64,000 bases of DNA. It comes from an uncultured Gemmatimonadota bacterium (GTDB lineage Bacteria > Gemmatimonadota > Gemmatimonadetes > Palauibacterales > KS3-K002). A program made the position numbers and the translations under genes. The stretch spans positions 25,485 to 89,484 of the forward strand of contig CAYFSW010000091.1 in assembly GCA_964345885.1 (NCBI GenBank). The letters run 5' to 3'. Under the pieces are notes generated by a model. The model did not search any database. It saw only the letters and a program-made list of their open reading frames with translations, and was not told the origin of the DNA. Below are positions 1-64,000 of this stretch, piece by piece; positions within the stretch are counted from its first letter, which is position 1; each line of letters opens with the position of its first letter.

Positions 1-462
1 CACCTGGCTGGCGTTCAGTATCAGGTTCATGAAAACCTGGTTCATCTGGCCCGGAAAACACTCGACCGCCGGGAGGTCGCCGTACTCCTTGACCACCTCG
101 ATGCGATGCTTCAGCTCGTGGCCAAGTAGCAGTAGGGTGCTGTCCAGAACCCTGCGCAGATCGACGCTCCGCTTCACCGCCTCATCGGTCTGCCACAGAC
201 TCCGCGCGCTGGCCACCAGATCGGTGATCACGTCGACGGCGAGCTGATCGATCTCGACTACCTCATCGAGCGTCTTCACCAAGCTGCGGATCTCTTCGAT
301 CTCCGATTGGTCGACCACGTCGTCTGCCAGGATGTTCAGCAGGCGGCTGATCGCTCTCTGGAGTACGTCACGGTTACTGCGGATGGCACCGAGGGGCGTG
401 TTCAGCTCGTGGGCCAGTCCCGCCATGAGTTGCTGCAGCGAGCCGTTCTCTTGCTCACTCAT
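1..462 (-). CDS. Histidine kinase, N-terminal part; the gene continues beyond the window start
   Basis: The reverse-strand translation starts at the ATG at 462..460 and reads MSEQENGSLQQLMAGLAHELNTPLGAIRSN... (a HisKA H-box, HELNTPL), then ...GQMNQVFMNLILNA (start of the HATPase N-box). There is no sensor domain before HisKA. The start overlaps the stop of the upstream receiver gene (ATGA). Confidence 0.7.
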   Translation of the reverse strand, partial: MSEQENGSLQQLMAGLAHELNTPLGAIRSNRDVLQRAISRLLNILADDVVDQSEIEEIRSLVKTLDEVVEIDQLAVDVITDLVASARSLWQTDEAVKRSVDLRRVLDSTLLLLGHELKHRIEVVKEYGDLPAVECFPGQMNQVFMNLILNASQV

Positions 463-935
463 AGCAGCGCTTGCATCAGGCGCTTGCGGAATCCGGCTAG
501 ATCTTCGTGTGCCGACTCGAGCTCAGCCGCGCGCGCCTCGAGTTCCCTGACCAGCGCGGCTCGCTCGACCCCGTTGCGGACGACGACCTGCAGATGATCG
601 CTGTCCCACGGCTTCTCTAGATAGTAATAGAGGCCCGCCTCGTTGATCGCGCGGATCGCGTTCTCCTTATCGGCGTAACCGGTGAGCAAGATCCGCGTAG
701 CCTCCGGACGTTTCTCCCGCACCGCCTTGAGAAACGTGATACCGTCCATCTCGGGCATCATGAAATCCGCGATCACTACATCGATCCACTCGGCGTCGGT
801 CGAATCCAGGGCCTCTACCGGCGAGGTGAAGGTCAACACTCGGTACGCGGTCTCGAGCGACAGGAAACTGCGCAACGCACTCGTGACCATCTCTTCGTCA
901 TCAACGACCAGGATCGTCGCCTTCTGTTCAGCCAT
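459..935 (-). CDS. Stand-alone response-regulator receiver (CheY-like REC with a short C-terminal coiled-coil tail)
   Basis: ILVVDDEEMV...DVVIADFMMPEMDGITFLKAV...ILLTGYAD are classic REC motifs (phospho-acceptor Asp and conserved Lys). It is 158 aa and has no output domain. Confidence 0.9.
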   Translation of the reverse strand: MAEQKATILVVDDEEMVTSALRSFLSLETAYRVLTFTSPVEALDSTDAEWIDVVIADFMMPEMDGITFLKAVREKRPEATRILLTGYADKENAIRAINEAGLYYYLEKPWDSDHLQVVVRNGVERAALVRELEARAAELESAHEDLAGFRKRLMQALL

Positions 936-949
936 CGTTTCTCCTCGAG

Positions 950-3900
950 CTACGCCACCAGATTTCGCAGACGCCGCGCCAGACCCGCCAGCAGGCCGCG
1001 GGCCAGTTCGGCATGATCGGCCAGCAGATCGTAAAAGTCCTCCCTGGTCAGCCTCAGGAGCTCGCTCGCCCCCACGGCCCGCGCCTCGATCAGGCTGGGC
1101 GATCCGTCTATCAGGGCCCAGGTACCGAACGCCGTGCCGTCCTCGGCCGTGAGAACCTCCTCGTCTGAACGACGAAGCTCGACGCCCCCCCGAACGACTA
1201 TATACATCGCTTCGGTCGGTTCGTCCTGCCTGATTAGAACCGTACCCGGCATCACACTAACTTCCTCAGTGACGGAAGCCAGCAACGCCAAGTGCTCGGC
1301 GCGCGCATCGCTCAGCAGATCAACTTGCTGGAGTAGGAACACCTTCTCGATCAGGTTCATCTCGCTGCTCTCCGGCTGCGTTGATTTCTCATCCAGTCGT
1401 GCCAGCGCACGCTCTGCCAGGTCCCGCAATTCGGGGCTCGCGGACTGCCGAGCCCGTTGCAGTGCCTCATCCACCCACGGTTCCTGCAACTCCGCCGCGG
1501 CCCAGAGTGCGCAGCTCGCGAGCCAGACATCGTCGTCCGCCATTATCTCGGTCAGTACATCGCGGGCCTCGCCGTGACGGCTCTTGACTGCCCCTTCTTG
1601 AACCGCAGGGAGTAGGCGCTTGAACAGACCGTGCCCCACCGTCTGCTCCAGCCACTCCAGGGCATTGGCACGAGCGACGGTGCCGCCACGCTCGAGTGTC
1701 ATGTACGAGCGATAGACACCGTGCGGCGGGAACCACAGGCCGAGGGTGCGGAAGACTCGCTCGCGTCCGCTCAACCAAGCCTCCGAAAGCGAGCGCTGGA
1801 GAAGCCCCACGGCGGGACCACCGAGGCCGAGACGCTTGAGCGCCGCGGCAGCATCGGCGTAGCGGGCGCCGGACTGTATCTCCCGCTCCAGTACCTGCGC
1901 CACCGGCTCGATCGAGAACAGCAAGCCCGGGCCCCCTTTAGTCCGCAGCTTGTTGAGAGCCTTGAGCGCTCGGTATCGCAGCAGCCGGTCGGGCGGAGCG
2001 GCTGCCACTATCCGGAGCATGTCATCGACGGTGGCCTGGACTGGTATCCGGCCGAGAACCGCCGGGATGTTACGTCTAACCGCAGGCTTCACCGACGCAT
2101 CCTCTAGGTAGTCGGCGAGTGTGCCCTCGACCTGCTCGCCCTGCGAAACCAGGGCCTCGCGTGCCGCTTCACGTGTGGCCGACGTGCCGAGGGCAGAAAT
2201 CAGACTGGGGAGGAACTCGCGGCGTCCGAGACGCCCGGCGGTTCTCATTGCCGCCTCTGCCACCTCCGACTCGGGATCCCGCAACAGTGGGTTGAGCGCA
2301 TTCTCGAGCCGCGGGTCGTCACCCAGCGCCACGAGGGCAAGGGCCAGCTCGACGCGAGCTTCGACTCCGTCACTCTGTGCCTCGCTCATCAGGCGCTCGA
2401 GGTACTCCGGTGCCACGACCTCGGGCCACTCGAGCCATGCACCTTCCTCGCCCAGACAGGAAAGGGCGGCCACGCGCACGGGTCGTTCGCTCGAGTCGAG
2501 CAGCGACCTGATGACACTCTCGGGATCCGCACCTGCACTGCACAACAAGCGCACCGCGGCGACACGCACACGTTCGTCGGGGTCCTCGGCCAGCTCGCGG
2601 ACGCGCTGCCAGTCGGTTTCCTCTGGGAAGTCCGTCAGCGCGACCAGGGCCCGCCTGCGGATGCGTGGGCTCGGATTCGCCAGAAGTCCATGAAGGTCTT
2701 TTACCAGCGGCCGGGCGCTCGCCGCGTCCGCCTGTTCCACCAGATCGAGGGCGAACGCGACAGCGCGTTCGTCACCCGAAGAGAGCGTGCGCTGGACGGC
2801 GGGTATCGTGCTGGCGTCGGCCATCGACGCGAAGATGCCCTCGAAACTGGCGAAGCGACCCCGGATCGAGCGCGCCAGGGTCTTTACGTACTCGCGCCGC
2901 ACCGCAATCGCCACAGCCACCCAGACGACGCCCAGCCCTACGGCGACGTATCCGACCTTCCGGTAGTCGATGACCAGGATGGACAAGAAGATCAGCACGC
3001 TGGAAAGGGCTTTCCCGAAGCCCTTCTCCACCGCCATGTCGATGTACGCCTTCGCCTTCAGCTTGATGCTGTCGGGCAACGGCACGTAGAGGATCTCGCG
3101 TCCTGCCCGCTCCGCACTGTAACGGAACGAGGAATCGCCCGCCTTAGCTATAACAGCCGCCACCAAGCTCCATGTCAGTGCGAGTCCGACGTTCGCGGTA
3201 AGCAGCACGACAGGCAGCATGAGTACCACGAGACCGACCCCCCAGCGGTGCAAGATCGGACGCAGCGCCGCCAGAACGACGAGCGGTAACCACTGGGTCG
3301 CCGCGAAGAACTTGCCCTGGAACGCGCCGATCGCGTCGCGCGTCTCGTACGTTTCGCCGACAATCTCGTTGAACTGGTAATCGACCAGCTGCTTGACGAA
3401 CACCGTGAGCAGGACGGCCCCGGCTATCAGCAAGACGTGCTTATTGCGGAAAATCGTCAGAAACTCGGCGAGCGAATACTGCTCCGGACGGCGTACCCCT
3501 GGCCGGCACGTTTCGCCCGCCTGCGCCGCCAAGACGTAGGGGAGCGCTGCCGCGAACGCCACGACGAAGAACGCGGCCACCAGCAGCATATTGGGCGCGC
3601 CAAGGCGCTCGACAAAGAAGCCGGTGATCGCAGCGCCGAAAACGGCTCCGATCGAGCCACCCGCAATGGCGAAGGGGTAGAGGCGTTTGGCCTCCCGGGC
3701 ATCGAAGCACAACTGCGTCGCCATGAAGAACTGGGTGACCATGACGGCGGCGTACAGGTCGTACCAACCGTAGAAGACCACGCCGAACGCAGTACTTCCT
3801 TCCCGATACAAGACGCGGAAGACCAGAAAGCTGGCCGCGAAGAAGAGCGTGACGATGGGAATCAAGCGTCGCCACGGGATTCGGTCCGCCAGCCGATTGT

Positions 3901-4117
3901 AGGGAACCACGAACAGGATGACGATCGCGCTGATCATGTAGACCTTGTAGAACTCGCTATCGGCTAGGCCCTCGAGCGCGAACGCGTTGCGGGTCGGCTT
4001 GAGGATGCCGACCGTGGTGACGACGAGGAAAAACAGGCTGGCCATCATTACAGCCTTGGCCGCTTCTCCACGCCCAAGCTGAGGCAGCTGTGGAAAGAGC
4101 TTACGGAGAACTCGCAA
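950..4117 (-). CDS. Large fusion protein: N-terminal ~12-TM TLC/Npt-type (MFS-like) transporter domain, central HEAT/PBS-lyase repeats, and a C-terminal cyclic-nucleotide-binding (CAP_ED) domain
   Basis: The N-terminal 430 aa are hydrophobic helices (ILKPTRNAFALEGL..., typical of ATP/ADP translocase-like TLC carriers). Residues ~450-900 carry repeated RVRVAAV..L / RVAALSCL HEAT-like units. The C-terminus reads LLQQVDLLSD...MYIVVRGGVEL...FGTWALIDGSPSLIEARAV, a cNMP-binding beta-roll. Confidence 0.8.
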   Translation of the reverse strand: MRVLRKLFPQLPQLGRGEAAKAVMMASLFFLVVTTVGILKPTRNAFALEGLADSEFYKVYMISAIVILFVVPYNRLADRIPWRRLIPIVTLFFAASFLVFRVLYREGSTAFGVVFYGWYDLYAAVMVTQFFMATQLCFDAREAKRLYPFAIAGGSIGAVFGAAITGFFVERLGAPNMLLVAAFFVVAFAAALPYVLAAQAGETCRPGVRRPEQYSLAEFLTIFRNKHVLLIAGAVLLTVFVKQLVDYQFNEIVGETYETRDAIGAFQGKFFAATQWLPLVVLAALRPILHRWGVGLVVLMLPVVLLTANVGLALTWSLVAAVIAKAGDSSFRYSAERAGREILYVPLPDSIKLKAKAYIDMAVEKGFGKALSSVLIFLSILVIDYRKVGYVAVGLGVVWVAVAIAVRREYVKTLARSIRGRFASFEGIFASMADASTIPAVQRTLSSGDERAVAFALDLVEQADAASARPLVKDLHGLLANPSPRIRRRALVALTDFPEETDWQRVRELAEDPDERVRVAAVRLLCSAGADPESVIRSLLDSSERPVRVAALSCLGEEGAWLEWPEVVAPEYLERLMSEAQSDGVEARVELALALVALGDDPRLENALNPLLRDPESEVAEAAMRTAGRLGRREFLPSLISALGTSATREAAREALVSQGEQVEGTLADYLEDASVKPAVRRNIPAVLGRIPVQATVDDMLRIVAAAPPDRLLRYRALKALNKLRTKGGPGLLFSIEPVAQVLEREIQSGARYADAAAALKRLGLGGPAVGLLQRSLSEAWLSGRERVFRTLGLWFPPHGVYRSYMTLERGGTVARANALEWLEQTVGHGLFKRLLPAVQEGAVKSRHGEARDVLTEIMADDDVWLASCALWAAAELQEPWVDEALQRARQSASPELRDLAERALARLDEKSTQPESSEMNLIEKVFLLQQVDLLSDARAEHLALLASVTEEVSVMPGTVLIRQDEPTEAMYIVVRGGVELRRSDEEVLTAEDGTAFGTWALIDGSPSLIEARAVGASELLRLTREDFYDLLADHAELARGLLAGLARRLRNLVA

Positions 4118-4182
4118 GAAACAACTCCTCGAGTTTTTCGGCTAGGCCCACTGAGGACAGTAAGATAACCGCCGGCGTACCT

Positions 4183-5409
4183 TCAGCCAGAGCCCACGCC
4201 GACCGGCAGTGAAATCTCAACCTTGGTGCCAAGGTTCGGCTCGCTGCTGACCCGGAGCTCGCCGCCGTGGTCGTGTATTATCTGACGCCAGGTATAAAGG
4301 CCCCACGACGTCGCCACCCGGCCTTCCTTAACCCGAAAGCTCGGCTCGAAGATCCCCCTCAGCTGCTCCGTCTCGATTCCACGCCCCGTGTCGGCGATCC
4401 GAATCCGGACAAAGCCTTTCTCGAGGCGGGTTGTAAGCCGTACCTCACCCTCCTCCTCGATGGCATTGGCGGCGTTGTCGAGGAGGTCTTCGAACACCTC
4501 GCTGAGGCCAGCCGGGTGACCGATCACTTTGGGCAGTTCGGCGTATTCCCTAATCACCCGTATTCGGGCGCCCCAGCTATCGGAGAGCACGGTCACCGCA
4601 TCGTTTAGGAGCGCGTTGACGTCTACCGGGCGCCGTTGCGTCGCGTCGGCATCCAGATGGATCAGCCGCTGGAAGCGAGCCACCAGGCGCGAGATCCGCC
4701 GGAGAGCCTCGCGCGACATCTCGGCAGCGCCCTTGGCATCGGCTAGTAGGCGCTCCACGGCGTCCGGATCCTCGCTCCTGACTGCAATCTCTTCCAGCAG
4801 CCGCTCGACTATCTGAGCACCCGCCGCCAGCACCGCCAGCGGGTTGTTCAGTTCGTGGCTAAGAGCAGCGGCCAATCGGCCCTGTGACCCGGATCGCGTC
4901 GCCGCCAAGAGGTCCGTCGCCGACCGGGGTAGCGCACCCGGATCGAGCATCCAGCAAACCGTCCAGACCGCGCCGCCCTCCCTACTCTCGCTCTCCGGCC
5001 GCCTGCGCAGGCAGAGCACCCCGCAGGCGGGGAAAGAGAAGATCTCATGGCCAGCGTCGCCCGACACGAGACGCGAGGCTAAGCGGTCGAGATGAGGGAG
5101 GTGGCCCACCAACATGAGGTCGGTGGTGGCCCGCGAGAGCGACTCGGCGAGCTCCTCGACATCGGCCAGCGGATCCAGGTTCGGCACCTCGGTGACCGGC
5201 GCGACGGCACCACTACCCGCAGCCAAGATCTCCGCCGTCTGCCGGGCCCGCAGCTTCATGCTGTGGTGGATGCCGCCGACCGACAGCCTGATTCCGCCCA
5301 AAAGAGTGGCCACACGGCGGACCATCTCGGAACCCGCCTCGGTGAGTGGCCGCTCCGGGTCCTGTTCTTTGGACTTGGCCTCGCCGTGGCGAACCAGGTA
5401 GAGGTACAC
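4183..5409 (-). CDS. Fusion of a SixA-type phosphohistidine phosphatase (histidine-phosphatase superfamily) to a HisKA+HATPase_c histidine kinase
   Basis: The N-terminus reads MYLYLVRHGEA...MLVGHLPHL (RHG and catalytic His motifs of SixA/PGAM). It is followed by LSHELNNPLAVL (H-box) and the N/G-box region DNAANAI...IADTGRGI...GLGL. Confidence 0.85.
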   Translation of the reverse strand: MYLYLVRHGEAKSKEQDPERPLTEAGSEMVRRVATLLGGIRLSVGGIHHSMKLRARQTAEILAAGSGAVAPVTEVPNLDPLADVEELAESLSRATTDLMLVGHLPHLDRLASRLVSGDAGHEIFSFPACGVLCLRRRPESESREGGAVWTVCWMLDPGALPRSATDLLAATRSGSQGRLAAALSHELNNPLAVLAAGAQIVERLLEEIAVRSEDPDAVERLLADAKGAAEMSREALRRISRLVARFQRLIHLDADATQRRPVDVNALLNDAVTVLSDSWGARIRVIREYAELPKVIGHPAGLSEVFEDLLDNAANAIEEEGEVRLTTRLEKGFVRIRIADTGRGIETEQLRGIFEPSFRVKEGRVATSWGLYTWRQIIHDHGGELRVSSEPNLGTKVEISLPVGVGSG

Positions 5410-5535
5410 AGCCGCTCCTCACAGGGGTACCCGCCAGACCGCTCGAGAAGAAGGCAAAATATCTCAGCGCGCGCGGCGTGTCGACGGCTGGACCTGACTC
5501 AGCCGGCGACCTTGTTTTTGTGAGGTCCGCTCCCC

Positions 5536-6696
5536 ATGTTGCGCCTTCCAACCACCCAAAACCGTCGCTCTGAGATGAACGGATTGGTGCTGTCGGGCGG
5601 CGGCGCCCGCGCCGCCTACCAGGTCGGTGTGCTCTCCTACCTCGCCGAGAAGGCACCCGAGGTGAGCTTCCCCATCATCGTCGGCGTCTCGGCAGGCGCG
5701 ATCAACGCGGCATTCCTGGCCGGACAACGGGGGACACCGACCGAAAATCTGGGGTCGCTCTCCAGCTGTTGGACGAGCCTGAACACCGACCGCGTCTTCG
5801 ACACCAACCTGAGCGCCCTCGGGCTCAGCGGCGCCCGCTGGCTGTGGACGCTGGGCGGCGGTGGTACGTCTCTCGGTCCGCGGGTGAAGGGTTTGCTGGA
5901 CACGAGCCCGTTGAGGGAGTTCCTCGAGGAGCAGGTACTCGTCGAGGGGATTGCGATGAACGTGGCGGAGGGGCGATTACGCGCCCTTGGACTCACCGCT
6001 ACTCGCTACGCCACAGGCCAGAGCGTAACGTTCGTGCAGGGCGCCGAAGACGTGCCAACCTGGGAGCGCGTTCGCCGCTGCGGCCTGCCCGCCAAGATCT
6101 CCGTCGATCATGTGATGGCATCCGGGTCGATCCCGTTCATCTTCCCGGCCACAGCGATCGACGGCGAGTACTACGGCGACGGCAGCATACGCCAGGCCGC
6201 GCCACTGGCCCCCGCCATCCATCTGGGCGCCCAGCGCCTGCTGGCCATCGCGACTCGCTACAACCCGACCCTGGAAGAAGTAAGAGCCCTGGCTACGACC
6301 GGCTACCCGCAGCCGGCCCGGATCATGGGAGCCCTGCTCAACAGCATCTTCCTCGACGCCCTCGAGGCCGACGCCGAGCGCCTGGAGCGCATTAACCGCC
6401 TGTTGGAAGCGCTGCCGCCCGGTGCGCCCAATCCCGACGGCCTCCGACGAATCGATACTCTCGTCATCCGCCCCTCGAGAGACCTCGGCTCGCTGGCCCA
6501 GCCCCATAAAGGCAGACTGCCCCGCACGCTGCGGTTCATGCTCCGCGGCCTGGGCATCCATCGCATGCACGGCGCCGAGCTACTCAGCTATCTCATCTTC
6601 GAGCCGCCCTACATCAGTCGCGTCATGGAGCTCGGCTACGAGGACGCTCTGACGCGCTGGGACGAGATGGAGCGATTCTTTTCGGACGGTGCGTGA
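5536..6696 (+). CDS. Patatin-like phospholipase
   Basis: LVLSGGGARAAYQVGVL (oxyanion GGG[AG]R) and GVSAGAINAA (the GxSxG nucleophile elbow). Confidence 0.85.
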   Translation: MLRLPTTQNRRSEMNGLVLSGGGARAAYQVGVLSYLAEKAPEVSFPIIVGVSAGAINAAFLAGQRGTPTENLGSLSSCWTSLNTDRVFDTNLSALGLSGARWLWTLGGGGTSLGPRVKGLLDTSPLREFLEEQVLVEGIAMNVAEGRLRALGLTATRYATGQSVTFVQGAEDVPTWERVRRCGLPAKISVDHVMASGSIPFIFPATAIDGEYYGDGSIRQAAPLAPAIHLGAQRLLAIATRYNPTLEEVRALATTGYPQPARIMGALLNSIFLDALEADAERLERINRLLEALPPGAPNPDGLRRIDTLVIRPSRDLGSLAQPHKGRLPRTLRFMLRGLGIHRMHGAELLSYLIFEPPYISRVMELGYEDALTRWDEMERFFSDGA

Positions 6697-6706
6697 TCGC
6701 TGAATC

Positions 6707-7687
6707 CTATAACCCGAGCAACCGGTCGGCGTTAGCCGCGAGGATCGCCTGCTCGGTGGTCGCTGGAACGTCGAGCGCCCGAATGCTGGCCGTCATCGAT
6801 TTCAAACTGCCGATCATATGCGGATAATCGCTCCCTGCGACCAGATGCTCGGGCCCCGCGAAGTCGAGGGCCAGGCGCAGGGCAGCGGGGTCGAAGTTCA
6901 CCGTGTCGTAGTAGAAGCGTCGGAGGTAGACACTCGGGGGCTCCTCGATGTTGGCGCGGCACTCGCTGAACGCGTGGAAGCCGCGGTCGAGCCGCTCGGC
7001 CAGATAGGGGATCGCGCCGCCGAGATGCGCCAGCACCCATCGAACGCCGGGGAACCGCCGGGGCACGCCAGCGAAGACCAGGTGAGCGGCAGCCAGTGTG
7101 GTGTCGAAGGTGAACCCGACCAGCGGCATTAGCCAGTACTCGGTCATCGCCTCCACCCCCACCGGGTAGGTCGGGTGCACGTAGATGACGGCGCCCAGCT
7201 CCTCCGCCCGCTCCCACAACGGCCAGAACCGTTCGTCGGCCAGCGCCACGCCCCCGACGTTACTGAAGACCATCGCGCCGGGCAGGCCTAGCTCGCCCAC
7301 GGCGCGGGTGAGCTCGACGACCGATGCGGCCGGGTCGTTGAGCGGCAACGTCGCCAACGCGGTGAACCGGCCGCCCCGCTCCTCGACGATCCGTGCGAAG
7401 GCGTCGTTCACCGCCCCGGCGAGCCGTACCGCCATCTCCGGTTCTTCTATATGTACGCCGGGCGCGGTGAACGTCAGCACCTGGACGTCCACACCCACCT
7501 GGTCGAGCACGCTCTCCCGATACTCGATGTCGCGGTGGCCACGGACCGCGACGTTGATGTCGCCCGGTGAATGAAGGACCGGGTTGTTCTCCGAGTCGGT
7601 GGAGATCGCCACCCGGCACGGCCCGGCGCGCAGTGCGTCCAGGTACTCTGCCGGATAGAAGTGGTTGTGGAAGTCAACGACTCGCAT
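6707..7687 (-). CDS. Amidohydrolase-2 family metal-dependent hydrolase (ACMSD/TIM-barrel type)
   Basis: The MRVVDFHNHFYP... N-terminal HxH metal motif and HPTYP... are typical of COG2159. A strong GAGGAGG RBS sits 6 nt upstream of the ATG at 7687. The longer ORF that begins at 7774 is probably an over-extension. Confidence 0.8.
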   Translation of the reverse strand: MRVVDFHNHFYPAEYLDALRAGPCRVAISTDSENNPVLHSPGDINVAVRGHRDIEYRESVLDQVGVDVQVLTFTAPGVHIEEPEMAVRLAGAVNDAFARIVEERGGRFTALATLPLNDPAASVVELTRAVGELGLPGAMVFSNVGGVALADERFWPLWERAEELGAVIYVHPTYPVGVEAMTEYWLMPLVGFTFDTTLAAAHLVFAGVPRRFPGVRWVLAHLGGAIPYLAERLDRGFHAFSECRANIEEPPSVYLRRFYYDTVNFDPAALRLALDFAGPEHLVAGSDYPHMIGSLKSMTASIRALDVPATTEQAILAANADRLLGL

Positions 7688-9047
7688 GCTCGCCTCCTCG
7701 TTCATCACCACGGGCTCGCAGCCAGATGTAGTACACGGGGAACCCCACCAGGACAAGCGCCAGGCCGAATGCACTTTCGCCGGGCTCCGAGACCAGCTGG
7801 TTCCCGACGATGACCGCGGTCGAGAGCACGAAGACGGCCGGGATCACCGGAAACCCCCAGATCGTATAGCGCGGCGAGTACTCCGGGCGCCGACGCAACA
7901 GAAAGAGCCCCGCGGCCATCAGGCCGAAGAAGATCCATTCGGTGTAGACCACGCGCGTAAAGAGCGCCTGGTAGGTCCCCGTCACCACGAGGACGGATGA
8001 CCACACGGCCTGCGCGACTATCGCACGGTGCGGCGTCCGGAAGCGCGGGTGCACCTCCCCCAGCCAACGGAAGAGTAGCCCGTCGCTCGCCATCGCGTAG
8101 TAGACGCGCGGTCCGGCGAGCACGATCCCGCTCAGCGCGCCGAAGGTCGAGAAGATCACCAGCGCCGACATCACAGAGCCTCCACCCCGTCCCAGCACCG
8201 CATCGGCCGCGTCGGCTGCCACCCGCGACGACGAGATCACCCTCTCCAGCGGCAGGATGTACAGATAGACCGCGTTGAGGGCGATGTAGCACGCCGTAAC
8301 GACCAGCGTGCCGACGAGCAGAGCCCGGGGGATCGTGCGCTCCGGCTCAACGGTCTCGTCACCCGCGTAGGTCACCATGTGCCAACCGCCGAAGGCGAAC
8401 AGGCCGGCGATCAGCGCCAGAACGAACCCGCGCAGGCCGCCGGCACCACTGACGCTCACGCCGGCAGCCGATTCGGGTGCCGAGTTCCCTACTCCCACGG
8501 CGAGCTGGTCCGGCACCCGCGAGCCGAGGAGGAGCCCGGCAATCACGATCCCGACGATCGCTGCGACCTTTCCGATGGTGAACGCCGTCTGCAGTGCGCT
8601 TCCCTGGCGCACGCCGATGTAGTTGACGGCGGAAAGCACCAGGATGCAGCCGATCGCCACGAGCTGTACGCCCAGATCGCCGAGCGGCGCGAAGTAGCCG
8701 ACGTAACGTGCGAACACCACCGCGATCGCGGCCAGGATCCCGCTGTGCATGCTCCAGAACATCGCCCAGCCCCAGAGGAACCCGACGGCGGGTGAGAACT
8801 CCTCGCCGAGAAAGACATAGACGCCACCGGTGCGCGGGTAGACCGAGGAGAGCTCGGCGCAGACGAGCGCCCCGAACAGCGTGAGGGTGCCCGCGATCGC
8901 CCAGACGGCGAAGACACCAGGAATCGATGGGACCTGACCGGTGATCAGCGATGGTTGGACGAAGATCGAAGCGCCGATGATGGTGCCCACCACCATCGCC
9001 GTCGCGCGCACGATCCCGATCGAGCGCTCGAGCTGCGGCCTCACCAT
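7674..9047 (-). CDS. APC-superfamily amino-acid permease
   Basis: 12 predicted TM helices; IVRATAMVVGTIIGASIFVQP...FAVWAIAGTLTLFGALVCAELSSVYPRTGG is the APC consensus region. Confidence 0.85.
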   Translation of the reverse strand: MVRPQLERSIGIVRATAMVVGTIIGASIFVQPSLITGQVPSIPGVFAVWAIAGTLTLFGALVCAELSSVYPRTGGVYVFLGEEFSPAVGFLWGWAMFWSMHSGILAAIAVVFARYVGYFAPLGDLGVQLVAIGCILVLSAVNYIGVRQGSALQTAFTIGKVAAIVGIVIAGLLLGSRVPDQLAVGVGNSAPESAAGVSVSGAGGLRGFVLALIAGLFAFGGWHMVTYAGDETVEPERTIPRALLVGTLVVTACYIALNAVYLYILPLERVISSSRVAADAADAVLGRGGGSVMSALVIFSTFGALSGIVLAGPRVYYAMASDGLLFRWLGEVHPRFRTPHRAIVAQAVWSSVLVVTGTYQALFTRVVYTEWIFFGLMAAGLFLLRRRPEYSPRYTIWGFPVIPAVFVLSTAVIVGNQLVSEPGESAFGLALVLVGFPVYYIWLRARGDERGGEHASR

Positions 9048-9078
9048 CGCCGCCTCCTCGATGGCCGCGTCAAGCTTA

Positions 9079-10788
9079 TCAGGATTGGAGCTGTGGGCGT
9101 CTCAGGTGGAAGTCGGTCGCCTCTTGATACGCACGCGCTACCGCCAGCGCCTCCGACTCGCCGTAGAGGCTGCCGATGAAGCTGATGCTCGTCGGCGTGC
9201 CATCTTCCCGGAACCCGTTCGGCAAAACAACACACGGGTGTCCGGTGAGATTGGTCAGCGTGAGGTTGTTGCCGCCATAGGACGGGGTGACGTAGACGTC
9301 CACCTGCGACATGACCTCTGCCATTTCTTCCAGCAGCAGCGTGCGCGTTCGGTTGGCCTGGATGTACTCGACGGCGGGGATGAACCGTGCCTGGCGAAAC
9401 GAGTTGGGCCAGGCGCCCCTGTCCTGACGTTTCAGCAGATCGTCGCGCCCGCTTCGTGTCAGATCGTCGAAGGCCGCCGCCGCCTCGGCGCTGAGAACTG
9501 TGCGCATCGCGCTTACCGGCAGATCCGGCAGCTCGATCGGGATCAGCTCGATCCCTAAGGAACCCAGGGTCTCCAGTACCGCCTCGTCGAACGCCTTCCA
9601 CTCCGGCTGGCGCTCGCGCTCCTCCTCGAAAGCGCTCTTCAGATAACCGACCCGCAGATTCCTTACATCGAGCTCGGCGTCCCAGACGAATGGCAGGTCC
9701 ACGACCGTAAGATCCTTCCCGTCGGGACCGTAGATCGCCTCGAACACCAGCGCACAGTCCTCGACGCTGCGACAGATCGGACCGACCTTGTCCATACTCC
9801 AGGAGAGCGCCATCGCACCGTAGCGGCTCACGCGTCCGAAAGTGGGCCGCAAACCGGTCGTACCGCAGCGCGTGCACGGCGAGACGATCGACCCCAGGGT
9901 CTCGGTGCCGATGCCGAAGCCCACGAGCCCCGCCGCCGTCGCCGCCGCCGGGCCGGCCGACGAGCCGCTCGAACCTTCCTCGTAGTCCCAGGGGTTGCGC
10001 GTCCTGCCACCATACCAGACGTCGCCCATCGCCAGCGCCCCCAGCGTCAGCTTCGCCACCAGCACGGCGCCCGCCTCCTCAAGCCGCGCGGCCACCGTCG
10101 CGTCCTCATCGATCACCTGGTCCTTGTACGGCTCGGCGCCCCACGTCGTCCTGTACTCGGGTGTCGCCAAGAGATCCTTCGCACCCCACGGGATACCGTG
10201 CAGCGGACCGCGGTAGGTGCCGCCGGCGATCTCAGCGTCGGCTTGACGGGCCTGCTCGAGGGCGAGCTCCTCGGTGAGCGTGACTATGCACTCGAGCTTG
10301 GGCCCGTACTTCTTCAGTCGCTCGAGGTACATCGTGGTGAGTTGTACCGACGACAGACGCCGCGTCTCGATGAGCTTCGCCAGGTGCGTCACCGGCCAGA
10401 ACGCGACTTCCTCCAAGTCCGACGGCACCCGATCGATCCGTACCTCGCTGCGGCGCGAGACCCCCGGCTCGCGGGTCACGGTGCGGCCCGGCGGCACAGG
10501 TTCGAAGTAGAGCGCCGGCGGCACTTTGTTGACCAGCTCGAGGCTGCGGATCACTTCATAGCCGTCCAACCGGCGGTTGAGCCCCTGCACCATCAACTCG
10601 CGCTCTTCGTCGGTGAACTCGAGGCCGGCGACCACCTCGCAGTCGGCGATCATCTCCTTGGTGATCCTGAGCTCCTCCTCATCCTGTAGCAACTTCCAGA
10701 GCGCGCCAGGAAGCAGCGTGGACGAAAGACCGATACCCGAGAAGTAGGCGAGGAAACGACGGCGGCTGAACTCGGTTGCGGTTGACAT
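9079..10788 (-). CDS. Amidase-signature family amidase with a TAT signal peptide
   Basis: The N-terminus SRRRFLAYFSGIGLSS is a twin-arginine signal. The GSSGSSAG...GTETLGSIVSP amidase-signature region is present. Confidence 0.85.
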   Translation of the reverse strand: MSTATEFSRRRFLAYFSGIGLSSTLLPGALWKLLQDEEELRITKEMIADCEVVAGLEFTDEERELMVQGLNRRLDGYEVIRSLELVNKVPPALYFEPVPPGRTVTREPGVSRRSEVRIDRVPSDLEEVAFWPVTHLAKLIETRRLSSVQLTTMYLERLKKYGPKLECIVTLTEELALEQARQADAEIAGGTYRGPLHGIPWGAKDLLATPEYRTTWGAEPYKDQVIDEDATVAARLEEAGAVLVAKLTLGALAMGDVWYGGRTRNPWDYEEGSSGSSAGPAAATAAGLVGFGIGTETLGSIVSPCTRCGTTGLRPTFGRVSRYGAMALSWSMDKVGPICRSVEDCALVFEAIYGPDGKDLTVVDLPFVWDAELDVRNLRVGYLKSAFEEERERQPEWKAFDEAVLETLGSLGIELIPIELPDLPVSAMRTVLSAEAAAAFDDLTRSGRDDLLKRQDRGAWPNSFRQARFIPAVEYIQANRTRTLLLEEMAEVMSQVDVYVTPSYGGNNLTLTNLTGHPCVVLPNGFREDGTPTSISFIGSLYGESEALAVARAYQEATDFHLRRPQLQS

Positions 10789-10826
10789 GGCGCCTCCTGT
10801 TGATCAGCAACGCTCACTGAAACAGA

Positions 10827-11813
10827 TCAAAAGACATCCAGGTCGTTCCCATACACGACTGCTCCATCATAGACCTGGCGTATTTCATCGACCAGCTCCG
10901 CCGGCGTCGAGCCCCAGAGTAGCTGATGATAGAGGACGAGCAAACCCGGCTGTGCCTGCGCCGCGATGCGGCCCAGTTCCAGCGACGAGGTGTGGGAGTT
11001 GGCATGGTAGAGCTGCCAAACCGGTTCCCGGCGCTCGAACCCCGCCTGCGAGTACACCTCGTGAACCAGCACGTCGCAGCCGCGACAGTTCTCGGCGATC
11101 GCCGGACTGGGGCCGGTATCACCCGACACGACGATCGTCCGGTCGGGCGTCTCGAAGCGATAGCCGAACGACTGTGACCACGCCCCATGCTCGACCAGGA
11201 AGGCGGTGACCCGCACGTTTTCATCCTCGTATACGAGACCGGGCTCGATCTCGTGCACGTTCACCCTGTAGCCATCCGGGTTGGCGGGCTCGAGGCCGTC
11301 GAGGCGAACCCGTATGTCCGCCTCGTAAGCGGCCAGCAGGTGATCGGTCATCGCCCGCAGGCCGGCCGGTCCGAACACCTCCGCCGGGACGTCGCGCTCC
11401 AGCACCCACGGCGTGAAGATGAAATCGCCGTAGCCCAGGGTGTGATCACTGTGCAGATGCGTGATGAAGGCGAACCTGAGCTTTGGCACCTCCAGCCCGG
11501 CGATGCCCGTCTGATAGGCCGCTTTCGCGCGCCGCACCACCCCCGGGCCCAGATCGACCAGGTACGGCGTGCCGGCCACAACGATTGCCACCGCCGAGCC
11601 CGAACGCTCCGGCTCGGCGTTCGGCGTGCCGGTGCCCAGCAGAACCACCCGTGTGCGCCCCGAATCAGCGGGCGCCGCCGCAGAACCCTCCGCGTTGTCG
11701 GCCGAACTCGGGCGGCAGGCCGCTGCACTCGCCAGTACCACGACGAGCGAGTAACGAAGCGCACTAAGGGCTCTGTTCACATGTACGACTCCGCTGCAAC
11801 GGGAATTCGGCAA
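10827..11813 (-). CDS. Secreted or lipoprotein MBL-fold metallo-hydrolase
   Basis: ITHLHSDHTLGY (HxHxDH) and downstream His/Asp ligands are present. The N-terminus has a signal/lipobox-like segment (LVVVLASAAAC). The true start may instead be the internal GTG (VNRALSAL...). Confidence 0.75.
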   Translation of the reverse strand: MPNSRCSGVVHVNRALSALRYSLVVVLASAAACRPSSADNAEGSAAAPADSGRTRVVLLGTGTPNAEPERSGSAVAIVVAGTPYLVDLGPGVVRRAKAAYQTGIAGLEVPKLRFAFITHLHSDHTLGYGDFIFTPWVLERDVPAEVFGPAGLRAMTDHLLAAYEADIRVRLDGLEPANPDGYRVNVHEIEPGLVYEDENVRVTAFLVEHGAWSQSFGYRFETPDRTIVVSGDTGPSPAIAENCRGCDVLVHEVYSQAGFERREPVWQLYHANSHTSSLELGRIAAQAQPGLLVLYHQLLWGSTPAELVDEIRQVYDGAVVYGNDLDVF

Positions 11814-11879
11814 TCCATGATTAATTGACAGTCATGAATTGCCGAATTCCCTCTGTTCCTCCCATTCCCACTACGATAT

Positions 11880-13451
11880 CTACCGCGAGCGGTATTCTTC
11901 CCAGCTCCGCATCGGAGCCCGACACTCGGGCCAGGTCATCTGCTCTCCGGTCCGCTGGCTCACCGGCAGCACGCGCCGGTCCCGCGGCATCAACTCCTCC
12001 TCCTCGGATGCGAGGTAGGCGAGCATGGCGAACAGCGTCGCGTTGTTCTTGAGATCATCGATCACGATCTTGTCAAACGTGTCGCGGTTCGTATGCCACG
12101 TGTAGGGGAAATACGCCCAGTTGTGCGCCCCCAAGAAGAAGGCGGGCGCCCCCGTGCAGAGGAACGACGCGTGATCGCTACCACCACCACTCGGCGTCCC
12201 CGGTAACGTGAGGTCGATGTGTCGTGAGATCTCTGTCGGAATCATCGACAGCCAACGCCCGAAGTACTCGCCGGCCCGCGTCAGGCCCGCCCCGGTGGCC
12301 CGCACGATCCGCCCGGTCCCGTTGTCCTGATTCAGCACCACCTGCAGCCCCTCGATCACTTCGGGATGGTCGGCCACGAAGGCTCGCGACCCGATGAGCC
12401 CCTGCTCCTCGGCGCCCCACAGTCCGGCAATGATCGTCCGTTTCGGATTGGGATAGACAGCCTTGAGGATCCGCATCGCCTCCAGCATCGTGACGCTGCC
12501 CGTCCCGTTGTCGGTGGCGCCCGAGCCGCCGTCCCACGAGTCGTAGTGGGCCGAGAACACAACGTACTCGTCGGGCTTCTCCGTACCGCGAATCTCCGCG
12601 ATCGTGTTGAATATCGGCTCCTCGCCGTGGAAGCGCGCTTCCGCCTCGACCTCGAGCACCGGCCCCTGGTCGTGCTCGGCGAGTCGGAAGAGCAGACCGT
12701 AGTCCTCACAGCTCAACGCCAGCGCCGGCACCCGCTCGGTGATGGCGCTGAACACCCGCTGCACGCCCCAACCGCCGGGCCAACTGGACGTCAGGATCCC
12801 TCGGACACCCGCCTCTTCGAGAACGCTGGTAATCTGACGCTGGTCGTAACCGGTCTGCTCGATTCGATCCCGCCACTCGCGGCGCGCCGTGTCGCGCTCG
12901 GCCTGCATACGCTCGAACGACTCCTCGGTGGCGTACTCCTCCCAGTTGTCGTTGGGTCGACAGGTTGGCTCGCCGTAACTGATGAGAACAAACTTGTTTC
13001 GCGCCTCGGGCAGCCACGACTGGAAAGCGGCGGAGTCCGGCACGTCCGGGAACATCACAACCTCGCCCCTGACCGTCCCGCGCGTACCGGCGCTCCAGGC
13101 CAGCAGCATCCCTTCCAGGCTGCGGACCCGGGGCTCCACCAGATCGATGTGTGTGATGCCGCGCTCCCAGTTCATCCAGGTGCCGTACTGTTCGTTGCGG
13201 GCCTCGATGCCCCAGCCGCTGAACATCTGCACCGCCCAATCGTTTGCCGCCTTGTGGGCGGGCGACCCGCTCAGCCGCGGACCGATAGAGTCGAGCAGCG
13301 CCTGCGCCAGACTATAGGCCTGCGAGTTCTCCATCCCTTCCTCCCAGATGCGCTGGATGACCGGGTCGTCAACCGGGAAGGTCTGGGCCGCTGCCACTGA
13401 AGCTGTCGTCAAGAACGCAGCCACGAGCGTGAGACCGATCTTTATTCGCAT
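11880..13451 (-). CDS. Secreted M28-family aminopeptidase
   Basis: Signal peptide MRIKIGLTLVAAFLTTASVAAAQ. HYDSWDGGSGATDNGTGSVTMLE is the M28 Zn-ligand/catalytic region. Confidence 0.85.
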   Translation of the reverse strand: MRIKIGLTLVAAFLTTASVAAAQTFPVDDPVIQRIWEEGMENSQAYSLAQALLDSIGPRLSGSPAHKAANDWAVQMFSGWGIEARNEQYGTWMNWERGITHIDLVEPRVRSLEGMLLAWSAGTRGTVRGEVVMFPDVPDSAAFQSWLPEARNKFVLISYGEPTCRPNDNWEEYATEESFERMQAERDTARREWRDRIEQTGYDQRQITSVLEEAGVRGILTSSWPGGWGVQRVFSAITERVPALALSCEDYGLLFRLAEHDQGPVLEVEAEARFHGEEPIFNTIAEIRGTEKPDEYVVFSAHYDSWDGGSGATDNGTGSVTMLEAMRILKAVYPNPKRTIIAGLWGAEEQGLIGSRAFVADHPEVIEGLQVVLNQDNGTGRIVRATGAGLTRAGEYFGRWLSMIPTEISRHIDLTLPGTPSGGGSDHASFLCTGAPAFFLGAHNWAYFPYTWHTNRDTFDKIVIDDLKNNATLFAMLAYLASEEEELMPRDRRVLPVSQRTGEQMTWPECRAPMRSWEEYRSR

Positions 13452-13687
13452 CGTCAGATTCCTCCTTGGCGGTAGGTGTATCTGCCTGGCGACCTTCGAG
13501 CGCGCCAGCCGCGGCGGCCACGAAGCTGGGGGGCCTGCGGCGAGTGTTAGGGTGAGTAAGGATGGCCACCCGCTCGGCCGACGACAAGACGGCCACCGCT
13601 CACTCGCGCCCGCCTTGTCGGAGTGCTCGAGTTCCGACTATTATGGCCAGTTGACTTGCGAATCCCGACCAGAGAAGGAGAACGACC

Positions 13688-14194
13688 GTGGCGATCAGAG
13701 AAGCCCTATTGGTCGAATTCACGACGGAGAGCGCAGCCACCCGCAAGCTGCTGGAACGAGTGCCCGAAGACAAACTGGAGTGGAAGCCGGCGGACAAGTC
13801 GATGACGATGAACCGCCTCGCCACGCATCTGGCCGAGATGCCCAGCTGGGGCGTTCACGCGCTGACGCTGGACGAGTTGGACATTAACCCGCCGGGCGGC
13901 GAGCCGTATCAACCCGCAGAGCTGCGGTCGGTCTCGGAGATCCTCGAGCTATTCGACACCAACGTCGCCAAGTTCCTCGAGGCCCTGGAGTCGACCAGCG
14001 ACGAGGAGCTCAACAGGTCATGGACGCTGAAGAAAGGCGGCGAGGAGATCTTCACCGAGCCGAGGAACGGGGTGATTCGCTGGATGGTGATGAACCACGC
14101 GATCCATCACCGCGGGCAGCTCTCGGTCTTCCTGCGGCTCAACGGGGTTCCCCTACCGGCGATTTACGGACCGTCCGCCGACGAAGGGATGTAG
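13688..14194 (+). CDS. DinB/YfiT-like (DinB_2) four-helix-bundle metalloprotein
   Basis: Size and the motifs LATHLAEMPSWG...NHAIHHRGQL (His triad) are typical of the DinB_2 family. A GTG start with a GGAGAA RBS. Confidence 0.75.
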   Translation: MAIREALLVEFTTESAATRKLLERVPEDKLEWKPADKSMTMNRLATHLAEMPSWGVHALTLDELDINPPGGEPYQPAELRSVSEILELFDTNVAKFLEALESTSDEELNRSWTLKKGGEEIFTEPRNGVIRWMVMNHAIHHRGQLSVFLRLNGVPLPAIYGPSADEGM

Positions 14195-14226
14195 GGACGT
14201 TCCATTGCAGAACTGGGAAGTCTTTT

Positions 14227-14364
14227 GGGAATGCTCGAATGTCGAGCAAGGGACCAGTGCAACAGTGGAGGTAGGGAGGTACAGAAGTGGCCGCGCGGCG
14301 CTTCACCTCCGGCTTCCCCACCTCCCTGTTCCACTGGTCCCCGAATCGACATTCGAGAATTCCC
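14227..14364. repeat. Long imperfect inverted repeat (arms ~45-55 nt, ~40-nt GGAGG/CCTCC-rich centre); candidate structured RNA or MITE-like element
   Basis: 14227-14280 (gggaatgctcgaatgtcgagcaagggaccagtgcaacagtggaggtagggaggt) is near-complementary to 14320-14364 (acctccctgttccactggtccccgaatcgacattcgagaattccc). Confidence 0.6.
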
Positions 14365-14390
14365 GAACGACTTCGCATGTTGATAACAAA

Positions 14391-14416
14391 AAAAGCCCGG
14401 CCTGAGCCGGGCTCTT
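14391..14416 (-). terminator. Rho-independent terminator of the rplU-rpmA operon
   Basis: The minus strand reads agcccggctcaggccgggct (8-bp GC stem, 4-nt loop) followed by ttttttt, immediately downstream of the rpmA stop (14434). Confidence 0.7.
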
Positions 14417-14433
14417 GCACACTTCCCTCAACT

Positions 14434-14688
14434 CTAATTCTCGGGAACGACCGAGACGACCTTTCTTCCGCGGCTCGTTCCGAAGCTTACGTAGCCATCG
14501 GAGAGGGCGAACAGCGTGTAGTCGGTGCCTTTGCCAACGTTGTGGCCCGGATGGTACCTGGTGCCGCGCTGCCGCATGATGATGTTACCGGCCCGCACGA
14601 ACTGCCCGCCGTATTTCTTGACGCCAAGGAACTTGGGGTTGCTGTCGCGACCGTTCCGAGTCGATCCGCCTGCCTTCTTATGAGCCAT
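14434..14688 (-). CDS. rpmA: 50S ribosomal protein L27
   Basis: [29 protein letters not shown]... is a near-universal L27 sequence. Confidence 0.95.
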
Positions 14689-14702
14689 GGGGTCCGGTCC
14701 CG

Positions 14703-15266
14703 CTAAGATTTCTTCTTCTTCGAAGTAGTCTTGGCTTTGGCCTTGGTCGTCGTCTTCGCCTTCGACGTCGACTTGGCCTTAGCCGTGGTCTTCTTCTTCG
14801 CCGTGGTCTTGGCCTTCGCCTTGGGAGCCGCCTTCTTCTTGGCCGGCGCCTTCTTCGGCTTGGCTGCTGCCGCCTTCGCCACCGGTTTCTTGGCCGCCTT
14901 CTTCTTGGGAGCAGCCTTCTTTACTTTCTCCAGGCTCACCCGCCGATCGCCACCGAAGTCGATCTCGCTCACCCGCACCTCGGTATAGTCCTGGCGGTGG
15001 CCCGTCTTGCTCCGGATGTTCTTGCGGCGCTTGAACTTGAAGACCACGACCTTGTCGGCCCGACCGTGGCCCAGAACCTCGGCGCGCACCGCCGCGCCCT
15101 TCAGCGTCGGCCGCCCAATCAGCACGTCGCCCTCCGTGGCACCGAGCAGCACCTCGTCGAAGGTGACGGTATCGCCGGACTCGACGTCGAGCGACGGCAG
15201 CCGCAGCACGTCGCCGAGCGCGGCACGGTACTGGAAGCCTGCGGCCTTGAAAATGGCGTATGTCAC
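14703..15266 (-). CDS. rplU: 50S ribosomal protein L21 with a ~75-aa Lys/Ala/Thr-rich C-terminal extension
   Basis: The [24 protein letters not shown]...[21 protein letters not shown]21 core is followed by [30 protein letters not shown]..., a histone-H1-like tail. Confidence 0.9.
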
Positions 15267-15363
15267 AACCGTGTTACCACGTGAAAGTCACCGATTTTGA
15301 GAACCTTATAGGCTATCCGCCGCAGGCACCGCTGTCAACGCCCCGGGAAGCGCCAGTCCGCCC

Positions 15364-16872
15364 TCAGGCCACGGCGTAGCGCGAGGTCACATCGGTGTCG
15401 GCCGGCCCAGCCAGGATACGGAACTCGTCCGCCCGCATCAGCGGGTCGTCGCGGACCTCGATGTCGACCCGGTACTCGGACTCCAGCCGCCGCAGCAGGT
15501 TCGGTTCCTCTTCCAGGATGTGCAGGGCCACCTCCGGGTGCAGACGGACCACCAGACGTTTCTCCTCACGCGCCGCCGCCACCCGGTGCACCGCGCGCTC
15601 GACCCGGCGCACCACGGTAGCGGGGGCGACGATGCGCCCCGCCCCCTCGCAATATGGGCACGGCCGGGTCACCGTATGGTAGACGGTCGGCCGCACGCGC
15701 TGCCGCGTCATCTCGACCAGCCCCAAGTCGGAGATCGGGAACGCCTTCGTCCGTGCGCGGTCGCGGCCCAGGTGCATGCGCAACTCCTGCATCACCCGGT
15801 CGCGATTCGCCTTGTCTTCCATATCGATGAAGTCGACGACGATGATGCCCCCGATGTCCCGCAGGCGCAGCTGCCGGGCAATCTCTCGAGCGGCGTCCAG
15901 GTTAGTGCGAAGGATCGTCTTCTCGGGGTCCTTCTTGCCCGTGTAGCGACCGGTGTTGACGTCGATCGCCACGAGCCCCTCCGTCGCCTCGATGATGACG
16001 TATCCGCCCGACGGCAACTCGACCCGGCTCTCGAGCGAGCGGTGGATTTCCTCTTCAATCTCGTACTTGTCGAACAGCGGGACCGTACCGTCGTAGAGAT
16101 TGACGCGGCGCATCAACTCGGGGTCCACAGCCTCGAGATAGTCGCGGACCTCGTTATAAATCTCCCGTGCGTCGACGATCAGCGCGTCGACCTTCTCACT
16201 GAATAGATCTCTGATGATACCGGCGGCGAGATGCGCCTCCTGATGAATCAGGGCGGGCGCCTGTGCTTGTGAGACGCGAGCCTCGATCTTCTTCCACGTC
16301 TTGCGTAGCCCTTTCAGCTCGCGCTCGAGCGGCTTGCGGCCCGCGTCCTCACCCACGGTCCTGACGATGACGCCGCCCTCTCCGGTCTGTAGGACGTTAC
16401 GCATCACCCTTCGCAGGCGCGTCCGCTCATCGCGGTTCTCTATCTTGCGCGATACGCCGATGTGCTCGCTACGCGGCATGTAGACCAGATAGCGGCCGGG
16501 CAGCGATATCTGCGCGGTGACGCGTGGCCCCTTCGTCCCGATCGGCTCCTTGGTGACCTGGACGAGCAGCTCCTCGCTCTTCTTGATCAGGGTTTGGATA
16601 GGCGGGTATCGCCTGACGCCCTTCTCTTCTTCCGATGCCTCGGGATCCTCATCGGCGAGGTCGGAAACGTGGAGAAAGGCGGCTTTCTCGGTCCCTATGT
16701 TGACGAAGGCGGCCTGTATTCCCGGTAGTACGCCCTCAACGCGCCCCAAGTAGATGTCGCCCACCATCCGCTGCGCGTCGGGGCGATCGAGCATCAGCTC
16801 TACAAGGACGCTGTCCTCCATGATCGCGACCCGCGTCTCGTGGGCCGCGTTTATCAGTATTTGCCTTTTCAT
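15364..16872 (-). CDS. rng: Ribonuclease E/G family endoribonuclease (RNase G-like size, ~500 aa)
   Basis: S1 domain (GDIYLGRVEGVLPGIQAAFVNIG), DNase-I-like and Zn-link (CPYCEGAGR) motifs. No long C-terminal scaffold, hence RNase G-like rather than RNase E. Confidence 0.85.
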   Translation of the reverse strand: MKRQILINAAHETRVAIMEDSVLVELMLDRPDAQRMVGDIYLGRVEGVLPGIQAAFVNIGTEKAAFLHVSDLADEDPEASEEEKGVRRYPPIQTLIKKSEELLVQVTKEPIGTKGPRVTAQISLPGRYLVYMPRSEHIGVSRKIENRDERTRLRRVMRNVLQTGEGGVIVRTVGEDAGRKPLERELKGLRKTWKKIEARVSQAQAPALIHQEAHLAAGIIRDLFSEKVDALIVDAREIYNEVRDYLEAVDPELMRRVNLYDGTVPLFDKYEIEEEIHRSLESRVELPSGGYVIIEATEGLVAIDVNTGRYTGKKDPEKTILRTNLDAAREIARQLRLRDIGGIIVVDFIDMEDKANRDRVMQELRMHLGRDRARTKAFPISDLGLVEMTRQRVRPTVYHTVTRPCPYCEGAGRIVAPATVVRRVERAVHRVAAAREEKRLVVRLHPEVALHILEEEPNLLRRLESEYRVDIEVRDDPLMRADEFRILAGPADTDVTSRYAVA

Positions 16873-16896
16873 TTGCTGCTACTCTGACTCCATTCA

Positions 16897-18153
16897 TTAG
16901 GCGTCCTCCTTCTCCGGCGTCGTTTCCGGACCGAGAAGGTGGCGCGCAATCACCATCCTCTGGACCTCGGAGGTTCCTTCTCCGATTTCCCCTATCTTTG
17001 CATCTCTCATCAGCCGTTCCACGGGATACTCGGTCGTGTAGCCGTACGCACCATGGAACTGCACAGCTTTTACCGTAGCCCAGTTGGCGAGCTCCGAGCA
17101 GTAGAGCTTAGCCATCGCCGCTTCCTTCGAATGCGGCTCGCCCGCCTGCCTCAAGTTCGCCGCATGATAGGTCAGGTGCTTACCCGCCTCGATGCGGGTC
17201 AACCAATCGGCGATCTCGAAGCGTATACCTTGGAAGTCGCAGATCCGTGTATTGAACTGCTTACGCTCGCTGGTAAACTTCAGCGTTTGCTCCAGTGCTC
17301 CCTCGGCGATACCCAACAGGTGCGCCGCCATCCCGATCCGTCCGCCGTCCAGCGTCTGCATGAAGTTCTTGAAGCCGTGACCGCGCTCGCCCAGCATGTT
17401 CTCCTTCGGCACGATCGCGTCCTCGAAGACGAGCTCGGTCGTGTCCGAGGCGCGCCAGCCCAGCTTGTCCTCTTTCTTGCCGTGCGTGAAGCCCGGCGTG
17501 TATTCCAGGTCGGCGGCGTGGCCCGTGCCGACCGCCTGCGCTTCATCCAGATCCCGCGTCTCCTTCGTCAGGATGAACGAGCTGATTTCCTTCTGCCCGT
17601 TCGACCGCTGGCCCGTCACCGCGGTCGCCACGAAGATCTCGCCGACACCACCGTTGGTGATGAAGATCTTCGTCCCGTTCAGCACCCAGTGATCGCTCTT
17701 CTCTTCCGCCCGCGTCTGCGTGCCCTGGGCGTCGGACCCCGCCTCCGGCTCCGTCAGCCCGAACGCGCCCAACACCTCGCCCCGGGCGAGCTTCGTCAGG
17801 TACCGTTGCTTCTGTTCCTCGTTACCGAAGTAGTATATCGGGCTCGCCGCCAGCGAGATCGTCGCGCCCACCGTGATCGAGTGGGAAGGACAGGTCTTCG
17901 ACAGCTCCTCGCTGACCAGCGCCGAGGCCAGCACATCCATCCCGGCACCGTCGTATTTCTCCGGCCACGGGATGCCGAACAGCCCCAGCTCCGCCATCTT
18001 CGCGACGTTGGCCCAGGGGAACTTCCCCTCCCGGTCGAACTCCCGGGCCACCGGCGCGATCTCGTTCTCCGCGAACTCCCGCACCATGTCGCGCAGCATG
18101 CGGTGCTCGTCGCTCAGATACTGGTCGTCAACGCTGCTGCTCAGCCCATGCAT
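16897..18153 (-). CDS. Acyl-CoA dehydrogenase
   Basis: Three-domain ACAD: ...FGLTEPEAGSDA..., ...YGYTTEYPVERLMRDAKIGEIGEGTSEVQ (catalytic Glu region). Confidence 0.9.
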   Translation of the reverse strand: MHGLSSSVDDQYLSDEHRMLRDMVREFAENEIAPVAREFDREGKFPWANVAKMAELGLFGIPWPEKYDGAGMDVLASALVSEELSKTCPSHSITVGATISLAASPIYYFGNEEQKQRYLTKLARGEVLGAFGLTEPEAGSDAQGTQTRAEEKSDHWVLNGTKIFITNGGVGEIFVATAVTGQRSNGQKEISSFILTKETRDLDEAQAVGTGHAADLEYTPGFTHGKKEDKLGWRASDTTELVFEDAIVPKENMLGERGHGFKNFMQTLDGGRIGMAAHLLGIAEGALEQTLKFTSERKQFNTRICDFQGIRFEIADWLTRIEAGKHLTYHAANLRQAGEPHSKEAAMAKLYCSELANWATVKAVQFHGAYGYTTEYPVERLMRDAKIGEIGEGTSEVQRMVIARHLLGPETTPEKEDA

Positions 18154-18345
18154 AAGTGTCTCGCGTCGGCTCTGGAACCGCCCCGGGGCTGTGGGGCGAA
18201 CCGCTATCCGCTACAAATATTAACCGTTAAGTATGTGCAAAAGTTGACCCTAATTCCAGTGTCCCAACCGGACAAACGGCCCGAAATAGTTGACGCACAG
18301 CCCCTGAAGCCCCTATCCGCTAGCCGATTTCAACCGAGGACGGCC

Positions 18346-18531
18346 ATGACGACAGGAGCCAACCTGGATCGAGTCGACTGCCCGGGCTGCGGCGGAGGTT
18401 TCCGAATCGAGGACCTTCTAGCGGCGCGTGAGGCGAAATGCCCTAACTGCGGTAAGGAATGGCAGGTAGCAGTGCAGGATGTCCCAGGCGGGCGGTTCCT
18501 GCTCAACCTGAAGCCACCTCGACCGACCTGA
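18346..18531 (+). CDS. Small zinc-ribbon protein (MJ0042-type CxxC...CxxC)
   Basis: 61 aa: VDCPGCGGGFRIED...KCPNCGKEWQV. A GAGGA RBS lies 5 nt upstream of the ATG. Confidence 0.5.
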   Translation: MTTGANLDRVDCPGCGGGFRIEDLLAAREAKCPNCGKEWQVAVQDVPGGRFLLNLKPPRPT

Positions 18532-18726
18532 GCCGAGCTCAGCTCACCTCAGGTCTTTTCGCCGCGAACGTAAGGTCACCTACAGAAGTCTCCGCCCGGC
18601 ACTGAGCCCACAACTGCCGCAGCCTTCAAGGGCAACGGGCACCCCAAGCTCCGGTCATTGATCAGCCGTACTGTAGGCGGCATATTCCGGCGATCTCATA
18701 CGTAGTCCCTCTTCGCCAACGGGATC

Positions 18727-20916
18727 ATGTCGCGTTTCCGAAGGTTCATAGTCGAGGCGCATCGTCGCTCGATCTGGCAGGTGCTGCTCATCTACTTGGG
18801 CGCATCGTACGCCGTGCTCGAAGCGGTCGATCTTTTCACCGAGCGCTTCGGTCTGCCGGCCTGGTTCTTCCCGACCGCTGCCGTGCTCCTCTTGATCGGG
18901 CTGCCGATCGTGCTGGCGACGGCTATGGTCGAGAATGCTGAGGCCCCGGCTGGGGAACCTGGCCCCGCCGGCGGGGAGCAACCTGAGTACGCGCCGCAGA
19001 GCTCCGGCCGCCGGGTCAAACGTCGACTCACCTGGCGGAACGCGATCGCTGGCGCAGTGGTCGCCTTCGCGCTCTGGGGGGTGACCGCCGCCGGCTGGCT
19101 GCTTCTGGGAGGTGGACGGCCCGGTCGAGACGCCGCCACCGAAGCTGGGCTGGACCCGGATGTCGTAGCCGTCCTCCCCTTCCGCGTTGCAGGTGCCGAC
19201 CCTGCGATCGTCTATCTGAGGGAGGGGATGGTCGATCTTCTGGCGGCGAAGCTCACGGGCGAAGGGGGCCCCCGGGCCGTCGACCCGAGAGCGGCGATCA
19301 GCGCCTGGAACCGTGCCGGCGGCTCGAGTGACGCCGATCTGACGGAGGCAGCCGCCCTCGAGCTCGCCCGGTCTCTGGGTGCCGGTCGCGTTCTGCTCGG
19401 CGGCCTGGTTGGAACGGCCGGGCACGTGATCCTCAACGCGTCGCTCCTCACGGTCGATGCGGACGATCGCGGCGTCCAGGCGAGCGTCGAAGGGTCGACC
19501 GACAGCCTGACGGCGTTGGTGGACGGGCTCACCGCGCAGCTTCTGGCGCGTGGGGCGGGTGAGTCGCGGCAGCGGCTCGCCGCCCTTACCAGCACATCGC
19601 TACCCGCGCTGCGCGCCTATCTCGACGGCCAGGCAACCTACCGTAGCGGCCGCTTCGTCGATGCGGAACGACTCTTCCGCGAGGCCGTCGATCTCGACCC
19701 GGGCTTCTCACTCGCCGCGCTGGGCCTCGTGTCGGCGCGCTACTGGACGGAAAACCAGTTCAGCCGCGAGGCGATCAGCATCGCATGGGCGCATCGTGAG
19801 CGCCTAAGCGAGCGTGACCGCGCGCTTCTCGTCGCACTGGCCGGGCCGAACTTCCCGCAAGCGTCCCCGTACGCGGAAACGTTCGCCGCCCTGCAGCGAG
19901 CCGTAGACTCCGCACCCGACCGACCCGAAGCCTGGTACTGGCTGGGCGAATCGTACTACCACAATGCGCAACAGCTCGGCTACGCCGATGCGCACCGCCG
20001 CGCCGAGGACGCCTTTCGCCGAGCGGTCGAGCTCGACTCGACGTTCTCGGCGCCCGTCGGGCATCTCCTCGACCACGCGCTGATGAGGGGCGACAGCGCG
20101 AGAGCGGAGCAAGTGTTGGCTTACTACCTCACCGTCAACCCGACCGGCGAGTTTCGACTTTACGAGCTCTGGCAGACCGCGCAGACGTTCGGAGACAGCA
20201 TCGCACTCGACTCGCTGCGGCGAACCTTCCCCGAGATGAACGTTCTGCCCCTGCGCGCGGTCGTAAGGACCAGCACGCTCAAGGGTTACGACCCGGATGA
20301 CGCCGAGCTTGCTGCTGCGATCCTGCGCGAGCGGCCGGCGGCGCGGGGCGAGCGTGTTACGACGCTATGGCTGTTGGACCTGTGCACAGTCGAGCAATGG
20401 CGACTCTGGCACGGCGAGTTCTCGTCGGCGACCAGCTCGATCGAAAAGCTGCGCAGCTCGAGCTACCCGGCCGACTCGATCTGGACGGCGAGCGGCGCTA
20501 ATACGTGCGCATCCATCCTCGAGGCCGTTTACGCCTCGGCGACGGGGCAACCTGACAGTGAGATCCTGGTGGCGCAGCTCGACTCGCTCCTCCAACCGAT
20601 ACCGTACGGAGCCATCGTTCCGGAACGCCTCGACCGCACCGGCACGCTGGCCCTCGTCCGGCTGCTGGAATCGCAGGGCGATTTAGAGGCGGCCTATCGC
20701 GCCGTGCAGCGGCGCGAGTTCTTCCAGACACGCTACCTCGCGAATTACCTGCGGGAAGAAGCTCGGCTGGCAGCGCTGCTGGGCGAGCGCGAGGCAGCCG
20801 TGCGAGCTTACCGCCACCACCTGACCTTGCGGTCCGACCCGGAGCCGGCGCTGGCCGATGAGGTCGAGCGGGTTCGCGCCGAATTGGGGAGACTTACCGC
20901 CGAGTCGGGACCTTAG
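18727..20916 (+). CDS. Membrane-anchored TPR-repeat protein
   Basis: An N-terminal TM helix (WQVLLIYLGASYAVLEAVDLF) and a second TM, then a long helical TPR-like region (AWYWLGESYYHNAQQLGYADAHRRAEDAFRRAVELD...). Confidence 0.7.
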   Translation: MSRFRRFIVEAHRRSIWQVLLIYLGASYAVLEAVDLFTERFGLPAWFFPTAAVLLLIGLPIVLATAMVENAEAPAGEPGPAGGEQPEYAPQSSGRRVKRRLTWRNAIAGAVVAFALWGVTAAGWLLLGGGRPGRDAATEAGLDPDVVAVLPFRVAGADPAIVYLREGMVDLLAAKLTGEGGPRAVDPRAAISAWNRAGGSSDADLTEAAALELARSLGAGRVLLGGLVGTAGHVILNASLLTVDADDRGVQASVEGSTDSLTALVDGLTAQLLARGAGESRQRLAALTSTSLPALRAYLDGQATYRSGRFVDAERLFREAVDLDPGFSLAALGLVSARYWTENQFSREAISIAWAHRERLSERDRALLVALAGPNFPQASPYAETFAALQRAVDSAPDRPEAWYWLGESYYHNAQQLGYADAHRRAEDAFRRAVELDSTFSAPVGHLLDHALMRGDSARAEQVLAYYLTVNPTGEFRLYELWQTAQTFGDSIALDSLRRTFPEMNVLPLRAVVRTSTLKGYDPDDAELAAAILRERPAARGERVTTLWLLDLCTVEQWRLWHGEFSSATSSIEKLRSSSYPADSIWTASGANTCASILEAVYASATGQPDSEILVAQLDSLLQPIPYGAIVPERLDRTGTLALVRLLESQGDLEAAYRAVQRREFFQTRYLANYLREEARLAALLGEREAAVRAYRHHLTLRSDPEPALADEVERVRAELGRLTAESGP

Positions 20917-20927
20917 CTCAGAGAAAG

Positions 20928-21278
20928 ATGTCAATGAAACTGAGTGAATACCAAGCAAGGGCCCATCGGACGAGCCTGGAGACCTGCTACGGAGCGGACG
21001 AACTGATGGGCCGCCTGCTCTACCCGACGCTCAAGCTTGCCGGCGAAGCCGGCGAGTTCGGCGAAAAGGTGGGCAAGCTACTGCGTGACAAGGGCGGAGT
21101 GATCGGTCCCGAGGACCGGAACGCGCTGGCCGACGAGCTCGGCGACGTACTCTGGTACGTGGCCGAGGTCGCCACCGTGCTCGATGTCGACCTGGACGAC
21201 GTGGCGGCGAGCAACCTAGAGAAGCTTCGTAGCCGAGCCGAGCGAGGCATGTTACAGGGCAGCGGCGACGATCGGTAG
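20928..21278 (+). CDS. MazG-like nucleoside-triphosphate pyrophosphohydrolase (single domain)
   Basis: EAGEFGE...ELGDVLWYV is the MazG EExxE/D motif pair; 116 aa. Confidence 0.8.
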   Translation: MSMKLSEYQARAHRTSLETCYGADELMGRLLYPTLKLAGEAGEFGEKVGKLLRDKGGVIGPEDRNALADELGDVLWYVAEVATVLDVDLDDVAASNLEKLRSRAERGMLQGSGDDR

Positions 21279-21284
21279 TCTTTT

Positions 21285-21465
21285 CAACATCCACTAGCCA
21301 ATATCCCGTTATCGAATTTCAAGGATTACTCAAGTGTCATGGGTCGTTCTCCGTTCTCCGAGTTCCAATGATCTGAGCGTCGCTGTTCCAGTGGATGTTG
21401 GGACTTGATCCTTGTTACATGACTATACCTTGAACATCTGGTCACTGAGTGTCGGATATTGGCTA
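21285..21465. repeat. AT-rich intergenic element with two inverted-repeat pairs
   Basis: caacatccact (21285-21295) pairs with agtggatgttg (21390-21400). tagccaatatccg (21296-21308) pairs with cggatattggcta (21453-21465). Local GC is far below the genome average. Confidence 0.5.
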
Positions 21466-22454
21466 TTGAAATGAAAGCACCGCGCTTGTATTCCCGACGC
21501 GAATTCATCGGCACCTCGCTGACCTGCGCCGGGCATCTCGGTCTAATGGCCCTGCCCTTTTCTCCGTCTGTACGTCGGCTCTGGTCGTCACGGACGCGCG
21601 GCCAAATCGTCGCCCAGGAACCGTTCGCCCGACTCGAGGAGATCGGTGAAGGACTGTTCGCCCTGATATCGACTCCGCTGGGCGGCGACTACACCACGGT
21701 CTCCAACGGCGGGATCATCGTCGGCGGCGACGGTGTCCTGGTCGTCGAGGGCTTCATGAGCAGCGAGGGCGCTCGCTGGCTGGCGGAGAAAGCCAGGGAG
21801 CTCAGCGGACGCTGGCCCACCCACGCCGTGATCACACACTACCATTCGGACCATAGCAGAGGGCTCGACGGATACTACTCCGAGGGCGGCGGTCCTGATG
21901 CACACGCCACCCCGGTTACGCGCGAGCTCGTGCTCACGCGACGGGGAGGGCCGGCCGACGATCGAACCCAGAGGCTGTGGGCCGACGTCACGCTGCTGGA
22001 CGAGGAAGAACCGAGCCTCATCGACCTCGGTGGCCGGACGGTTGCGGTCGTGCCGCGTTCGGGGCACACACCGAGCGATGTCACGATCGAGCTGACCGAA
22101 GGAAGCACAGCGTGGTGCGGTGACCTGGTCTGGAACGGGATGTTCCCGAACTACGTCGATGCCACACCCACTATCCTATCCGAAGCGGTCCGGGCCATTC
22201 GAAGCGGCGCTTGGTCGACCTACGTCCCGGGCCACGGTCCGCTGGCCGACGGGGCGGACATGGAGAAGTACGTGGCTGTGCTGGACGATATCGAGGATGC
22301 AGCGCGCCGCGCCTTCGAGGATGGGGCCAGCGCGGAGGAGGCCGGCGCCGGTTACGAGATTCCGGCGGAGCTCGGCGAGTGGACGCTGTTCAATCCGCAG
22401 TACTTCCAGCGCGCCATTGGTGCCTGGATGCGCGAACTGGACGCCTCCGGGTGA
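21459..22454 (+). CDS. TAT-exported MBL-fold metallo-beta-lactamase-like hydrolase
   Basis: SRREFIGTSLTCAGHLGLMA is a twin-arginine signal. THYHSDHSRG is the HxHxDH motif. Confidence 0.8.
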   Translation: MAIEMKAPRLYSRREFIGTSLTCAGHLGLMALPFSPSVRRLWSSRTRGQIVAQEPFARLEEIGEGLFALISTPLGGDYTTVSNGGIIVGGDGVLVVEGFMSSEGARWLAEKARELSGRWPTHAVITHYHSDHSRGLDGYYSEGGGPDAHATPVTRELVLTRRGGPADDRTQRLWADVTLLDEEEPSLIDLGGRTVAVVPRSGHTPSDVTIELTEGSTAWCGDLVWNGMFPNYVDATPTILSEAVRAIRSGAWSTYVPGHGPLADGADMEKYVAVLDDIEDAARRAFEDGASAEEAGAGYEIPAELGEWTLFNPQYFQRAIGAWMRELDASG

Positions 22455-22584
22455 CGATCCGCTCCCCGTTGCAACGATGCCTAGCACCAAGCTGTTACGT
22501 GGATGGGAGCGTCGCTCGAGTTCCCTAGCCATACAACACACACAGACCTATTACTGTAGTTCCACCCGGTACAAGGAGAGAGCC

Positions 22585-24543
22585 GTGCGGAACGAGAGAA
22601 TCTTGAGCTGGAGGATCGCCGCGACGTTGATCTTCCTGACGGCGTCGGCGCTGGCCCTCCCCGGGAGCGGCCGAGCGCAGGCGACCTCGTACCTGGATTT
22701 CGATCAGCTCACGCGCCAGCTCCGATCCCTGGTGAACGACTCCGATATGGCCCGCATGAACTCGGCGGGTACATCGATCGAGGGCCGGGAGATCTGGGTC
22801 GTGGAGATCGGGAATCCATCAGGAAAGCCGTTGGAGGAGCGCCCCGCCGTCCTGGTGGTCGGAAACCTCGAGGGCGACCACGTGTTGGGCAGCGCTCTGG
22901 CGCTGGAGACCATCCGCTACTTCCTCGACGGAGCCCAGGACAACGCTGAGATCCGGACGGTCCTAGACGAACAGACAATCTACGTCTTTCCGCGGGTGAA
23001 CCCCGACGGTGCGGAGGCGATGTTCGCCTCGGTCAAGTGGGAGAGATCGAGGAACGCCCGCCCTTACGACGATGACAACGACGGCCGAATCGATGAGGAC
23101 GGACCCGAGGACCTGAACGGGGACGGACTCATCACCGTCATGCGCGTCCTCGATCCGTCCGGCGACTACATGATCGACACGGCGGACGCCCGCTTGATGA
23201 AGAAGTCGGATCCCACGAAGGGCGAGCAGGGTGAGTACACGCTCTACTGGGAGGGCACCGACTCGGACGGCGACGGGTTCTTGAACGAGGACGGGCCCGG
23301 CGGCGTCGATCTCAACCGCAACTTCCAGCATGCTTACCCGTATTGGCAGCGGGACGCGGGTCCTCACATGGTCAGCGAGCCGGAGAGCCGAGCGCTGATG
23401 GATTTCGTTATCGCCCACCGCAACATCGGCGCGATCCTGGCGTTCGGTCGCACCGACAACTTGGTGACGCCTCCCGACTCGCGCGGCAACGTGGCCGGCG
23501 CCAGCACCCTGGACCTGCCTTCGTTCGCGGATGCTTCCAACTCGGAGATCTTCGAGGTCGGCGTCTTCGGGGCTCAGCAACCTTCGGGCTTCGGCTTCTT
23601 CTTCTTCCGCGGGGGCAGAGGATCCGGCTTTCGCGGCGCGCAGCCGGGGCGCGACAACGACCCGAACTCCGGACGTAGGCCGGCCACCACGTTCAACCAG
23701 GCGGACCTCGAGTACTTCAAGGCCGCATCCGAAGCTTACAAGTCGATCACGGGGATCGAGTCGGTGGGAGTCCACCGAACGCCGGAAGGCGCCTTCTTCC
23801 AGTACGGTTATTTCCAGTTCGGCGTGCCCTCCTTCAGCACTCCCGGCTGGGGGCTCCCTTCCGCAGAGTCCGAAGAGGAGAGCGAGGAGAGTCCGGACAC
23901 CGGCCAGGCGAGACCCGAAGCCAGGGGCGGCGCCAGGCCGGGTGGCGCGGGGTTCGCGAGGGCGATGCCCCAGGGCACTCGTACCGGCGGCCGTGCGGGT
24001 GGGGAGGGCGCTGACGCCCGCATCCTCTCCGCCCTCGACGCCGCCGGCATCGACGCCTTCGTCGAGTGGACCGCCTACAACCACCCGACGCTCGGTGATG
24101 TTGAGATCGGCGGGTTCCGACCCTTCGCCGCGACGAACCCGCCCGCCGAGGAGCTCGCCGAGCTGGGGCGCGCCCACGGCGAGTTCGTCGCCCGCCTGGC
24201 CGGGATGTTGCCGCGGGTGACGATCGTCGAGGCCGAGGTGACGGCACACGGCGGCGGCATCTATACCGTGTCCGTGGAGGTCGAGAACTCCGGTTACCTC
24301 CCGACCTCGCTCCAGCACGGAGTCGTTTCCCGCTCGGTCGGTCCCACCACCGTGCAGATCGAGATTCCGCCGGAGGACCTGATCACCGGCGATGCGAAGA
24401 CGAGCACGATCCGCCAGCTGGACGGCTCACATAAGCGAGAGCGTTTCGAGTGGGTGATTCGGGGACGCGATGGGGCGAGGGTAGAGATCACGGTGCTCGC
24501 CCAGAAGGGCGGGACCGACAGTGCCACCGTGACGCTGAGGTGA
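22585..24543 (+). CDS. Secreted M14-family zinc carboxypeptidase (paralogue 1)
   Basis: A GTG start with an AAGGAG RBS; signal peptide ILSWRIAATLIFLTASALALPGSGRAQA. VGNLEGDHVLGSALALETIRYFL and the downstream Zn-ligand region are typical of M14. The ORF track's upstream extension (22120) lacks these signals. Confidence 0.8.
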   Translation: MRNERILSWRIAATLIFLTASALALPGSGRAQATSYLDFDQLTRQLRSLVNDSDMARMNSAGTSIEGREIWVVEIGNPSGKPLEERPAVLVVGNLEGDHVLGSALALETIRYFLDGAQDNAEIRTVLDEQTIYVFPRVNPDGAEAMFASVKWERSRNARPYDDDNDGRIDEDGPEDLNGDGLITVMRVLDPSGDYMIDTADARLMKKSDPTKGEQGEYTLYWEGTDSDGDGFLNEDGPGGVDLNRNFQHAYPYWQRDAGPHMVSEPESRALMDFVIAHRNIGAILAFGRTDNLVTPPDSRGNVAGASTLDLPSFADASNSEIFEVGVFGAQQPSGFGFFFFRGGRGSGFRGAQPGRDNDPNSGRRPATTFNQADLEYFKAASEAYKSITGIESVGVHRTPEGAFFQYGYFQFGVPSFSTPGWGLPSAESEEESEESPDTGQARPEARGGARPGGAGFARAMPQGTRTGGRAGGEGADARILSALDAAGIDAFVEWTAYNHPTLGDVEIGGFRPFAATNPPAEELAELGRAHGEFVARLAGMLPRVTIVEAEVTAHGGGIYTVSVEVENSGYLPTSLQHGVVSRSVGPTTVQIEIPPEDLITGDAKTSTIRQLDGSHKRERFEWVIRGRDGARVEITVLAQKGGTDSATVTLR

Positions 24544-26339
24544 TGGAAATGGACCAGTCAACAGGGAAAAGAACGGTGACGCGGATAGGAGTGGCCGTCC
24601 TGGCCATCGCCATCATCTTCGCCGGCGCGCCCGAGCTGCGCGCTCAGCAGGGCGGTGGCTCGGACCCGGAGCACAGGCTCCCCCTCACCTGGGATCGCTG
24701 GCTCGATCACGCAGAGATCGGTGAACGGATGAGGCTCATGGCCGATACCTGGCCCGACTTCCTGACGCTCACTTCGCTGGGCAAGAGCTACGGCGGCCGA
24801 GACCTCTGGATGATGACCATCAACAATCCCCGCACCGGGGCCGAGCGAACCAAGGCCGCCATGTTCGTCGAGGCCAACGTTCACGGGAACGAGATCCAGG
24901 GCGGCGAGGTCTGCCTCTACACGATCTGGTACCTGATGGAGAACTACGGCCGAATCGACGAGATCACGCGCCTGGTCGATGAGCGGGTCTTCTACATCGT
25001 ACCGACCGTTAACCCCGACGGCCGCGACTACTTCATGCACGAGACGGGCTCCGGGTCGCGGACCGGGCACGTGCCCGTCGACAGCGACGGGGACGGCCTC
25101 TTTGACGAGGATGGGCCCGACGATCTGAACGGGAACGGGATGATCGAGCAGATCCGCAAGTACGTTCCCGGTGAAGGTACCCACCGCATCAGTCACGACG
25201 ATCCGCGGATCATGGAGACCGTCCCGTCGGGCGAGATGGGAGACTGGATCCTGCTGGGGTCCGAGGGGATCGACAACGACGGCGACGGGCGCGTCAACGA
25301 GGACCCGGTCGGCGGTTACGACCCGAACCGGAATTACGGCGCCGACTGGCAGCCCAACTACATCCAGCGCGGCTCGATGAACTACCCGTTCGAGCTGCCG
25401 GAATCGCGAGCGACGAACGACTTCTGGATGAGCCACCCCAACATCGCCGGGTTCCAATCGTATCACAACTCGGGCGGGATGATCCTCCGCGGACCCGGCA
25501 CGGCCTGGCACGGCACGTACCCCCGAGAGGACATCCGCGTCTACGACGAGCTGGGCGAGACCGGCGAGCGGATCCTGCCGTACTACGACTACCTGATCAT
25601 CTGGCAGGGGCTCTATACGGTGCACGGCGGATCCATCGACTGGACTAGCGACGGGCTCGGCGTCGTCTCCTTCTCCAACGAGCTGTGGAGCGGGGGCCAG
25701 TACTTCGGCAGCCCGCTGCTACGCGAGCAGCAGCAGGGCCCCGACTCACCGATCTCTGGTCAGAAATCGCGCTTCTTCTTCGACGACTTCGTCGAGCTAG
25801 GCGACAACTACGTCGAGTGGGCACCCTTCGACCACCCAGAGTACGGGGAGGTCGAGTTGGGCGGCTGGAAAAAGTATTTTGCGAGGATAAACCCGCGCTT
25901 CATGAGCATGGAGCTCTTCCACCGCAACATGGCCTTCACTCTATTCCACGCCGATCAGATGCCGCTCATGTCCATCGGGGAAGCCACCGTAGAGAACGTG
26001 GGCGGGAACGTCTTCAGGGTGCGGGTCGACATCAGGAACGAGCGGCTCATCCCGACGATCACCGTGCGGGCGCGGCAGAACAACGTCGTGCGCCCCGATC
26101 TCCTCACTGTCGACGGTAACGTCGAGGTTATCGCCGCCGGCTGGGTGCCCAACAAGTTCCGGCCCGGCCCCACCGACAGAATCGATCAGGAAGAACTCGA
26201 CCGCATCATCATCCGCAGCGGCCACCCCGGCCGCACGACCCGGACCATCGAGTACCTGGTCCGCGGCTCCGGGACGATGACGGTCACGTATTCGGCGGTG
26301 AAGGGCGGCACGGTTTCCACCACCGTGCGGCTCCGCTGA
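24544..26339 (+). CDS. Secreted M14-family zinc carboxypeptidase (paralogue 2)
   Basis: Starts 1 nt after the previous stop, with signal peptide VAVLAIAIIFAGAPELRAQQ. NVHGNEIQGGEVCLYTIWYLMENYG is the M14 HxxE Zn motif. Its architecture parallels paralogue 1 (both end ...TVTLR / TVRLR). Confidence 0.8.
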
Positions 26340-26361
26340 TGGTCCGGCGGCACCTCAGCAG

Positions 26362-26763
26362 CTAGGAAGGGACGACTCGGAAGCCCTGGTCCTCGAAATC
26401 CTCATCGAGGGCCAGGGCTTCCTCTAGACCCTCCGCCTCCATCAGGACGAAGCTGACGCAATCCACAACGCTCAGCCGCCGGCGGTCGGTGCTGAACAGC
26501 CGCTCCAGAGCACGTCGGTGTAACCCCTCATCTACCCAGTGTACGGTCAAGAGAGGAACGACTCGCTCCCCGAAATCTCGAACCGCGGTGAGCCCAAATC
26601 GACTCTGTAGCAGCGTGCTCGTCTCGACCAAAACATAGTTTGTGGTTACCAGGCGCCGGTTCGCCTGCAACAGACCGCTGAACGCCTCAGCTACCTTCTC
26701 GTGATCCGCCTCGCTCCTAACAAGAATCGCGTAGAGTGCCGAAGTGTCGACGAAGACGCTCAT
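26362..26763 (-). CDS. vapC: PIN-domain toxin VapC
   Basis: MSVFVDTSALYAIL...TTNYVLVET...DCVSFVLMEAEGL carries the PIN acidic residues (D6, E, D, D). Confidence 0.85.
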   Translation of the reverse strand: MSVFVDTSALYAILVRSEADHEKVAEAFSGLLQANRRLVTTNYVLVETSTLLQSRFGLTAVRDFGERVVPLLTVHWVDEGLHRRALERLFSTDRRRLSVVDCVSFVLMEAEGLEEALALDEDFEDQGFRVVPS

Positions 26764-27023
26764 CCCCCGTACGCCTCCGGCAGATGCTCGTCATGGTCCT
26801 TTGCGACCCGCGATGGACCTGCCGGGTCGGAGTACTTCCCCACCACCGCCAACGCCTCGCGCACCAGCCCTTCCCGGCCAAGATCCAGACGTTCCCCAGC
26901 CAACCGCTCCGCGACACAGCGGCGAACCGCCTCCGACATCGAGATCCCGATGCGGTTGGCCCACGCCTTCAGGCGCCGGTGCATGTCCTCGGGCAGCTGG
27001 ATCTGAGTACGTACCATCTTCAT
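26760..27023 (-). CDS. vapB: Ribbon-helix-helix (CopG/VapB-type) antitoxin
   Basis: MKMVRTQIQLPEDMHRRLKAWANRIGISMSEAVRRCV is an RHH fold signature. It overlaps vapC by 4 nt. Confidence 0.75.
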   Translation of the reverse strand: MKMVRTQIQLPEDMHRRLKAWANRIGISMSEAVRRCVAERLAGERLDLGREGLVREALAVVGKYSDPAGPSRVAKDHDEHLPEAYGG

Positions 27024-27054
27024 GCCACCATTCTATGATATCATAATGTGATAA

Positions 27055-28791
27055 TCAAGCTGTCATCCCAGGGTCTGGCCCCGGCACACAGCGATCACAC
27101 CCTGCACACCGCCGGCGCGGCGAGTCCTCTCCGAAGTAGCGTAGCAGGTAGCGACGCCGGCACCCGCCTTGGTACGCATAGATCTCCATCCGCTTCAGCT
27201 TCCGCATCTCCAGCGCCCGCCGTGCGGCGACCTGCTCCCAGTCAACGGGCAACGCATCGGGTTCCAGCTTCAAGTCGGAGGGCACGTAGCCCGACCTGAG
27301 CCCCTCGTCGCGCCAGCCGAGGAGGCCGGCACCCTGAAGGGCATCGAGCGCCTGGCGTGCGGTGCCGAAGTCGCCGCCGGTCCAGCGGGCGATCTCGCGG
27401 CGCGAGATACGCAGGTGGCGGCGCTCGGCCTGGGCCGAGATCCGGGCCAGGCCCTCCAGCACGGGCAGCACAGCTATGTGCTCTTCCGAGCCGTTCTCGC
27501 ATTCGAGCAACTGGCGCACCTGTGCGGGGCTGGCGATCCATCTGACCGTACAGCTGGAGCGGTTCGCCGTGTCTTCGACGGCATGTGCATCACGGAGGAT
27601 GCGAAGCGCCGAGTAGATCTCGGCCTCGCTCTTGGCGTCCTTGACGCGAGCGGCGAACTGGGCGGGTGTGACGGGACCGCCGGCGGCGCACACGGCGTCG
27701 CGGAGCGCGCGGAAGGTCGCACGCACGACTTCGCGCGGCGGATACGAGGAGCGGATGAAGAACTCGTGGGTGAAGCGATCGCGATAACTGTGCAGCAGGG
27801 TGCACTCGGCGGGCCCGCCGTCGCGACCGGCGCGGCCCGCCTCCTGGTAGTAGGCCTCGAGCGATCCCGGCATCTGGAAGTGGACCACGCGCCGCACGTC
27901 TTCCTTGTCGATCCCCATGCCAAAGGCGTTGGTGGCGACGACCACCGGCAGGTTCCCGACCGTCCACTCTTCTTGAACTCGCGCCCGGCGCTCGCGCGGA
28001 AGGCCGGCGTGGTAGGCGGCGGCATCGATCCCTGCACCTCTAAGCAGTTCGGTCGCCGCCTCAACCACCTTGCGGGTCGACGCGTAGACCACCGCGGTCT
28101 CGTCACCGTTCCCAAGAGTCGAGACCAGCAGTCGAGCCTTCTCGCTGAGCTTCTCTTCCCGGCGCACGTTCCAGCGCAGGTTCGGGCGGTCGAAGCCGCG
28201 AACGATGACGCGGGACTCGCGGAGACCCAGCTGCTCGACGATGTCTTTCCGCACCTCGGGCGTCGCCGTCGCGGTGAGCGCTAAGAGGCGCGGCCGGCCG
28301 ATCTCCTGCCAGACATCCCGCAGCATTAGGTAGCTGGGCCGGAAGTCGTGTCCCCACTGGGAGACGCAATGCGCCTCGTCGACGGCGACCAGCCCGATCG
28401 TCATGGCGCCTAGCGCGCGCCGGAAGACGGGGCTGCCGAAGCGCTCCGGCGCCACGTAAAGCAGGTCGAGCTCACCCGCCGTCGCCCGGTCCAGCCGCTC
28501 GTCGATCTCGCCGCTCGACAGCGTGCTGTTGATGAGGGCGGCCCGGATCCCACGGCGCTCCAGGGCGCCCACCTGATCGAGCATCAAGGCGATGAGCGGC
28601 GAGACGACCAGGGTGAGACCGGGAAGGACGAGTGCAGGGATCTGAAAGCAGAGCGACTTGCCGCCGCCGGTGGGCATGACGATCAGCGTGTCGCGACCCC
28701 GCAGTATTGAGAGGATCGCCTCACGCTGACCGGGCCGGAAGTCGCCGTACCCGAAGTGCCGCTGGAGAGCGGACCGCGCCTCTGACCACAC
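27055..28791 (-). CDS. recQ: RecQ-family ATP-dependent DNA helicase (short form without HRDC)
   Basis: FGYGDFRPGQREAI...MPTGGGKSLCFQIPAL (motifs 0/I), DEAHCVSQWGHDFR (DEAH), ...YHAGL..., and a C-terminal Zn motif CRRRYLLRYFGE...CAGCDRC. GTG start. Confidence 0.9.
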   Translation of the reverse strand: MWSEARSALQRHFGYGDFRPGQREAILSILRGRDTLIVMPTGGGKSLCFQIPALVLPGLTLVVSPLIALMLDQVGALERRGIRAALINSTLSSGEIDERLDRATAGELDLLYVAPERFGSPVFRRALGAMTIGLVAVDEAHCVSQWGHDFRPSYLMLRDVWQEIGRPRLLALTATATPEVRKDIVEQLGLRESRVIVRGFDRPNLRWNVRREEKLSEKARLLVSTLGNGDETAVVYASTRKVVEAATELLRGAGIDAAAYHAGLPRERRARVQEEWTVGNLPVVVATNAFGMGIDKEDVRRVVHFQMPGSLEAYYQEAGRAGRDGGPAECTLLHSYRDRFTHEFFIRSSYPPREVVRATFRALRDAVCAAGGPVTPAQFAARVKDAKSEAEIYSALRILRDAHAVEDTANRSSCTVRWIASPAQVRQLLECENGSEEHIAVLPVLEGLARISAQAERRHLRISRREIARWTGGDFGTARQALDALQGAGLLGWRDEGLRSGYVPSDLKLEPDALPVDWEQVAARRALEMRKLKRMEIYAYQGGCRRRYLLRYFGEDSPRRRCAGCDRCVPGPDPGMTA

Positions 28792-28857
28792 GCCGCAGGA
28801 TCGCAGAGGCGCATCAACAAAGCCTCAACAGCAAGACTCGCTTTTGAGCGAGGCGAG

Positions 28858-29199
28858 CTAGGCGGGAGCTTTCTCCAGAGGTTGTATGCGGTTCAGCTGT
28901 TCCGCTTTCTTGGAGTGCATCGCCTCGTAAAGGTCACACTCCATCTGTCCGGTCAGCCAGAATTCAGGCGAAGTGCCGAAGAGCCTGCTCAAACGGAGCG
29001 CCGTATCCGGAGTAACCCTCCGCCGACCCTTGATGATCTCGTTCACTCTAGGATAGGGCACGCCGATGAGCTCAGCGAGCTTGGTCTGGGTCAAGCCGAG
29101 CGGCAGCAGAAAATCCTCCAGCAGAATCTCGCCCGGATGCGTCGGTGGCCTGCTGGTTGGAACACGAGCCTTGAACATGATTTCTTCTTTTTTCAACAC
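28858..29199 (-). CDS. higA: HigA-family HTH (XRE) antitoxin
   Basis: HPGEILLEDFLLPLGLTQTKLAELIGVPYPRVNEIIKGRRRVTPDTALRLSRLFGTSPEFWLTGQ matches the HigA/VapI antidote family. Confidence 0.85.
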   Translation of the reverse strand: MLKKEEIMFKARVPTSRPPTHPGEILLEDFLLPLGLTQTKLAELIGVPYPRVNEIIKGRRRVTPDTALRLSRLFGTSPEFWLTGQMECDLYEAMHSKKAEQLNRIQPLEKAPA

Positions 29200-29205
29200 C
29201 TGGTG

Positions 29206-29397
29206 CTAGTCGGTGATCTCTACATCCGTCGGGCCGTCGACGGTCCACTCGAAGCAGATCCGATATTGATCATTTATGCGGATACTGTGCTGTCCAGACC
29301 GATCGCCCCTCAGCTTCTGCAGCCTGTTTCCCTGCGGAACCCTCAGGTCCTTCAGGAACCTCGCCCGGTTGAGGTGATCCAACTTACGCTGAGCCAC
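29206..29397 (-). CDS. higB: HigB/RelE-family toxin. Called from the first canonical start (GTG); a conserved N-terminal segment extends in frame to ~29496 without any ATG/GTG/TTG.
   Basis: ...LRVPQGNRLQKLRGDRSGQHSIRINDQYRICFEW...VEITD matches the HigB (PF05015) core. The upstream in-frame sequence VIRSFADPATSDI... matches the HigB N-terminal 'MIRSF' motif but lacks a start codon. Confidence 0.7.
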   Translation of the reverse strand: MAQRKLDHLNRARFLKDLRVPQGNRLQKLRGDRSGQHSIRINDQYRICFEWTVDGPTDVEITD

Positions 29398-29589
29398 CGG
29401 CCAGACTTGCAGAGGACACTTCCTGCGTGCCCTTTGGGTTGGGTGCCCGTTGCAGATATCGCTCGTGGCCGGATCAGCGAACGAGCGGATGACGTTGTAC
29501 TATTATACGGTATAACGATATAACCCTCAACCAACACCATCCCACCACCCGGAGGTGGACGACGCCGCGCAATCCGGGCGTCACCCTCA

Positions 29590-29710
29590 CGATCACCGTC
29601 TCGCGGCCCACAGAATCGAGAGGATCGGCTCACGCTGGCCGGGGCGGAACTTGCCGTACCCGAAGTACCTCCGGAGAGCGGAACGCGCCCCTGAGCACAC
29701 CGGCCAAGGT
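29590..29710 (-). pseudogene. Diverged duplicate of the recQ start region (RBS, GTG and ~35 codons), a pseudogene fragment
   Basis: ~80% nucleotide identity to 28681-28800. It translates to VCSGARSALRRYFGYGKFRPGQREPILSILWAARR*, compared with RecQ MWSEARSALQRHFGYGDFRPGQREAILSILRGRD. Confidence 0.6.
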
Positions 29711-29739
29711 TGGCCCGTGTGATCAACCGATTATCAAGA

Positions 29740-29781
29740 GGCCGGTGTACGGTATGCGGTATGCAGTATGCCGTGTGCGGT
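29740..29781. repeat. Heptad-phased CGGT tandem repeats (ggcCGGTgtaCGGTatgCGGTatgcagtatgccgtgtgCGGT)
   Basis: A direct 7-nt periodicity is visible in the sequence. Related arrays occur at 35733-35760 and 50148-50184. Confidence 0.5.
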
Positions 29782-29873
29782 TAGAAGTCAGAACGGCAGG
29801 CCCGAGCGGCGGCAAGTCACCGTAGTGCGCGCGCCGCCTCGCTCCCGAGACAGTCCTGGGGCGCGCGTAGGCT

Positions 29874-32102
29874 TTATCGCGCGTGTATCACTACGCTGCC
29901 GCCGCCGATCTCCTGGTCGAAGCCGTTGTCGTACACGTCGGCCTCGACGCCGGTGGTCTCGACTTCCTCCCAAATCCTGATCCGGAAGGTGTCGGCGTCT
30001 TTGTCACCAGCCCAGATCATGAACTTGTAGTCGCCGGTGCCGTTAATCATGCCCGACCCCTTTAACAGCGCGTAGTCGCTGCCGGTAACGATCAGCCACT
30101 CGTAGTCGATGCTGTGCAGGTTGAGGCCGGCCAGGTGGAACTGGAACTCCGCCTGGCCGGTGGGCACCTCCGCGCCCTTCTTGTACTTGGCGACGAAGCC
30201 GAAGTTGGCCCTGCCCGCCAGCGACGGGTCGGGCTCGTAAGCTCCCGCCGGCGAGTCGATCCAGCCGCCGCCGGTGACGAAGCCGGCGGTCGGGTCGTAG
30301 ACGACGACGTACGCGAAGACGGGCGAGAAGCCCGAGTCGCCATCGTTGTCGGTCACCGCCAGCCGGATCTCGTACAGCCCCGCCTCGTCATAGGTGTGGC
30401 TGTCGGTCACCGAGCCGGAGCCCGCCCCCTGCGTCACGGTTCCTGCCTCGCCGATTCCGGCGGGCCAATCCCAAACCCACTCGGCCGTGTGGGTGTCCAG
30501 CGTGCCAGGATCGGTGAAACCGGCTGATGCGATGATCGGCGTGCCCACCGAGACCAGGCTTAGCGGCGCAGCGATCGTGCCCACCGTCGGGGCGACGTTG
30601 TTAATGGTCGCGGTCGCGGTGGCCGAGCTCGACTGGCCGTCGTCGTCGGTCACCGTCAGCGTGACCGTGTACACCCCGTCGTCCAAGTAGGCGTGTTCCG
30701 GAGTCGAGCCGCTGCCCGTGGCGCCGTCGCCGAAATCCCAATCGAAACTCACGATGCTGCCGTCAGGATCGGCTGACCCGCCTCCATCGAACATCACGCG
30801 CGCGCCCTCGTCCCCCACATAGGGGCCGCCAGCGTCGGCGACCGGAGGCGCAGTGGCGGGGCCCGGAGGCACGACTAACCCGCTCAGCACGACCTCCGCC
30901 GTGAGCAGGAACGAGTGGTAGCAGCAGTCGTCCACGTGAGTGATGAGGACGGTGTTCACCTCGCCGCTGACCACATAATCCTTCAGGTCGGCGGTACCGC
31001 TACCGCCCCGGTACACGAAGCTGCCGGGCACGACGAGTCCGTCGGGATACTGCGAGTTGTAGATCGACACGCGTATGCCGTCGTCTATTCCCGAAGTGCT
31101 GATCCTGAAATCGGCGAGCCACGCATCAGGCGGAATGTCGACGTACGTGCGGAAGTAAGTGAAGTCGCCCCCGTATCGGCAGTTACATACACCACACAGA
31201 GTGGATGGGATCTGCTGGTAGTTGATGACTTCGGGATCGGGCGCAGCGCCCCAACCGGGATCGTCAGGTGATGGAATTGTCGCGTACGTATACTCTATCG
31301 GATCCCCGTGTTGTGCCGTCTCGAACCCCCATTCGACGACCCCTTCGCCGTGGTGCATCTCCCACGGCGTCCGGGTGGGGGGCGGGCCCGCCGGCGGGAT
31401 GAAGGCGACGTCGTCCATCACCCACCAACAGCCATACGGAAAGGAACAACTTCTTCGCAGAACTACACTATCGACAGGGCTATCGAAGTCGGCCGGCACC
31501 CACTGCATGGTCGGCGTCAACGTGATGTGAGCTGACTCGCCGACCTTCGTCGTCCCGTGGTATCCCTCGAACCAGAACTCCACAACGTAGTTGTACATCG
31601 GCGCTGGCTTGCCCACCCACGCACCGGAAAAGGTCACAGGCTGTTGGACGGTTATGTGCTCAGCGTCACGCCCACCGGCGTTGAACAGGAACACCTGACC
31701 AGAATGAGGCTGCCCGTACGAGCCGTTGTTCCAGTGGTAGACACCGGAAGTACCCTGCGGACCCGCCGAGAAGGTGACCCCCAGGTACGGGTTGTGCTCA
31801 GCCATCGTGTGGAAACCACTGCCCGAATCGTTAAGGTCCTCGAAATCGAGGACTCTCGCGCCAGTCGGGACCAAACTGACACTGGCCGCCGCTGTACTCT
31901 CTTCTTGCCTTGGTGACAGGGACTGCGCCGCCAGCTCCTCTGGAGTCATGCCAGTCAGCTCGAAAAAGCTGCCCCCGGAGGTCTCGGAAAAAGCCACTCC
32001 GGTCGGCGGGCCGGTCAGTTCGCCCGACTCGTCACGACAACCTGTCGCCAGCAGAAGACCCGTCAGGCCGACCAACAGCGTACGTGTAGGCGTCTTCTTC
32101 AC
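29874..32102 (-). CDS. PKD-domain-containing secreted lipoprotein
   Basis: A GTG start gives MKKTPTRTLLVGLTGLLLATGC (lipobox). Two PKD-like modules (FDWDFGDGATGSGSTPEHAYLDDGVYTVTLTVTDDDG; ...SHTYDEAGLYEIRLAVTDNDG). Confidence 0.75.
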   Translation of the reverse strand: MKKTPTRTLLVGLTGLLLATGCRDESGELTGPPTGVAFSETSGGSFFELTGMTPEELAAQSLSPRQEESTAAASVSLVPTGARVLDFEDLNDSGSGFHTMAEHNPYLGVTFSAGPQGTSGVYHWNNGSYGQPHSGQVFLFNAGGRDAEHITVQQPVTFSGAWVGKPAPMYNYVVEFWFEGYHGTTKVGESAHITLTPTMQWVPADFDSPVDSVVLRRSCSFPYGCWWVMDDVAFIPPAGPPPTRTPWEMHHGEGVVEWGFETAQHGDPIEYTYATIPSPDDPGWGAAPDPEVINYQQIPSTLCGVCNCRYGGDFTYFRTYVDIPPDAWLADFRISTSGIDDGIRVSIYNSQYPDGLVVPGSFVYRGGSGTADLKDYVVSGEVNTVLITHVDDCCYHSFLLTAEVVLSGLVVPPGPATAPPVADAGGPYVGDEGARVMFDGGGSADPDGSIVSFDWDFGDGATGSGSTPEHAYLDDGVYTVTLTVTDDDGQSSSATATATINNVAPTVGTIAAPLSLVSVGTPIIASAGFTDPGTLDTHTAEWVWDWPAGIGEAGTVTQGAGSGSVTDSHTYDEAGLYEIRLAVTDNDGDSGFSPVFAYVVVYDPTAGFVTGGGWIDSPAGAYEPDPSLAGRANFGFVAKYKKGAEVPTGQAEFQFHLAGLNLHSIDYEWLIVTGSDYALLKGSGMINGTGDYKFMIWAGDKDADTFRIRIWEEVETTGVEADVYDNGFDQEIGGGSVVIHAR

Positions 32103-32276
32103 CTCGCTCCCCTTTCCGCGTCGTGAGCACAGAACCTGGACACCCGCTTCCTGCCTGCACGCGACCGCCGATGGTGCCAGGCTGCTCGCCAACCTAGGGA
32201 CCGTTCTCTCGTGAGAATCGCTAGACTTCAGGGCGGGAGACTACTGGAGCCTGGAGGGAGGATCCGGCCGCACCAG

Positions 32277-32639
32277 CTAACTAAGGGCACATACTATGCC
32301 ATGTGCATTATTTTCCGGCCGATATCCAGAACAATTATGGGTGGCGATATGTGGCCTGTCTGGCAAGCGCACGGCTAGTTGCCGGATCGCGGCAGCTCGT
32401 ATTTGGCCCCTCGATACACCGTCACGGGACCGTGCTATGATCTCGGTGTCGTACGACGCGCCGGCGAGCCCGATGTGCACATCGGTGATCGAATCGACCG
32501 GCAGCCTGTGAGGGGAGCGGAGCTTGAGCTCGCCGTCGTAGAGGAGGCTCACCGTCCCGTCGGGCTCTATCTGCACAGCGTAGCGGTGCCAGCCCTCGGG
32601 CTCCGCAGGATATGGAGCCGTCTCCCAAGAACCCGTCAC
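32277..32639 (-). CDS. Hypothetical protein (in the lower-GC islet)
   Basis: An ORF with high GC3 in its 5' two-thirds. No recognisable motifs. Confidence 0.35.
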   Translation of the reverse strand: MTGSWETAPYPAEPEGWHRYAVQIEPDGTVSLLYDGELKLRSPHRLPVDSITDVHIGLAGASYDTEIIARSRDGVSRGQIRAAAIRQLAVRLPDRPHIATHNCSGYRPENNAHGIVCALS

Positions 32640-32703
32640 TTACTTCGGCTGTCCGAACACGAACGAGAACAGCTACCGCGCGTTTGCCTGGTGGCACGCG
32701 TTC

Positions 32704-33393
32704 ATGCCCCATATCCCGGTCGATGCCAGCACCGGTCAGGTGACGGTCTACTGGCAGGGTCAGCGCAGAAATGACCTCGGATCGCCCGAGTGGGATTTGA
32801 TGCCTGACCTGGACCCGTTGGGGTCGGACGACAGCTTCGTGTTCACGTACGCCTACAAGGCTAAGAATGGAGATGGCTGGGACCACCTCCCTGGCGAAGC
32901 GGCGAGCTACCTCGGTCGCGCCCCGCTGCCGCCGGCGTACACGGTACTCGATGCGTTCCAGACTCTGACCGTGAGGGGACGAGGTAAGAAGGACCCCGAC
33001 CGAACCTGGGTTCGCTTCGAGGCGCAGACGTTCGCGGATCTGGAAGATCACTCAGAGTATACCAGTATCGCTGCGACACACAGATTCCTGGTCACTGAAC
33101 CGGGTGGCTCGCGGTATCTTCCCGCAATTAGGTCGACCGGTATCAACCCCGACGACCCGGTCGAGCCCAACTTTCACAAGGAAGAGTTTGAGGCTGAGTA
33201 CCTCACTGAGCATGGTTGTCACCAGATAGACCTGATCGGCGTTTACAGGCGCTCATACACTCCTTCCGAATACGACGGCAAGGACTACGTTTGGGACTCG
33301 ACGCTCGACGGCGCGGATCCGGGACCGGTATCCTTCCATTACGACGCCTCCACGAGAGAGGTGACGTTTTACAGCACGCCGGGTTGCTCGTAG
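32704..33393 (+). CDS. Hypothetical protein (in the lower-GC islet)
   Basis: A 229-aa ORF with moderate GC3 bias. No recognisable motifs. Confidence 0.45.
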   Translation: MPHIPVDASTGQVTVYWQGQRRNDLGSPEWDLMPDLDPLGSDDSFVFTYAYKAKNGDGWDHLPGEAASYLGRAPLPPAYTVLDAFQTLTVRGRGKKDPDRTWVRFEAQTFADLEDHSEYTSIAATHRFLVTEPGGSRYLPAIRSTGINPDDPVEPNFHKEEFEAEYLTEHGCHQIDLIGVYRRSYTPSEYDGKDYVWDSTLDGADPGPVSFHYDASTREVTFYSTPGCS

Positions 33394-33426
33394 CAGAACG
33401 AGGCCCCCAGGCCCGCCGCCGCGGCC

Positions 33427-35721
33427 CTAGAGTTGCGGCGGCCGTAGAACGAGTCGGTTGGCGGTGTTCGCCTCCACCGCCTCGCGGGTAAACAAGAGCG
33501 GGAAATAGCGACCCTCCGCCCAGAGCGGGAGCAGGTCGCCGTAGTGCGGGCTCGCCGGCTGGCCCGACTGGCCGGGTGTGCTGGTGGCGACCGAGCGGTC
33601 CCAGTCGGCGAGGTCGATGATCTCGCGGAACGAGGCGCCGCTCCGCCGGCCGGCGACGTTCACCGTGGTGCCATCGCCGCTACGCTCGACCGTCGGCAGG
33701 TCGTAGGCAAAGACACCCAGCGGATGGGGGAACGCCAGCGCGTTCATCGGACCCCAGCGCCAGGCCGTCCAGTCGCTCCCCTGCTCCGCCTCGAGTCGGG
33801 CGACCGCCGCCGCCAGCGCCGCCTCGAGCAACGAGTCGCGCAGCGCCACGGGCGTCGCCTCGCGCAGCGCGCGCCGGTCGAGCGTATCGCGCCAGGTGTG
33901 GTAGAGCGCCGCCGCGGGGCTGTCACGGTCGATCCGCTTGTCCCACTCGACGAGCATGCGCCGCGCCCGCTCGGTCACCTCCGACGCGCCGCTCCAACCC
34001 TCGAGCGTGCGACAGGCGTTCGCCGCGGCGGACGAGTAGACGTCGAGCTGGAGCCGCTGGAAGCCCTCGACGTTGAAGCCGCGCCCCGCCGACAACACGT
34101 CCACTATTCGCAGGTATCGCCGCGGTGAGGCCCAATCGAAACCGAGGGGCGGCTCGTAACCCTCAGGCATGATGTTGTGGTTAGCGGTGGCGATGAAGCC
34201 GCGGGCCGGGTTGTACTCGCGGGGCAGCGCCTCGAGCGGCAGGAAGCCCTGCCACTCGTACTCGCCGGTGCCGGGTACCGGCAGTCGCCCGTACCAGCCG
34301 TCCCGCACGGGTGTGAGCCCGGCCGCCTGCCAGCCGATGTTCCCATCGACGTCGGCGTAGATCAGGTTTTCCGACGGGACCTTCCAGGCCTTCATCGCCT
34401 CGAGGTACTCGTCCCAATTCCGAGCCTGATCCACGCGGAGCGAGCCCAGGTAGCCGGCCGTACCGGGTTCGGCAAGCACCGAGCGGAAGGCGTAGGCGCG
34501 ATGGTCCACGGTGTCCTCGTAGAGGATCGGGCCGTGGCGGCTGAACTTGAGCTCGACGACGCGCGGCTCTTCACCTTTCACCCGGATCGTGTCGATCTCG
34601 ACGCGCAGCGGCTCCCAGCCGCCACGCCAGCGCACCTCGTTACGATTCTCCGGGTTCACTTCCTCGACCACAATGTCCTGCTGGTCGATCCCGACGATGG
34701 TGAGCCCCCAAGCGATCCGCTCGTTGTGGCCGATGGCCACGCCGGGGAGCGCCGGTTCGCCGGAGCCGATCACGTTCCAGCCCCGGCCGTTCAAGTGCAC
34801 GAGGTAGCGGAGCGAGGGCACGAGGATGGACCGGTGCGGGTCGTTGGCAAGCATCGGCGCCCCCGTCGCCGTCAGGGTGCCGGCCACCACCCAGTTGTTG
34901 CTGCCCTCGTCGCCCCTTACCGCAGGCGCCGCTTCGGTAGCCGACCGGTAGCGCTCGAGGAGCGGCGGCCGGGGCATCCCGGCGTAGGCCGCCCGGATGA
35001 TCTCGAGCACCGTGTCAGGAAGGGCCGAGACTTCGAGGCCCTGGGGCACCCGCAGCTCCTGCCACGGGTCGGGGTCATCGAGCCGGTTCGCCTCCTCGAC
35101 CCCCAATTGCCCGACTCGCAAGGCGAGCCGCAGCTCGCCGAGCGCGTTGTCGGTCATGGGTAAGCCCGCCATGCGCAGCAGCGGCACTGTAGCGGACCAG
35201 GGCTGCGGCTCGATCCCGGTCAGCACGAACTCCACCGGCGGATTCGCCCGGCTGTGCTCGATGAACGCGTTCACGCCTCTCACGAACGACGTGATGATCC
35301 GCTCGCCGTCCGGGTGATAGCTGGTCCACTCCGCCTCCATGTCGCCGCGGTAGCCGAGGAGGCGCGCCACCCGATCGCGCTCGAACGCCTCTGGCCCAAC
35401 GATCTCGGCGACCCGCCCTTCACCGACGCGCCGCCACATCTCCAGCTGCCACAATCGGTCCTGGGCGGCGACGAAGCCCTGGGCGAAGAAGAGGTCGTCC
35501 ACCGTCTGGGCGTAGATATGCGGCACGCCCCAGCGGTCGCGGAGGATCTCGACCTCCTGTTCGAGCCCGGCGAGCGTGATCGTGCCCTCGATCTGCGCGA
35601 GGGTCTCCTCCGCCATCTCCTCCAGCTTGCCGGGGTCACCGGGGCCGGGCCCGCAGAACGAGACCCCGATGGCCAGGACGAGAATGGGCAGCGTCCGCGT
35701 CAAACATGTCTGTTTACACAT
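33427..35721 (-). CDS. Penicillin-acylase-family (Ntn-hydrolase, S45) protein; possibly an acyl-homoserine-lactone or beta-lactam acylase
   Basis: An N-terminal signal and the alpha-subunit region. GDEGSNNWVVAGTLTATGAPMLANDPH carries the nucleophilic Ser of the beta-subunit (SNNW motif). Confidence 0.85.
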   Translation of the reverse strand: MCKQTCLTRTLPILVLAIGVSFCGPGPGDPGKLEEMAEETLAQIEGTITLAGLEQEVEILRDRWGVPHIYAQTVDDLFFAQGFVAAQDRLWQLEMWRRVGEGRVAEIVGPEAFERDRVARLLGYRGDMEAEWTSYHPDGERIITSFVRGVNAFIEHSRANPPVEFVLTGIEPQPWSATVPLLRMAGLPMTDNALGELRLALRVGQLGVEEANRLDDPDPWQELRVPQGLEVSALPDTVLEIIRAAYAGMPRPPLLERYRSATEAAPAVRGDEGSNNWVVAGTLTATGAPMLANDPHRSILVPSLRYLVHLNGRGWNVIGSGEPALPGVAIGHNERIAWGLTIVGIDQQDIVVEEVNPENRNEVRWRGGWEPLRVEIDTIRVKGEEPRVVELKFSRHGPILYEDTVDHRAYAFRSVLAEPGTAGYLGSLRVDQARNWDEYLEAMKAWKVPSENLIYADVDGNIGWQAAGLTPVRDGWYGRLPVPGTGEYEWQGFLPLEALPREYNPARGFIATANHNIMPEGYEPPLGFDWASPRRYLRIVDVLSAGRGFNVEGFQRLQLDVYSSAAANACRTLEGWSGASEVTERARRMLVEWDKRIDRDSPAAALYHTWRDTLDRRALREATPVALRDSLLEAALAAAVARLEAEQGSDWTAWRWGPMNALAFPHPLGVFAYDLPTVERSGDGTTVNVAGRRSGASFREIIDLADWDRSVATSTPGQSGQPASPHYGDLLPLWAEGRYFPLLFTREAVEANTANRLVLRPPQL

Positions 35722-35732
35722 TGGTGTCCCTG

Positions 35733-35834
35733 TGGCCGGTGGCCGGTGAGTCGGTAGCCGCTAATGGCCAATCGCCAGATAGGAACTGCAAATTACCGGC
35801 GCACCGGCCCACTGGCCACCGGCTACCGGCCAGG
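35733..35834. repeat. CGGT-heptad array plus an inverted copy, in a divergent promoter region
   Basis: gtggcCGGTggcCGGTgagtCGGTagccg (35733-35760), and its approximate reverse complement ccggcccactggccaccggctaccggcc (35796-35834). Confidence 0.5.
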
Positions 35835-36100
35835 GCACCTGCAAGACCAACTGGTGTAACAAGAAGCGGCCGTGCTCGGTGGGCTCAAAGCGGCCGCCGC
35901 TCCCCCTCCGGACGGCGTCCTCCAGGCGCTGGAAACCTTTATCAGAAGCGGGGCGAGGCGATTTGACAGTCCGTGCACGAAGTCCCTAACATTGTGGGAC
36001 GTACGGCTATACTGACCTTCCCCGCACAGGAGTAGGACCACTGGGCGCACAGTCCAACGGCGCAGCGCTCATCGGGCTGTTCTACGCGGAGCGAAACCGG

Positions 36101-36706
36101 GTGTATCCCCTCCGGGCACCCGTGATGTCGGTCGGCCGTGCTAATGCCAACACGCTGAGGATTCGCGATTCGCGGATCGCCGCCCACCACGTCCGCATAG
36201 AACGCGATGATGGCCACTTCGTCCTCGCCGTGATGGCGGACGACGCTCCGACCACGCTCAACGGTTCGGAGCTGCGGTCGGGTGACCGCCGGACCCTGAC
36301 GGAAGGGGACCTGATCGGGCTGGCCGACCTCGTGTTCCGATTCACCGACGATCACGGGGACGGGGTGCTCGGCCGCCTATGGGTCGTGGCTGGTGTCCAC
36401 CGGGGCAAGGTGTTCCGTATCGATCGGCCGGACTACGCGATTGGCCGCGCGACAGACAATGACGTCCAGTTCCCCGATCGTTCCGTGTCCAGGCATCACT
36501 GCCGGATTCATAAGAACGACCAGGCCTGGTGGATCGAAGATCTGGAGAGCACCAACGGTACGATACTGCACGGGGCGCCGCTGCAGGCGCCGGTGCGACT
36601 CGAGCATGGAGATGAGATAGCAACCGGGTTCTCGAGATTCGTTTTCCAGGACGGAGATCGACCGCTCGTGAGCCTCAGATTGGAGCCTACGCCGCCGTGC
36701 AACTGA
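36101..36706 (+). CDS. Tandem-FHA-domain protein
   Basis: Two FHA cores: (1) SVGRANANTLRIRDSRIAAHHVRIE...TTLNGSEL, and (2) AIGRATDNDVQFPDRSVSRHHCRI...STNGTILHG. GTG start. Confidence 0.8.
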   Translation: MYPLRAPVMSVGRANANTLRIRDSRIAAHHVRIERDDGHFVLAVMADDAPTTLNGSELRSGDRRTLTEGDLIGLADLVFRFTDDHGDGVLGRLWVVAGVHRGKVFRIDRPDYAIGRATDNDVQFPDRSVSRHHCRIHKNDQAWWIEDLESTNGTILHGAPLQAPVRLEHGDEIATGFSRFVFQDGDRPLVSLRLEPTPPCN

Positions 36707-39648
36707 ATCACCGTTTGTACACCGAGCCAGGTCACGCGAGAGGGCTGACTATCTGGTCCGTCGCGCTCGCGTCCGTCGTCCTCTTCGCCGCGAACGGCTA
36801 CGCCCAGGCCGTTCCCAAGGCAGCCTACGTGCCCGAGGGCTCCTTCCAGCTACCCGGTAGGGGGCAGCCCGGCACGCCCGACGAGCCCGCCGCGCTGGCG
36901 CTGGGCCACGACCGAACCGTCCACGTCGCCGACGGCCGTGGCCTGGTCTTCGTCTTCGACTCAAGTGGCGTCTACCGCCGGAGCTACGGCGAGGAGCTGG
37001 ATGAGCCCCTGGCGATCGGGATCACCTCGGAAGGCGAGTCCTACGTGCTCGATGGCGATCAGAAACGGGTGTACGTGTTCGGTCCCGGCGGCCAATACCT
37101 GCGCTTCATCGGGGGCAAGGGCAACCGGGGCGGCCAGCTGTCCGACCCGGTAGACCTGGCTCTGGGCCCCTGCGGGCAAGTCTACGTCCTCGATGCCGGC
37201 AGGAGAGCCGTTCACGTGTTCAGCCGGGACGGCCTCTTCGTCCGCACGGTCAGCCTAGGGATGGCGCTCACTCAGCCGCTGTCGTTGGCGGTGGGGAACG
37301 ACGGCCGGATTTTCGTCGCCGACGAACGCACCCCCACCAATATCTTCGCCCTGCCCCCGTTCACCCAGGTGCCCTGGGTCGGAGCGACGCCCCGCGGCCT
37401 GGCCGGCACCGTGGCCTTCCGCGGCGCCGAATTAGAGGAGCCCGTCGCCACGGCAGTGAACGACCTGGGGAGCGTCGTCGTCCTCGACAAGGAGGCCGGC
37501 CGCCTGTACCGGGCCAACGGCGACCAGGTGATCGGACCCACCGACCTGCTGTACGGCGGCGCGGGTACGGGGCGCGGGTCGTTCCGCGAAGCTGTGGACA
37601 TCGCCTTCGCAGGCTCCGACGAGCTGCTGATCCTCGACCGCAGGCTGCGCAAGGTGGAGAGGATTCGCCTCACGACCGAGGAGGGGTTGTCACCGCGAAT
37701 CGCGATGGACTTCCCGATCCGGGTCAGCCAGGTGCCGACCAGCCTCGCTTCGCCGCTGCTCGACATCGGTTACGCGCCCGACGGTACTCCCCGCTTTCTG
37801 GTGGAGACCGAGGACCGGATCCTCACCATGCACACCGCACTGGCCCAGCTCCACGAGACGGTCTACGGCGATAGTGTGAACATGTACAGACCCGACCCTG
37901 AGGGCGGGTCGCGCTTATTCAGCGGCGACATCGGCCGAGTCGAACAGGCCGTGATCACCAATACCTCGGTCATCGCAGCCGATTCGCGGCGCAATCGCTT
38001 CGCCGTCTTCGACCTCGAGAGCGGGGAGCTGACCGGTACGTACGGCGACAACTACCAGGACAACCGCAGGCTCAGGGATCCGAAGGGCGTAGGCGTTCTG
38101 GCCGACGGCCGTATCGTCATCGCCGACACGGGCAACGATCAGGTCAAGATCTTCAGCCCTGACCTGGCGAGCCTCGTTGCCAGCTTCGCGTTCACCGATC
38201 CGGCGGGCGTGGCGATCGACCCGGACGGCGAGATCTTCATCTGGGACGAGAGCGGCGCACAGGTCGCCCGACTCGACGCCGCCGCGCAGACCTTCGAGCC
38301 TCTGCCGGCCGGCTTCCTGCCCGGCCCGGTCAGCGCCATCACCTTCGACCAGGCGGGCAATCTCTTCGCCCTCCACCGCGCCACGCACCGAATCACGATC
38401 ATCACGGCCGGCCTGACCGGAGTGATGATCCAGCTGGGGGCGGAAGGTGCCTTCGGTAATCCGACGGCGCTCAACGTCGATCGCGACGGGAATATCTACA
38501 TTACCGACGAACGTTCTAAGCGGACCGCGATCTACCGTTGGGACGTAGCATTCCCGCCGCTGGCCGGCTTCGATATCGACTTCCAGCCCGACGCGGCTGT
38601 GTTGAGCTGGCAGTCGGGTCCTTCAGGCTTCATCCGTGGGTACGAGATCCAGGGTGCCGACGCGCCGAACGGGCCTTACAGCGGCCTGTTCGTCACGGCC
38701 GCATCGCCATTCCGTATCACCGCCGACAATGTCCCGGAAAGGCCGCCCCGCTATGTGCGAGTGGCGCCCGTGTTCATCACCGGCGTCCGGGGCCGCGCGT
38801 CGAATCCGCTGCCTCTCGCTTACTTCGCGGCGAACCGAGCCTACGCGGACGAGGACTACGCGACGGCGGTGCAGGACGTCGCCGAGGCGGACCGACTGAT
38901 CGAGCGCGGTGTGATCGAAGCCAGCAGTGAGGCGCACGGGCGGTTGCTGTTCGTCGCCACCGCCAGCAGCTACGCACAAGGCGACTTCCGCAGCGCAGTG
39001 GACTGGGGGCAGAAGGCAACGCCTCACCTCGACGCGATGCCCCGGGAACAGAGGATACAGTTCCACTTCATCGTGGCCGAGACCTTCATGCGGCTGGGCG
39101 ACCCGCGCTCGGCGAGTCAGCATGTCCTGGCGCTGGTCGGCCAAGGACCGCGCCCCGAGTACTACGAGGACCAGTCGGTGGTCGATCAGTCGTTCCGAGT
39201 CTACCGAGGCGTCCGCGACGCCGGCCACTCCGAAGACGCGCTCGAGTACCTGCGCCTCTACTGGCAGTCGATACCGGAGAGCGTCGAGTACCTGAAAAAC
39301 GAGTACGCCGACTCGGTAATCGTGTTCTCCACGCGCCAGGTGCTCGGACCCGGCTTCCAGTACTGGAGAGAGGCGGACTACGGCCGCGTGGTCGGGTTCT
39401 TCGAGAACCTACTGGCGGAGGGCGGCTTGCATGGCGAGCAGACGGTGGTCGGGCGGCAGGTGTTGGCGTGCGCCTACTTCGCCTACGGCGACCGCGTGAG
39501 AGCGGAGGACACGTTCCGCGAGATCTTCAGCATCAGGCCCGACTTCAACCTCGAGCGTGAGATCCCGCGGCTGCAGCAGCTGTATGCGCTGCGGATATAC
39601 AACCCGGAGACGCAACGTTTCTTCGGAGCCCTGAGACCGGGGTCGTAG
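36697..39648 (+). CDS. Secreted NHL-repeat beta-propeller protein with a C-terminal TPR-like helical region
   Basis: A signal peptide (LTIWSVALASVVLFAANGYAQA). More than 10 repeats with the NHL signature (VYVLD, IFVAD, VVVLD, IVIAD, IFIWD, IYITD...). A C-terminal alpha-helical repeat region. Confidence 0.8.
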   Translation: MQLNHRLYTEPGHARGLTIWSVALASVVLFAANGYAQAVPKAAYVPEGSFQLPGRGQPGTPDEPAALALGHDRTVHVADGRGLVFVFDSSGVYRRSYGEELDEPLAIGITSEGESYVLDGDQKRVYVFGPGGQYLRFIGGKGNRGGQLSDPVDLALGPCGQVYVLDAGRRAVHVFSRDGLFVRTVSLGMALTQPLSLAVGNDGRIFVADERTPTNIFALPPFTQVPWVGATPRGLAGTVAFRGAELEEPVATAVNDLGSVVVLDKEAGRLYRANGDQVIGPTDLLYGGAGTGRGSFREAVDIAFAGSDELLILDRRLRKVERIRLTTEEGLSPRIAMDFPIRVSQVPTSLASPLLDIGYAPDGTPRFLVETEDRILTMHTALAQLHETVYGDSVNMYRPDPEGGSRLFSGDIGRVEQAVITNTSVIAADSRRNRFAVFDLESGELTGTYGDNYQDNRRLRDPKGVGVLADGRIVIADTGNDQVKIFSPDLASLVASFAFTDPAGVAIDPDGEIFIWDESGAQVARLDAAAQTFEPLPAGFLPGPVSAITFDQAGNLFALHRATHRITIITAGLTGVMIQLGAEGAFGNPTALNVDRDGNIYITDERSKRTAIYRWDVAFPPLAGFDIDFQPDAAVLSWQSGPSGFIRGYEIQGADAPNGPYSGLFVTAASPFRITADNVPERPPRYVRVAPVFITGVRGRASNPLPLAYFAANRAYADEDYATAVQDVAEADRLIERGVIEASSEAHGRLLFVATASSYAQGDFRSAVDWGQKATPHLDAMPREQRIQFHFIVAETFMRLGDPRSASQHVLALVGQGPRPEYYEDQSVVDQSFRVYRGVRDAGHSEDALEYLRLYWQSIPESVEYLKNEYADSVIVFSTRQVLGPGFQYWREADYGRVVGFFENLLAEGGLHGEQTVVGRQVLACAYFAYGDRVRAEDTFREIFSIRPDFNLEREIPRLQQLYALRIYNPETQRFFGALRPGS

Positions 39649-39702
39649 AAACATGGCAAGGGGGCCACTCTGAAGAAGAAGGACTTATTCCTAGGCCGTC
39701 GG

Positions 39703-41991
39703 GTGGCGGTCTACCGGATCGACAAGTTCCTCGGTGAGGGCGGCTTCGCCTATGTCTATAGGGCGCGCGACACGAACCTCGACATCGACGTAGCGCTCAA
39801 GATCCTCAAGCCCGCCTTCGCTTACGACGAGGTGTTCGAAGAGAACTTCCGGCGCGAAGCTCACCGGGCGGCGAAGTTCCGTCATCCCAACGTCATCGCC
39901 ATCCACTACGCCGGTAAGGACGACGACATAGTCTTCTTCTCCATGGACCTGCTGGAGACCGGCCTCAAGGATCTCATGACGCCGGGCAAGCCGATGGAGG
40001 AGGGCGCCATCATCAAGGTCGGCCTCGACGTCGCCTCCGCCCTGCAATTCGCCCACACCCACGAAGGCGGAATAGTCCACCGCGACCTGAAGCCCGACAA
40101 CATCCTCTTCGACCGTCACGGCAATGCCGTCGTGACCGACTTCGGGATCGCCGAAGCAGCGACAAATTACACGGCGGCGACCGGCACGACGGTCTACGTC
40201 GGGACCCCGAAATACATGTCGCCGGAGCAGGCGCGCGGCCATCGAGTCGATCACCGCTCCGACATCTACTCGTTGGGCGTAACCCTCTACGAGATGGCCA
40301 CCGGCGAGGCGCCGTTCACCGGCCGCGACTGGTTCGAGTTGGGCCGCAAGCACATCGAGGAACTCCCCTCGCTGCCGCGTGAAAAGAACACCGATCTCGA
40401 TCCGGATCTCGAGCGCATCATCCTCAAGTGCCTGCAAAAGAACCCGGCCGATCGCTACCAGAGCGCCGAACACCTCAGGTCCGAGCTGTCGAGGCTGGAA
40501 GGCGCGACGCAGCGAACCGTCGTGCTCACCGTACAGAAGACCGAAGAGGAGAAGACCCCGACACCAGTGACGCCGGCTCCTTCGGTGGCGGCGGCCCAGG
40601 AGTCGGAGGCTCGCGAGGCACAGCGCAGCCCGGCCGATCTCTACGAGGCGACGACGCAACCGCCGAAGAAGCGGAGCCGCGCCTGGTTATGGCTGACCGC
40701 GGCAGCAGTGCTGATCGGTACCGTCGTATCTTACTCCACCGACCTCGCCGGCTTCCGCACCTTCGGCGAGGAAAAGGTGCCGTTCCTCGCCAACCTGCCG
40801 GTCCTCGGCTCGGGCGGTGTCTATGTGACCAGCTTCTACTACGCCGCCGTGGAGGGCGGAGCCGATGTCGAGCAGGCGGCGTTCGACATCAGGTTCAGCT
40901 CGCCCGTCGACCCGGTGACCGCCAGCTCGGAGAACGTCAAGCTCCTCGGTCCCAACTCGCGCGCCCTGCCTGCCGAGGTCGAGGTGAAGGAGGGTGGCGC
41001 ACGGATCACGGTCCTGCCAAGCATCCGTCTGCGCTACAACACCCGGTACGAGATCGAGATCGGCGAAGGACTACTGAGCCAGAGGGGAACGCCGATAAGG
41101 CAGAACGCGCGCGCGGCAGAGCCGGGTGCCGTATTCCCGTTCAACACACGCCTGCCACCGCCCGACACGGAACGCCCGACCCTAGCGGAGAGCACGCCGG
41201 CCAAGAACGCCCGCAACGTCCAGACGGGCGCGACGATCACCCTCGGCTTCAGCGAGCCGCTCCAACAGTCGACGGTGAACGCCGGAACGATCCTGCTGCG
41301 CGATGCGAGGGGAATACAGCAGGAGGTCAACGTACTGACGGGCGCTGGCGGACGGGCCGTCGAGGTCCGCCCGATGACGCAGCTGATTCCCGGCACCAGC
41401 TACACGGTGGTCCTCACGAACGAGATCAGGGACCCGACCGGTAATCGACTGATCCCCGACAGTGTCGTCTTCCAAACGAGGTCCGCCACACCGACACCCG
41501 TTGTCCCCGTGGATCCGGGCACTGTCACCGTGAACGTGATGCCGCCGGAGGCACGCGGTTACGTAAAGGTTTTCATAGACAATGAGGACATGGGGTACGT
41601 GCCGAAGCTCGGCCTCGAGGTCGAGGCACGTGTCGAGCACAACCTGAGGCTCGTCGGCGCCCCGCCCTACTCCGCCTTCGAGTTCACGGTCTATCGGGAG
41701 GGCTTCACGCTGGGCCCGGGCCAAAACCGGGAGATCGTACCCGAGATCCAGCCGTTCGGCTGGATCACCGTGACCACTGCCAGCGATGCCCCTACCGCCG
41801 ACGTGTTCATAGACGGCGAGTATGTTTCCTCCACACCGCTTGCGGGTTACACTTTACGCTCTGGACCGCACACGCTGGAGCTGCACCCGAGCGAGGAAGA
41901 CCTTCAGCGTTACGGGGTGTACACAGCTAACTTCACGGTCCCGAGGTTCGGTGAGGAAAGGCTCACCAATCTGAGACTGCCCGCCAAGTGA
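39703..41991 (+). CDS. Transmembrane Hanks-type Ser/Thr protein kinase with an extracellular Ig-like (Big/SbsA-type) domain and a PEGA domain
   Basis: LGEGGFAYVY (Gly loop), VALK, HRDLKPDNIL, DFG, SPEQ (APE-like). A TM helix (AWLWLTAAAVLIGTVVSY). C-terminal Ig-like repeats and a PEGA-like domain (YVKVFIDNEDMGYVP...ADVFIDGEYVSSTPL). Confidence 0.85.
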   Translation: MAVYRIDKFLGEGGFAYVYRARDTNLDIDVALKILKPAFAYDEVFEENFRREAHRAAKFRHPNVIAIHYAGKDDDIVFFSMDLLETGLKDLMTPGKPMEEGAIIKVGLDVASALQFAHTHEGGIVHRDLKPDNILFDRHGNAVVTDFGIAEAATNYTAATGTTVYVGTPKYMSPEQARGHRVDHRSDIYSLGVTLYEMATGEAPFTGRDWFELGRKHIEELPSLPREKNTDLDPDLERIILKCLQKNPADRYQSAEHLRSELSRLEGATQRTVVLTVQKTEEEKTPTPVTPAPSVAAAQESEAREAQRSPADLYEATTQPPKKRSRAWLWLTAAAVLIGTVVSYSTDLAGFRTFGEEKVPFLANLPVLGSGGVYVTSFYYAAVEGGADVEQAAFDIRFSSPVDPVTASSENVKLLGPNSRALPAEVEVKEGGARITVLPSIRLRYNTRYEIEIGEGLLSQRGTPIRQNARAAEPGAVFPFNTRLPPPDTERPTLAESTPAKNARNVQTGATITLGFSEPLQQSTVNAGTILLRDARGIQQEVNVLTGAGGRAVEVRPMTQLIPGTSYTVVLTNEIRDPTGNRLIPDSVVFQTRSATPTPVVPVDPGTVTVNVMPPEARGYVKVFIDNEDMGYVPKLGLEVEARVEHNLRLVGAPPYSAFEFTVYREGFTLGPGQNREIVPEIQPFGWITVTTASDAPTADVFIDGEYVSSTPLAGYTLRSGPHTLELHPSEEDLQRYGVYTANFTVPRFGEERLTNLRLPAK

Positions 41992-42009
41992 GGGGAGGAC
42001 CCGGCGCGA

Positions 42010-43599
42010 ATGGATCTAGTCCTCGTTGTCCGTGAAGGCGCGCAAGTTGGGCGCGTTTTCACCGTCTCACGGGGCGATCGCAAGACGATCGGCCGCGCGC
42101 CCGACTGCGATATCCGCCTGCCCGACCAGGGCGTCTCGCGCCGCCACTGCACGATCGAGAACGTGGGTGCCGTGCTCCGGGTCGTCGACCTGGAGTCGGC
42201 GAACGGCAGCTTCATCAACGGGCAGCTGGTGGAACGCGGCTCGCTGGGGCCCGGCGACCAGCTGGCGGTGGGGCCGACGATCCTCGAGTGCCGGGCGCGG
42301 CCGACCGCGCCAGACAGAGCACCGGGCGAGGCGACGCTCGCCTATCGCGAGGAGGGCACCACGACCGTGGTTCGCAAGGTCGTGGACACCCAGTACCCGG
42401 GCATGGAGGCGCTGGCCGCCGCCGGGAAGCCCGAGGATCTGGATGACCTGCAGCGCGCTCAGCGCAACCTGGCCACCGCCTATCAGGTCTCCAAGATGCT
42501 GGCCAACGCCCCGGGACTGGAAAAGCTACTCGACGAGGTCATCGACTCGATCTTCGCCGCCATCAACGCCGATCGCGCTGCCCTCTTGCTCCAGGACCGC
42601 AGCGACGGGTCGGACGAACTCAGGATCGTGGCATCGCGCTCGCGCACCGGCGAGGACAGCGACCTGGACGAGATTAGCGTCAGCCGGACGGTGGTGCAGG
42701 ACGTGCTCGAGAACGCCGCGTCCTCACTGAGCCGTGACGCCAGCGCCGACGCCCGTTATAAGGCCGGGGAGAGCATCATCCAGCAGAAGATCCGCTCGGT
42801 GATGTGCGCGCCGGTCTCCACCGACGACAGCGTGATCGGCGTCCTTTACGCCGACAGCCGGAGCCTCACCGGCGCCTTTGCGGAGAGCGACCTCGAGCTG
42901 CTGGCTTTGATCGGCAACCAGGCCGGCGTGGCCATCCACCGGGCCCAGTTGATCGCCCAGCTCGAGAAATTCTTCTTCGACACGATCCGCGCGATAGTAG
43001 CGACGATCGACGCGAAGGACGGCTACACGCACCGCCACTCGGAGCGCGTGGCGGACTTCGCTGCCAAGATCGCTACCGAGCTAGGCAGAACCGATGAGGA
43101 GATCGAGGTCGTCAAGCTCTCCGCCCTCCTGCACGACGTCGGCAAGGTCGGCGTGCCCGAGGCCATCCTCAACAAACCGGGCAAGCTGACCAAAGAGGAG
43201 TTCGACGAGATCAAGAAGCACCCGGTACACGGCGTGAACATCCTCGGCCACATCGAGAGCCCCCGCTTCAAGGAGATCCTCCCCGGCGTTCGGCATCATC
43301 ACGAGAAGTGGGACGGCTCGGGCTACCCGGACGGTCTCTCCGGCGAAACCATACCATTCCTCGGCCGGCTGCTCGCCGTGGCCGACGTGCTCGACGCTCT
43401 GAGCTCCGACCGCTCGTACCGCAAGGGCCTCGGCTTCGATAAGTCTGTGGAGATCATCCGGCAGGACGCCGGCAGCCACTTCGATCCCGATGTCGCCGCA
43501 GCGGCCGCGGAGCTGCACTCGCGTGGTGAACTGGAAGTGTTGCCCGAGTGGATCGAGCCCGAGTCGGACCCCATGCCCACGAAGACCCTAGACCCCTAG
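42010..43599 (+). CDS. FHA-GAF-HD-GYP protein (a putative phospho-Thr-regulated c-di-GMP phosphodiesterase)
   Basis: An N-terminal FHA (TIGRAPDCDIRLPDQGVSRRHCTI...SANGSFING), a central GAF-like region, and a C-terminal HD-GYP (HSERVADF...LHDVGKVGVP...HHEKWDGSGYP). Confidence 0.85.
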   Translation: MDLVLVVREGAQVGRVFTVSRGDRKTIGRAPDCDIRLPDQGVSRRHCTIENVGAVLRVVDLESANGSFINGQLVERGSLGPGDQLAVGPTILECRARPTAPDRAPGEATLAYREEGTTTVVRKVVDTQYPGMEALAAAGKPEDLDDLQRAQRNLATAYQVSKMLANAPGLEKLLDEVIDSIFAAINADRAALLLQDRSDGSDELRIVASRSRTGEDSDLDEISVSRTVVQDVLENAASSLSRDASADARYKAGESIIQQKIRSVMCAPVSTDDSVIGVLYADSRSLTGAFAESDLELLALIGNQAGVAIHRAQLIAQLEKFFFDTIRAIVATIDAKDGYTHRHSERVADFAAKIATELGRTDEEIEVVKLSALLHDVGKVGVPEAILNKPGKLTKEEFDEIKKHPVHGVNILGHIESPRFKEILPGVRHHHEKWDGSGYPDGLSGETIPFLGRLLAVADVLDALSSDRSYRKGLGFDKSVEIIRQDAGSHFDPDVAAAAAELHSRGELEVLPEWIEPESDPMPTKTLDP

Positions 43600-43627
43600 G
43601 TTTTGAAATTTCGGCAATCGACAGGCC

Positions 43628-43825
43628 TCAACGGCGGAGCCAACGCGAGCCTGGCAGACGGTGTACCAGGCTGCCCAACCGCTGGCCTAGCGTCTGACCC
43701 GGGCGAGCGGGTATAGCGAGTGCGATAATCAGCAACGCCAGCCCCACGTAGAAAAGCCAGCGCTGGCCCAAGCGATCAGCAGCCAGCGCCAGCGGCGCGC
43801 CTACGAATATCAGGGCCAGCTTCAA
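43628..43825 (-). CDS. Small hypothetical membrane protein
   Basis: 65 aa with two hydrophobic helices. Weak support. Confidence 0.3.
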   Translation of the reverse strand: MKLALIFVGAPLALAADRLGQRWLFYVGLALLIIALAIPARPGQTLGQRLGSLVHRLPGSRWLRR

Positions 43826-43836
43826 GCGAAGGTGGA

Positions 43837-44634
43837 TCAGTCACCTCCCTTGCCGCGTCTCGATTCCAAGAAACGGCGCAAGCCCCCGCGATAATCCTCG
43901 GTCAACCGGGCGAGAGCGTTCACCTCGGCGCCCGCCCGGATCGCCGCTTCGAACGAGTGCCGCTCCGTCTGATAGATCAGCCGCTTCGATAGCGCCAGCG
44001 CACTCGCACTGTGCCCAGCTAGCTCCTCGGCAAACTCGCGGCTCTGCTCCTCGAACGAATCGGTCGGGTAGATGTGGTGGACGAGGCCGTAGCGCTCCGC
44101 CGAATCCGCGTCAATGATCCGGCCGGTAACCACCAACTCGAAGGCCCGTTTTTCGCCGACCGCGCGCCGCAGCATAGCGATCACCATCGCCGGCAGGAAG
44201 CCGATCTTCACTTCGGGATAGCCGAAGCGCGCGTCTGAGGCCGCCAAGACGATGTCGCATGCAGTAGCAAGCCCACAGCCACCCGCTACAGCGTGCCCCT
44301 TCACGGCTGCGACAACCGGCAGCTCGATTCTCCGCAAGATCAGGAACAGATCGCCCAGCGCGTCCGCATCATTGAGCTGTTCCTCCACGCCCGCATCCAT
44401 CAGCTCCGACAGCGCCTCGAGATCGGCGCCCGCACAGAAGTCTTTGCCCTCACCGCGCAGCAGGATAGCTCGAACCCGCTCGTCGGCGTCGGCCCACGCC
44501 AGCGCATCCGATAGCTCATCGACCAGCTCGGAGCTCAACGCGTTCCGTTTCTCCGGCCGGTTGAGGCTGATCGTCGCAACCCCAGTCGACTCGTCGATGT
44601 CGACCGTGATCGTGCTATAGCTCTCCTCGTACAT
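43837..44634 (-). CDS. Enoyl-CoA hydratase/isomerase (crotonase family)
   Basis: LNRPEKRNALS...GEGKDFCAGADL...AAVKGHAVAGGCGLATACD carries the crotonase oxyanion-hole motifs. Confidence 0.85.
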   Translation of the reverse strand: MYEESYSTITVDIDESTGVATISLNRPEKRNALSSELVDELSDALAWADADERVRAILLRGEGKDFCAGADLEALSELMDAGVEEQLNDADALGDLFLILRRIELPVVAAVKGHAVAGGCGLATACDIVLAASDARFGYPEVKIGFLPAMVIAMLRRAVGEKRAFELVVTGRIIDADSAERYGLVHHIYPTDSFEEQSREFAEELAGHSASALALSKRLIYQTERHSFEAAIRAGAEVNALARLTEDYRGGLRRFLESRRGKGGD

Positions 44635-44669
44635 TCAGCTCTCTCCAGTCGAACGGAGATCCGGTACCC

Positions 44670-44840
44670 TCAACGCCCGAACCAGCGCCGCTCGGCTATG
44701 ACCGCCAGCCCCAGGATCAGAAAGCCAACGCTTCCCAACACGAGCAACGTCGACCCGACTTCACCGAGCTCGGCCACAACACCGACTACAGCGACGATCG
44801 CGCAAGCGATCAGGAGCACCCATATGATCCAACGTACAAG
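44670..44840 (-). CDS. Small membrane protein (57 aa)
   Basis: MLVRWIIWVLLIACAIVAVVGVVAELG...LLVLGSVGFLILGLAVIAERRWFGR, preceded by a strong AGGAGG RBS. It is below the ORF-track size cutoff. Confidence 0.4.
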   Translation of the reverse strand, partial: LVRWIIWVLLIACAIVAVVGVVAELGEVGSTLLVLGSVGFLILGLAVIAERRWFGR

Positions 44841-44865
44841 CATCCCCCGGCCCTCCTGGTTTAGC

Positions 44866-45225
44866 TCAACCGCCCTCCCGAGCCCCGCCGCCGATCAGCT
44901 CGCCCAGCTCGTCGGGGACGGCGATCTCCATCCGCAGCAACGCCGCACCGAACGTCTTCGCCTGGGCATCGGTTCGCAGCGATAGCGTGCCACCTCCGCC
45001 CAGCGATTGGTGAAGCAGGAAATTGAGTGCCAGCAGGTTGGGTAGCTCGAATCGCTCCACCGGTCCCTCGCAGACACCCTTGAAGTGAGCCTTTACGCGA
45101 TCTGCCGTAACCTCTTTAACAATATAGGCATAGAACTCGGGCCTCAGCGCGATTAGACCAATGTTGGCCGTGTCACCCTTGTCGCCCGAGCGCGCGTGCG
45201 CGATCTCGAGTAGCCGGACCACCAC
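44866..45225 (-). CDS. DUF4387-family protein (AtuA-associated)
   Basis: AHARSGDKGDTANIG... matches the DUF4387 proteins that are usually encoded next to DUF1446/AtuA. Confidence 0.7.
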   Translation of the reverse strand: MVVRLLEIAHARSGDKGDTANIGLIALRPEFYAYIVKEVTADRVKAHFKGVCEGPVERFELPNLLALNFLLHQSLGGGGTLSLRTDAQAKTFGAALLRMEIAVPDELGELIGGGAREGG

Positions 45226-45227
45226 CG

Positions 45228-45584
45228 TCAGTCTTCCTCACCGTAGGTCCGGCCCCGCAGCCATTCGACGCCGGCGCCGGCGGCGGCGATCCACAGGCCT
45301 GCGACCCCAACCGTACCCAGCCAGTCAACCTCCACACCGACGAACAGGCTGGATATTGCCAGCGCGATGGCGAGGATGCTGAGGAAGCGAACGCCGAGAT
45401 TAGCCGCCGCCCCACTCTTCCGCACGGCGAGGGCCCAGGCAGCCACTGCCGTGAGGGCCCCCGCGCCGGCGAAGGCTTGCGCGCCAGGTCCTGCCGCACC
45501 GAGCCCCTCGAGGACGGCTGCGATGACCGATATGGTGGCGCCTGAGGGGAGAAGCAGGCTCGGCTTCGCGGTCTCGGTCATCAT
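45228..45584 (-). CDS. Integral membrane protein (3-4 TM), inserted between AtuA and DUF4387
   Basis: Hydrophobic helices. The start overlaps the AtuA stop (ATGA) and the stop abuts the DUF4387 start. Confidence 0.55.
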   Translation of the reverse strand: MMTETAKPSLLLPSGATISVIAAVLEGLGAAGPGAQAFAGAGALTAVAAWALAVRKSGAAANLGVRFLSILAIALAISSLFVGVEVDWLGTVGVAGLWIAAAGAGVEWLRGRTYGEED

Positions 45585-46960
45585 GGAACGACCTCCACTT
45601 CGACACGCGGCTGAACATGTGCCTTGGGGATGAGCGCGGGCCAGTAGGCTACCATCTCCTGGACGCGAGGCCGGCCGCCGCCGAAACCGGTAGCGGTGGG
45701 CGGCCCGGCGAGGATGAGCGAGGCGATCTCACGCGAGAACCGTTCTACGGCCGAGCGCTCGCTCGAATGCTTTACGCCGATGCGCAACTCGACCTCCGGC
45801 AGATCGTCACCCAACGGACCGGCGAGTGATCCATGACAGGCGCCAGCACCGAAGTACTCCGTATGGACTTCATCGAAGCGCAGGCCGATGCGATCCAAGC
45901 GGCCGCGTATCGTGCGGTCTGCGGTCTGCGCCTTCGCCAAGGCATCGGGCCATGAGTACGCCATCCGGCCCACGGCCTTGTAACCCGCGAGATAGGATAT
46001 CGAGACCTTGAGCTGGTCGGTGGCGCGATCTCCACTCACACCGTAGACACGAACGCGGTCGGGAGCCTGCTGCTCCAGCTGTATCGTCCTGAAGTCGGCG
46101 ACACAATCGGGAGTAATGTACCCCGAGGGATCGCCCATCTCATAAAGTAGTTGCTCGGTGACGGTCGCCTCGGTCACGCGACCGCCCAAGCTCTCATGTT
46201 TCGTTACGACGAACTCGCCGCTCGCTTGCGACTCAATGATCGGATAGCCGATGTCGACGTAATCAACGGACTGCCAGTCGACGCCCGTGTTGCCGCCGGT
46301 GGCCTGTGCGCCGCATTCGTTAATGTGCCCGGCGACGACCCCTGCGGCGAGCTTATCCCAATCATCGCGAGGCCAACCGTGTTCGAACATCATCGGCGCG
46401 TAGGTCAGCGCGGTGTCAGTCGTCCTGCCGGCGATCACCACGTCGGCACCCTGCTGCAACGCCTCGATGATCGGGGCAGCACCGATGTAGGCGTTGGCCG
46501 ACTGGATCCGGTCGCGAATCCTCTCGAGCGGCTTACCCGTTTCCATGTTGCGCAACTCGATTCCGGCCGCGAGAAGCTCATCGACACGCTCGAGCAGGTC
46601 GTCACCGGTGATGACGCCGATGCGAGCGCGCCCTGCCAGGCCCTGGGCGTTCGCTACCTCGAAGACCGCGTCGCGGCAAGCTAATGGATTCACGCCGCCG
46701 GCGTTGGCGATCACTCGGACACCGCTCTCAATGCACGTGCCGAGGATCCGGCCCATCAGGGGCACGAAATCACGAGCGTATCCTTGCGACGGGTCGCGGC
46801 CTCGCAGCTTCTGGAGTATGGACATCGTGACTTCCGCCAGGTAGTCCATCACCAGGTAGTCGATGGGCCCCGACTGGACCTGCAGGACCGGGGCCTCGAG
46901 CCAGTCGCCCCAGAAGCCCTGCCCGGAGGCAATCCGTACGCTCTGGGCCCCGTCGCTCAC
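45581..46960 (-). CDS. AtuA-like (DUF1446) protein
   Basis: An N-terminal region with many conserved Gly/Asp, ...YIGAAPIIEAL..GADVVIAGRTTD..., and length are typical of the acyclic-terpene-utilisation AtuA family. Confidence 0.8.
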   Translation of the reverse strand: MSDGAQSVRIASGQGFWGDWLEAPVLQVQSGPIDYLVMDYLAEVTMSILQKLRGRDPSQGYARDFVPLMGRILGTCIESGVRVIANAGGVNPLACRDAVFEVANAQGLAGRARIGVITGDDLLERVDELLAAGIELRNMETGKPLERIRDRIQSANAYIGAAPIIEALQQGADVVIAGRTTDTALTYAPMMFEHGWPRDDWDKLAAGVVAGHINECGAQATGGNTGVDWQSVDYVDIGYPIIESQASGEFVVTKHESLGGRVTEATVTEQLLYEMGDPSGYITPDCVADFRTIQLEQQAPDRVRVYGVSGDRATDQLKVSISYLAGYKAVGRMAYSWPDALAKAQTADRTIRGRLDRIGLRFDEVHTEYFGAGACHGSLAGPLGDDLPEVELRIGVKHSSERSAVERFSREIASLILAGPPTATGFGGGRPRVQEMVAYWPALIPKAHVQPRVEVEVVP

Positions 46961-48609
46961 GCGAGGAAAGATTCCAGCGAGCCGGGGAGGGCGAAGGGCC
47001 CGATGTGGGGTCCCGGGTTCTGGATCGCCGCTCTTAACGCCAGCGTCAGAGCGTCCCGCGTTTTCTCCGGCGTGATGACCGCATCCACCAACCCACGGGC
47101 GGCGGCGAAACGAGCGTCGAGCTGGTGCTCGTAGTCGGCGAGTGTCTTCTCCATCGCCTGCTGTGTCTCTGGGTCCAAATCGCGGCCTGCCTCCTCCGCC
47201 TCGTTGATCGCCCGGCCGTGAACGGCCTGCACCGCCGACTCACCCTCCATGACGCCCATGCGACCGGTGGGCCAGGAGAAGATGAAGTCGGGGTCAAAGC
47301 CCTGGCCCGCCATGGCGTAGTAGCCGGCACCGCTGGCGTGGTTGACTGTGAGAACGATCTTCGGCACCGTAGCAACCGACATCGCCTCCACCATGCGTGC
47401 GCCCGCCCGGATAATCCCCGAGTGCTCGGCGTCGGTGCCCACCATGAAGCCCGACACATCCTGAACGTAGAGCAGCGGCCTACGGTGCCGGTCGCACGTC
47501 TCTATGTAGTAGGCACACTTCTCGGCGCTCTCGGTGTAGATGATGCCGCCGAAACGAGGCGGCCCCGGACGATGGTCCCGCACGATCCCCCGGTCGTTGG
47601 CCAGGATGCCTACCGGAATACCGCTTATTCGCGCGTCGACGCAGATCATCTCGGACGCATGCTCGGGCTGGAACTCGGTCCACTCGCCTTCATCGACGAT
47701 GGTCTCCAGCGTGGCCCGCATGTCGTAGCCACCACGGTGATCATTGGGGAGCAGATCGTATGCCTCCTCGGGCGCTCGAACCGGTGGCCGCGGCTCCGCC
47801 AACGTTATGGGCATCCGGCCGCCGGGTGGCAGATCCGCGACGTAGCGGCGGATCGACTCGATGCAGGCCTCGTCGTTTTCCGGCTCGTAGTGGGCGACGG
47901 CCGAGATCTTGGTGTGCGTATCGGCGCCACCCAGCGTCTCGCCATCCACCGTCTGGCCTGTGGCACCTTTCACCAGATTGGGTCCGCCCAACCCCATGAA
48001 GCTGGTGCCTTTGACCATGAAGATGACGTCGGAGAGCGCCGGCAAGTAAGCGCCGCCGGCGATGCAGTTCCCCATCACCGCGGACACCTGTGGTACACGC
48101 AGGTACCGTCGCATCAGCGAGTTGTAGTAGAAGATCCGTGACGCCCCGTATTGACCCGGGAAGACGCCGCCCTGGTAAGGGAGATTGATGCCCGACGAGT
48201 CGACCAGATAGATGATCGGGATCCGGCACCGCATCGCCATCTCCTGGGCGCGGAGTATCTTGGGAATCGTCTCCGGCCACCAGGAGCCCGCTTTCACGGT
48301 GCCGTCATTGGCCACCACCACGACCTCGCGGCCCGAAACGACGCCATAGCCGGTGATCACGCCGGCTGCAGGGGCGTTGCCTTCGTATTGGTCGTAGGCG
48401 ACGAGCAGGCCGACTTCCTGAAAATAGGAACCCTCGTCAAAGAGCAGGTCGAGCCGCTCTCGAGCGGTGAGCTTGCCCTCCGAATGCTGCTTATCGACAT
48501 ACTTTGGGCCGCCACCCTGCCGCAGCTTTGCCTCGAGCTCGCCGAGCTCGTCCGCCAGGCGGCGCATGCGCGACCTCGTTTCCTCCGCCTTCGCAGCCTT
48601 CTTCCCCAT
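46957..48609 (-). CDS. Acyl-CoA carboxylase carboxyltransferase (beta) subunit
   Basis: Both CT half-domains: ...VANDGTVKAGSWWPE..., ...AVMGNCIAGGAYLPALSDVIFMV..., ...GGAYYAMAG... Confidence 0.9.
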   Translation of the reverse strand: MGKKAAKAEETRSRMRRLADELGELEAKLRQGGGPKYVDKQHSEGKLTARERLDLLFDEGSYFQEVGLLVAYDQYEGNAPAAGVITGYGVVSGREVVVVANDGTVKAGSWWPETIPKILRAQEMAMRCRIPIIYLVDSSGINLPYQGGVFPGQYGASRIFYYNSLMRRYLRVPQVSAVMGNCIAGGAYLPALSDVIFMVKGTSFMGLGGPNLVKGATGQTVDGETLGGADTHTKISAVAHYEPENDEACIESIRRYVADLPPGGRMPITLAEPRPPVRAPEEAYDLLPNDHRGGYDMRATLETIVDEGEWTEFQPEHASEMICVDARISGIPVGILANDRGIVRDHRPGPPRFGGIIYTESAEKCAYYIETCDRHRRPLLYVQDVSGFMVGTDAEHSGIIRAGARMVEAMSVATVPKIVLTVNHASGAGYYAMAGQGFDPDFIFSWPTGRMGVMEGESAVQAVHGRAINEAEEAGRDLDPETQQAMEKTLADYEHQLDARFAAARGLVDAVITPEKTRDALTLALRAAIQNPGPHIGPFALPGSLESFLA

Positions 48610-48645
48610 GCTGTACTCGCTATCAGGCGCTCAGCGCCGCTCGGA

Positions 48646-49068
48646 TCAACCCTCGTCCTCTCCGGCCCGGGTTTCCGCGAACCACTCACGGATGTATGCC
48701 ACGGCCTCCGAGGTAGGCGTGCCGGGACCGAAAAGTTTGCCCACCCCCATCTCTTGAAGCTTCTCCATATCCTCGGAAGGGATGATGCCGCCGCCCGTTA
48801 ACAGCACGTGATCGGCACCTTCCTCGCGCAGCAGGTTGAGGACCCTGGGGAATAGAGTCATGTGGGCCCCGGAGAGAATGGACAACGCCACCACATCGAC
48901 ATCCTCCTGGATTACCGCTTGAACGATCTGCTCGGGCGTCTGGTGCAAGCCCGTGTAGATGACCTCCATGCCGGCGTCGCGCAACGCCGCGGCCACGACC
49001 TTGGCACCGCGATCGTGACCATCGAGTCCGGGTTTGCCTATCAGCACGCGTATCTTACGTTCTGCCAT
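48646..49068 (-). CDS. Cobalamin (B12)-binding small subunit of a split methylmalonyl/isobutyryl-CoA mutase
   Basis: [36 protein letters not shown] is the DxHxxG B12-binding motif. The start is taken at MAERK; the track ORF is extended upstream. Confidence 0.8.
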
Positions 49069-49123
49069 AGCGTTGCGAGGTGTAGGGTCAGTCGAGACTC
49101 GCGACCGAAAAATACCCGCGGCC

Positions 49124-50110
49124 TCAGAACCCGGCAACCTTGGGGAGCGCCGATCGCAGACTCTGGGCCGCGCTCTCGGGCGCCGTCGTCAAGATCCGCA
49201 CCCCGATCCCCATCTCGAAACCCGCACTCACCGCACAGCGTGGGATGATCTGCAGGTACCAAGGCAGCAGGCGTTCGGTCGCGCCCTCCAGCGGCGCCGT
49301 GTGGAGAATCAAGTTGTAGTCCGGGTCTCCCAAAGCGATCGCGAGCAGACGGGTGGCCCGCCGCAAGGCGTCTCCCAACTCCCGCAGGTCCTGGTCGTCG
49401 ACCCGGTCGAAGCGCGGCGGCAGCTGGCGCGGCACGATCCAAATCTCGTGGTCGTGTGCGGCAGCGAAGGGCACGAAGGTGGCCAGCCGCTCAGTCGCCT
49501 TGAGCAGCCTCGCGCCGTCCTCCACCTCCGCCTTCGCCATCTCGAGGAGCAGTACCGCCCCGCACTCGGCCTCATGTTTTCTAGAACGCTCGAGAACCTG
49601 GGCGACGAAGGGCGGTACGAACGGAAGGCCGGCTAACTGGGAATGTGGGTGGGGCAGCGACGCGTGGGCCAGCCGGCCCTGATTGCGGAAGATCACAACA
49701 TGTTCGACCCGTGGATCGGCGGCCGCCGACGCGAACCGCTCACGGACCGCCTGCAGCACTCCCAGCATTTCGTCCGAGCCGAATCCCGTGAGGTCCGCGT
49801 CGTGGACCGGGGTCTCGACAATTACCTCGTGCCTGCCCACCGCGGGCTCGACCGGGAACGCACCGGGCTCGCCAACCGCCGCCGGCATCTCCTCCAGCAG
49901 CACCGGGTACTTGTTGCACACGACCCGCACGCGCCAGCCCGGCCCGTCTCCCGCCGGTTCACGAGCAGGAAGTCGAAAGAGCTCCTCCGTCGTCTGCGCC
50001 TCGTTTCCCGGACAGAACGGACAGCCGGGGTCGAACGGTCGAGATCTCTTATGTCCCCGCGGCATCTCTGAGGGGCGGGGACGCTCCGCCCTTCCGGGCG
50101 CGACGATCAC
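49124..50110 (-). CDS. GalT-like HIT-family nucleotidyltransferase (galactose-1-phosphate uridylyltransferase family)
   Basis: [11 protein letters not shown] (Zn-binding CxxC) and HPHSQ (HxHxQ nucleotidyl-His motif). The N-terminal [10 protein letters not shown] resembles the GalT ILVSPHRAKRPW. GTG start. Confidence 0.7.
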
Positions 50111-50147
50111 GCGCTCGCCGGTCAGGGCGTTCGTGCGGACGTGGGGT

Positions 50148-50225
50148 TGGTCGGTAGCCAGTGGTCGGTGGCCGGTAGTCGGTGAACGCTCAACGTTCGA
50201 TGTCCGATGTCCAATGTTCTATGTT
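50148..50225. repeat. CGGT-heptad array followed by a 7-mer tandem (cgatgtcc gatgtcc aatgttc tatgttc)
   Basis: ggtCGGTagccagtggtCGGTggcCGGTagtCGGTg, then a 4x heptamer repeat at 50197-50225. Confidence 0.5.
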
Positions 50226-50235
50226 CAGTACGTCA

Positions 50236-51963
50236 TCAGAAGAACAGCGGCTCCCTGAACCTCCCGTATATCTTCTCCAGCGCGTGCCTGATCTCACCCA
50301 GCGTGGCATAGGCGCGAACCGCGTCCAGCATCGGGTCCATCAGGTTCTCGTCGTTCACCGCCGCCTCGGCCAGACGCTCGAGTGCCCGATCGACCTCCGG
50401 CTGACTGCGCCGCGCCCGCAGCTCGCTCAGCCGCAATCGCTGTTTCTCCTCGATCTCGGGACCGATCTTCAAGAGATCGATGGAGAGTTCCTCGTTGCCG
50501 CCGGTGAAATCGTTCACGCCGACTACGATGCGCTGATTGGTTTCGACCTCGTGCTGGAAGCGCTCCGCCGATAGGGCGATTTGCCCCTGGAAGTAACCCT
50601 CTTCTATGCCCTTCACCACACCGCCCATCTCATCGATCTCAGCGAAGATGCGCTCCGCATCCTCCTCCATCCTGTCGGTCAACCACTCGACGTAGTACGA
50701 GCCGGCCAACGGATCGATCGTGTTCGGCACACCCGTCTCGTAGGCCAGTATCTGCTGGGTTCGTAGCGCGATACGGACCGCCTTTTCCGTGGGTAGCGCC
50801 AGCGTTTCGTCCAGAGCGTTGGTGTGCAGCGACTGCGTGCCGCCCAGCACAGCCGCCAGCCCCTGGTAGGCCACACGCGCGATGTTGTTTTCCGGCTGCT
50901 GCGCCATCAGCGACACACCCGCGGTCTGCGCGTGGGTGCGGAGCCGCCAGCTGTCGGGGCTGGTTGCCCCGTAGACGTCCTTCAGGTGGCGCGCCCAAAT
51001 GCGGCGCGCGGCGCGGAACTTGGCGATCTCCTCGAAGAAGTCGTTGTGGACGTCCCAGAAGAAGGAGAGCCTGGGCGCGAACTCGTCCACGTCGAGGCCG
51101 CGCTCGATCCCCTTCTCCACGTAGGTGAACCCGTTCTTCAGCGTGTAGGCAAGCTCCTGCACGGCGGTGGATCCCGCCTCACGGATGTGGTAACCGCTGA
51201 TCGAGATCGTATTGAACTTCGGCGCATTGACCGACGACCAGTCGAAGATGTCGGCGATGATCTTGAGCGCCGGCTCCGGCGGAAAGATCCAGGCGTGCTG
51301 CGCCATGTACTCCTTCAGGATGTCGTTCTGGATGGTTCCCCGAAGTTCCTTCAGGTCGACACCCTGCTTCTCCGCCGTCGCCAGTAGGAAGCAGTAGAGC
51401 ATCATCGCCGGGCCGTTGATGGTCATGGAGACGGAGACGTCTTTCAGCGGGATGCCGTCGAACAGTGTCTCCATGTCGGCCAAGCTCGAGATCGCCACGC
51501 CGCAGACACCGACCTCGCCTTCCGAGCGCGGATCGTCGGAATCGTATCCCATGAGCGTGGGGAAGTCGAAAGCCACCGACAGCCCGGTCTGGCCGTGATC
51601 GAGGAGGTACTTGTAGCGCAGGTTGGTTTCTTCCGACGTGCCGAACCCTGAGAACTGGCGCATCGTCCAGAGCCTGGTTCGGTACATCGTCGTGTAGGGA
51701 CCCCGAGTGAACGGGTACTCGCCGGGGAAGCCCAGCTTGTCGGCGTACTCCGGGTCGTAGGCGCCCGTGTCAAATGGCGTGTAGAGCGGTTGGACCTCGG
51801 ACCCCGAGAGGGTGTCGAAGAGGACGTCTTCCCGCTTCGGCATCGACTTGTACTTACCCAGCCAGGCGGCACGCTCGCGCCGCAACCTCTCGAGCTCCGC
51901 CTTCAACTCCTGATTCTCAGCACTGAGCTCATCAAGGGACAGTTTCTTCTTCTTCTCAGCCAT
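50236..51963 (-). CDS. Methylmalonyl-CoA mutase-family large (catalytic, TIM-barrel) subunit
   Basis: ...FTRGPYTTMYRTRLWTMRQFSGFGTSEETNLRYKYLLDHGQTGLSVAFDFPTLMGYDSD... is the conserved MCM substrate-binding barrel. It has no B12-binding domain, consistent with the separate small subunit. Confidence 0.9.
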   Translation of the reverse strand: MAEKKKKLSLDELSAENQELKAELERLRRERAAWLGKYKSMPKREDVLFDTLSGSEVQPLYTPFDTGAYDPEYADKLGFPGEYPFTRGPYTTMYRTRLWTMRQFSGFGTSEETNLRYKYLLDHGQTGLSVAFDFPTLMGYDSDDPRSEGEVGVCGVAISSLADMETLFDGIPLKDVSVSMTINGPAMMLYCFLLATAEKQGVDLKELRGTIQNDILKEYMAQHAWIFPPEPALKIIADIFDWSSVNAPKFNTISISGYHIREAGSTAVQELAYTLKNGFTYVEKGIERGLDVDEFAPRLSFFWDVHNDFFEEIAKFRAARRIWARHLKDVYGATSPDSWRLRTHAQTAGVSLMAQQPENNIARVAYQGLAAVLGGTQSLHTNALDETLALPTEKAVRIALRTQQILAYETGVPNTIDPLAGSYYVEWLTDRMEEDAERIFAEIDEMGGVVKGIEEGYFQGQIALSAERFQHEVETNQRIVVGVNDFTGGNEELSIDLLKIGPEIEEKQRLRLSELRARRSQPEVDRALERLAEAAVNDENLMDPMLDAVRAYATLGEIRHALEKIYGRFREPLFF

Positions 51964-52003
51964 ACCCTAGCCAGTTTAGTGAAGTCGTGTCACCGCCCAC
52001 CGC

Positions 52004-53095
52004 CTACCGCTCACCGCCCACCGTTCGAAGTATCTCCGCCGCCACATCGTACGGGCTCCGGCTCCCCGATTCCAGGTCGGCACGGGCGCGCTTGAGGATC
52101 GCTTCACCTTCGCCATCTCGCCAGACCTGGGTCCTGAGGCCGCGGTCGACGACCGCACGGACCCGCTCCAACAGGCGTCTGGCGCGGCGCTCCGCCAGTT
52201 CACCCGTCTCCTTCAGGATCGCGTAATGACTCTCCAGCGTCTCCAGTAGCTCCGGGACCCCTTCGCCGTCGTGGGCTCTGGTAAGCAGCACCGGGATCTC
52301 CCAGGGCTGCGGATCGTCCGGTCGCTCCTCGGTCGCCTCGCTGGCTGCGCCACCCACCTGCTCCCGGTCCGCCCGACGCTTCGCCAGCGCTGTGAGGTCG
52401 ACACCGTGGTGGGCCGGCACCCGATCGTAGACCTGCCCCTGGCGGAGACGGAGTATGGTCTTGAGTTCACCGGCCGCGCGCGCCGCTTCGGGTCGGTCGG
52501 CTTTGTTGACGACGAAGATATCGGCGATCTCCATCAGGCCGGCCTTCATCGCCTGGATCGAGTCACCCGACTCGGGCGTCAAGACCACGACGGTCGTATC
52601 CGCCGCTTCGGCTATCTCGAGCTCCGACTGGCCGACGCCGACGGTCTCGACGACGACGCGCTCGAAGCCGAAGGCGTCCATCAGATCGGCGACCTCGCGG
52701 GTCGTCGTCGCCAAGCCGCCCTGCGACCCTCTGCTCGCCATCGACCGGATGAACACGCCGTCATCGCCGGCCGTTCCGGTCATGCGTATCCGATCACCCA
52801 GCAGAGCGCCGCCGGTGAACGGCGACGTGGGATCCACAGCTACGACTCCGACTCGCTCGCCGTCCTTCCGCACGACCTTGGCGAGACCGTAGATGAGTGT
52901 GGATTTCCCCGCCCCGGGCGGCCCGGTGATGCCTATCCGGTGCGCACGGCCGACCCGATTGTGTAGCGCGCTCAGCAGTCGCTCGAACCCGGGCCGACCG
53001 TTCTCCACCCACGAAATAGCCCGGGCCAGAGCCCGGGCTTCGCCCGCCTCGAACGCCTCCAGCAGCTCTCGTTCGCTGGACTTGAGATCGTTCAC
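52004..53095 (-). CDS. meaB: Methylmalonyl-CoA mutase-associated G-protein chaperone MeaB/ArgK
   Basis: GITGPPGAGKSTLI (P-loop) and VVNKADR (NKxD) in a MeaB-family context. Confidence 0.9.
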   Translation of the reverse strand: MNDLKSSERELLEAFEAGEARALARAISWVENGRPGFERLLSALHNRVGRAHRIGITGPPGAGKSTLIYGLAKVVRKDGERVGVVAVDPTSPFTGGALLGDRIRMTGTAGDDGVFIRSMASRGSQGGLATTTREVADLMDAFGFERVVVETVGVGQSELEIAEAADTTVVVLTPESGDSIQAMKAGLMEIADIFVVNKADRPEAARAAGELKTILRLRQGQVYDRVPAHHGVDLTALAKRRADREQVGGAASEATEERPDDPQPWEIPVLLTRAHDGEGVPELLETLESHYAILKETGELAERRARRLLERVRAVVDRGLRTQVWRDGEGEAILKRARADLESGSRSPYDVAAEILRTVGGER

Positions 53096-53218
53096 CTCAA
53101 CCCCGACTCTAAGTACCTCTCGAAGATAATCGATCTCCGCGCCCTCTTACAGCCCTGGGAGGCGCGGCACGGGGCGCAGTCGCGCCAGCCTCTGCCGACC
53201 TCTGGGTCAGGTCGCGGC

Positions 53219-53992
53219 TCAGTTCCCAGCCCAAGGGGGATCGTGTAGCCAGAGCGGTCGGTTATAGTTGGGGCCGCAGGGACCCGCCCAGGGATCGGCG
53301 AGCTGGTAGTACCCGCTCCCCCATACCTCGAAGTGGAGGTGAGGGCCCCCCGAGTTACCGGCGCTGCCGACCTCCCCGATCTTCTGCCCGGCCTGTACGG
53401 GGTCCCCCGGTGAGACCAGGATCGAGTTTCGCTTGAAGTGATCGTAGCGCGTGGCGAAGACGCCGCTTATCCCGGAGTGCCTGATGACCACGACGTTGCC
53501 GCCAGCGAAGCACCAGAAGCAACAACAGCTCCCGATACCGCAGTAGTCACCCAAGGGTGTGCATACCCTGTAGCCAGAATTGTCACCGGGATCGGGATCG
53601 CCGCCAGGGTCCTGGCAGTCAGGCTCGGTGGGATCCGGGCATCGATCGTACTTGCCGTCGAACACCCAAAGGACCTCACCATCGGCAGCCGCGAGGACCG
53701 ACACTCCGTCGTCCATCTGTCCCCACGTTACACCGATGTCTGTGCCTTGGTGGCCCGTGTAACCCGCCGCGCCGCAGTCAAAAGCCTTGCCATCCCCATC
53801 GATATCCGGATAGCCGATGCTCGCCGAACAGGTCTGGCCGGGAACACAGTCGATAGGCCACACAAGCGGACCGGCCACGTAGCCGTTCTCCTCCTCGTTC
53901 TCGACCTCGGCTGGCGCACCACCGCCACCACACGACGAGCCGACGAGCGCGAATCCCAGCACAGCGATCGCGATTGGATTGCCCCGATACAT
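53219..53992 (-). CDS. M23-family (LytM-like) metallopeptidase lipoprotein
   Basis: A start at MYRGN with a GGAGG RBS. Lipobox LVGSSC. HQGTDI...HLHFEV are the M23 Zn ligands. The longer track ORF (to 54304) is an unsupported extension. Confidence 0.75.
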   Translation of the reverse strand: MYRGNPIAIAVLGFALVGSSCGGGGAPAEVENEEENGYVAGPLVWPIDCVPGQTCSASIGYPDIDGDGKAFDCGAAGYTGHQGTDIGVTWGQMDDGVSVLAAADGEVLWVFDGKYDRCPDPTEPDCQDPGGDPDPGDNSGYRVCTPLGDYCGIGSCCCFWCFAGGNVVVIRHSGISGVFATRYDHFKRNSILVSPGDPVQAGQKIGEVGSAGNSGGPHLHFEVWGSGYYQLADPWAGPCGPNYNRPLWLHDPPWAGN

Positions 53993-54129
53993 AGCTACCT
54001 CCAGAATCGGGTTCACCACTCCCTTTACGTTGCGACGGAGTGCCAGTCGATCGCAACGGATATGGAGAAGACGGCCCGAGCTGCAACCCCGCCGGGTCGC
54101 CGTGACACGTTGCCGCTTGAGAGTCCTGG

Positions 54130-55512
54130 TCAGAGGTGCGGCAGCAGAATCCAGCTGGCGAGACCGAGCAGCAGAAAGAAACCGAAGATGTCCGTGAGCG
54201 CGGTGAAGAAGACGGAGGATGCCACGGCCGGATCGACGCCCAGCCTTTCGAGCAGCACCGGGACGAAGGCGCCGGCGAAGCCGGCCACCATCAGATTGCC
54301 CCACATGGCCAGCAGTACCACGAGGCCGAGATACAGATTCCCCTGCAGCCCGTAGCCTACTATCCCCGCCAGGAGGCCGACGGCTGCGCCGTTCGCCAAA
54401 CCCACGGCCAGCTCCTTCGACACCACGCCCCAGGTGCGCGCCCGTTCCGGCGATAGCGCCAAGCGGCGGACCGTGACCGCCAGCGCCTGGGTGCCCGCGT
54501 TGCCGCCGACCGCCGCGATCACCGGCATTATCGCGGCGAGGATGACCGCACGCTCAACGGTGTCACGGAATATCCAGATGACCGCCGCTGCGATCGACGT
54601 CGTCACCAGCGCGAGTGCGAGCCAGGGCAAACGGTTCTTCACCGACTGGCCAACGCCGCCATACAAGTACTCCTCGTCCGAAACACCGGAGAAGCGCAGT
54701 ATGTCTTCGGTGGTCTCGGCCTCGACGATGTCCATCACATCATCGAAGGTGACGCGGCCGATGAGGCGATCGGCTGGATCGATAACTGGAACCGAGACCA
54801 GGTTGTAGCGGGACATCACGCGTGCCACCTCTTCCTGGTCCATAGTCGCCGGTACCGCTGCCACAGTCGGCTCGGTCACGCGGCTTATCGGGGTCCCCGG
54901 CTGCGAGACGATGAGATTCTGGAATGAAACCGTTCCCTTTAACCTGCCACCACCATCGACGACGAAGACCGTGTAGTAGTCCTCACCCACGCCGACCTGG
55001 CGGCGGATCTCGGCGACCGCTTCACTGATCGAGGCGCTCTCCAGCACCGCGATCACGTCGGTCGTCATTATGCCGCCGGCCGACTCCTCGTCGTAGGCCA
55101 GCAGCCCCCGCAGCTCCTCGGCCTCATCCAGCGGCAGCTGCGCCAACACCTCGCGTTGCTTCTCGAGCGGTAGGTCGCCGATGATGTCGGCTGCGTCGTC
55201 GGCTGAGAGCTCGAGCACCAGCTCGGGGACTCGGTCGGCTTCAGCTATAAGCAGCTCTTCCGGGTGCTCCTCTTCCTCCATCTCGGCCAGTGTCTCGGAG
55301 GCGAGCTCGTCAGGGAGGACATGCAGGACGGGTGCGCGCTGCTCTTCGTCGAGTGATTCGATGAGGTCAGCGAGATCGCTGGGATGGAAGGCCTCCAGGT
55401 AAATGCGGAGGGCCTCTTCCTCGCCCGCTTCCAGGAGCTGGCGGACCCGCTCGACGTCCGCTTCCGGCGCCTGCGGGTCACTAACCCTGGCGTTGCCCTC
55501 TCGACTAGACAT
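54130..55512 (-). CDS. mgtE: Magnesium transporter MgtE
   Basis: N-domain, tandem CBS domains, and a C-terminal 5-TM MgtE domain (...AIMPVIAAVGGNAGTQ...). Confidence 0.9.
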   Translation of the reverse strand: MSSREGNARVSDPQAPEADVERVRQLLEAGEEEALRIYLEAFHPSDLADLIESLDEEQRAPVLHVLPDELASETLAEMEEEEHPEELLIAEADRVPELVLELSADDAADIIGDLPLEKQREVLAQLPLDEAEELRGLLAYDEESAGGIMTTDVIAVLESASISEAVAEIRRQVGVGEDYYTVFVVDGGGRLKGTVSFQNLIVSQPGTPISRVTEPTVAAVPATMDQEEVARVMSRYNLVSVPVIDPADRLIGRVTFDDVMDIVEAETTEDILRFSGVSDEEYLYGGVGQSVKNRLPWLALALVTTSIAAAVIWIFRDTVERAVILAAIMPVIAAVGGNAGTQALAVTVRRLALSPERARTWGVVSKELAVGLANGAAVGLLAGIVGYGLQGNLYLGLVVLLAMWGNLMVAGFAGAFVPVLLERLGVDPAVASSVFFTALTDIFGFFLLLGLASWILLPHL

Positions 55513-56134
55513 CTCTCGCGCCCAGCCGCTGTGCCAGCTCCGGGGTTACCGCGCCAGCCGAGACCACGAGCTTGAAGCCTTCCTCAACGCTCATGTCGAG
55601 GCGCCGCACGTGAGTGCGCGGCAGGAACACGATGTAACCCGAAGTCGGGTTGGGGGTAGTGGGCAGGAATATCGACACCGAATCCGCCTGCACGGTATCA
55701 CTGATCTCCTCGGCCGCCTCGCTGGTGAGGAAGCCGATCGCCCAACAGCCGGGGCGTGGATACTCCACCAGCACGCATGCCTTGAAGAACTTGCGATCTT
55801 CTCCCACGATCTGCTCGACGATCTGACTCGCCGCGCTATAAATCGTGCGCGTGAGCGGAAACTTCTTCAGCCAGTTGCGACCCAGCGTGATGAACTCACG
55901 CCCCACCGCCTGATGAGCCGCCCAGCCGACAGCGACCACGATAGCGACCAGCACAACGAGACCCAGGCCGGGGATCCGGATCCCGATCACGTTGAACAGA
56001 CGACCCAAGATCCTGTCCAGGTTGGCGAAGATCCACCAGAGCACGTACGCCGTCACGCCAACCGGCGCGATCACGACGATGCCGGTCAGAAAGTAGCGCC
56101 TGGTCAGTTGAAAGAGCGTCTTGTCTTTTGCCAT
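55505..56134 (-). CDS. DUF502-family membrane protein
   Basis: Two N-terminal TM helices plus a conserved ...YPRPGCWAIGFLT...GYIVFLP core. Confidence 0.75.
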   Translation of the reverse strand: MAKDKTLFQLTRRYFLTGIVVIAPVGVTAYVLWWIFANLDRILGRLFNVIGIRIPGLGLVVLVAIVVAVGWAAHQAVGREFITLGRNWLKKFPLTRTIYSAASQIVEQIVGEDRKFFKACVLVEYPRPGCWAIGFLTSEAAEEISDTVQADSVSIFLPTTPNPTSGYIVFLPRTHVRRLDMSVEEGFKLVVSAGAVTPELAQRLGARDV

Positions 56135-56175
56135 AGCGATTCACCCGGCCTAACTGTATCCCGATCCGGGCCTCT

Positions 56176-56205
56176 CGTCTACAGTAGCATGAGCGTTAGT
56201 AGCAT
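56176..56205. repeat. Perfect 2x15-bp tandem direct repeat (agtagcatgagcgtt)
   Basis: Seen directly, in the 5' region of the DUF502 gene and the 3' region of ybeY. Confidence 0.6.
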
Positions 56206-56282
56206 GAGCGTTGGACGTCGGGCGTCGGTTACTGAGCTTCTAGCCGGGAGTAGCGGGTCGGTTGTCTGCTCTCGGATGTTGA

Positions 56283-56717
56283 CTACAATACCCGGGACAG
56301 GATCTCTTCTTGACGCCGGAACATCTCGCTCTCCATGCGCTCCGGCCCTTCCGGGTGGTCGTGGCCGAGGACATGCAGTACTCCGTGCACCACCAGGCGC
56401 AACAGCTCCTCCCGCAGCTCGACCCCGTACTCCCTGGCCGATTCCTCCGCCACAGCAGGGCAGATGTACACGTCACCCAGCGGATCCGCCTCCTCTGCCA
56501 GATTGAAAGCGATCACGTCGGCGGGACGCGTGCGCCCCAGGTGAGCCGCGCCGAGGGCTGCCATGCCGTCCGCATCGAGGAAGGTGACAGAGATCTCACC
56601 GCCTTCCACACCTTCGGCCGCCGCTGTTACCATCACCGCCCGCTCCACATCAGCCGCCTCGAGAACCGAGACTGCCTCCAACCTGTTGGCGTGGATAACG
56701 AGGCCGGTCGGTGTCAC
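56283..56717 (-). CDS. ybeY: Endoribonuclease YbeY (rRNA maturation factor)
   Basis: HGVLHVLGHDH is the H3xH5xH zinc motif. Confidence 0.85.
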   Translation of the reverse strand: MTPTGLVIHANRLEAVSVLEAADVERAVMVTAAAEGVEGGEISVTFLDADGMAALGAAHLGRTRPADVIAFNLAEEADPLGDVYICPAVAEESAREYGVELREELLRLVVHGVLHVLGHDHPEGPERMESEMFRRQEEILSRVL

Positions 56718-58972
56718 GATGCGCCGGGGGCTGCCGGTGCCTCCGCCTCCGCGGCCAGACTGTTCTGCAGTGGATAGTCGAGGCGGTGGTGGTACATGCT
56801 GGTGAGTACCTTAACGAACTGCTGCTTGATCATATCGATCTCGCGCATGGTGAGTGGCGCCTCGTCCAGCTGGCCTTCGGAGATCTTGAATCCGACTATG
56901 CGGTCGACGAGTTCCTCTATGCCCTCGGGCGTCGGATCTTGGAGCACGCGCGCCGCCGACTCGACGGAATCGGCGAGTAGAACGATGGCCGTTTCTTTGC
57001 TCTGCGGCTTGGGACCGCCGTAACGGAAGTCCTTCGAGCTGAGCTCGGCCTCAGGGTCGAGCTCCAACGCCCTATCCCAAAAGAAGCCGATCTTCTGTGT
57101 CCCGTGATGCTCGGTGATGAACGCCATCACCGTTTCGGGCAGCCGCGCTTCCTCGGCCAACTCGAGCCCGTCCTTAACGTGTTCGCGAACGATTCCCGCG
57201 CTCGTTACGGGCTTGAGCTTGTCGTGTGGGTTGCGCCTCGGTGGCTGGTTCTCGACGAAATACTGGGGCTTCTTCACCTTGCCGATGTCGTGGTAGTAGA
57301 CGCCGACGCGCACCAGCAGGGCGTTCGCACCGATCTCACGCGCCGCCGCCTCCGCCAGGTTGGCTACGTTGATCGAGTGCGCATACGTGCCCGGTGCCTC
57401 CAACGATAGGCGTCTCAAGAGCGGCCGGTTGACGTCTGCCAGCTCGAGCAACGACTGGTCCGTGGTGATCTTCGTGAACGATTCGGCCAGCGGCAGAACG
57501 CCCACCGCGAGCAAGGTGCAGCCCACACCGTTCACCGTCCCCCAAAACACGCTCAGCACGACGTCGTCCGTATCCTGAAGGCCCATTAGGCCTAAGCTGA
57601 ATGCAGTCAGTATGTAGGTGCCGGCGATGACTGCGGCGAACGCCCAGGTATGCGCCCGCCGTCGCACCACCCTGCCGCTCAACGCAGCCGCCGCTCCACC
57701 CATCACCGTGAAGAATGTAACGTGGATCCCGGCGAACGCCGGGCTAGATGAGATCAGGGCCACCAACACGAACGCCGTCAGCAGTGCCAGCACGCCGTCG
57801 TACAGAGTCGCGATAGTCAGTGCCGCAAATGCTATCGGGATCAGCTGCCACGCCGCCTCGGTTCTCGAGATCAACGCCGCTGCACCGGCCACAGCCAATA
57901 CGAGGAACCAGATGAGGGTCAGCGAGCGACCGGAAGCATAGACGTCCGGGCGGTAGTACCTGACGACCAGGCCAAGAACTACGAGCAGCAGAATGTTGTA
58001 CAGGAATCCGCCCAGGTTAGCCGGCCACAGACGCCTGCTCTCTTGCCCGGCAAGCTGCTGCTGCAGCGCGACCAGACGTTCCCGCTGCTCGGCGCCGACA
58101 CGCTCGTGCGCCGCAACGATCATCTCTCCCTCCAGCACCTCGTAGGCGATCCGGTTCACGGCGCGCTGCGCCTGAACCCGTGCCGCCGCGGTCGCTACCC
58201 GGTTGAGAACGATCGTCGGTCGAGCGAAGTGAACGATGATGTTGTGGAACAGGCGGTGCGCGTCTACACCCAGCTCGGAGGGCGATCGCGAGTCGGCTCG
58301 CTCGAAGAACTGCTCCATCGTGGTCAGCGAATCGCCACGCACCAGCGTCTCGCCCGCCGCCGACCGCAAGCTGACTCCGCTGGAGGCCACGTCGCCCAGG
58401 TCCGATCCACTCACCACACCGGGCCGCAGCAACCCCTGGAACGTCGACTCGACCGACGTCCAGAACAGCGCCCGCGACTCGGCCGCCATTAGCAGCGCTA
58501 CCTGGTTCTCCGACGCCGCGATCCCATATTCGTCGAGCAGAGCACGCACCTCGCGGCGTCCGCTCTCCTGGTCCGCGGCACCAGCGACGATTGCCTCCAC
58601 CGTGTCGAAGAACGCGCGCGCGGCGCTGATCGAGCTATCGGCAAGTTCCGGCCCGTGATCGAAGATGGGCTCGACGCCGGCAGCGGCCTCCGCCCGCGCC
58701 CGAGTCAACTCCGCCTCCGACTTGTAGACCGGGAAAGTGACCGGTGCGATCACGTCCTCCTGCGCCACCATCCCTTCCTGCAGCACGATCACGTCGCGAG
58801 CCGAGCCGCGCGGAAAAACGAAGACGATGACGAGCGCGGCGGAGACCAAGAGAAGCAGACGATAGCCCTGGCTGAAACGGCGTGCCAAGAGCTGTACGCC
58901 GCGGCGCCTCGTTAGCTCACGCATCAGGTAGCGTATCCGGACCGTAATCTTGCCCTTGCGACCCGGATTCAT
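56714..58972 (-). CDS. 7TM-receptor-linked HD hydrolase (7TMR-HDED, YqfF-like)
   Basis: N-terminal extracytoplasmic and 7-TM regions, then an HD domain (HSINVANLA...YYHDIGK). Confidence 0.8.
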   Translation of the reverse strand: MNPGRKGKITVRIRYLMRELTRRRGVQLLARRFSQGYRLLLLVSAALVIVFVFPRGSARDVIVLQEGMVAQEDVIAPVTFPVYKSEAELTRARAEAAAGVEPIFDHGPELADSSISAARAFFDTVEAIVAGAADQESGRREVRALLDEYGIAASENQVALLMAAESRALFWTSVESTFQGLLRPGVVSGSDLGDVASSGVSLRSAAGETLVRGDSLTTMEQFFERADSRSPSELGVDAHRLFHNIIVHFARPTIVLNRVATAAARVQAQRAVNRIAYEVLEGEMIVAAHERVGAEQRERLVALQQQLAGQESRRLWPANLGGFLYNILLLVVLGLVVRYYRPDVYASGRSLTLIWFLVLAVAGAAALISRTEAAWQLIPIAFAALTIATLYDGVLALLTAFVLVALISSSPAFAGIHVTFFTVMGGAAAALSGRVVRRRAHTWAFAAVIAGTYILTAFSLGLMGLQDTDDVVLSVFWGTVNGVGCTLLAVGVLPLAESFTKITTDQSLLELADVNRPLLRRLSLEAPGTYAHSINVANLAEAAAREIGANALLVRVGVYYHDIGKVKKPQYFVENQPPRRNPHDKLKPVTSAGIVREHVKDGLELAEEARLPETVMAFITEHHGTQKIGFFWDRALELDPEAELSSKDFRYGGPKPQSKETAIVLLADSVESAARVLQDPTPEGIEELVDRIVGFKISEGQLDEAPLTMREIDMIKQQFVKVLTSMYHHRLDYPLQNSLAAEAEAPAAPGAS

Positions 58973-59973
58973 TCGTTCTCCTCAAGATTGTCATTGCTCG
59001 GGCGGACCCGCGCATACGCCTTGATGATCTCCTTGACCAGGCGGTGACGCACCACGTCCACCTCGGTCAAGTAGACGAATGATATCCCATCAATCCCTTG
59101 TAGTATCCGCTCGACCTCGAGCAGCCCGGAGTCCTCGCGGCGCGGCAGGTCGATCTGCGTCTTGTCGCCGGTGATCACCGCTTTCGAGTTCAGGCCCAGC
59201 CGCGTAAGAAACATCTTCATCTGCAACGTGGTCGTATTCTGAGCCTCATCGAGTATGACGAACGCATCGGACAACGTGCGGCCGCGCATATAGGCGAGCG
59301 GCGCGATTTCCAGCGTTCGGTTCTCTAGCGCTCGACGGAGTTGCTCCGGCGGCATCATGTCGCCCAGTGCATCGTAGAGCGGTCGTAGGTAGGGGTCGAC
59401 TTTCTCTTCCACGCTGCCGGGAAGGAATCCGAGTTGCTCGCCGGCTTCGACCACGGGGCGAACGAGGACTATGCGGCGCAGGCGCTTCTTGTGAAGAGCG
59501 TCGACCGCCATGGCCACGGCGATGTACGTCTTACCGGTTCCCGCCGGCCCGACACCGATCACGATCTCGGTGCGGTTGATCTCGTCGATGTAGAGCTTCT
59601 GACCAGCGGACTTCGGCGTAATGACCTTCCGCGACCCCGGCAGGATGATCTTGCTGTCCTCGAGGGCGCTGGGCGGCAGTCCCTCGCTCTCAGCCACGAC
59701 ATCCGCGAAGCGACCGATATCGCTCACGGAGAAGGGTGTCTCCATGCGGGCGAGATCGATCATGTGCCGGGCGATGGGCACACAACGCTCCACTTCAGCG
59801 AGCGACCCTGAGAGTACTACCTCGTCGTCTCTCAAGACGACACGGCATCCGCAAATACGAGCCAACTCCTGGAGGTTGGCATCGTTCACGCCAGCCAGAA
59901 TGAGCTGGTCGGCCCCTTCGGCCGCCAGGCGATGTTGGATGATCTGCGACGAGTCCGTCGACTGATCAGGCAT
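58969..59973 (-). CDS. phoH: PhoH-like ATPase
   Basis: GPAGTGKTY (Walker A) and ...TGDKTQIDLP... PhoH signatures. A start at MPDQST overlapping the aspS stop is preferred over the longer track ORF. Confidence 0.85.
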   Translation of the reverse strand: MPDQSTDSSQIIQHRLAAEGADQLILAGVNDANLQELARICGCRVVLRDDEVVLSGSLAEVERCVPIARHMIDLARMETPFSVSDIGRFADVVAESEGLPPSALEDSKIILPGSRKVITPKSAGQKLYIDEINRTEIVIGVGPAGTGKTYIAVAMAVDALHKKRLRRIVLVRPVVEAGEQLGFLPGSVEEKVDPYLRPLYDALGDMMPPEQLRRALENRTLEIAPLAYMRGRTLSDAFVILDEAQNTTTLQMKMFLTRLGLNSKAVITGDKTQIDLPRREDSGLLEVERILQGIDGISFVYLTEVDVVRHRLVKEIIKAYARVRPSNDNLEENE

Positions 59974-61780
59974 CTGTCCGCCTAATTCTCTTGATTCCCA
60001 ATTCCTTGAGCTCCTCATCGGCAATCGGCGCGGGCGCATCTTCCATGAGTGCTCGAGCCGCCGTGGTCTTCGGGAAGGCGATCACCTCACGTAGCGATGA
60101 ACCGCCTGCCAGGTGCATGACGACGCGATCGAGGCCTATAGCGAACCCACCGTGAGGCGGCGCGCCGTACTTGAAGGCCTCCAACAGGAAACCGAACTTG
60201 CGCTCCGCCTCCTCGGGCCCGATGCCGAGGACGGCCAGTACCCGACGCTGCATGCTCGGCTCGTTGATACGGATGCTGCCGCTGCCGAGTTCCGAGCCGT
60301 TGTAGACCAGATCGTAGGCACGCGAACGTATCGACAGGGGGTCTTTTTCCAGCAGATCCACGTCCTCGGGGTTGAGTCCGGTAAACGGGTGGTGGCTCGG
60401 TACCGGCTCGCCGCTCGCGGGGTCACGCTCGAACAGCGGAAACTCCGTCACCCAGAGGAATCGGTCGCCCTCTTGCACGGCGTCCATGACCGACCCGAGG
60501 TGGCGGCGCAAGGCATCGAGAGCGGCGTTCCCCTGTGGGTCCGGACCGGCGATCGACACGATCAGGTCACCCTCTTTCGCCTGCAGCCGTCCCCTCAGTG
60601 CGGCCAGCTCCGTCTCTGAGAGCTTGGCCCCGAAACCTCCCTGCGCCCCCGAATCGCTGAGCTTGGTCCAGAGTGCACCGGGGGCGCCGGCGTTCTGCGC
60701 CACCTTGTCCAAACCATCGAGGACCTTGCGGGAGAGCTGCGCGCCGCCGGGCACCCGGAAGCCGCGTACCCTGCCGCCACCCTCTACGGCTCCGCGGAAG
60801 ATGCGGAATTCGCTACCCCGCAAGTCGTCGCTGAGGTCGCGCAGCTCCCAGGCGATTCGCAGGTCCGGCTTGTCCGTGCCGTAACGTTCCAGCGCATCGC
60901 GATACGACATGCGCTGGAAGGGGCGCTCTACGGTGCGACCGGCAACCTCCTTCCATACCGCCGCCATCACGATCTCGATCACCGTCCAGACGTCGTCCTC
61001 GGCGACGAAGGACATCTCGATGTCGAGCTGAGTGAACTCCGGCTGGCGGTCGGCGCGCAGATCTTCATCGCGCAGGCAGCGGGCGATCTGGAAATAGCGG
61101 TCGAAGCCCGACACCATGAGTATCTGCTTGTAGAGCTGCGGCGACTGGGGAAGAGCGTAGAATTCACCGGGGCTCACGCGGCTTGGCACAACGTAGTCGC
61201 GCGCGCCCTCGGGAGTCGGCCGCGTGAGCATCGGGGTCTCGACATCGACGAACTCGAGCTCGTCCAGCGCGCGGCGGATCGCCTGGAAGGCACGATGGCG
61301 CAGCACGAAGTTACGCAGCATCTCGGGGCGTCGCAGGTCGAGATAACGATAGCGCAATCGCAACTCTTCCGAAGCCAGCTCCTCGTCCGCACCGTAGGCG
61401 ACTAGTATCGGAGTTGTCTCGGCCGGCGCCAGTTGAACGATACCCTCCGCTTTCACCTCGACTTCACCCGTTGCCATGTCCCGATTCACGGCCTCCGGCG
61501 GCCGCGCCACGACATCGCCCTCGATTGCCACCACGACCTCAGAGCCGATCCGTCGCGCATTCTCCATCGCCTCGTTCGACAACACGTCGGGATCGCACGA
61601 TACCTGCACGACGCCCATGCGATCACGGAGGTCGATGAAGATCAGGCCGCCCAGATCCCGACGCCGGTGGACCCAGCCCGCCAAGCGGACCTTGCTGCCG
61701 ACATGTTCGGACCGCAACTCGCCCGCCATATGGGTGCGATACGAAGTGCTGTACAAGGAAGCCGTCATGCGGTCAGCCAA
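59966..61780 (-). CDS. aspS: Aspartate--tRNA ligase
   Basis: An OB-fold anticodon-binding N-domain (RLAGWVHRRRDLGGLIFIDLRD) and class II motifs (FRDE-like, GLDR). Confidence 0.9.
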   Translation of the reverse strand: MADRMTASLYSTSYRTHMAGELRSEHVGSKVRLAGWVHRRRDLGGLIFIDLRDRMGVVQVSCDPDVLSNEAMENARRIGSEVVVAIEGDVVARPPEAVNRDMATGEVEVKAEGIVQLAPAETTPILVAYGADEELASEELRLRYRYLDLRRPEMLRNFVLRHRAFQAIRRALDELEFVDVETPMLTRPTPEGARDYVVPSRVSPGEFYALPQSPQLYKQILMVSGFDRYFQIARCLRDEDLRADRQPEFTQLDIEMSFVAEDDVWTVIEIVMAAVWKEVAGRTVERPFQRMSYRDALERYGTDKPDLRIAWELRDLSDDLRGSEFRIFRGAVEGGGRVRGFRVPGGAQLSRKVLDGLDKVAQNAGAPGALWTKLSDSGAQGGFGAKLSETELAALRGRLQAKEGDLIVSIAGPDPQGNAALDALRRHLGSVMDAVQEGDRFLWVTEFPLFERDPASGEPVPSHHPFTGLNPEDVDLLEKDPLSIRSRAYDLVYNGSELGSGSIRINEPSMQRRVLAVLGIGPEEAERKFGFLLEAFKYGAPPHGGFAIGLDRVVMHLAGGSSLREVIAFPKTTAARALMEDAPAPIADEELKELGIKRIRRTDA

Positions 61781-61896
61781 TCGCTAGGGTGTGTCGTATC
61801 AGTCCAGCGTGACAGTCGCTCGATACGGATGGGGAGGAACCGGACGTGAGGGTCTGAGCGACTTTCTCATTTATCTCCTGGGACCGAGGGTGCCTA

Positions 61897-62364
61897 TCAA
61901 ATCGCGCTCTCAGCCTCTCCTAGTATTTCACAGAACCGACGCGCATCCTTCGCCGACACAAGCTGCTGGCGCAGCGACTCCCCACTCAACAGCCGGCTGA
62001 TCCGGCTCAACAGGCGCACCTGCGAGTCCGCCGCGGTTTCCGGGCCGAGGACCAGGAACAGCAGCCGCACCGGCTCAGCGTCCAACGCGCCGAATTCCAC
62101 CGGTCCCCGTGAGACTCCGGCGGCCATGGCAATCGTGCCCAGGCCGGCGATCTTGGCATGCGGGAGCGCGATCCCGTTTCCGATACCTGTGCTGAGTACT
62201 TCCTCGCGCTCCCAAACCGCCTTGTGTATCTCGTCGCGCCGCGCTGCAAGTCCCGCCGACTCTGCGGCCAGGTCCACCAGCTCCCCCAGGACGCTCTCCT
62301 TATCGAGGCCCTCCAGAGGTACTTTGACACGCTCGGGGGCGAGCAGGTCGCCGACCCGCAACAT
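61897..62364 (-). CDS. ptsN: PTS EIIA(Ntr)-type regulatory protein (PtsN-like)
   Basis: GIGNGIALPHAKI (the phospho-His region of EIIA type 2). The start is taken at MLRVGDLL; the track ORF is extended upstream. Confidence 0.7.
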   Translation of the reverse strand: MLRVGDLLAPERVKVPLEGLDKESVLGELVDLAAESAGLAARRDEIHKAVWEREEVLSTGIGNGIALPHAKIAGLGTIAMAAGVSRGPVEFGALDAEPVRLLFLVLGPETAADSQVRLLSRISRLLSGESLRQQLVSAKDARRFCEILGEAESAI

Positions 62365-62490
62365 AGTCTGATCCCCAGGGGTGCTTCCTGCCCCGCTCTG
62401 CATTCCCTCTCGCGACCTCGACAATATCGGTAACCACGACGATTTCCCAACGAGCAAAGATAAAAGCGCTACTCGGACCCATCAACATGA

Positions 62491-62994
62491 CTAGCCCGGC
62501 CACAGACGCCGTGCCGCGCGCTTCACACGCTGCCACCAAAGGCCTCCCCCTTGCGCCTGCGGCTCGACGTTGTGCAACTGGAGGCCGCCGCCCCAATCGG
62601 TCCCGAGGATCACCGTCACGTCGAGATAGAGGTTTCTATCGGGCTCGTGTAGCACGCGGCGAAGTCCGAGGGCGTCGGCAACCCGCCGAGCCGGCTCCAG
62701 ATCGTCCAGCCGGGCGATGACAACCGAGCTATCGCGGTCGAACGACCCGAGATTGCCGTAGTAGACCACGTCGAAGTCGAGGTCGCGCAGCCGTTCGGTT
62801 GCGCGAACGGCCAGCCTGTCCACACCCGCACCGTTGAGAACTTCCACTCGGATTCGCCGTCCGCCCCAGTGTCCCTCGGGCGGCTCGACGGTCATAGGGG
62901 TCTCGTGCCGGATCTCGAGCCATAGCGATGCGACGAACGCACCGACCACGAAGAATACGAAAGCGAGCAAGGCTGTCCGTAGGAGGCTGCTCAA
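62491..62994 (-). CDS. LytR_C-domain membrane protein
   Basis: An N-terminal TM (LLRTALLAFVFFVVGAFVASLWL), then IRVEVLNGAGVDRLAVRATERLRDLDFDVVYYGN (LytR C-terminal domain). The proposed TTG start overlaps the upstream stop (TTGA) and follows GGGGGAG. Confidence 0.6.
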   Translation of the reverse strand: MSSLLRTALLAFVFFVVGAFVASLWLEIRHETPMTVEPPEGHWGGRRIRVEVLNGAGVDRLAVRATERLRDLDFDVVYYGNLGSFDRDSSVVIARLDDLEPARRVADALGLRRVLHEPDRNLYLDVTVILGTDWGGGLQLHNVEPQAQGGGLWWQRVKRAARRLWPG

Positions 62995-63599
62995 GTCTCC
63001 CCCCCGCAATCTGCCGCACCGTCTCTCTGCAGCTCGTTCCAAAACGCGACGGTCTCACGACGCAAGGGCCTTCCGCGATTCAGTACCTCCCGAATGCGGC
63101 GGGCACAAACGCGCCTCAGCGCCGCATCGGGCTCGTGGGGAAGCGCGGCGCGCATCGCGGCGTTCTCCACCGGGGCATACGGGCGCCCCGGCTCGAGGTA
63201 ATCCGCCAAATAGAGGTAGCGACCCAGGGCGCCAAACCCGCGATGGCCGAGACTGTGGTAGCGGATCGCGTCGAGTAGCTCGCGGTCGTCAACACCCTCC
63301 GCGCTGAGTCGCTCCGCGGCAGCCGGCCCGTGCTGTACCTGCGCCGGATAGTGGGCGGCTGCAGCGGCGAGCGACTCGGGATCCTCATCACGTAACGAGT
63401 CGTGCAACCAGCCCGCCGCGACCCAGCGCATGCGGTCGCTGTCGTCCAGGCCGAGCTCGGCGGCCCAGCTCGTTAGCAGCTCCGCCACCGAAGCGAGGTG
63501 GGTCAGGCGCCCCGTGCGCACGCGGGCCCAGACGGGCAGCTCTCCGCGGGCCGCTGCGACGATAAGGGGATGTAGTTTCCGGCGTGTCATCAGATTCAA
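62991..63599 (-). CDS. yqeK: HD-domain Ap4A hydrolase YqeK
   Basis: WLHDSL..., ...LLDAIRYHSLG..., ...YLADYLEPGR... match the YqeK motifs (DAIRYHTSG, YVADYIEPNR). Confidence 0.8.
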   Translation of the reverse strand: MNLMTRRKLHPLIVAAARGELPVWARVRTGRLTHLASVAELLTSWAAELGLDDSDRMRWVAAGWLHDSLRDEDPESLAAAAAHYPAQVQHGPAAAERLSAEGVDDRELLDAIRYHSLGHRGFGALGRYLYLADYLEPGRPYAPVENAAMRAALPHEPDAALRRVCARRIREVLNRGRPLRRETVAFWNELQRDGAADCGGET

Positions 63600-63780
63600 T
63601 AATCAGTAACCCGTATCCGATGATCATCTGGCCAAGCGCTGCTCAAGACCCAAGACCCGATGTCCAAACACCAACATTCCACGGATCCGGATACTTGGCG
63701 ATCGATCATCGAAATATGGGACTTGTTAAGCGAAGGCCCCTTGGCAACATGACCAATGGTTATCGGATATTGGATATTCT

Positions 63781-64000
63781 CTATAACATCTTTGCCAGGC
63801 CCGGGTCTGGCGCTCCCAGTCGCGCATTATCGATCAGCCGCGTCGTGCCGACTCGAGCGGCCACAACCACGACAGTCTCCTCGTCCGCCTGTTGGACCGG
63901 CTCCAGTTCGTGGGCGGAGACTACCTCGACGTACTCGACATCCACGCCGCCGGCCTCCTCCATGGTCTTCAACACACCCCGCCCGATCATCGCCGCGTCC
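63781..64000 (-). CDS. panC: Pantoate--beta-alanine ligase, C-terminal fragment; the gene continues beyond the window end
   Basis: ...VVVAARVGTTRLIDN... matches the PanC C-terminus. Confidence 0.55.
   Translation of the reverse strand, partial: DAAMIGRGVLKTMEEAGGVDVEYVEVVSAHELEPVQQADEETVVVVAARVGTTRLIDNARLGAPDPGLAKML

Follow-up and report, generated by a model that had tools for sequence, protein, structure and literature searches.

An NTT-HEAT-cNBD protein, an output-less receiver and a sensor-less kinase as a candidate transporter-centred two-component circuit in Gemmatimonadota

Why should a large transporter-like protein share an operon with a receiver that has no output domain and a kinase that has no sensor, and what might the three do together? 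The question is raised by the first 5,409 nt of a 64,000-nt stretch of DNA (the window; GCA_964345885.1, CAYFSW010000091.1:25485-89484) from the genome of a soil bacterium of the Gemmatimonadota, where four tightly spaced genes, A to D, and all of their domains described below lie on the minus strand. Open reading frame mapping placed gene A, encoding a SixA-DHp-CA fusion kinase of 408 aa with a GTG start, at 4183-5409; gene B, an NTT-HEAT-cNBD protein of 1055 aa with a TTG start, at 950-4117; gene C, a single-domain response regulator of 158 aa with a C-terminal coiled-coil tail (REC-CC), at 459-935; and the 5' part of gene D, a minimal DHp-CA kinase without sensor, at 1-462, of which 154 aa are visible because the reading frame from 462 crosses the left edge of the window. 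This mapping bears out the minus-strand operon described in an earlier note on this DNA, including the ATGA at 459-462 shared by the C stop and the D start; the tight packing also stands, although the gaps given there as 66 and 15 bp measure 65 nt (A-B) and 14 nt (B-C). GAGGAG Shine-Dalgarno sequences lie upstream of A, of B and of C, and conserved homologue N-termini back the TTG start of B. A divergent intergenic region of 126 bp separates A from a patatin gene that starts at 5536, and it holds a candidate promoter on the minus strand, TCGACA-17-TATTTT (5456-5484), which is a consensus match only. Domain searches with Pfam and NCBIfam upheld all four architectures called earlier, namely SixA, TLC/HEAT/cNMP, REC-only and sensor-less HK.

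The N-terminal part of B (aa 1-420; 2858-4117) is an NTT/TLC-type membrane domain that scores 36.1 bits against Pfam TLC (PF03219; cut-off 21). In an AlphaFold2 model of the protein (mean pLDDT 81.9), 12 helices of this domain span aa 16-420 in an NTT fold; the pTM of the model is 0.59, so that the geometry between domains is uncertain. The best Foldseek matches of the membrane domain were AtNTT1 (9j3m/9j3l) and C. pneumoniae NTT1 (9j3n), with target-normalised TM-scores of 0.66-0.69, and comparison of its profile with PDB sequences gave E = 2.6e-15 for AtNTT1 and E = 7.4e-12 for CpNTT1. Transport by AtNTT1 requires four charged residues, K155, E245, E385 and K527 (PMC4256464). Assuming an inferred offset of 84 between precursor and PDB chain numbering, these correspond to K58, D120, D246 and K369 of B, with the charges kept in kind; D120, D246 and K369 are invariant in the family, and position 58 may hold R or Q in place of K. 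Against the NCBIfam model of the canonical NTP/NDP exchanger (TIGR00769), B scored 32.6 bits, far under the cut-off of 387.2. By these results the membrane domain is genuinely homologous to NTTs, and B belongs to a distant NTT subfamily rather than being a canonical exchanger.

A cytoplasmic HEAT-repeat solenoid follows (aa 437-909; 1391-2809; HEAT_2, 68.2 bits), modelled by AlphaFold2 as paired helices all along and matching structures that include alphaRep and the PP2A A-subunit. Beyond a disordered linker (aa 911-931; pLDDT <50) lies a CNB-like domain (aa 932-1055; 953-1324), which scores 52.3 bits against cNMP_binding (PF00027; cut-off 27.5) and has a CNB fold that matches domains of PKA-R, SthK and CRP. 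B joins NTT, HEAT and cNBD in a single polypeptide; it has more than 470 homologues, and nearly all of the 120 matches listed share this architecture, within a wider family of 1840 representatives at E <= 1e-30. The PADLOC anti-phage models gave domain-level matches only (HEAT-ARM; the cNBD of PycTIR effectors, 32-33 bits). Major, Embley and Williams (2017, Genome Biol Evol; PMC5381601) described NTT-HEAT-cNBD fusions, with Gemmatimonadetes among the taxa, and reported that the cNBD is either fused or encoded directly downstream of NTT-HEAT and that NTT-HEAT proteins occur also in organisms such as Chlamydia. They left the function open and suggested cAMP control as speculation; their paper makes no mention of histidine kinases, response regulators or two-component systems, and we found no paper that describes a link between NTT-HEAT-cNBD proteins and a kinase/receiver pair.

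The earlier note had called B cNMP-gated. The CNB fold is indeed present, but alignment with homologues and PKA-R revealed a degenerate phosphate-binding cassette, FGTWALIDGSPSLIEA, at aa 997-1012 (1082-1129). Set against yeast PKA-R (3of1), the cassette departs from the canonical FGELAL...PRAA and lacks key residues, the Glu that contacts the ribose 2'-OH having become Thr and the Arg that contacts the cyclic phosphate Ser. Among 60 homologues, G998, W1000, L1002 and I1003 are invariant and F997, T999, P1007 and S1008 are kept in at least 90%; in a set of 150 family representatives, both canonical residues were found in only 1 of 86 cNBD units. The conserved FGTW motif of the cassette is specific to the B family. 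Some transporters carry a working CNB domain, SLC9C1 and SthK (both among the structure matches of B) being examples, and CNB-homology domains that do not bind cyclic nucleotides occur in KCNH channels (the CNBHD), CooA and CprK. With neither the key Glu nor the key Arg in its cassette, B is unlikely to undergo canonical gating by cAMP or cGMP.

Gene C matches Response_reg (PF00072) only, at 92.7 bits, and is a receiver whose acidic pocket (D12, D13), phospho-acceptor Asp (D57) and conserved Thr and Lys (T85, K108) are all in place. In NCBIfam it best matches REC-HD-GYP regulators, over their first 145 residues (148 bits), and with REC-CC orthologues of other phyla it shares 47-59% identity, tail included. 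Gene D has no N-terminal sensor, because HisKA starts at residue 9; His18 in the H-box (AHELNTPL) is the phospho-acceptor. The window edge cuts its ATPase domain, leaving the start of the N-box inside, and a 250-aa orthologue (loci L001 and L007) is a complete DHp-CA kinase with all boxes. The D core is 37-47% identical to partner kinases elsewhere and only 30% identical to A, and A and D differ in the DHp positions after the His box, so that service of C by both kinases is an assumption. Neither an HPt domain nor a second receiver was found in the four proteins (Pfam, NCBIfam) or in the conserved neighbourhood. The operon thus encodes one receiver and two candidate kinases and, having no HPt domain, is not the phosphorelay that had been proposed.

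Which of these genes belong together emerged from comparison of genomes. Of 79 Gemmatimonadota loci, 76 have the REC-CC gene following B, and 73 have all three of B, REC-CC and a D-type kinase, even where B is as little as 39% identical; in 57 of these 73 the receiver and kinase genes overlap by 4 nt. Other lineages, including Krumholzibacteriia, Latescibacterota, Zixibacteria and Nitrospirales, had NTT-HEAT, a cNBD-like unit, a kinase and a receiver together in all nine loci sampled; the cNBD-like unit was fused or a separate gene (140-149 aa), and the receiver was 159-165 aa long. Kinase N-termini vary (absent, a single membrane helix, PAS, PAS-GAF or a ~240-aa extension without domain assignment), and such variable input beside a constant receiver and B is the pattern expected if B is the constant partner or target. 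The two-component pair is not obligatory for B, as indicated by locus L015, where B is present without receiver and kinase, and by the NTT-HEAT proteins of organisms such as Chlamydia. Synteny kept across phyla supports the earlier suggestion that the transporter-like protein and the two-component genes act together, though not as four equal parts: the conserved unit is B-C-D, and the SixA-kinase A is a clade-specific add-on.

In A, residues 1-157 (4939-5409) form the SixA phosphohistidine phosphatase domain, which scores 95.8 bits against NCBIfam TIGR00249 (cut-off 74.5) over profile positions 1-140 of 154, and A also matches Pfam His_Phos_1, HisKA and HATPase_c. Aligned to E. coli SixA (1UJB) and 3F2I, it keeps R7-H8-G9, R20-P-L-T, LRA(R)QT (R54) and GHLP (H103); the catalytic residues are intact, R7-H8-G9, R20, R54 and H103 corresponding to R7-H8-G9, R21, R55 and H108 of the E. 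coli protein. The DHp-CA core (aa 160-408; 4186-4932), delimited by alignment to six-helix membrane kinases, has an H-box with His185 (SHELNNPL), an N-box with D311/N312 (DNAANA), G1 (DTGRG, 340-344), an F-box (FEPSF, 354-358) and a G2-like SWGL (368-371) in which the first G2 Gly is Ser. The predicted model of A was unusable (pLDDT 51). The SixA/kinase junction lies about 25 residues before His185: in pairwise and multiple alignments, homology to the membrane kinases of loci L008, L014 and L039 begins at A 159-160, equivalent to their residues 221-264. Relatives have a separate sixA gene and then a six-helix membrane kinase, with a gap of 1 nt in L039. Nine independent protein clusters (NCBI, JGI, Logan) and loci L004-L007 and L048 show the same fusion at 407-408 aa, so A is not an assembly artefact; the architecture is rare, those nine closely related clusters being the only ones among 243 kinase relatives. 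The fusion is a recent, single-origin event nested among lineages with separate sixA and membrane kinase, and it arose by deletion of the membrane sensor between a pre-existing sixA and the neighbouring kinase. A phosphatase brought in cis in this way does not support the idea of one built in by design.

We propose that B-C-D, joined by A in one clade, may form a transporter-centred two-component signalling circuit, a tentative reading to which we assign a probability of about 0.4. The absence of an input domain from D and of an output domain from C counts in its favour, and a transporter-like gene is linked here to a sensor-less kinase, as in transporter-coupled two-component systems. B is a 12-helix NTT-family permease with a long HEAT solenoid ending in a CNB-like domain, and this arm could be the docking platform for kinase D and receiver C. 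The state of B, in transport or in ligand binding, would be sensed by way of the cNBD-like domain and would set the kinase/phosphatase balance of D; D would phosphorylate C; and phosphorylated C would act through protein-protein contact, most probably back on B, to tune how a phosphorylated substrate, either a nucleotide or phosphate, is transported. A is a second kinase whose SixA site, fused straight to the DHp helix, most likely strips phosphate from a DHp histidine, either its own or that of D, as a reset or drain on kinase phosphohistidine. What we infer in this scheme is every physical contact, which way the signal runs, what B transports and what SixA acts on.

A sensor-less D and an output-less C would also suit a transceptor, in which B is purely the sensor for D, a bound or transported ligand activates the kinase, and phosphorylated C hits an unlinked target rather than B, for example motility, a second-messenger enzyme or a partner-switching module. 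Transporter-dependent two-component sensing has precedents in UhpC/UhpB, DctA/DcuS and BceAB/BceS, and REC-CC is nearest to the receiver and linker of HD-GYP phosphodiesterase regulators. Two loci hint at an output outside B: L091 has a REC-SpoIIE (PP2C) protein between kinase and REC-CC, and L084 encodes a protein of 409 aa that matches a receiver weakly. We nevertheless consider a transceptor rather unlikely, since kinases of other phyla have PAS or GAF sensors of their own, so that B is not required there as the only input and yet is still linked to kinase and receiver, and since the neighbourhoods show no conserved candidate target except B.

A further reading gives SixA another part. The known in vivo substrates of the E. 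coli protein are NPr and Ndk rather than DHp domains, and A may have kept a substrate of this type, Ndk being one that would suit the nucleotide theme of B, in which case the fusion would do no more than bring two activities to one place; alternatively, SixA, which occupies the exact former place of the sensor domain, could be a pseudo-sensor that regulates the attached kinase according to its occupancy. That SixA acts elsewhere than on two-component histidines nonetheless seems improbable, given that its catalytic residues are all kept, that sixA was closely linked to the kinase before the fusion, as in the 1-nt gap of L039, and that in vitro the SixA-like RHG domain at the C-terminus of mycobacterial MutT1 removes phosphate from sensor kinases of the DHp type (PMC12407098).

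It is also conceivable that co-transcription is purely historical; B would then be a transporter of nucleotides or phosphate like any other, and kinase and receiver would serve an unrelated pathway. Gene order is broadly kept in these genomes, unrelated neighbours (ctaB, coxC, rdgB and hut genes) included, and L015 manages without receiver and kinase. We regard such linkage as very unlikely, because the four parts remain together through rearrangements that move the kinase up- or downstream, fuse or separate the cNBD-like unit and, in Nitrospirales, place the cNBD-kinase-receiver set on the opposite strand, and because flanking genes are wholly different between the other-lineage loci. Least probable of all is the earlier note's model, a cyclic-nucleotide-gated transporter feeding a His-Asp phosphorelay with a built-in phosphatase, which can point to the cNMP_binding score, to functional CNB domains on other transporters and to the cAMP speculation of Major et al. 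(PMC5381601) but is opposed by the Glu-to-Thr and Arg-to-Ser changes in at least 90% of the 60 clade homologues, by the near-absence of the canonical pair from the wider family, by the lack of an HPt domain in the four proteins and by the failure to find an adenylate or guanylate cyclase in the conserved neighbourhood. What endures of that interpretation is the operon, the architectures and the joint action; the phosphorelay, the cNMP gating, the equal parts and the designed phosphatase do not.

The individual parts resemble known proteins and depart from them in characteristic ways. AtNTT1 (9j3j/9j3l/9j3m) and CpNTT1 (9j3n/9j3o) are the best structure and profile matches to the membrane domain of B, but identity is only 15-16% and B has about 630 additional cytoplasmic residues. 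B compares with the KCNH CNBHD, CooA and CprK, and with SLC9C1, in having a CNB fold on a membrane transport protein, with a cassette that lacks the phosphate-binding Arg; it is distinct in its family-specific FGTW motif, and its cNBD-like domain showed no sign of an intrinsic ligand or of any one alternative ligand. Single-domain response regulators such as CheY, DivK and CpdR are, like C, receivers with phospho-acceptor residues and no DNA-binding domain. REC-CC, whose best family match is the receiver and linker of RpfG/HD-GYP regulators, is set apart by its conserved coiled-coil tail of about 40 residues and by its place beside an NTT-HEAT gene at all of the loci that we examined. E. coli SixA and the MutT1 C-terminal domain share with A the RHG histidine-phosphatase fold and conserved catalytic residues; they are free-standing or Nudix-fused, whereas in A SixA sits in cis on DHp-CA, replacing the sensor.

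As a system, B-D resembles UhpC/UhpB, DctA/DcuS and BceAB/BceS, each of which links, at the genetic level, a transporter or a protein akin to one with a kinase unable to sense the signal alone. In those systems the kinases are membrane-bound and meet the transporter in the membrane, and the regulators bind DNA; B-C-D, by contrast, combines a soluble kinase, an output-less regulator and a transporter with a large HEAT platform. B has the same three-part architecture as the proteins of Major et al. (2017), to which our analysis adds conserved kinase and REC-CC partners and a degenerate cassette (PMC5381601).

Four closely spaced minus-strand genes occupy positions 1-5409 of the window. Gene A (5409..4183) has a GTG start and encodes 408 aa, gene B (4117..950) has a TTG start and encodes 1055 aa, gene C (935..459) has an ATG start and encodes 158 aa, and gene D, also with an ATG start, runs from 462 to beyond the window edge with 154 aa visible. 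Spacing is 65 nt between A and B and 14 nt between B and C, C and D overlap at ATGA, and GAGGAG lies 5' of each of A, B and C. Homologues with the same N-terminal MR..L.RL segment support the TTG start of B. Upstream of A there is a 126-bp divergent intergenic region containing a promoter-like site; because the next gene is a patatin-like gene on the opposite strand, the operon begins at A. Terminator-like sites within the operon were as frequent as in shuffled sequence (4 seen, 3.7 expected), giving no sign of internal termination, and a search of window positions 1-7000 for riboswitches or other RNAs in the leader or intergenic regions gave no Rfam match at E <= 1. Membership of a defence system was rejected since the matches were to generic domains only.

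The divergent patatin-like phospholipase gene (5536-6696, plus strand) is also the neighbour of the orthologous operon at related locus L001, where B is 70% identical. Beyond it, a minus-strand run at 6707-13451 comprises Amidohydro_2, amino-acid permease, amidase, MBL-fold hydrolase and M28 peptidase genes and may be a nitrogen/amide scavenging cluster; the L001 operon too has amidase and MBL genes close by.

Domain searches bore out the earlier note's four-gene operon and confirmed all of its domain calls. A carries an N-terminal SixA domain (95.8 bits against a cut-off of 74.5) followed by HisKA, with His185, and HATPase_c; its catalytic R7-H8-G9, R20, R54 and H103 are matched in E. coli SixA. 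A structure model of A, built on a 9-sequence alignment, reached a pLDDT of 51 and nothing was drawn from it. In B, a TLC match that is weak yet significant comes before HEAT repeats, and a cNMP_binding domain closes the protein at its C-terminus. The C protein is a receiver that has D12, D13, D57, T85 and K108 and ends in a helical tail of ~40 residues; among family models it scores best against the receiver-plus-linker part of REC-HD-GYP regulators. The DHp helix of D starts from residue 9, with His18, and the full orthologue, at L001, is a bare DHp-CA kinase of 250 aa. The note had read these genes as a cNMP-gated phosphorelay, which is only partly right: no HPt domain is present, so the system is not a phosphorelay, and the canonical cNMP site is lost through Glu->Thr and Arg->Ser replacements.

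To define the conserved unit, we scanned one genome per species for related loci, searching ORFs with the window's domains. This gave 80 loci, of which 79 with domain hits were counted, duplicates L001 and L003 being excluded; nearly all 79 are labelled Gemmatimonadota, as are the homologues with an organism name, in keeping with the window coming from a Gemmatimonadota bacterium. Because crude ORF calling in these GC-rich loci produces spurious antisense clusters, conserved clusters on the plus strand alone were used. A receiver with a C-terminal coiled-coil tail (REC-CC), as in C, follows B in 76/79 loci; two of the other three are truncated contigs and one, L015, is a real exception. B, REC-CC and a D-type kinase occur together in 73 loci, with B identity as low as 39%, and the receiver and kinase genes share a 4-nt overlap in 57 of these. 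The conserved unit is B-C-D. Orthologues of D are mostly 250-315 aa and lack a sensor, and about ten have an extension of ~240 aa. These N-terminal extensions, 210-264 aa without a Pfam match in about ten Longimicrobiales-type loci (~240 aa in L018, L022, L024-L028 and L062; ~210 aa in L020 and L070), may be an undescribed cytoplasmic sensor domain. One locus, L043, is labelled as a Gammaproteobacteria MAG; its B is 45% identical, as is usual for Gemmatimonadota loci, and a binning error is likely (7.9-kb contig).

Beyond Gemmatimonadota, a search of 1.84 billion representatives at E <= 1e-30 identified 1840 relatives of B (50% clustering) in three length classes: NTT-HEAT, in which a membrane domain of the nucleotide transporter (NTT) family precedes the HEAT repeats, NTT-HEAT-cNBD, and NTT-HEAT with two cNBDs. 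Nine loci from outside Gemmatimonadota were sampled; those with a lineage name belong to Krumholzibacteriia, Latescibacterota, Zixibacteria and Nitrospirales. All nine contain NTT-HEAT, a cNBD-like unit, a histidine kinase and a receiver of 159-165 aa, the cNBD-like unit being either fused to NTT-HEAT or encoded by its own gene of 140-149 aa. Gene order is kinase-B-receiver or B-cNBD-PAS kinase-receiver, and in Nitrospirales the cNBD-kinase-receiver set is convergent with B. Each receiver shows 47-59% identity to C, and the coiled-coil tail takes part in this match. The kinase cores resemble D (37-47% identity) more than A (27-35%), which makes D the ancestral kinase of the module.

By its membrane domain, B is a genuine NTT, though a distant one. 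AlphaFold2 modelling from 60 homologues (mean pLDDT 81.9) gave 12 membrane helices at aa 16-420, a HEAT solenoid at 437-909, a disordered linker at 911-931 and a CNB domain at 940-1054. In a Foldseek search of the PDB with this model, the top ranks were the ATP/ADP translocators AtNTT1 and Chlamydia pneumoniae NTT1, and a profile of the membrane domain found the same two proteins (E = 2.6e-15 and 7.4e-12, respectively). The TIGR00769 score of 32.6 bits against a cut-off of 387.2 places B remote from the canonical exchangers. Transport by AtNTT1 needs four charged residues, K155, E245, E385 and K527 (PMC4256464). With an inferred offset of 84, these precursor numbers become K71, E161, E301 and K443 of the PDB chain, and the residue types match at 4/4 positions; under that offset the profile alignment pairs them with K58, D120, D246 and K369 of B. 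The last three are invariant in homologues, and position 58 is K, R or Q. With these charges retained, B probably still binds or moves an anionic substrate, either nucleotide-like or phosphate.

The cNBD of B has diverged at the residues of its phosphate-binding cassette, FGTWALIDGSPSLIEA. Compared with yeast PKA-R (FGELAL..SPRAA), the cassette has Thr for Glu and Ser for Arg. Among the 60 homologues, G998, W1000, L1002 and I1003 are invariant and F997, T999, P1007 and S1008 are kept in >= 90%. Both canonical residues were present in 1/86 cNBD units from the best 150 of the 1840 family representatives; in these units Arg is retained in some clades (FGTWALLDDEPR) and Glu in none of those. Judged by its cassette, the B cNBD is not predicted to be a canonical cyclic-nucleotide site. 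Such strong pocket conservation suggests a ligand or a partner, but cAMP or cGMP is probably not the ligand. The degenerate site turns the ligand search away from both.

Fusions of cNBDs to kinases among distant relatives of A were considered as evidence that a cNBD regulates the kinase and rejected, because their cassettes are either canonical GE...PRSA or unrelated, and not of FGTW type. Many distant relatives among P0152-P0230 (relatives of the A kinase) are cNMP_binding-HATPase_c kinases of ~470 aa. The cassette is fully canonical (GEMALL..PRSATV) in several of them, which makes these probable genuine cNMP-sensing histidine kinases with no relation to the FGTW-type cNBD of B. Proteins P0264 and P0272 represent a second, divergent Gemmatimonadota NTT-HEAT-cNBD type, 33-34% identical to B with other cassette motifs, and may be paralogues.

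Genes accompanying related loci raise a phosphate or nucleotide theme. About 35 Gemmatimonadota loci encode an exported PPP-type ApaH-like metallophosphoesterase and a PI3/PI4-kinase-like protein, both with signal peptides. At L003 (11492-13751) and about 35 loci among L013-L083, the two genes come after the D-type kinase; the PI3/PI4-kinase-like (SCO1664-like) protein is ~320 aa and the ApaH-resembling one ~430 aa (GDxHG, GDxxDRG, GNHE). At L015, the PI3/PI4-kinase-like gene lies directly 3' of B, without receiver or kinase. In L084 (8601-10324), L086 (8880-10604) and L092 (8666-10425), REC-CC is followed by genes for proteins of ~425 and ~146 aa and then a HAMP(-PAS) kinase. A scan of L084 and L086 gave weak matches of the larger protein to Porin_O_P (in L086, 22.1 bits against a cut-off of 20.9) and of the smaller to PstS/PBP_like_2, with signal peptides observed in L086; the L092 genes are unannotated and correspond in size and order. 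These accessory genes hint at a phosphate theme. In Latescibacterota locus L087, PhoU and Na/Pi cotransporter genes (11520-12748, minus strand) adjoin the NTT-HEAT/cNBD/kinase/receiver cluster, and a lipoprotein metallophosphoesterase gene lies directly upstream of NTT-HEAT. The accessory genes are absent from the window's closest relatives, where a RibD_C gene comes after D. The accessory matches are weak, and they offer a lead and not evidence for the window operon.

The SixA-kinase fusion has a narrower distribution. Among 243 relatives of A, His_Phos_1 occurs in only nine closely related clusters (>= 74% identity). In sister lineages (L008, L010, L011, L014, L017 and L039), a separate ~160-aa sixA gene lies directly 5' of a kinase whose polytopic N-terminal domain spans ~220 residues with about six hydrophobic helices. 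Homology of A to these membrane kinases begins ~25 residues before the His box (LLAATRSGSQGRLAAALSHELN compared with LIASKRAASQGRLAAALSHELN), and the part ahead of the junction matches the separate SixA proteins through to their C-terminus, which implies that fusion deleted the membrane sensor and its linker. A neighbour-joining tree of B places the fused forms in one clade nested within the separate-gene clade, with loci without SixA and kinase A falling outside. This marks SixA and kinase A as a lineage-specific addition and fusion as a single later event. A GAF domain, hinted at by the related protein P0142, was rejected as the ancestral sensor for the immediate relatives, which begin with a membrane domain of roughly six helices.

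Dephosphorylation of DHp kinases by a SixA-like domain has been seen in vitro (PMC12407098). Given this precedent, the intact catalytic residues and the linkage to this kinase before fusion, the SixA domain would most plausibly drain phosphate from the phosphohistidine of A itself or of D. Another target is possible, as E. coli SixA is known to act on NPr and Ndk in vivo. Together with its precursor pair of sixA and membrane kinase, the fusion gives genomic evidence bearing on the targets of bacterial phosphohistidine phosphatases. Nature also supplies here a compact system in which to assay whether a DHp histidine is dephosphorylated in cis.

How might B, C and D work together? D has no input domain and C no output domain, both almost always accompany B and a cNBD-like unit, and kinase sensor domains differ from lineage to lineage. 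On the simplest reading of these features, the constant partner would be the HEAT/cNBD arm of B, with D and C docked on it; the activity of D would follow ligand or transport state, and phosphorylated C would act back on B. Alternatively, B may be a sensor only and C may act elsewhere, which would fit the inclusion of a REC-SpoIIE gene in the L091 cluster. That gene, encoding a PP2C phosphatase (9850-11076), lies between a PAS kinase and REC-CC; at L084, an upstream gene (2173-3402) encodes a protein of 409 aa that matches a receiver weakly, and both may be partner-switching outputs in some lineages. In the most far-reaching reading, to which we give a tentative probability of about three in ten, NTT-HEAT proteins would be hubs of a widespread, undescribed class of two-component circuits, embedded in transporters, for reporting or controlling the supply of nucleotide or phosphate. 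A non-cNMP cNBD-like module, minimal kinase and coiled-coil receiver would then assemble on the HEAT arm, and the SixA-DHp fusion would be the first natural "Rosetta stone" for direct SixA-type action on the DHp phosphohistidine of a sensor kinase.

Each part of the operon falls in a known family, and the NTT-HEAT-cNBD architecture has itself been published: such fusions were described in 2017, in a paper that makes no mention of two-component genes (PMC5381601). NTT-HEAT proteins have been reported in cyanobacteria, Chlamydia and oomycetes, with no function assigned since that description. Our literature search for a paper connecting NTT-HEAT with two-component genes returned none. Nor did any paper that we found describe the conserved pairing with a minimal kinase and coiled-coil receiver dedicated to it, the departure of the cNBD site from the canonical form, or the SixA-DHp fusion and its origin. 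Across several phyla NTT-HEAT proteins travel with a cNBD-like unit, a receiver and a kinase of their own, and so acquire concrete, testable partners; this argues against plain ATP importers and for proteins that are under regulation or that signal in their own right.

Follow-up and report, generated by a model that had tools for sequence, protein, structure and literature searches.

The window, a 64,000-nt stretch of DNA from an uncultured Gemmatimonadota bacterium (GCA_964345885.1, contig CAYFSW010000091.1, forward-strand positions 25,485-89,484), contains a recQ-family helicase gene between two toxin-antitoxin (TA) pairs. On the minus strand, the order is a PKD-domain gene, a recQ 5' fragment, higB, higA, recQ, an RHH antitoxin gene and a PIN toxin gene (Table 1). 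The first-pass annotation had read this order, from the fragment to vapB and vapC, from the sequence, and gene calls and domain profiles bear it out. No known RNA families were found in positions 26000-30200 or in the window as a whole. The source organisms are uncultured soil bacteria.

Table 1. Features of the recQ locus and their positions in the window
Feature	Position	Strand	Remarks
PKD-domain protein	29874-32192	minus	
B_up, old native-type recQ promoter/5'UTR region	29701-29745	minus	adjoins the PKD gene, as in empty-site relatives
recQ 5' stub, copy B, pseudogene of codons 1-37	29589-29700	minus	84% identity to 28679-28791
58-nt spacer between stub and higBA promoter; left junction of the insert	29531-29588	minus	
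Predicted higBA promoter, TTGAGG-17-TATAAT	29502-29530	minus	palindrome TTATAC-C-GTATAA at 29503-29515
higB, HigB/RelE-like toxin, disabled in the window	29206-29493	minus	PF05015, E 2.9e-13
higA, HTH/Xre antitoxin, intact	28858-29178	minus	TIGR02607
Terminator-like hairpin directly 3' of the higA stop	28837-28852	minus	weakly conserved in L169 and L170
A_up, live recQ promoter/5'UTR region, right end of the insert	28792-28836	minus	sequence type differs from B_up
recQ-family helicase, intact; copy A = 28679-28791	27055-28791	minus	DEAD, Helicase_C, RecQ_Zn_bind
RHH (CopG-like) antitoxin, downstream TA pair	26760-27023	minus	PF01402
PIN-domain (VapC-like) toxin, downstream TA pair	26362-26763	minus	PF01850

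The higBA cassette and the helicase gene

The cassette has the toxin-first operon order of HigBA, with higB upstream of higA on the same strand and a gap of 27 nt. HigB belongs to the HigB/RelE-like family (PF05015, E 2.9e-13 in the window and 7.7e-16 in the related locus L082), and HigA matches the TIGR02607 equivalog model with 100 bits against a cutoff of 47.7, matches PF01381 as well, and has 97% amino acid identity to the protein P0001. At the higB start position the window has GTC, where L082 and L169, two JGI metagenome contigs from a lineage different to that of the window, have GTG. Additionally, the penultimate Tyr codon of higB, TAC, is replaced by the stop codon TAG. The toxin ends in DYH followed by the stop in L082, L169, L170 and four more distant homologues, and in DYP in a fifth, L168. 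The window thus lacks an intact translatable toxin ORF, whereas the ORF is intact in L082 and L169 and its C-terminus is intact in L170. The higA gene differs from that of L082 at 11 of 321 nt (2/2/7 by codon position); it is intact and strongly conserved, having been retained while higB decayed. The locus in the window is thus derived from HigBA, and its toxin is dead.

Upstream of higB, the TTGAGG-17-TATAAT promoter agrees with the sigma-70 consensus at 10 of 12 positions, and two such sites were found against 0.2 expected in shuffles. Over 33 nt, this promoter-like site with its palindrome is 91% conserved among higBA relatives that occupy unrelated genomic contexts (L165-L167). The predicted promoter and the putative palindromic operator would belong to higBA and travel with the cassette in unrelated genomes. 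The 58-nt spacer, among the relatives' loci compared with the window, is present only in L001, L082 and L169.

The helicase matches TIGR00614 with 404 bits (cutoff 219.8), and its helicase core and zinc-binding motif are present. It is not an orthologue of E. coli-type RecQ by the TIGR01389 model, which scores 490 bits against a cutoff of 640, and the profile search gave no HRDC and no RQC match. A Cys cluster at residues 522-568 lies behind approximately 190 residues without domain assignment. Among relatives, recQ occurs at the same chromosomal position with a variable TA complement, which may be absent upstream or consist of mazEF, Gp49/Xre, or a vapBC pair that may lack the PIN gene. An RHH gene is also located 3' of recQ in L003, L010, L086 and L170, and the PIN gene is present in L003, L010 and L170, with no match in L086.

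The recQ 5' repeat and its upstream regions

A comparison of the window with itself by blastn aligns 29589-29700 with 28679-28791 at 84.1% identity over 113 nt (E 2.5e-27), and this is the strongest dispersed repeat in the 64-kb window. A separate repeat search returned 28698-28791 against 29607-29700 (94 nt at 85%, spacing 909). Translation of the upstream copy, the stub, gives 80% identity to RecQ residues 1-30 (E 3.7e-10). High similarity begins exactly at the GTG start codon and stops abruptly at about codon 37-38; on the spacer side there is no recQ similarity past codon ~38. The heptamer TGATCGT is common to both copies at the inner border of the repeat, and is inseparable from the repeat itself. 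The structure is not an assembly artefact, as the same arrangement is present in an independent Logan assembly (L001) and in the two JGI contigs. The first-pass annotation had described a duplicate of approximately 115 nt and 80% identity that included the ribosome-binding site. The similarity survives the pairwise alignment suggested there, and the coding repeat is real (84%, 113 nt, codons 1-37). The ribosome-binding site and 5'UTR, however, are a poor copy, with only 25 of 45 matches between the 45 nt upstream of copies A and B.

The stub carries a 1-nt deletion that puts it out of frame after codon 30. This deletion is common to the window and L082, and L082 has an additional 2-nt deletion and 1-nt insertion. 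Substitutions between the window and L082 fall 3/3/4 across the codon positions of the stub, against 0/1/6 in live copy A. Because of the frameshifts, the codon-position-blind substitutions and the drifting promoter region, copy B is evidently a pseudogene of recQ that has decayed neutrally since the insertion. Its distance to each of the window, L082, L086, L002 and L003 is 16-19 differences in 114 nt, and to L004 and L007 it is 28-32. The live copy, in its coding part, differs from L086, L002 and L082 at 2-7 of 114 nt, a level usual for the local species cluster.

The upstream regions have only a TTGA-N8-TTGAT skeleton in common, which is present in every recQ relative and which in A_up has the usual spacing to the start codon. 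A_up is 43-45/45 identical across three carrier lineages that are otherwise 9-13% diverged, and matches L003, L086 and L002 at 24-30/45, and so stands apart from every close relative. B_up falls with the native type: it matches L003 at 40/45 in L169 and at 34/45 in the window, and overall the region upstream of the decaying copy has 31-40/45 matches to native sequences. Between two lineages, B_up shows 8 differences in 35 positions and A_up 1 in 34. This 45-nt region changes fast generally, and even the sister lineages L086 and L002 match at 34/45. A foreign origin of A_up is therefore suggested by these comparisons rather than proven, because of this fast evolution.

It had been proposed that the remnant might retain promoter and ribosome-binding site function for higBA, and that recQ and the two TA pairs could form a stress- or defence-linked unit. 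In such a functional arrangement, the stub and its promoter would be kept to drive or regulate higBA or to encode a short peptide, or higBA-recQ-vapBC would act as one unit. The genes are indeed co-directional and tightly packed, the TTGA/TTGAT motifs of the old promoter persist in two lineages, and the RecQ core matches the PADLOC DpdF and PsyrT models. However, the cassette has its own conserved and portable promoter, as predicted above, B_up is drifting, the stub frameshifts are lineage-specific and its substitutions ignore codon position. Moreover, higB is disabled in the window, and close relatives differ freely in the TA genes that surround recQ. The PADLOC matches are essentially confined to the generic helicase core (approximately residues 3-384, except for one DpdF model at 181-569), and no Dpd or PsyrTA partner genes stand beside the helicase, whose neighbors are TA pairs, the PKD protein and M14 peptidases. 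That the genes form a defence unit is unlikely, and a retained function of any of these kinds is very improbable.

Filled and empty sites among relatives

The first-pass annotation held that the repeat brackets higBA as an insertion or capture event would, and pointed to related genomes lacking higBA as a comparison. Such genomes exist: L003 (CP070812.1) and L086 are syntenic empty sites, in which the PKD gene is followed by recQ without higBA and without the duplicate. These empty sites, together with the similarity that holds on alignment, support the proposal. The whole layout of the window, stub included, recurs in L082 and L169 at approximately 90% nucleotide identity. In L170 (approximately 87%), an intact higB C-terminus, higA, A_up, recQ and the RHH-PIN pair are present, on a contig that begins inside higB and so hides the position of the stub. 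As these other lineages have the layout of the window, the higBA insertion is evidently old and inherited. A second copy of the RecQ N-terminus was found in none of 160 other recQ-family loci; in that search it occurs only in the window and L001. One locus, L070, has two full recQ paralogues, which is not a 5' duplicate.

In the recQ tree, the carrier lineages are not resolved as a clade apart from L003, and the branching of the window, L170 and L003 is unresolved. Since carriers and L003 are not separated, the timing and polarity of the event are uncertain. An attempt to polarise the two copies by phylogeny failed, because no cluster member is closer to the stub than the others. Sliding-window identity along recQ gave no clean breakpoint and instead a mosaic pattern. 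Among the higBA relatives compared, none has a donor-like arrangement of higBA, an A_up-type promoter and recQ without the stub, and the nearest other cassettes (74-78% HigA identity; L083, L084, L165-L168 and one locus without DNA) occur in contexts unrelated to recQ.

The other end of the gene has been the site of a second event. In L086, a Gp49/Xre TA pair is present at the recQ 3' end and is followed by a 97-nt recQ 3' stub. The stub is L003-like and contiguous with mazEF, and the live 3' end of recQ is L002-like. The position of this event, 100 nt before the recQ stop, differs from the site in the window. The gene encoding Gp49 is broken in both L002 and L086. L002 was considered as a donor-type arrangement for this event but rejected as proof: L002 and L086 are sister lineages (100% bootstrap), and the L002 contig stops 145 nt short of the would-be stub position. 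No flanking duplication was found at the mazEF insert of L003.

Origin of the insert

Comparison of the loci shows that 29589-29700, together with the 45 nt before it, is the original 5' end of recQ, displaced and now dead, and it seems fairly probable that recombination anchored in recQ inserted higBA. At least three Gemmatimonadota lineages descend from the ancestor in which approximately 0.8 kb of DNA was inserted into recQ near codon 38. This block consists of the 58-nt spacer, higBA with its own promoter and operator, the hairpin, and a recQ-type promoter and 5'UTR of a different sequence type. The intact recQ follows it, now preceded by a new and strongly conserved upstream region, and the stub has since undergone neutral decay. 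In this genome, higB has also been knocked out by start loss and a premature stop, with higA kept. We infer the event itself, in which recQ would serve as the homology anchor and neither a transposase nor an integrase would be necessary. Transposition is an unlikely route; between the copies, the insert holds only higB and higA and, at 796-909 bp, is too short to accommodate a transposase or integrase gene.

Two routes may be envisaged. In the first, a fragment with higBA and a short piece of the recQ 5' end would circularise and integrate by a single, Campbell-type crossover. In the second, homology-facilitated illegitimate recombination (HFIR), one end of a linear fragment would pair with recQ and the other would be joined illegitimately at codon ~38. 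Both would fit the data alike. In a mirror-image version of the same kind of event, a fragment from the PKD side would have been imported, and the stub would mark its truncated end. The hallmarks of additive integration are present: the insert is present or absent at a syntenic site (filled in the window and L082/L169, empty in L003 and L086), one border is homologous and the other non-homologous, and the duplication spans 113-155 nt. In its coding part, however, the live copy is cluster-typical and unlike a diverged donor, so that one has to suppose either a breakpoint at the start codon or subsequent homogenisation. As the repeats are too diverged to recombine easily, their longest identical run being 14 nt, the insert would now be fixed.

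Known systems offer partial parallels. In E. coli, single crossovers of circular molecules with partial homology produced target-locus duplications of 109-950 bp, and HFIR junctions showed 3-10 bp of microhomology (PMC3240628). The lengths of 113-155 nt here and 97 nt in L086 are similar to those duplications, although the experiments were laboratory events with known donors, whereas the recQ event is ancient. For T6SS and Rhs arrays, HFIR has also been suggested as the source of displaced gene ends (PMC5361080). As with the orphan toxin 3' ends and immunity-gene arrays of T6SS, Rhs and CDI loci, a conserved gene acts as the anchor at which toxin/immunity-type modules are acquired again and again, and displaced ends of genes stay behind (PMC5361080). 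There, however, what is displaced, and accumulates in arrays, is the anchor gene's own variable toxin tips, whereas recQ is a housekeeping-type helicase that has received unrelated type II TA pairs, with one stub left per event.

It may instead be that both copies are native. An approximately 155-nt segment of the resident recQ, from the promoter to codon 37, would have been tandem-duplicated in place, for example by slippage or staggered-break repair, with or before the arrival of higBA, which would have been inserted plainly between the copies; A_up would have changed quickly and later been frozen by selection. Both coding copies are of the local-cluster type, and the stub, equidistant from the cluster members and much further from L004 and L007, is placed as would suit a native sequence that has long evolved neutrally. 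The two upstream regions keep the TTGA-N8-TTGAT skeleton equally far from the start codon, which would also fit, as would the fast change of these regions in the group. Such a duplication predicts the opposite of what is seen upstream, however, where it is functional A_up, not decaying B_up, that has departed more from the native type (24-30/45 against 31-40/45). It also needs two events, or one unusual event, at the same spot, and in the independent case of L086 the live end is L002-type and the stub L003-type. Duplication in place is thus unlikely, if not negligibly so.

Another model is the remnant of an integrase-type island, in which a site-specific integrative element targeting the recQ 5' end would have brought a replacement promoter and the first 37 codons, with everything but its addiction module, higBA, deleted later. 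According to PMC13626634, which cites Hill et al. 1989, insertion of e14 or phage 21 at icd in E. coli leaves the icdC pseudogene, and the incoming DNA supplies the live gene end. The geometry at recQ is the same, with an intact gene reaching into the element, direct repeats of the target gene end flanking the insert, and a displaced, slightly different pseudogene copy on the far side (PMC13626634). The recQ copies were probably already different when joined, and the TGATCGT shared at the inner border would fit as well. However, e14 is a 15-kb prophage that uses a 3' end, its own integrase and site-specific excision, whereas the recQ insert uses a 5' end with a new promoter, measures 0.8 kb, and consists of higBA alone without a recombinase. 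No integrase or other element gene lies between the copies in window/L001 or L082/L169, and the site shows no repeated use, the 5' duplicate being absent from the 160 other loci. The event in L086, at a different position and with a different TA pair, is also unlike one site-specific target. An island origin is accordingly rather improbable.

The locus is a genuine evolutionary scar of an ordinary sort rather than a functioning device, and represents no new kind of system. The movement of chromosomal TA pairs without visible mobility genes is still poorly documented, and the recQ/higBA locus is a clean natural example with both filled and empty sites, at which the evidence points to host recombination, anchored in a conserved neighboring gene, as the route of TA entry. 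For annotation, short gene-end fragments beside TA pairs are best read as insertion scars, and not as small genes or regulatory elements. A wider generalisation, in which small type II TA cassettes in this Gemmatimonadota group spread recombinase-free, each with a short homology arm copied from the end of a conserved gene, and in which the host's homologous recombination integrates them so that the gene stays intact and a dead stub remains, is improbable. If true, it would constitute a gene-end-homing mode of TA mobility, with recQ, at either end, as a recurrent landing pad.

The locus also displays the usual aftermath, in which the toxin decays and the antitoxin persists. A comparable case is ccdO157 in E. 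coli, a tiny TA islet without mobility genes that is present or absent among relatives and whose system is degenerating (PMC2654758); the broken higB of the window and the broken Gp49 of L002 and L086 resemble it in this respect. However, ccdO157 is intergenic, with no flanking gene-end duplicate mentioned (PMC2654758), whereas the junction in the window lies inside a coding region and leaves a stub.

The recQ 5' repeat and its empty and filled sites

The gene order proposed in the first-pass annotation, in which recQ is preceded by higBA and by a duplicate of its own 5' end, is real. On pairwise alignment, the similarity of the two segments holds at 84% over 113 nt (E 2.5e-27), and the pair is the top dispersed repeat of the 64-kb window, which comes from an uncultured Gemmatimonadota bacterium; without gaps, the copies, spaced 909 nt apart, agree at 85% over 94 nt. 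Strong similarity sets in precisely at the GTG start codon and ends at approximately codon 37-38. The upstream copy (the stub) has a 1-nt deletion, and its translation is 80% identical to RecQ residues 1-30. The same stub-higBA-recQ structure is recovered in an independent Logan assembly (L001), and the repeat is therefore not an assembly artefact.

Features of the recQ locus, its relatives and one other region of the window
Feature	Sequence	Coordinates	Strand	Remark
PKD-domain protein gene	window	29874-32192	minus	first in order
45 nt before stub	window	29701-29745
recQ 5' fragment (stub)	window	29589-29700	minus	between PKD gene and higB
higB	window	29206-29493	minus	PF05015
higA	window	28858-29178	minus	TIGR02607
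45 nt before live recQ	window	28792-28836
recQ	window	27055-28791	minus	DEAD, Helicase_C, RecQ_Zn_bind
AT-rich stretch	window	27024-27062		before RHH antitoxin gene
RHH antitoxin gene	window	26760-27023	minus
PIN toxin gene	window	26362-26763	minus	last in order
TA pair and recQ 3' stub	L086	7711-8568
recQ 3' stub	L086	8472-8568		97 nt
mazEF	L003; L086	11711-12460; 8690-9270		directly at recQ stop, ahead of RHH-PIN pair
Region directly before recQ	L002	3362-3428		upstream neighbour differs (small lipoprotein-like gene)
Inverted repeat	window	14205-14385
Repeat-containing ORF	window	14703-15266	minus

The proposal that higBA was inserted or captured between the repeats is supported by related genomes. 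In chromosome CP070812.1 (L003) and in a 173-kb metagenome contig (L086), both with a RecQ 90% identical to that of the window, the neighbourhood is the same, but the PKD gene lies directly before a recQ with a single 5' end, and higBA is absent between the two genes. Two JGI contigs (L082 and L169, approximately 90% nucleotide identity to the window) contain the end of the PKD gene, the stub, higB, higA and recQ, while GCA_975959135.1 (L170, approximately 87%) contains higBA, recQ and the RHH and PIN genes, its contig beginning within higB, with the stub region outside it. Because these further lineages have the arrangement of the window, the insertion can be read as inherited and old. In the recQ tree, the window, L170 and L003 form an unresolved trichotomy at approximately 13% divergence.

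The upstream neighbour of recQ is different in L002, a sister lineage of L086 with a RecQ 92% identical to that of the window. Homology to the PKD-context genomes begins just 67 nt before the recQ start there; this lineage has thus undergone a rearrangement or relocation of the locus.

Stub, upstream regions and cassette

Between the window and L082, the stub differs at 10 sites (3/3/4 by codon position) and the live copy at 7 (0/1/6). The 1-nt deletion is common to both stubs, and the L082 stub alone has an extra 2-nt deletion and a 1-nt insertion. Ahead of the stub, 8 of 35 nt differ; ahead of the live start codon, 1 of 34 nt does, and over 45 nt three carrier lineages agree there at 43-45/45 positions. 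The stub is a dead copy and the live one is under constraint, and nothing supports a role of the stub in regulation or as the source of a peptide. Across the 114 coding nt, all cluster members are equally far from the stub (16-19 differences), and the live copy is a typical member of the species cluster. Loss of the insert today via recombination between the repeats looks unlikely, since their longest identical run is only 14 nt.

The duplicate had been said to include the RBS as well as the GTG; the GTG stands, but the 45 nt before it match at only 25 positions and, beyond a shared skeleton, are not copies of each other. This skeleton, TTGA-N8-TTGAT (TTGA-N8-(G)TTGAT), lies approximately 27 nt before the start codon of both copies and of all recQ relatives, in a comparison of the two window regions with the corresponding 45 nt of L002-L009 and L085-L087. 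It may be a promoter or regulator site. The remainder of the recQ upstream region turns over fast. The stub upstream region matches L003 at 40/45 positions in its L169 version and 34/45 in its window version, and the live upstream region matches L003, L086 and L002 at 24-30/45 and the more distant L004 at 31-32/45. Because it is the conserved copy, not the decaying one, that lies further from the native type, the live upstream region may have come in with the insert; this is suggestive rather than proven, since sister lineages L086 and L002 match at only 34/45 here.

A predicted promoter (TTGAGG-17-TATAAT) and palindrome (TTATAC-N-GTATAA) are located directly before higB, and higBA relatives from unrelated contexts preserve this 33-nt element at 91%. 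Judged by sequence, higBA is self-contained; with a promoter of its own and a stub upstream region that is drifting, the suggestion that the remnant supplies promoter and RBS to higBA is not borne out. The higB start position is GTC in the window and GTG in L082 and L169. In the window, a change from TAC to TAG at the penultimate Tyr codon also costs HigB the conserved C-terminal Tyr-His: the protein ends in DYH in L082, L169, L170 and four homologues that are more distant, and in DYP in a fifth (L168). These two genome-specific changes disable higB in the window, in line with the decay described for chromosomal TA islets (PMC2654758). HigA, 97% identical to that of L082 (11/321 nt differences), is under strong constraint. 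At third codon positions, higA divergence from L082 (7/107) is far below that of recQ (56/232, first 696 nt), which hints at later higA/recQ-5' exchange among lineages or at unusual constraint.

Origin of the insert

No transposase, integrase or any gene other than higBA is present between the repeats in the window. Transposase target duplications are typically only a few bp, and a transposase origin is disfavoured because the duplicated length, 113-155 nt, far exceeds this. The insert has homologous DNA at one border, an abrupt non-homologous junction at the other and a 0.1-kb anchor duplication. By analogy, this geometry matches two routes equally: a circular fragment could have integrated in recQ by single crossover, or homology-facilitated illegitimate recombination could have occurred at recQ. 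Experimental single-crossover integration of circular fragments gives duplications of 109-950 bp (PMC3240628), a range that covers the length found here, and there is precedent for the second route (PMC3240628; PMC5361080). The donor arrangement was not found among the higBA relatives compared, the contexts of which are unrelated. Duplication of the recQ 5' end in place is possible, at lower probability. The same grade applies to a decayed integrase-type island, for which the e14/icd pattern is a model (PMC13626634); however, the window lacks an integrase between the repeats, and the recQ 5' site is not reused in any of 160 other recQ-family loci. As a whole, the locus belongs to a known kind, the insertion scar, and is a well-documented case of it.

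RecQ, its TA neighbours and a distant hairpin

TA recurrence at both recQ ends is the only mildly unusual feature of the locus. Four different TA pairs abut recQ in the species cluster, in varying combinations, and this was not seen in the other recQ-family loci examined, of 160 scanned in total, save for weak HigA-like matches in two of them, L139 and L141, at 34% and 51% identity. In L086, downstream of the recQ 3' end come a Gp49-like toxin, an Xre antitoxin, a recQ 3' copy, mazEF and the RHH gene, in this order, and the PIN gene is missing. Like higB in the window, the Gp49-like toxin gene is broken in both L086, through a truncating 127-nt deletion, and L002, through a frameshift, with the antitoxin intact in both. 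The live recQ 3' end and TA pair of L086 are L002-like, and its 3' stub resembles the recQ 3' end of L003 and, like that end, is directly followed by mazEF. This stub marks a second, independent event with the same geometry as that in the window. No flanking duplicate was found at the L003 mazEF insert. The recQ stop codon of the window overlaps a partly palindromic, AT-rich stretch that resembles a promoter, TTGATTATCACATTATGATATCATAGAAT; the stretch occurs after mazEF in L003.

The idea that recQ and its two TA modules form a functional defence or stress unit is not supported. PADLOC matches of RecQ, to DpdF and PsyrT, cover essentially the helicase core only, no partner genes of either system are present beside recQ, and the set of TA genes changes freely from one relative to the next. 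The protein passes the RecQ-family model without reaching the RecQ equivalog cutoff. Its layout is unusual: HRDC and RQC domains have no match, and approximately 190 residues without Pfam assignment precede a zinc-binding Cys cluster at residues 522-568, the extreme C-terminus. Relatives over the full length of the protein are found in Ignavibacteriota, Bacteroidota and some archaea.

Over the whole window, Rfam gives no match. An inverted repeat (52-nt arms, 83% complementary, 60 nt apart) is predicted to form one long hairpin of 181 nt (-107.6 kcal/mol, z = -11 versus shuffles). The ORF adjoining it consists largely of degenerate repeats of 18-nt period (approximately 14711-14924); read on the minus strand (AAGAAGGC...), these would encode Lys/Ala-rich repeats.

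Follow-up and report, generated by a model that had tools for sequence, protein, structure and literature searches.

In the T6SS threonine-phosphorylation pathway PpkA/PppA/Fha1/TagR of Pseudomonas aeruginosa, one gene cluster encodes an FHA reader, a membrane Hanks kinase that has a periplasmic domain, and a periplasmic protein that helps to activate this kinase, and in PknD of M. tuberculosis an NHL propeller is the sensor of a Hanks kinase. A periplasmic binding protein, a kinase and an FHA effector make up the GlnH/GlnX/PknG/GarA pathway (PMC8050422). Crosstalk between Hanks kinases and cyclic dinucleotides is poorly documented, and its best-studied case is DgcB (Bd0742), a diguanylate cyclase of FHA-GGDEF architecture from Bdellovibrio bacteriovorus; an FHA-bound phosphopeptide gates this enzyme, and a Ser/Thr kinase has been postulated upstream of it but not identified (PMC6733907). 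This cyclase is thus a known case of a c-di-GMP enzyme gated through FHA (PMC6733907). For the coupling of an FHA domain to an HD-GYP domain, literature searches gave no characterised case, in agreement with the original prediction made from the DNA considered here.

The operon described here resembles these systems in several respects and departs from them in others. ORF calling in the window, that is, the whole 64-kb stretch of DNA that was analysed, gives four co-directional genes on the forward strand at positions 36101-43599 (g1 to g4; Table 1). Genes g1 and g2 overlap by 10 nt, and gaps of 54 and 18 nt separate g2 from g3 and g3 from g4, which reproduces exactly the tight spacing originally described. 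The GC3 of the four genes is 0.76-0.88, as is usual for real genes in a window of 65% GC. A scan of positions 35600-44000 gives only two promoter-like sites, which overlap and both lie upstream of g1, and no such site before g4; the motif, ATTGACAG-N17/18-CCCTAACATT, recurs in the majority of the orthologous upstream regions, of which 15 were aligned. Because the genes are spaced at -10, 54 and 18 nt, the sole sigma-70-like sites stand upstream of g1 and are conserved, and the g3-g4 gap stays tight in orthologues (-4 to +23 nt in nine orthologous loci, including 4-nt overlaps), the genes have the structure of an operon, and the locus would be a single transcription unit for a pathway of extracytoplasmic sensing and Ser/Thr phosphorylation. 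The start of g1, as far as the aligned sequences indicate, is most likely the CTG at 36041, 60 nt upstream of the GTG at 36101; the in-frame peptide AALIGLFYAERNR 5' of this GTG is conserved among orthologues, of the aligned loci, 12 have CTG as the start codon, 2 have ATG and 1 has GTG, and GGAG precedes the start in most of them.

Table 1. Features of the four-gene locus, in positions of the window.
Feature	Positions	Strand	Size or residues	Description
Operon promoter, sigma-70-like	35963-35992	+		TTGACA, 18-nt spacer, TAACAT
g1 RBS and start	36028-36043	+		AGGAG, 8-nt spacer, likely CTG start at 36041-36043
g1	36101-36706 as first called; likely 36041-36706	+	201 aa as first called; likely 221 aa from CTG	Cytoplasmic tandem-FHA protein
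g2	36697-39648	+	983 aa	Predicted exported double NHL-propeller protein
g3	39703-41991	+	762 aa	Membrane Hanks-type Ser/Thr kinase with Big_5/PEGA ectodomain
g3 kinase domain	39703-40479	+	aa 1-259	Hanks-type Ser/Thr kinase, cytoplasmic
g3 juxtamembrane linker and TM	40480-40737	+	TM aa ~327-345	Thr-rich (TVVL, YEATTQPPKKR)
g3 extracytoplasmic part	40738-41991	+		Two Big_5 Ig-like domains and PEGA-like domains
g4	42010-43599	+	529 aa	FHA-GAF-HD-GYP protein
g4 FHA	42010-42303	+	aa 1-98	Complete predicted phosphothreonine-binding set
g4 linker	42304-42453	+		Motif [T/S]119-[VL]-[VL]-R-K-x-[VI]-D-[T/P]
g4 GAF and HD-GYP	42454-43599	+	GAF aa ~149-312; HD-GYP aa ~318-505

The pathway by which we would explain this operon has five steps, and taken whole it stands in our judgement at an even chance. 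With the protein-protein contacts, direction of regulation and substrate that we infer, g2 and the Big_5/PEGA ectodomain of g3 would form a two-part periplasmic sensor, and its signal would activate g3, leading to Thr phosphorylation either of its partners or of the activation loop or juxtamembrane linker of g3 itself. The second FHA domain of g1 (FHA-2) and the FHA domain of g4 would then bind these phosphothreonines, g1 serving as an adaptor or scaffold, and this binding would alter the hydrolysis of a cyclic dinucleotide (most likely c-di-GMP) by g4, by analogy with DgcB. Finally, the pathway would be reset by a PP2C whose gene lies at another site of the genome. The original prediction had noted that the window encodes no PP2C phosphatase, and this holds: Pfam, run on every called ORF of at least 140 aa in the 64-kb window plus several shorter ones, finds none, and a PP2C query from a related locus gives no match in the six frames of the window (best E 0.39 with phmmer and 0.28 with tblastn).

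It is plausible that the operon is a variant of known kinase-FHA signalling and not a new kind of system. As in the PknB/PknG-GarA/OdhI and GlnH-GlnX-PknG pathways of mycobacteria and corynebacteria, where small FHA proteins that read a Hanks kinase control enzymes and an extracytoplasmic binding protein feeds the kinase, a Hanks kinase would be read by FHA proteins, and an extracytoplasmic protein is encoded beside the kinase. Unlike in GlnH-GlnX-PknG, however, this partner has 980 aa and combines a double propeller with a helical repeat instead of being a solute-binding protein, g3 itself spans the membrane, and one of the FHA readers (g4) is fused to its target enzyme. The closest precedent is DgcB: in g4, too, the FHA domain has the consensus residues for phosphothreonine binding and is fused to a predicted c-di-GMP-metabolising enzyme. 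Unlike DgcB, g4 has a degrading HD-GYP output instead of a synthesising GGDEF, with a GAF domain in between, it has a Ser/Thr motif in the FHA-GAF linker instead of an N-terminal phospho-acceptor tail, and it has a candidate kinase in the same operon. The difference from PpkA/PppA/Fha1/TagR is that the predicted output is a nucleotide phosphodiesterase, and that neither T6SS genes nor a PP2C gene are found in the 64-kb window. A T6SS threonine-phosphorylation pathway was considered for the operon and rejected, as the window has no T6SS core genes and no PP2C, and the TagH (VI_FHA) model TIGR03354 scores 82.5 bits, below its cut-off of 120.25.

A Pfam search of the four proteins bears out the FHA, NHL, kinase, Ig/PEGA, GAF and HD-GYP assignments first made from the sequence. 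In NCBIfam, none of the equivalog, subfamily and exception models attains its cut-off for g1-g4; only the generic HDIG domain model exceeds its own, on g4 (30.9 vs 27.6 bits). In g1, FHA (PF00498) is matched over two stretches (1.2e-33, 115.7 bits vs a cut-off of 20.7), and the 221-aa version scores 115.2 bits. FHA-2 is canonical, with GR, SRHH and NG in 17 of 17 orthologues, and matches the FHA structures of GarA, OdhI, FhaA and DgcB (6HBZ/6HC0). FHA-1 is non-canonical: the Ser-Arg of the beta4-beta5 loop is Ala-Ala (IAAHH), none of the 17 orthologues has Ser-Arg there, GR, His and Asn are retained in most of them, and this half of g1 matches no FHA structure in the PDB at E<=0.001.

The cytoplasmic head of g3 matches Pkinase (PF00069; 3e-50, 171.5 bits vs a cut-off of 31.7), with the motifs GEGGFA, VALK, HRDLKPDN, DFG and SPE all present and conserved in 12 orthologues, across which the activation loop (ATGTxVxVGTPxYMSPEQ) is invariant. 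The sole TM candidate is AWLWLTAAAVLIGTVVSY at about residues 327-345, with KKRSR just before it; its hydropathy is about 1.5 by hand sum, and no window of g3 reaches the threshold (Kyte-Doolittle, 19-residue window, >=1.6). The linker motif ATT(Q/R/K)xP(K/R)(K/R) occurs in most loci that have the four-gene block, is weak in L093 and is absent from both g1-g2-g3 trios without g4; no phospho-site could be identified by computation. Beyond the membrane, Big_5 is matched twice (1.6e-27, 96.7 bits vs a cut-off of 23.6), and PEGA is marginal in g3 (21.2 bits vs a cut-off of 20.8) and clearer in the related locus L111 (35.1 bits). Full-length homologues of this ectodomain are kinases, plus one cyclase.

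In g2, NHL (PF01436) is matched at 2.3e-25 (87.8 bits vs a cut-off of 20). The protein has one hydrophobic segment, at the N-terminus (residues 14-34), followed by an A-Q-A site, and this is its only window that scores >=1.6; g2 is accordingly predicted to carry a signal peptide (aa 1-38) and to be exported. The AF2 model (pLDDT 90.2) comprises two six-bladed propellers (42-617, about 49 strands), an FN3-like beta-sandwich (626-693) and a helical repeat (708-977), and because this last part consists of 15 stacked helices, it can be described as TPR-like. No TPR family matches g2 at E<=0.01 in Pfam; homologues of g2 give TPR_14, TPR_19 and TPR_2 matches that are faint or weak. Foldseek aligns g2 with the NHL propellers of TRIM71 and Thin at a target TM of 0.80-0.82, with proteins composed of two propellers and a solenoid, and with the periplasmic sensor domains of BT4663/BT4673 (E ~1e-16), where the low TM-scores of 0.2-0.28 indicate likeness in architecture only. 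Like these Bacteroides hybrid two-component proteins (4A2L, 3VA6, 3OTT), where such a part binds ligands outside the cytoplasm, g2 has two beta-propellers and then an Ig-like sandwich. In both them and PknD, the propellers are fused to the signalling protein, whereas g2 is a protein of its own, predicted to be exported, and ends in a helical repeat. Every source of the full-length g2 family that names an organism gives Gemmatimonadota.

The FHA domain of g4 (PF00498; 8.8e-18, 65 bits vs a cut-off of 20.7) is modelled by AF2 with pLDDT >93 and matches the structures of GarA, OdhI and FhaA. Its S43 is found in 120 of 120 homologues, and G28, R29, R44, H46 and N65 in 119. In the linker that follows, T/S119 is kept in 111, R122 in 114 and D126 in 104 of the 120, and residues 100-131 have an AF2 pLDDT <50; since it is conserved and yet modelled with low confidence, this linker is a candidate linear motif or phospho-site. 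The GAF domain (PF01590; 1.9e-14, 54.7 bits vs a cut-off of 22.4) has a high-confidence AF2 fold, and inspection of its sequence shows no NKFDE-type cyclic-nucleotide motif. HD_5 (PF13487) is matched at 2.4e-40 (138.5 bits vs a cut-off of 27.2), with the motifs LHDVGK and HHEKWDGSGYP present.

Over GAF and HD-GYP together, the best relative of g4 is PmGH (4MCW), a c-di-GMP phosphodiesterase from Persephonella marina with GAF and HD-GYP domains, which aligns end to end with residues 149-495 (E=3.6e-51). The two share the HD and GYP motifs, and seven of the eight metal ligands of PmGH are kept in g4 (H343, H375, D376, H404, H430, H431 and D459), so that the alignment speaks against a catalytically dead HD-GYP, the outcome that would have counted against the original prediction. 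These seven ligands and HHExWDGxGYP are invariant in 71 homologues. Unlike PmGH, g4 has in addition the N-terminal FHA domain and the conserved linker, and the eighth ligand, Glu185 of the third metal, is replaced by an invariant Tyr339. Because of this replacement, the metal site of g4 is more likely binuclear, which would still be compatible with activity.

About 35 related loci were compared. The neighbourhood proves to be conserved in related genomes, the gene set recurring in 13 further loci, all of one Gemmatimonadota clade, the only one in which g4 is attached. There, g4 is found in all 13 further sufficiently long loci of the clade defined by g2 identity >=44%, except for the rearranged L092, a complete genome in which the kinase is truncated and g4 is missing from the locus. 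The more distant kinase trios L090 and L111 are without g4, and at L090 the g1-g2-g3 trio persists in another genomic context. In the g4 clade, the flanks of the block are syntenic as well, with RecQ upstream and ECH-AtuA-carboxyltransferase downstream, which are unrelated genes; the block may thus be conserved in part because the order of genes was inherited, not because coupling was selected. Furthermore, none of five sampled g4 homologues outside the block clade has a kinase, FHA or NHL neighbour, so the FHA domain of this family does not need a neighbouring kinase. The original proposal that the kinase drives the FHA-HD-GYP enzyme therefore retains its genetic linkage in one clade, and is weakened by the conserved flanks, by the two trios without g4 and by the five kinase-free contexts.

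These same observations, together with the rearrangement at L092, would be expected if g1-g2-g3 were the real module and g4 had been captured once, kept by inherited order, and read the phosphothreonines of other kinases in the genome, as it has to in the many lineages in which its gene occurs by itself, co-transcription then meaning shared expression at most. We regard this as unlikely, though worth serious consideration. However, the g3-g4 spacing keeps within -4 to +23 nt among orthologues whose g2 has diverged to 44% identity, the block remains intact while its upstream flank changes (an insertion of ~7 kb in the window, a LytTR two-component pair in L086), and there is no promoter-like site before g4. 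Coupling from the kinase through FHA to HD-GYP, as the preferred pathway has it, is plausible on this evidence.

A further possibility concerns the substrate. The HD-GYP domain might act on another nucleotide (3'3'-cGAMP, pGpG) or be a nucleotide-binding sensor, so that the output would not be the c-di-GMP level. The second-best solved relative of g4 is the cGAMP-specific V-cGAP3 (5Z7C; 3e-41), which shares with it the first-ligand motif (S/D)(P/G)YTxxHSERV, where Tyr replaces Glu185 of PmGH, and we know of no way to read the substrate range of HD-GYP domains from sequence. Nevertheless, the best relative is PmGH, which in work of Bellini et al. from 2014 was reportedly an active c-di-GMP phosphodiesterase, and the HD and HHExxDGxGYP motifs and the seven ligands are invariant, which makes another output improbable; c-di-GMP hydrolysis is the activity we favour for g4.

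On the input side, two proteins form the constant core of the related loci. One is secreted and consists of two NHL propellers followed by a beta-sandwich and a helical repeat; the other is a membrane protein with a Big_5/PEGA ectodomain, and its cytoplasmic head varies by lineage between a Hanks kinase and a class III nucleotide cyclase. In the clade of the window and in L090, L109 and L111, the gene after the g2 homologue encodes a kinase that bears this ectodomain; in L089, L091, L118, L120 and L122, the g2 homologue adjoins, on one side or the other, a class III cyclase whose ectodomain is homologous; behind the cyclase head in L089, L091 and L120, the ectodomain is 31-36% identical to that of g3 over ~400 aa. 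In L112-114, the g2 homologue is followed by a PEGA-only protein. The g2 gene and that of its membrane partner often overlap by 4 nt, and the tandem-FHA gene accompanies the kinase version only, with PP2C in its place at L109. That the same ectodomain occurs under either kind of head supports an extracytoplasmic sensor common to both versions. The earlier suggestion that the NHL protein is a co-receptor gains comparative support, in that it is always beside the Big_5/PEGA membrane protein whatever the head, and g2 may well have this role.

Six-bladed NHL-type propellers also include enzymes, and g2 gives weak matches to lactonase, streptogramin lyase and ScyF-like families; it might accordingly be a periplasmic enzyme or envelope scaffold that is merely co-regulated, the Big_5/PEGA ectodomain sensing alone. 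This is quite unlikely, as g2 stays beside the ectodomain protein through the swap of kinase and cyclase and in differing contexts, and Foldseek finds the two-propeller and Ig-like sensor domains of hybrid two-component systems. We tentatively propose, as a reading somewhat less likely than not, that g2 and the Big_5/PEGA ectodomain form an undescribed, Gemmatimonadota-specific two-part receptor, plugged either into cNMP synthesis (class III cyclase) or into a kinase/phosphothreonine/FHA-gated HD-GYP output. The pairing of this protein and ectodomain with either a kinase or a cyclase head defines a new candidate sensor module, and illustrates the rewiring of one input to different messengers. 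The organisms bearing the module are uncultured, and the functional links between its parts are ones that we infer.

The least probable alternative, itself a sub-variant of the main model, is that the kinase phosphorylates the g4 linker in the T119 region and the g4 FHA domain binds it within the same chain or across a dimer, after the manner of the self-ligands of DgcB and GarA/OdhI, instead of docking on the kinase: the motif [T/S]119-x-x-R-K-x-x-D is kept in 104-114 of 120 homologues within a segment of AF2 pLDDT <50, typical of a linear motif, and DgcB and OdhI use self-derived phosphopeptides, but the +3 residue is Arg whereas the characterised FHA domains known to us prefer a hydrophobic residue or Asp at this position, the motif could be structural and pack on the GAF domain, and g4, whose FHA fold begins at residue 3, has no N-terminal tail of the DgcB/GarA kind.

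The FHA-GAF-HD-GYP architecture is widespread, with >120 clusters of >=49% identity, the named sources of which include Gemmatimonadota, Thermoanaerobaculia and Vicinamibacterales and thus at least two phyla. Because an FHA-GAF-HD-GYP gene shares its operon with a membrane kinase here, the locus names a concrete kinase-reader pair for this uncharacterised architecture. If the proposed two-part receptor with its two outputs is real, g4 would be the first cyclic-dinucleotide phosphodiesterase under phosphothreonine control for which the cognate kinase is identified. The comparison of kinase and cyclase heads stands independently of the coupling between the kinase and g4.

The module consists of four co-directional genes, g1 (tandem-FHA protein), g2 (exported NHL-propeller protein), g3 (membrane Hanks kinase) and g4 (FHA-GAF-HD-GYP enzyme), and the ORF coordinates of the original prediction proved exact, including the 10-nt overlap between g1 and g2 and the gaps of 54 nt between g2 and g3 and 18 nt between g3 and g4. 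Their third-position GC of 0.76-0.88 indicates that all four are real genes (the GC of the window is about 65%), and the g4 product is 100% identical to an NCBI protein attributed to a Gemmatimonadetes metagenome-assembled genome. The genes on both sides are unrelated to the module and lie on the opposite strand. We rejected a regulatory RNA ahead of g1, as no Rfam match or tRNA was found anywhere in the window. An intrinsic terminator after g4 was also rejected: none turned up in a pattern scan of the + strand, and the folding of the region 3' of g4 does not surpass that of shuffled sequences (z = -0.95).

Features of the module, of the rest of the window and of the comparison loci
Feature	Location	Strand	Remark
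1055-aa protein	window 459-5409	-	
Two M14 zinc carboxypeptidase genes	window 22120-26339	+	first: 22120-24543
RecQ	window 27055-28791		
PKD-domain protein, 229-aa ORF without family, penicillin amidase	window 29874-35721		content of the stretch of about 7 kb
Penicillin amidase	window 33427-35721	opposite to g1-g4	upstream neighbour
Sigma-70-like promoter	window 35963-35992		
g1, as originally predicted	window 36101-36706	+	ORF call
g1, from CTG	window 36041-36706	+	most likely extent, 221 aa
g2	window 36697-39648	+	ORF call
g3	window 39703-41991	+	ORF call
g4	window 42010-43599	+	ORF call
g4 linker motif, residues 114-127	window 42349-42390		
65-aa hydrophobic ORF	window 43628-43825	-	convergent to g4, downstream
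Enoyl-CoA hydratase, then AtuA/carboxyltransferase cluster	downstream of g4	opposite to g1-g4	
PgpH-like protein	window 56283-58972	-	
Class III adenylate/guanylate cyclase	L091 13393-15309		beside g2 homologue
Class III adenylate/guanylate cyclase	L120 2743-4782		beside g2 homologue
Class III adenylate/guanylate cyclase	L089 7265-9154		beside g2 homologue
Class III cyclase fused to FHA, 299 aa	L090 21022-21921	-	
Kinase gene cut by a rearrangement	L092 13001-13294		

The domains originally named in the four products are borne out by Pfam, except for the TPR of g2. The g2 product, which carries NHL repeats, begins with a single N-terminal hydrophobic segment followed by A-Q-A, and its AF2 model (built with 59 homologues; pLDDT 90.2) contains two six-bladed propellers (residues 42-617), a beta-sandwich (626-693) and fifteen stacked helices (708-977), better called a TPR-like helical repeat, because Pfam gives no TPR for this protein. 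Foldseek returned NHL propellers (target TM 0.8), proteins of two propellers plus a solenoid, and the sensor domains that BT4663 and BT4673, two hybrid two-component systems of Bacteroides, place in the periplasm. In the g3 product Pfam recognizes a Pkinase domain, Big_5 twice and a marginal PEGA domain; in the orthologue alignment its Hanks catalytic motifs are complete and its activation loop is invariant. The kinase domain is followed by a Thr-rich linker and then by one moderately hydrophobic segment behind KKRSR, and the ectodomain comprises 417 aa. A T6SS-type or defence-type kinase module has no supporting genes here, and such NCBIfam models score far below their cut-offs; g1-g4 all score under the curated cut-offs of the whole-protein NCBIfam models, and only the generic HDIG domain model passes, on g4.

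About 35 related loci were collected by exact-protein look-ups and by a metagenome scan seeded with g2, and were screened by tblastn with domain-level queries. Among the distant g2 homologues compared (33-40% identity), the partner in loci L091, L120, L122, L118 and L089 is a class III nucleotide cyclase with a TM segment, whose ectodomain is homologous to the Big_5/PEGA region of g3 (31-36% identity over about 400 aa); the two genes overlap by 4 nt in L091, and no FHA gene adjoins the pair in any of these loci. The partner in L112-114 is a 178-aa PEGA-only protein. A search with the g3 ectodomain gave 19 matches, consistent with kinase or cyclase heads only, in a word-index-limited sample that is no census. 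This comparison of partners leads to the view that the exported propeller protein and the Big_5/PEGA ectodomain form the invariant pair, the cytoplasmic head being interchangeable. Because of this head swap, and by the same logic as for domain-swapped receptors, there is good comparative evidence that the two act jointly as an extracytoplasmic sensor, and the occurrence of kinase and cyclase heads on a shared ectodomain beside g2 supports the co-receptor role first proposed for the NHL protein. Protein P0182, a g2 homologue with roughly the identity of those in the cyclase loci, is named Longimicrobiales by NCBI.

FHA or PP2C genes accompany only the kinase head among the compared loci. Locus L090 has the tandem-FHA/g2/kinase trio in a different context and without g4, and in L109 a PP2C phosphatase is encoded in the position that the tandem-FHA gene has in the window, immediately ahead of the g2 homologue and the kinase. 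Since tandem-FHA and PP2C genes are restricted to the kinase versions, g1 is tied to the phospho-signalling of g3. In addition, L109 carries a divergently oriented FHA-kinase fusion further upstream (PP2C and fusion together: L109 3607-4602 and 1-1278), and L090 carries, 5.4 kb downstream of its trio, a cyclase-FHA fusion that may give that lineage a different second-messenger output read through FHA.

The g1 frame is open from 35990, and the 37 codons that precede the originally chosen GTG at 36101 encode ...GAQSNGAALIGLFYAERNR, a peptide conserved in orthologues that are just about 55-65% identical overall. In 12 loci, the window among them (36041), the aligned start codon is CTG; two others have ATG and one has GTG, and GGAG lies a few nucleotides before it in most loci (AGGAG, 8 nt upstream, in the window). 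A 40-nt leader and a sigma-70-like promoter (ATTGACAG, 17-18 nt, CCCTAACATT), both strongly conserved among orthologues, stand before the CTG, and 35600-44000 contains no promoter-like sites besides those at this promoter. Taken together, the upstream peptide, the aligned start codons and the promoter make it most likely that g1 begins at the rare CTG and not at GTG 36101. The residues thus added belong to the N-terminal part of the first FHA domain and are missing from the shorter ORF, and conservation of so rare a start suggests that the tandem-FHA protein is deliberately kept at a low rate of translation. Of the two FHA stretches recognized by Pfam, the second is canonical (GR, SRHH, NG) and matches the FHA structures of GarA, OdhI, FhaA and DgcB; the first retains GR, His and Asn, has Ala-Ala at the phosphate-binding Ser-Arg position, where Ser-Arg is absent in every orthologue, and is probably not a standard phosphothreonine reader.

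The g4 product contains FHA, GAF and HD_5 (HD-GYP) domains (Pfam), and the phosphothreonine-binding residues of its FHA domain are nearly invariant (S43 in 120 of 120 homologues, the other five in 119 of 120). Residues 149-495 align end to end with PmGH, the GAF-HD-GYP c-di-GMP phosphodiesterase of Persephonella marina (4MCW; E=3.6e-51). Seven of the eight PmGH metal ligands are retained, Glu185 being replaced by an invariant Tyr339, so that on alignment the HD-GYP domain does not appear catalytically dead by ligand loss, a case that the original prediction had considered. Because of the similarity to PmGH, the substrate is most likely c-di-GMP; cGAMP is a possible alternative, as the cGAMP-specific V-cGAP3 (5Z7C) is the second-best solved relative and has the Tyr variant in common. 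The linker between FHA and GAF has a pLDDT below 50 in the AF2 model and contains a conserved [T/S]-x-x-R-K-x-x-D within the longer motif E-[ED]-x-x-x-[T/S]-[VL]-[VL]-R-K-x-[VI]-D-[T/P], which is kept across 120 homologues, including stand-alone ones, and may be a docking or phospho-acceptor motif.

The FHA-GAF-HD-GYP architecture is found in more than 120 clusters at 90% identity, each at least 49% identical to g4, with organism names that include Gemmatimonadota, Thermoanaerobaculia and Vicinamibacterales, and it is already named in JGI automatic annotation ('HD-GYP domain-containing protein ... / pSer/pThr/pTyr-binding fo[rkhead]...'). A genome-collection scan with the g4 alignment, in which the patterns used were generic HD-GYP motifs, gave 80 loci, none with an FHA N-terminus.

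The co-occurrence that the original prediction proposed to check was found: the full block of g1-g2-g3-g4 is present in 13 further loci (L081, L086, L093, L094, L096-L102, L104 and L106; some near-duplicates), with g2 identities of 44-81% and g3-g4 gaps of -4 to +23 nt. Within the block clade, that is, loci with at least 44% g2 identity, the complete Gemmatimonadota genome L092 (CP070722.1) is the sole locus reaching far enough yet lacking g4; its tandem-FHA and NHL genes are still present, and its kinase, shortened by a rearrangement, is 98 aa long, with PGK and GAPDH genes following. However, nearly all block loci also have RecQ upstream and ECH-AtuA-carboxyltransferase downstream, both unrelated to the module, so that block conservation is confounded with general synteny and gene order was rejected as strong proof of g3-g4 coupling. 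The upstream side does change with the block intact: a LytTR two-component pair lies there in L086, and in the window RecQ is separated from the operon by about 7 kb, a stretch that must be an insertion, since RecQ is directly upstream in most orthologous loci, and that is shared with the close relative L094. A tie of g4 to the small convergent ORF was rejected, since this ORF is kept only within the block clade (79% identity in L081 and 60% in L086, at the same position) and shows no relationship to the small one behind the stand-alone g4 homologue of L087. A juxtamembrane ATT motif in g3 is suggestive in tracking the g4-containing loci; it was set aside as a marker, with two negative loci and a weak motif in L093.

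The organisms are uncultured, and we infer all functional links within the module. In the full model, which we regard as evenly balanced between right and wrong, the extracytoplasmic sensor would drive the g3 kinase, the resulting phosphothreonine would be read by the g4 FHA domain so as to alter cyclic-dinucleotide hydrolysis, and g1 would serve as adaptor; g4 might be gated by docking on the kinase or by a self-ligand in its conserved linker. The originally proposed control of the FHA-HD-GYP enzyme by the kinase is upheld in part: the g3-g4 gaps are tiny or overlapping over substantial divergence, no promoter-like site stands in front of g4 in 35600-44000, and all required residues appear intact. 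These same gaps and the missing promoter argue against the rival reading, rather doubtful in our judgement, that g4 is co-expressed with g1-g3 yet serves as reader for other kinases, either besides g3 or in its place. That reading is favored by the confinement of the g4-kinase linkage to one clade, the syntenic flanks of the block, two kinase trios without g4, and a g4 family otherwise independent of kinase neighbours: five sampled g4 homologues outside the block clade (52-61% identity) have no kinase, FHA or NHL gene beside them. In a neighbour-joining tree of g4 homologues, too crude to separate a single capture from repeated loss, nine of ten block-linked copies cluster together, with L093 and some free-standing or unknown-context sequences interleaved.

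FHA-GGDEF-EAL proteins have been noted in cyanobacteria, and the classical TagR-PpkA-Fha1 system has a membrane Hanks kinase that is fed by an accessory protein in the periplasm. Likewise classical are the kinase-FHA effector pairs PknB/PknG with GarA/OdhI, and GlnH-GlnX-PknG (PMC8050422). That an FHA domain can gate a c-di-GMP enzyme has been established with DgcB of Bdellovibrio bacteriovorus, whose kinase is still unknown (PMC6733907); this is a close mechanistic precedent for g4, although DgcB is an FHA-GGDEF cyclase. In view of these precedents the g1-g4 locus is not categorically new. What is new here is a named candidate kinase for the FHA-GAF-HD-GYP family and a sensor pair that occurs with either a kinase or a cyclase as its output, and the kinase-to-g4 hypothesis is clean and testable and concerns an under-explored crosstalk. 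No publication on an FHA-HD-GYP enzyme emerged from full-text literature searches, in line with the original view of this coupling as uncharacterised, nor did any on a Gemmatimonadota g1-g4 module or on an NHL partner of PEGA/Big_5 kinases.

Elsewhere in the window, two M14 zinc carboxypeptidase genes lie side by side, the first of which (807-aa ORF) overlaps neighbouring ORF calls and is omitted by a GC3-based gene picker. In the 1055-aa protein, a TLC-transporter-like region occurs together with HEAT repeats and, at the C terminus, a cyclic-nucleotide-binding domain; its neighbours on either side are a receiver protein and a histidine kinase that has a His_Phos_1 domain at its N terminus. 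Finally, a 7TMR-HDED/7TM-7TMR_HD/HD membrane phosphohydrolase of PgpH-like architecture, encoded beside YbeY, is a candidate for another nucleotide-signalling gene.
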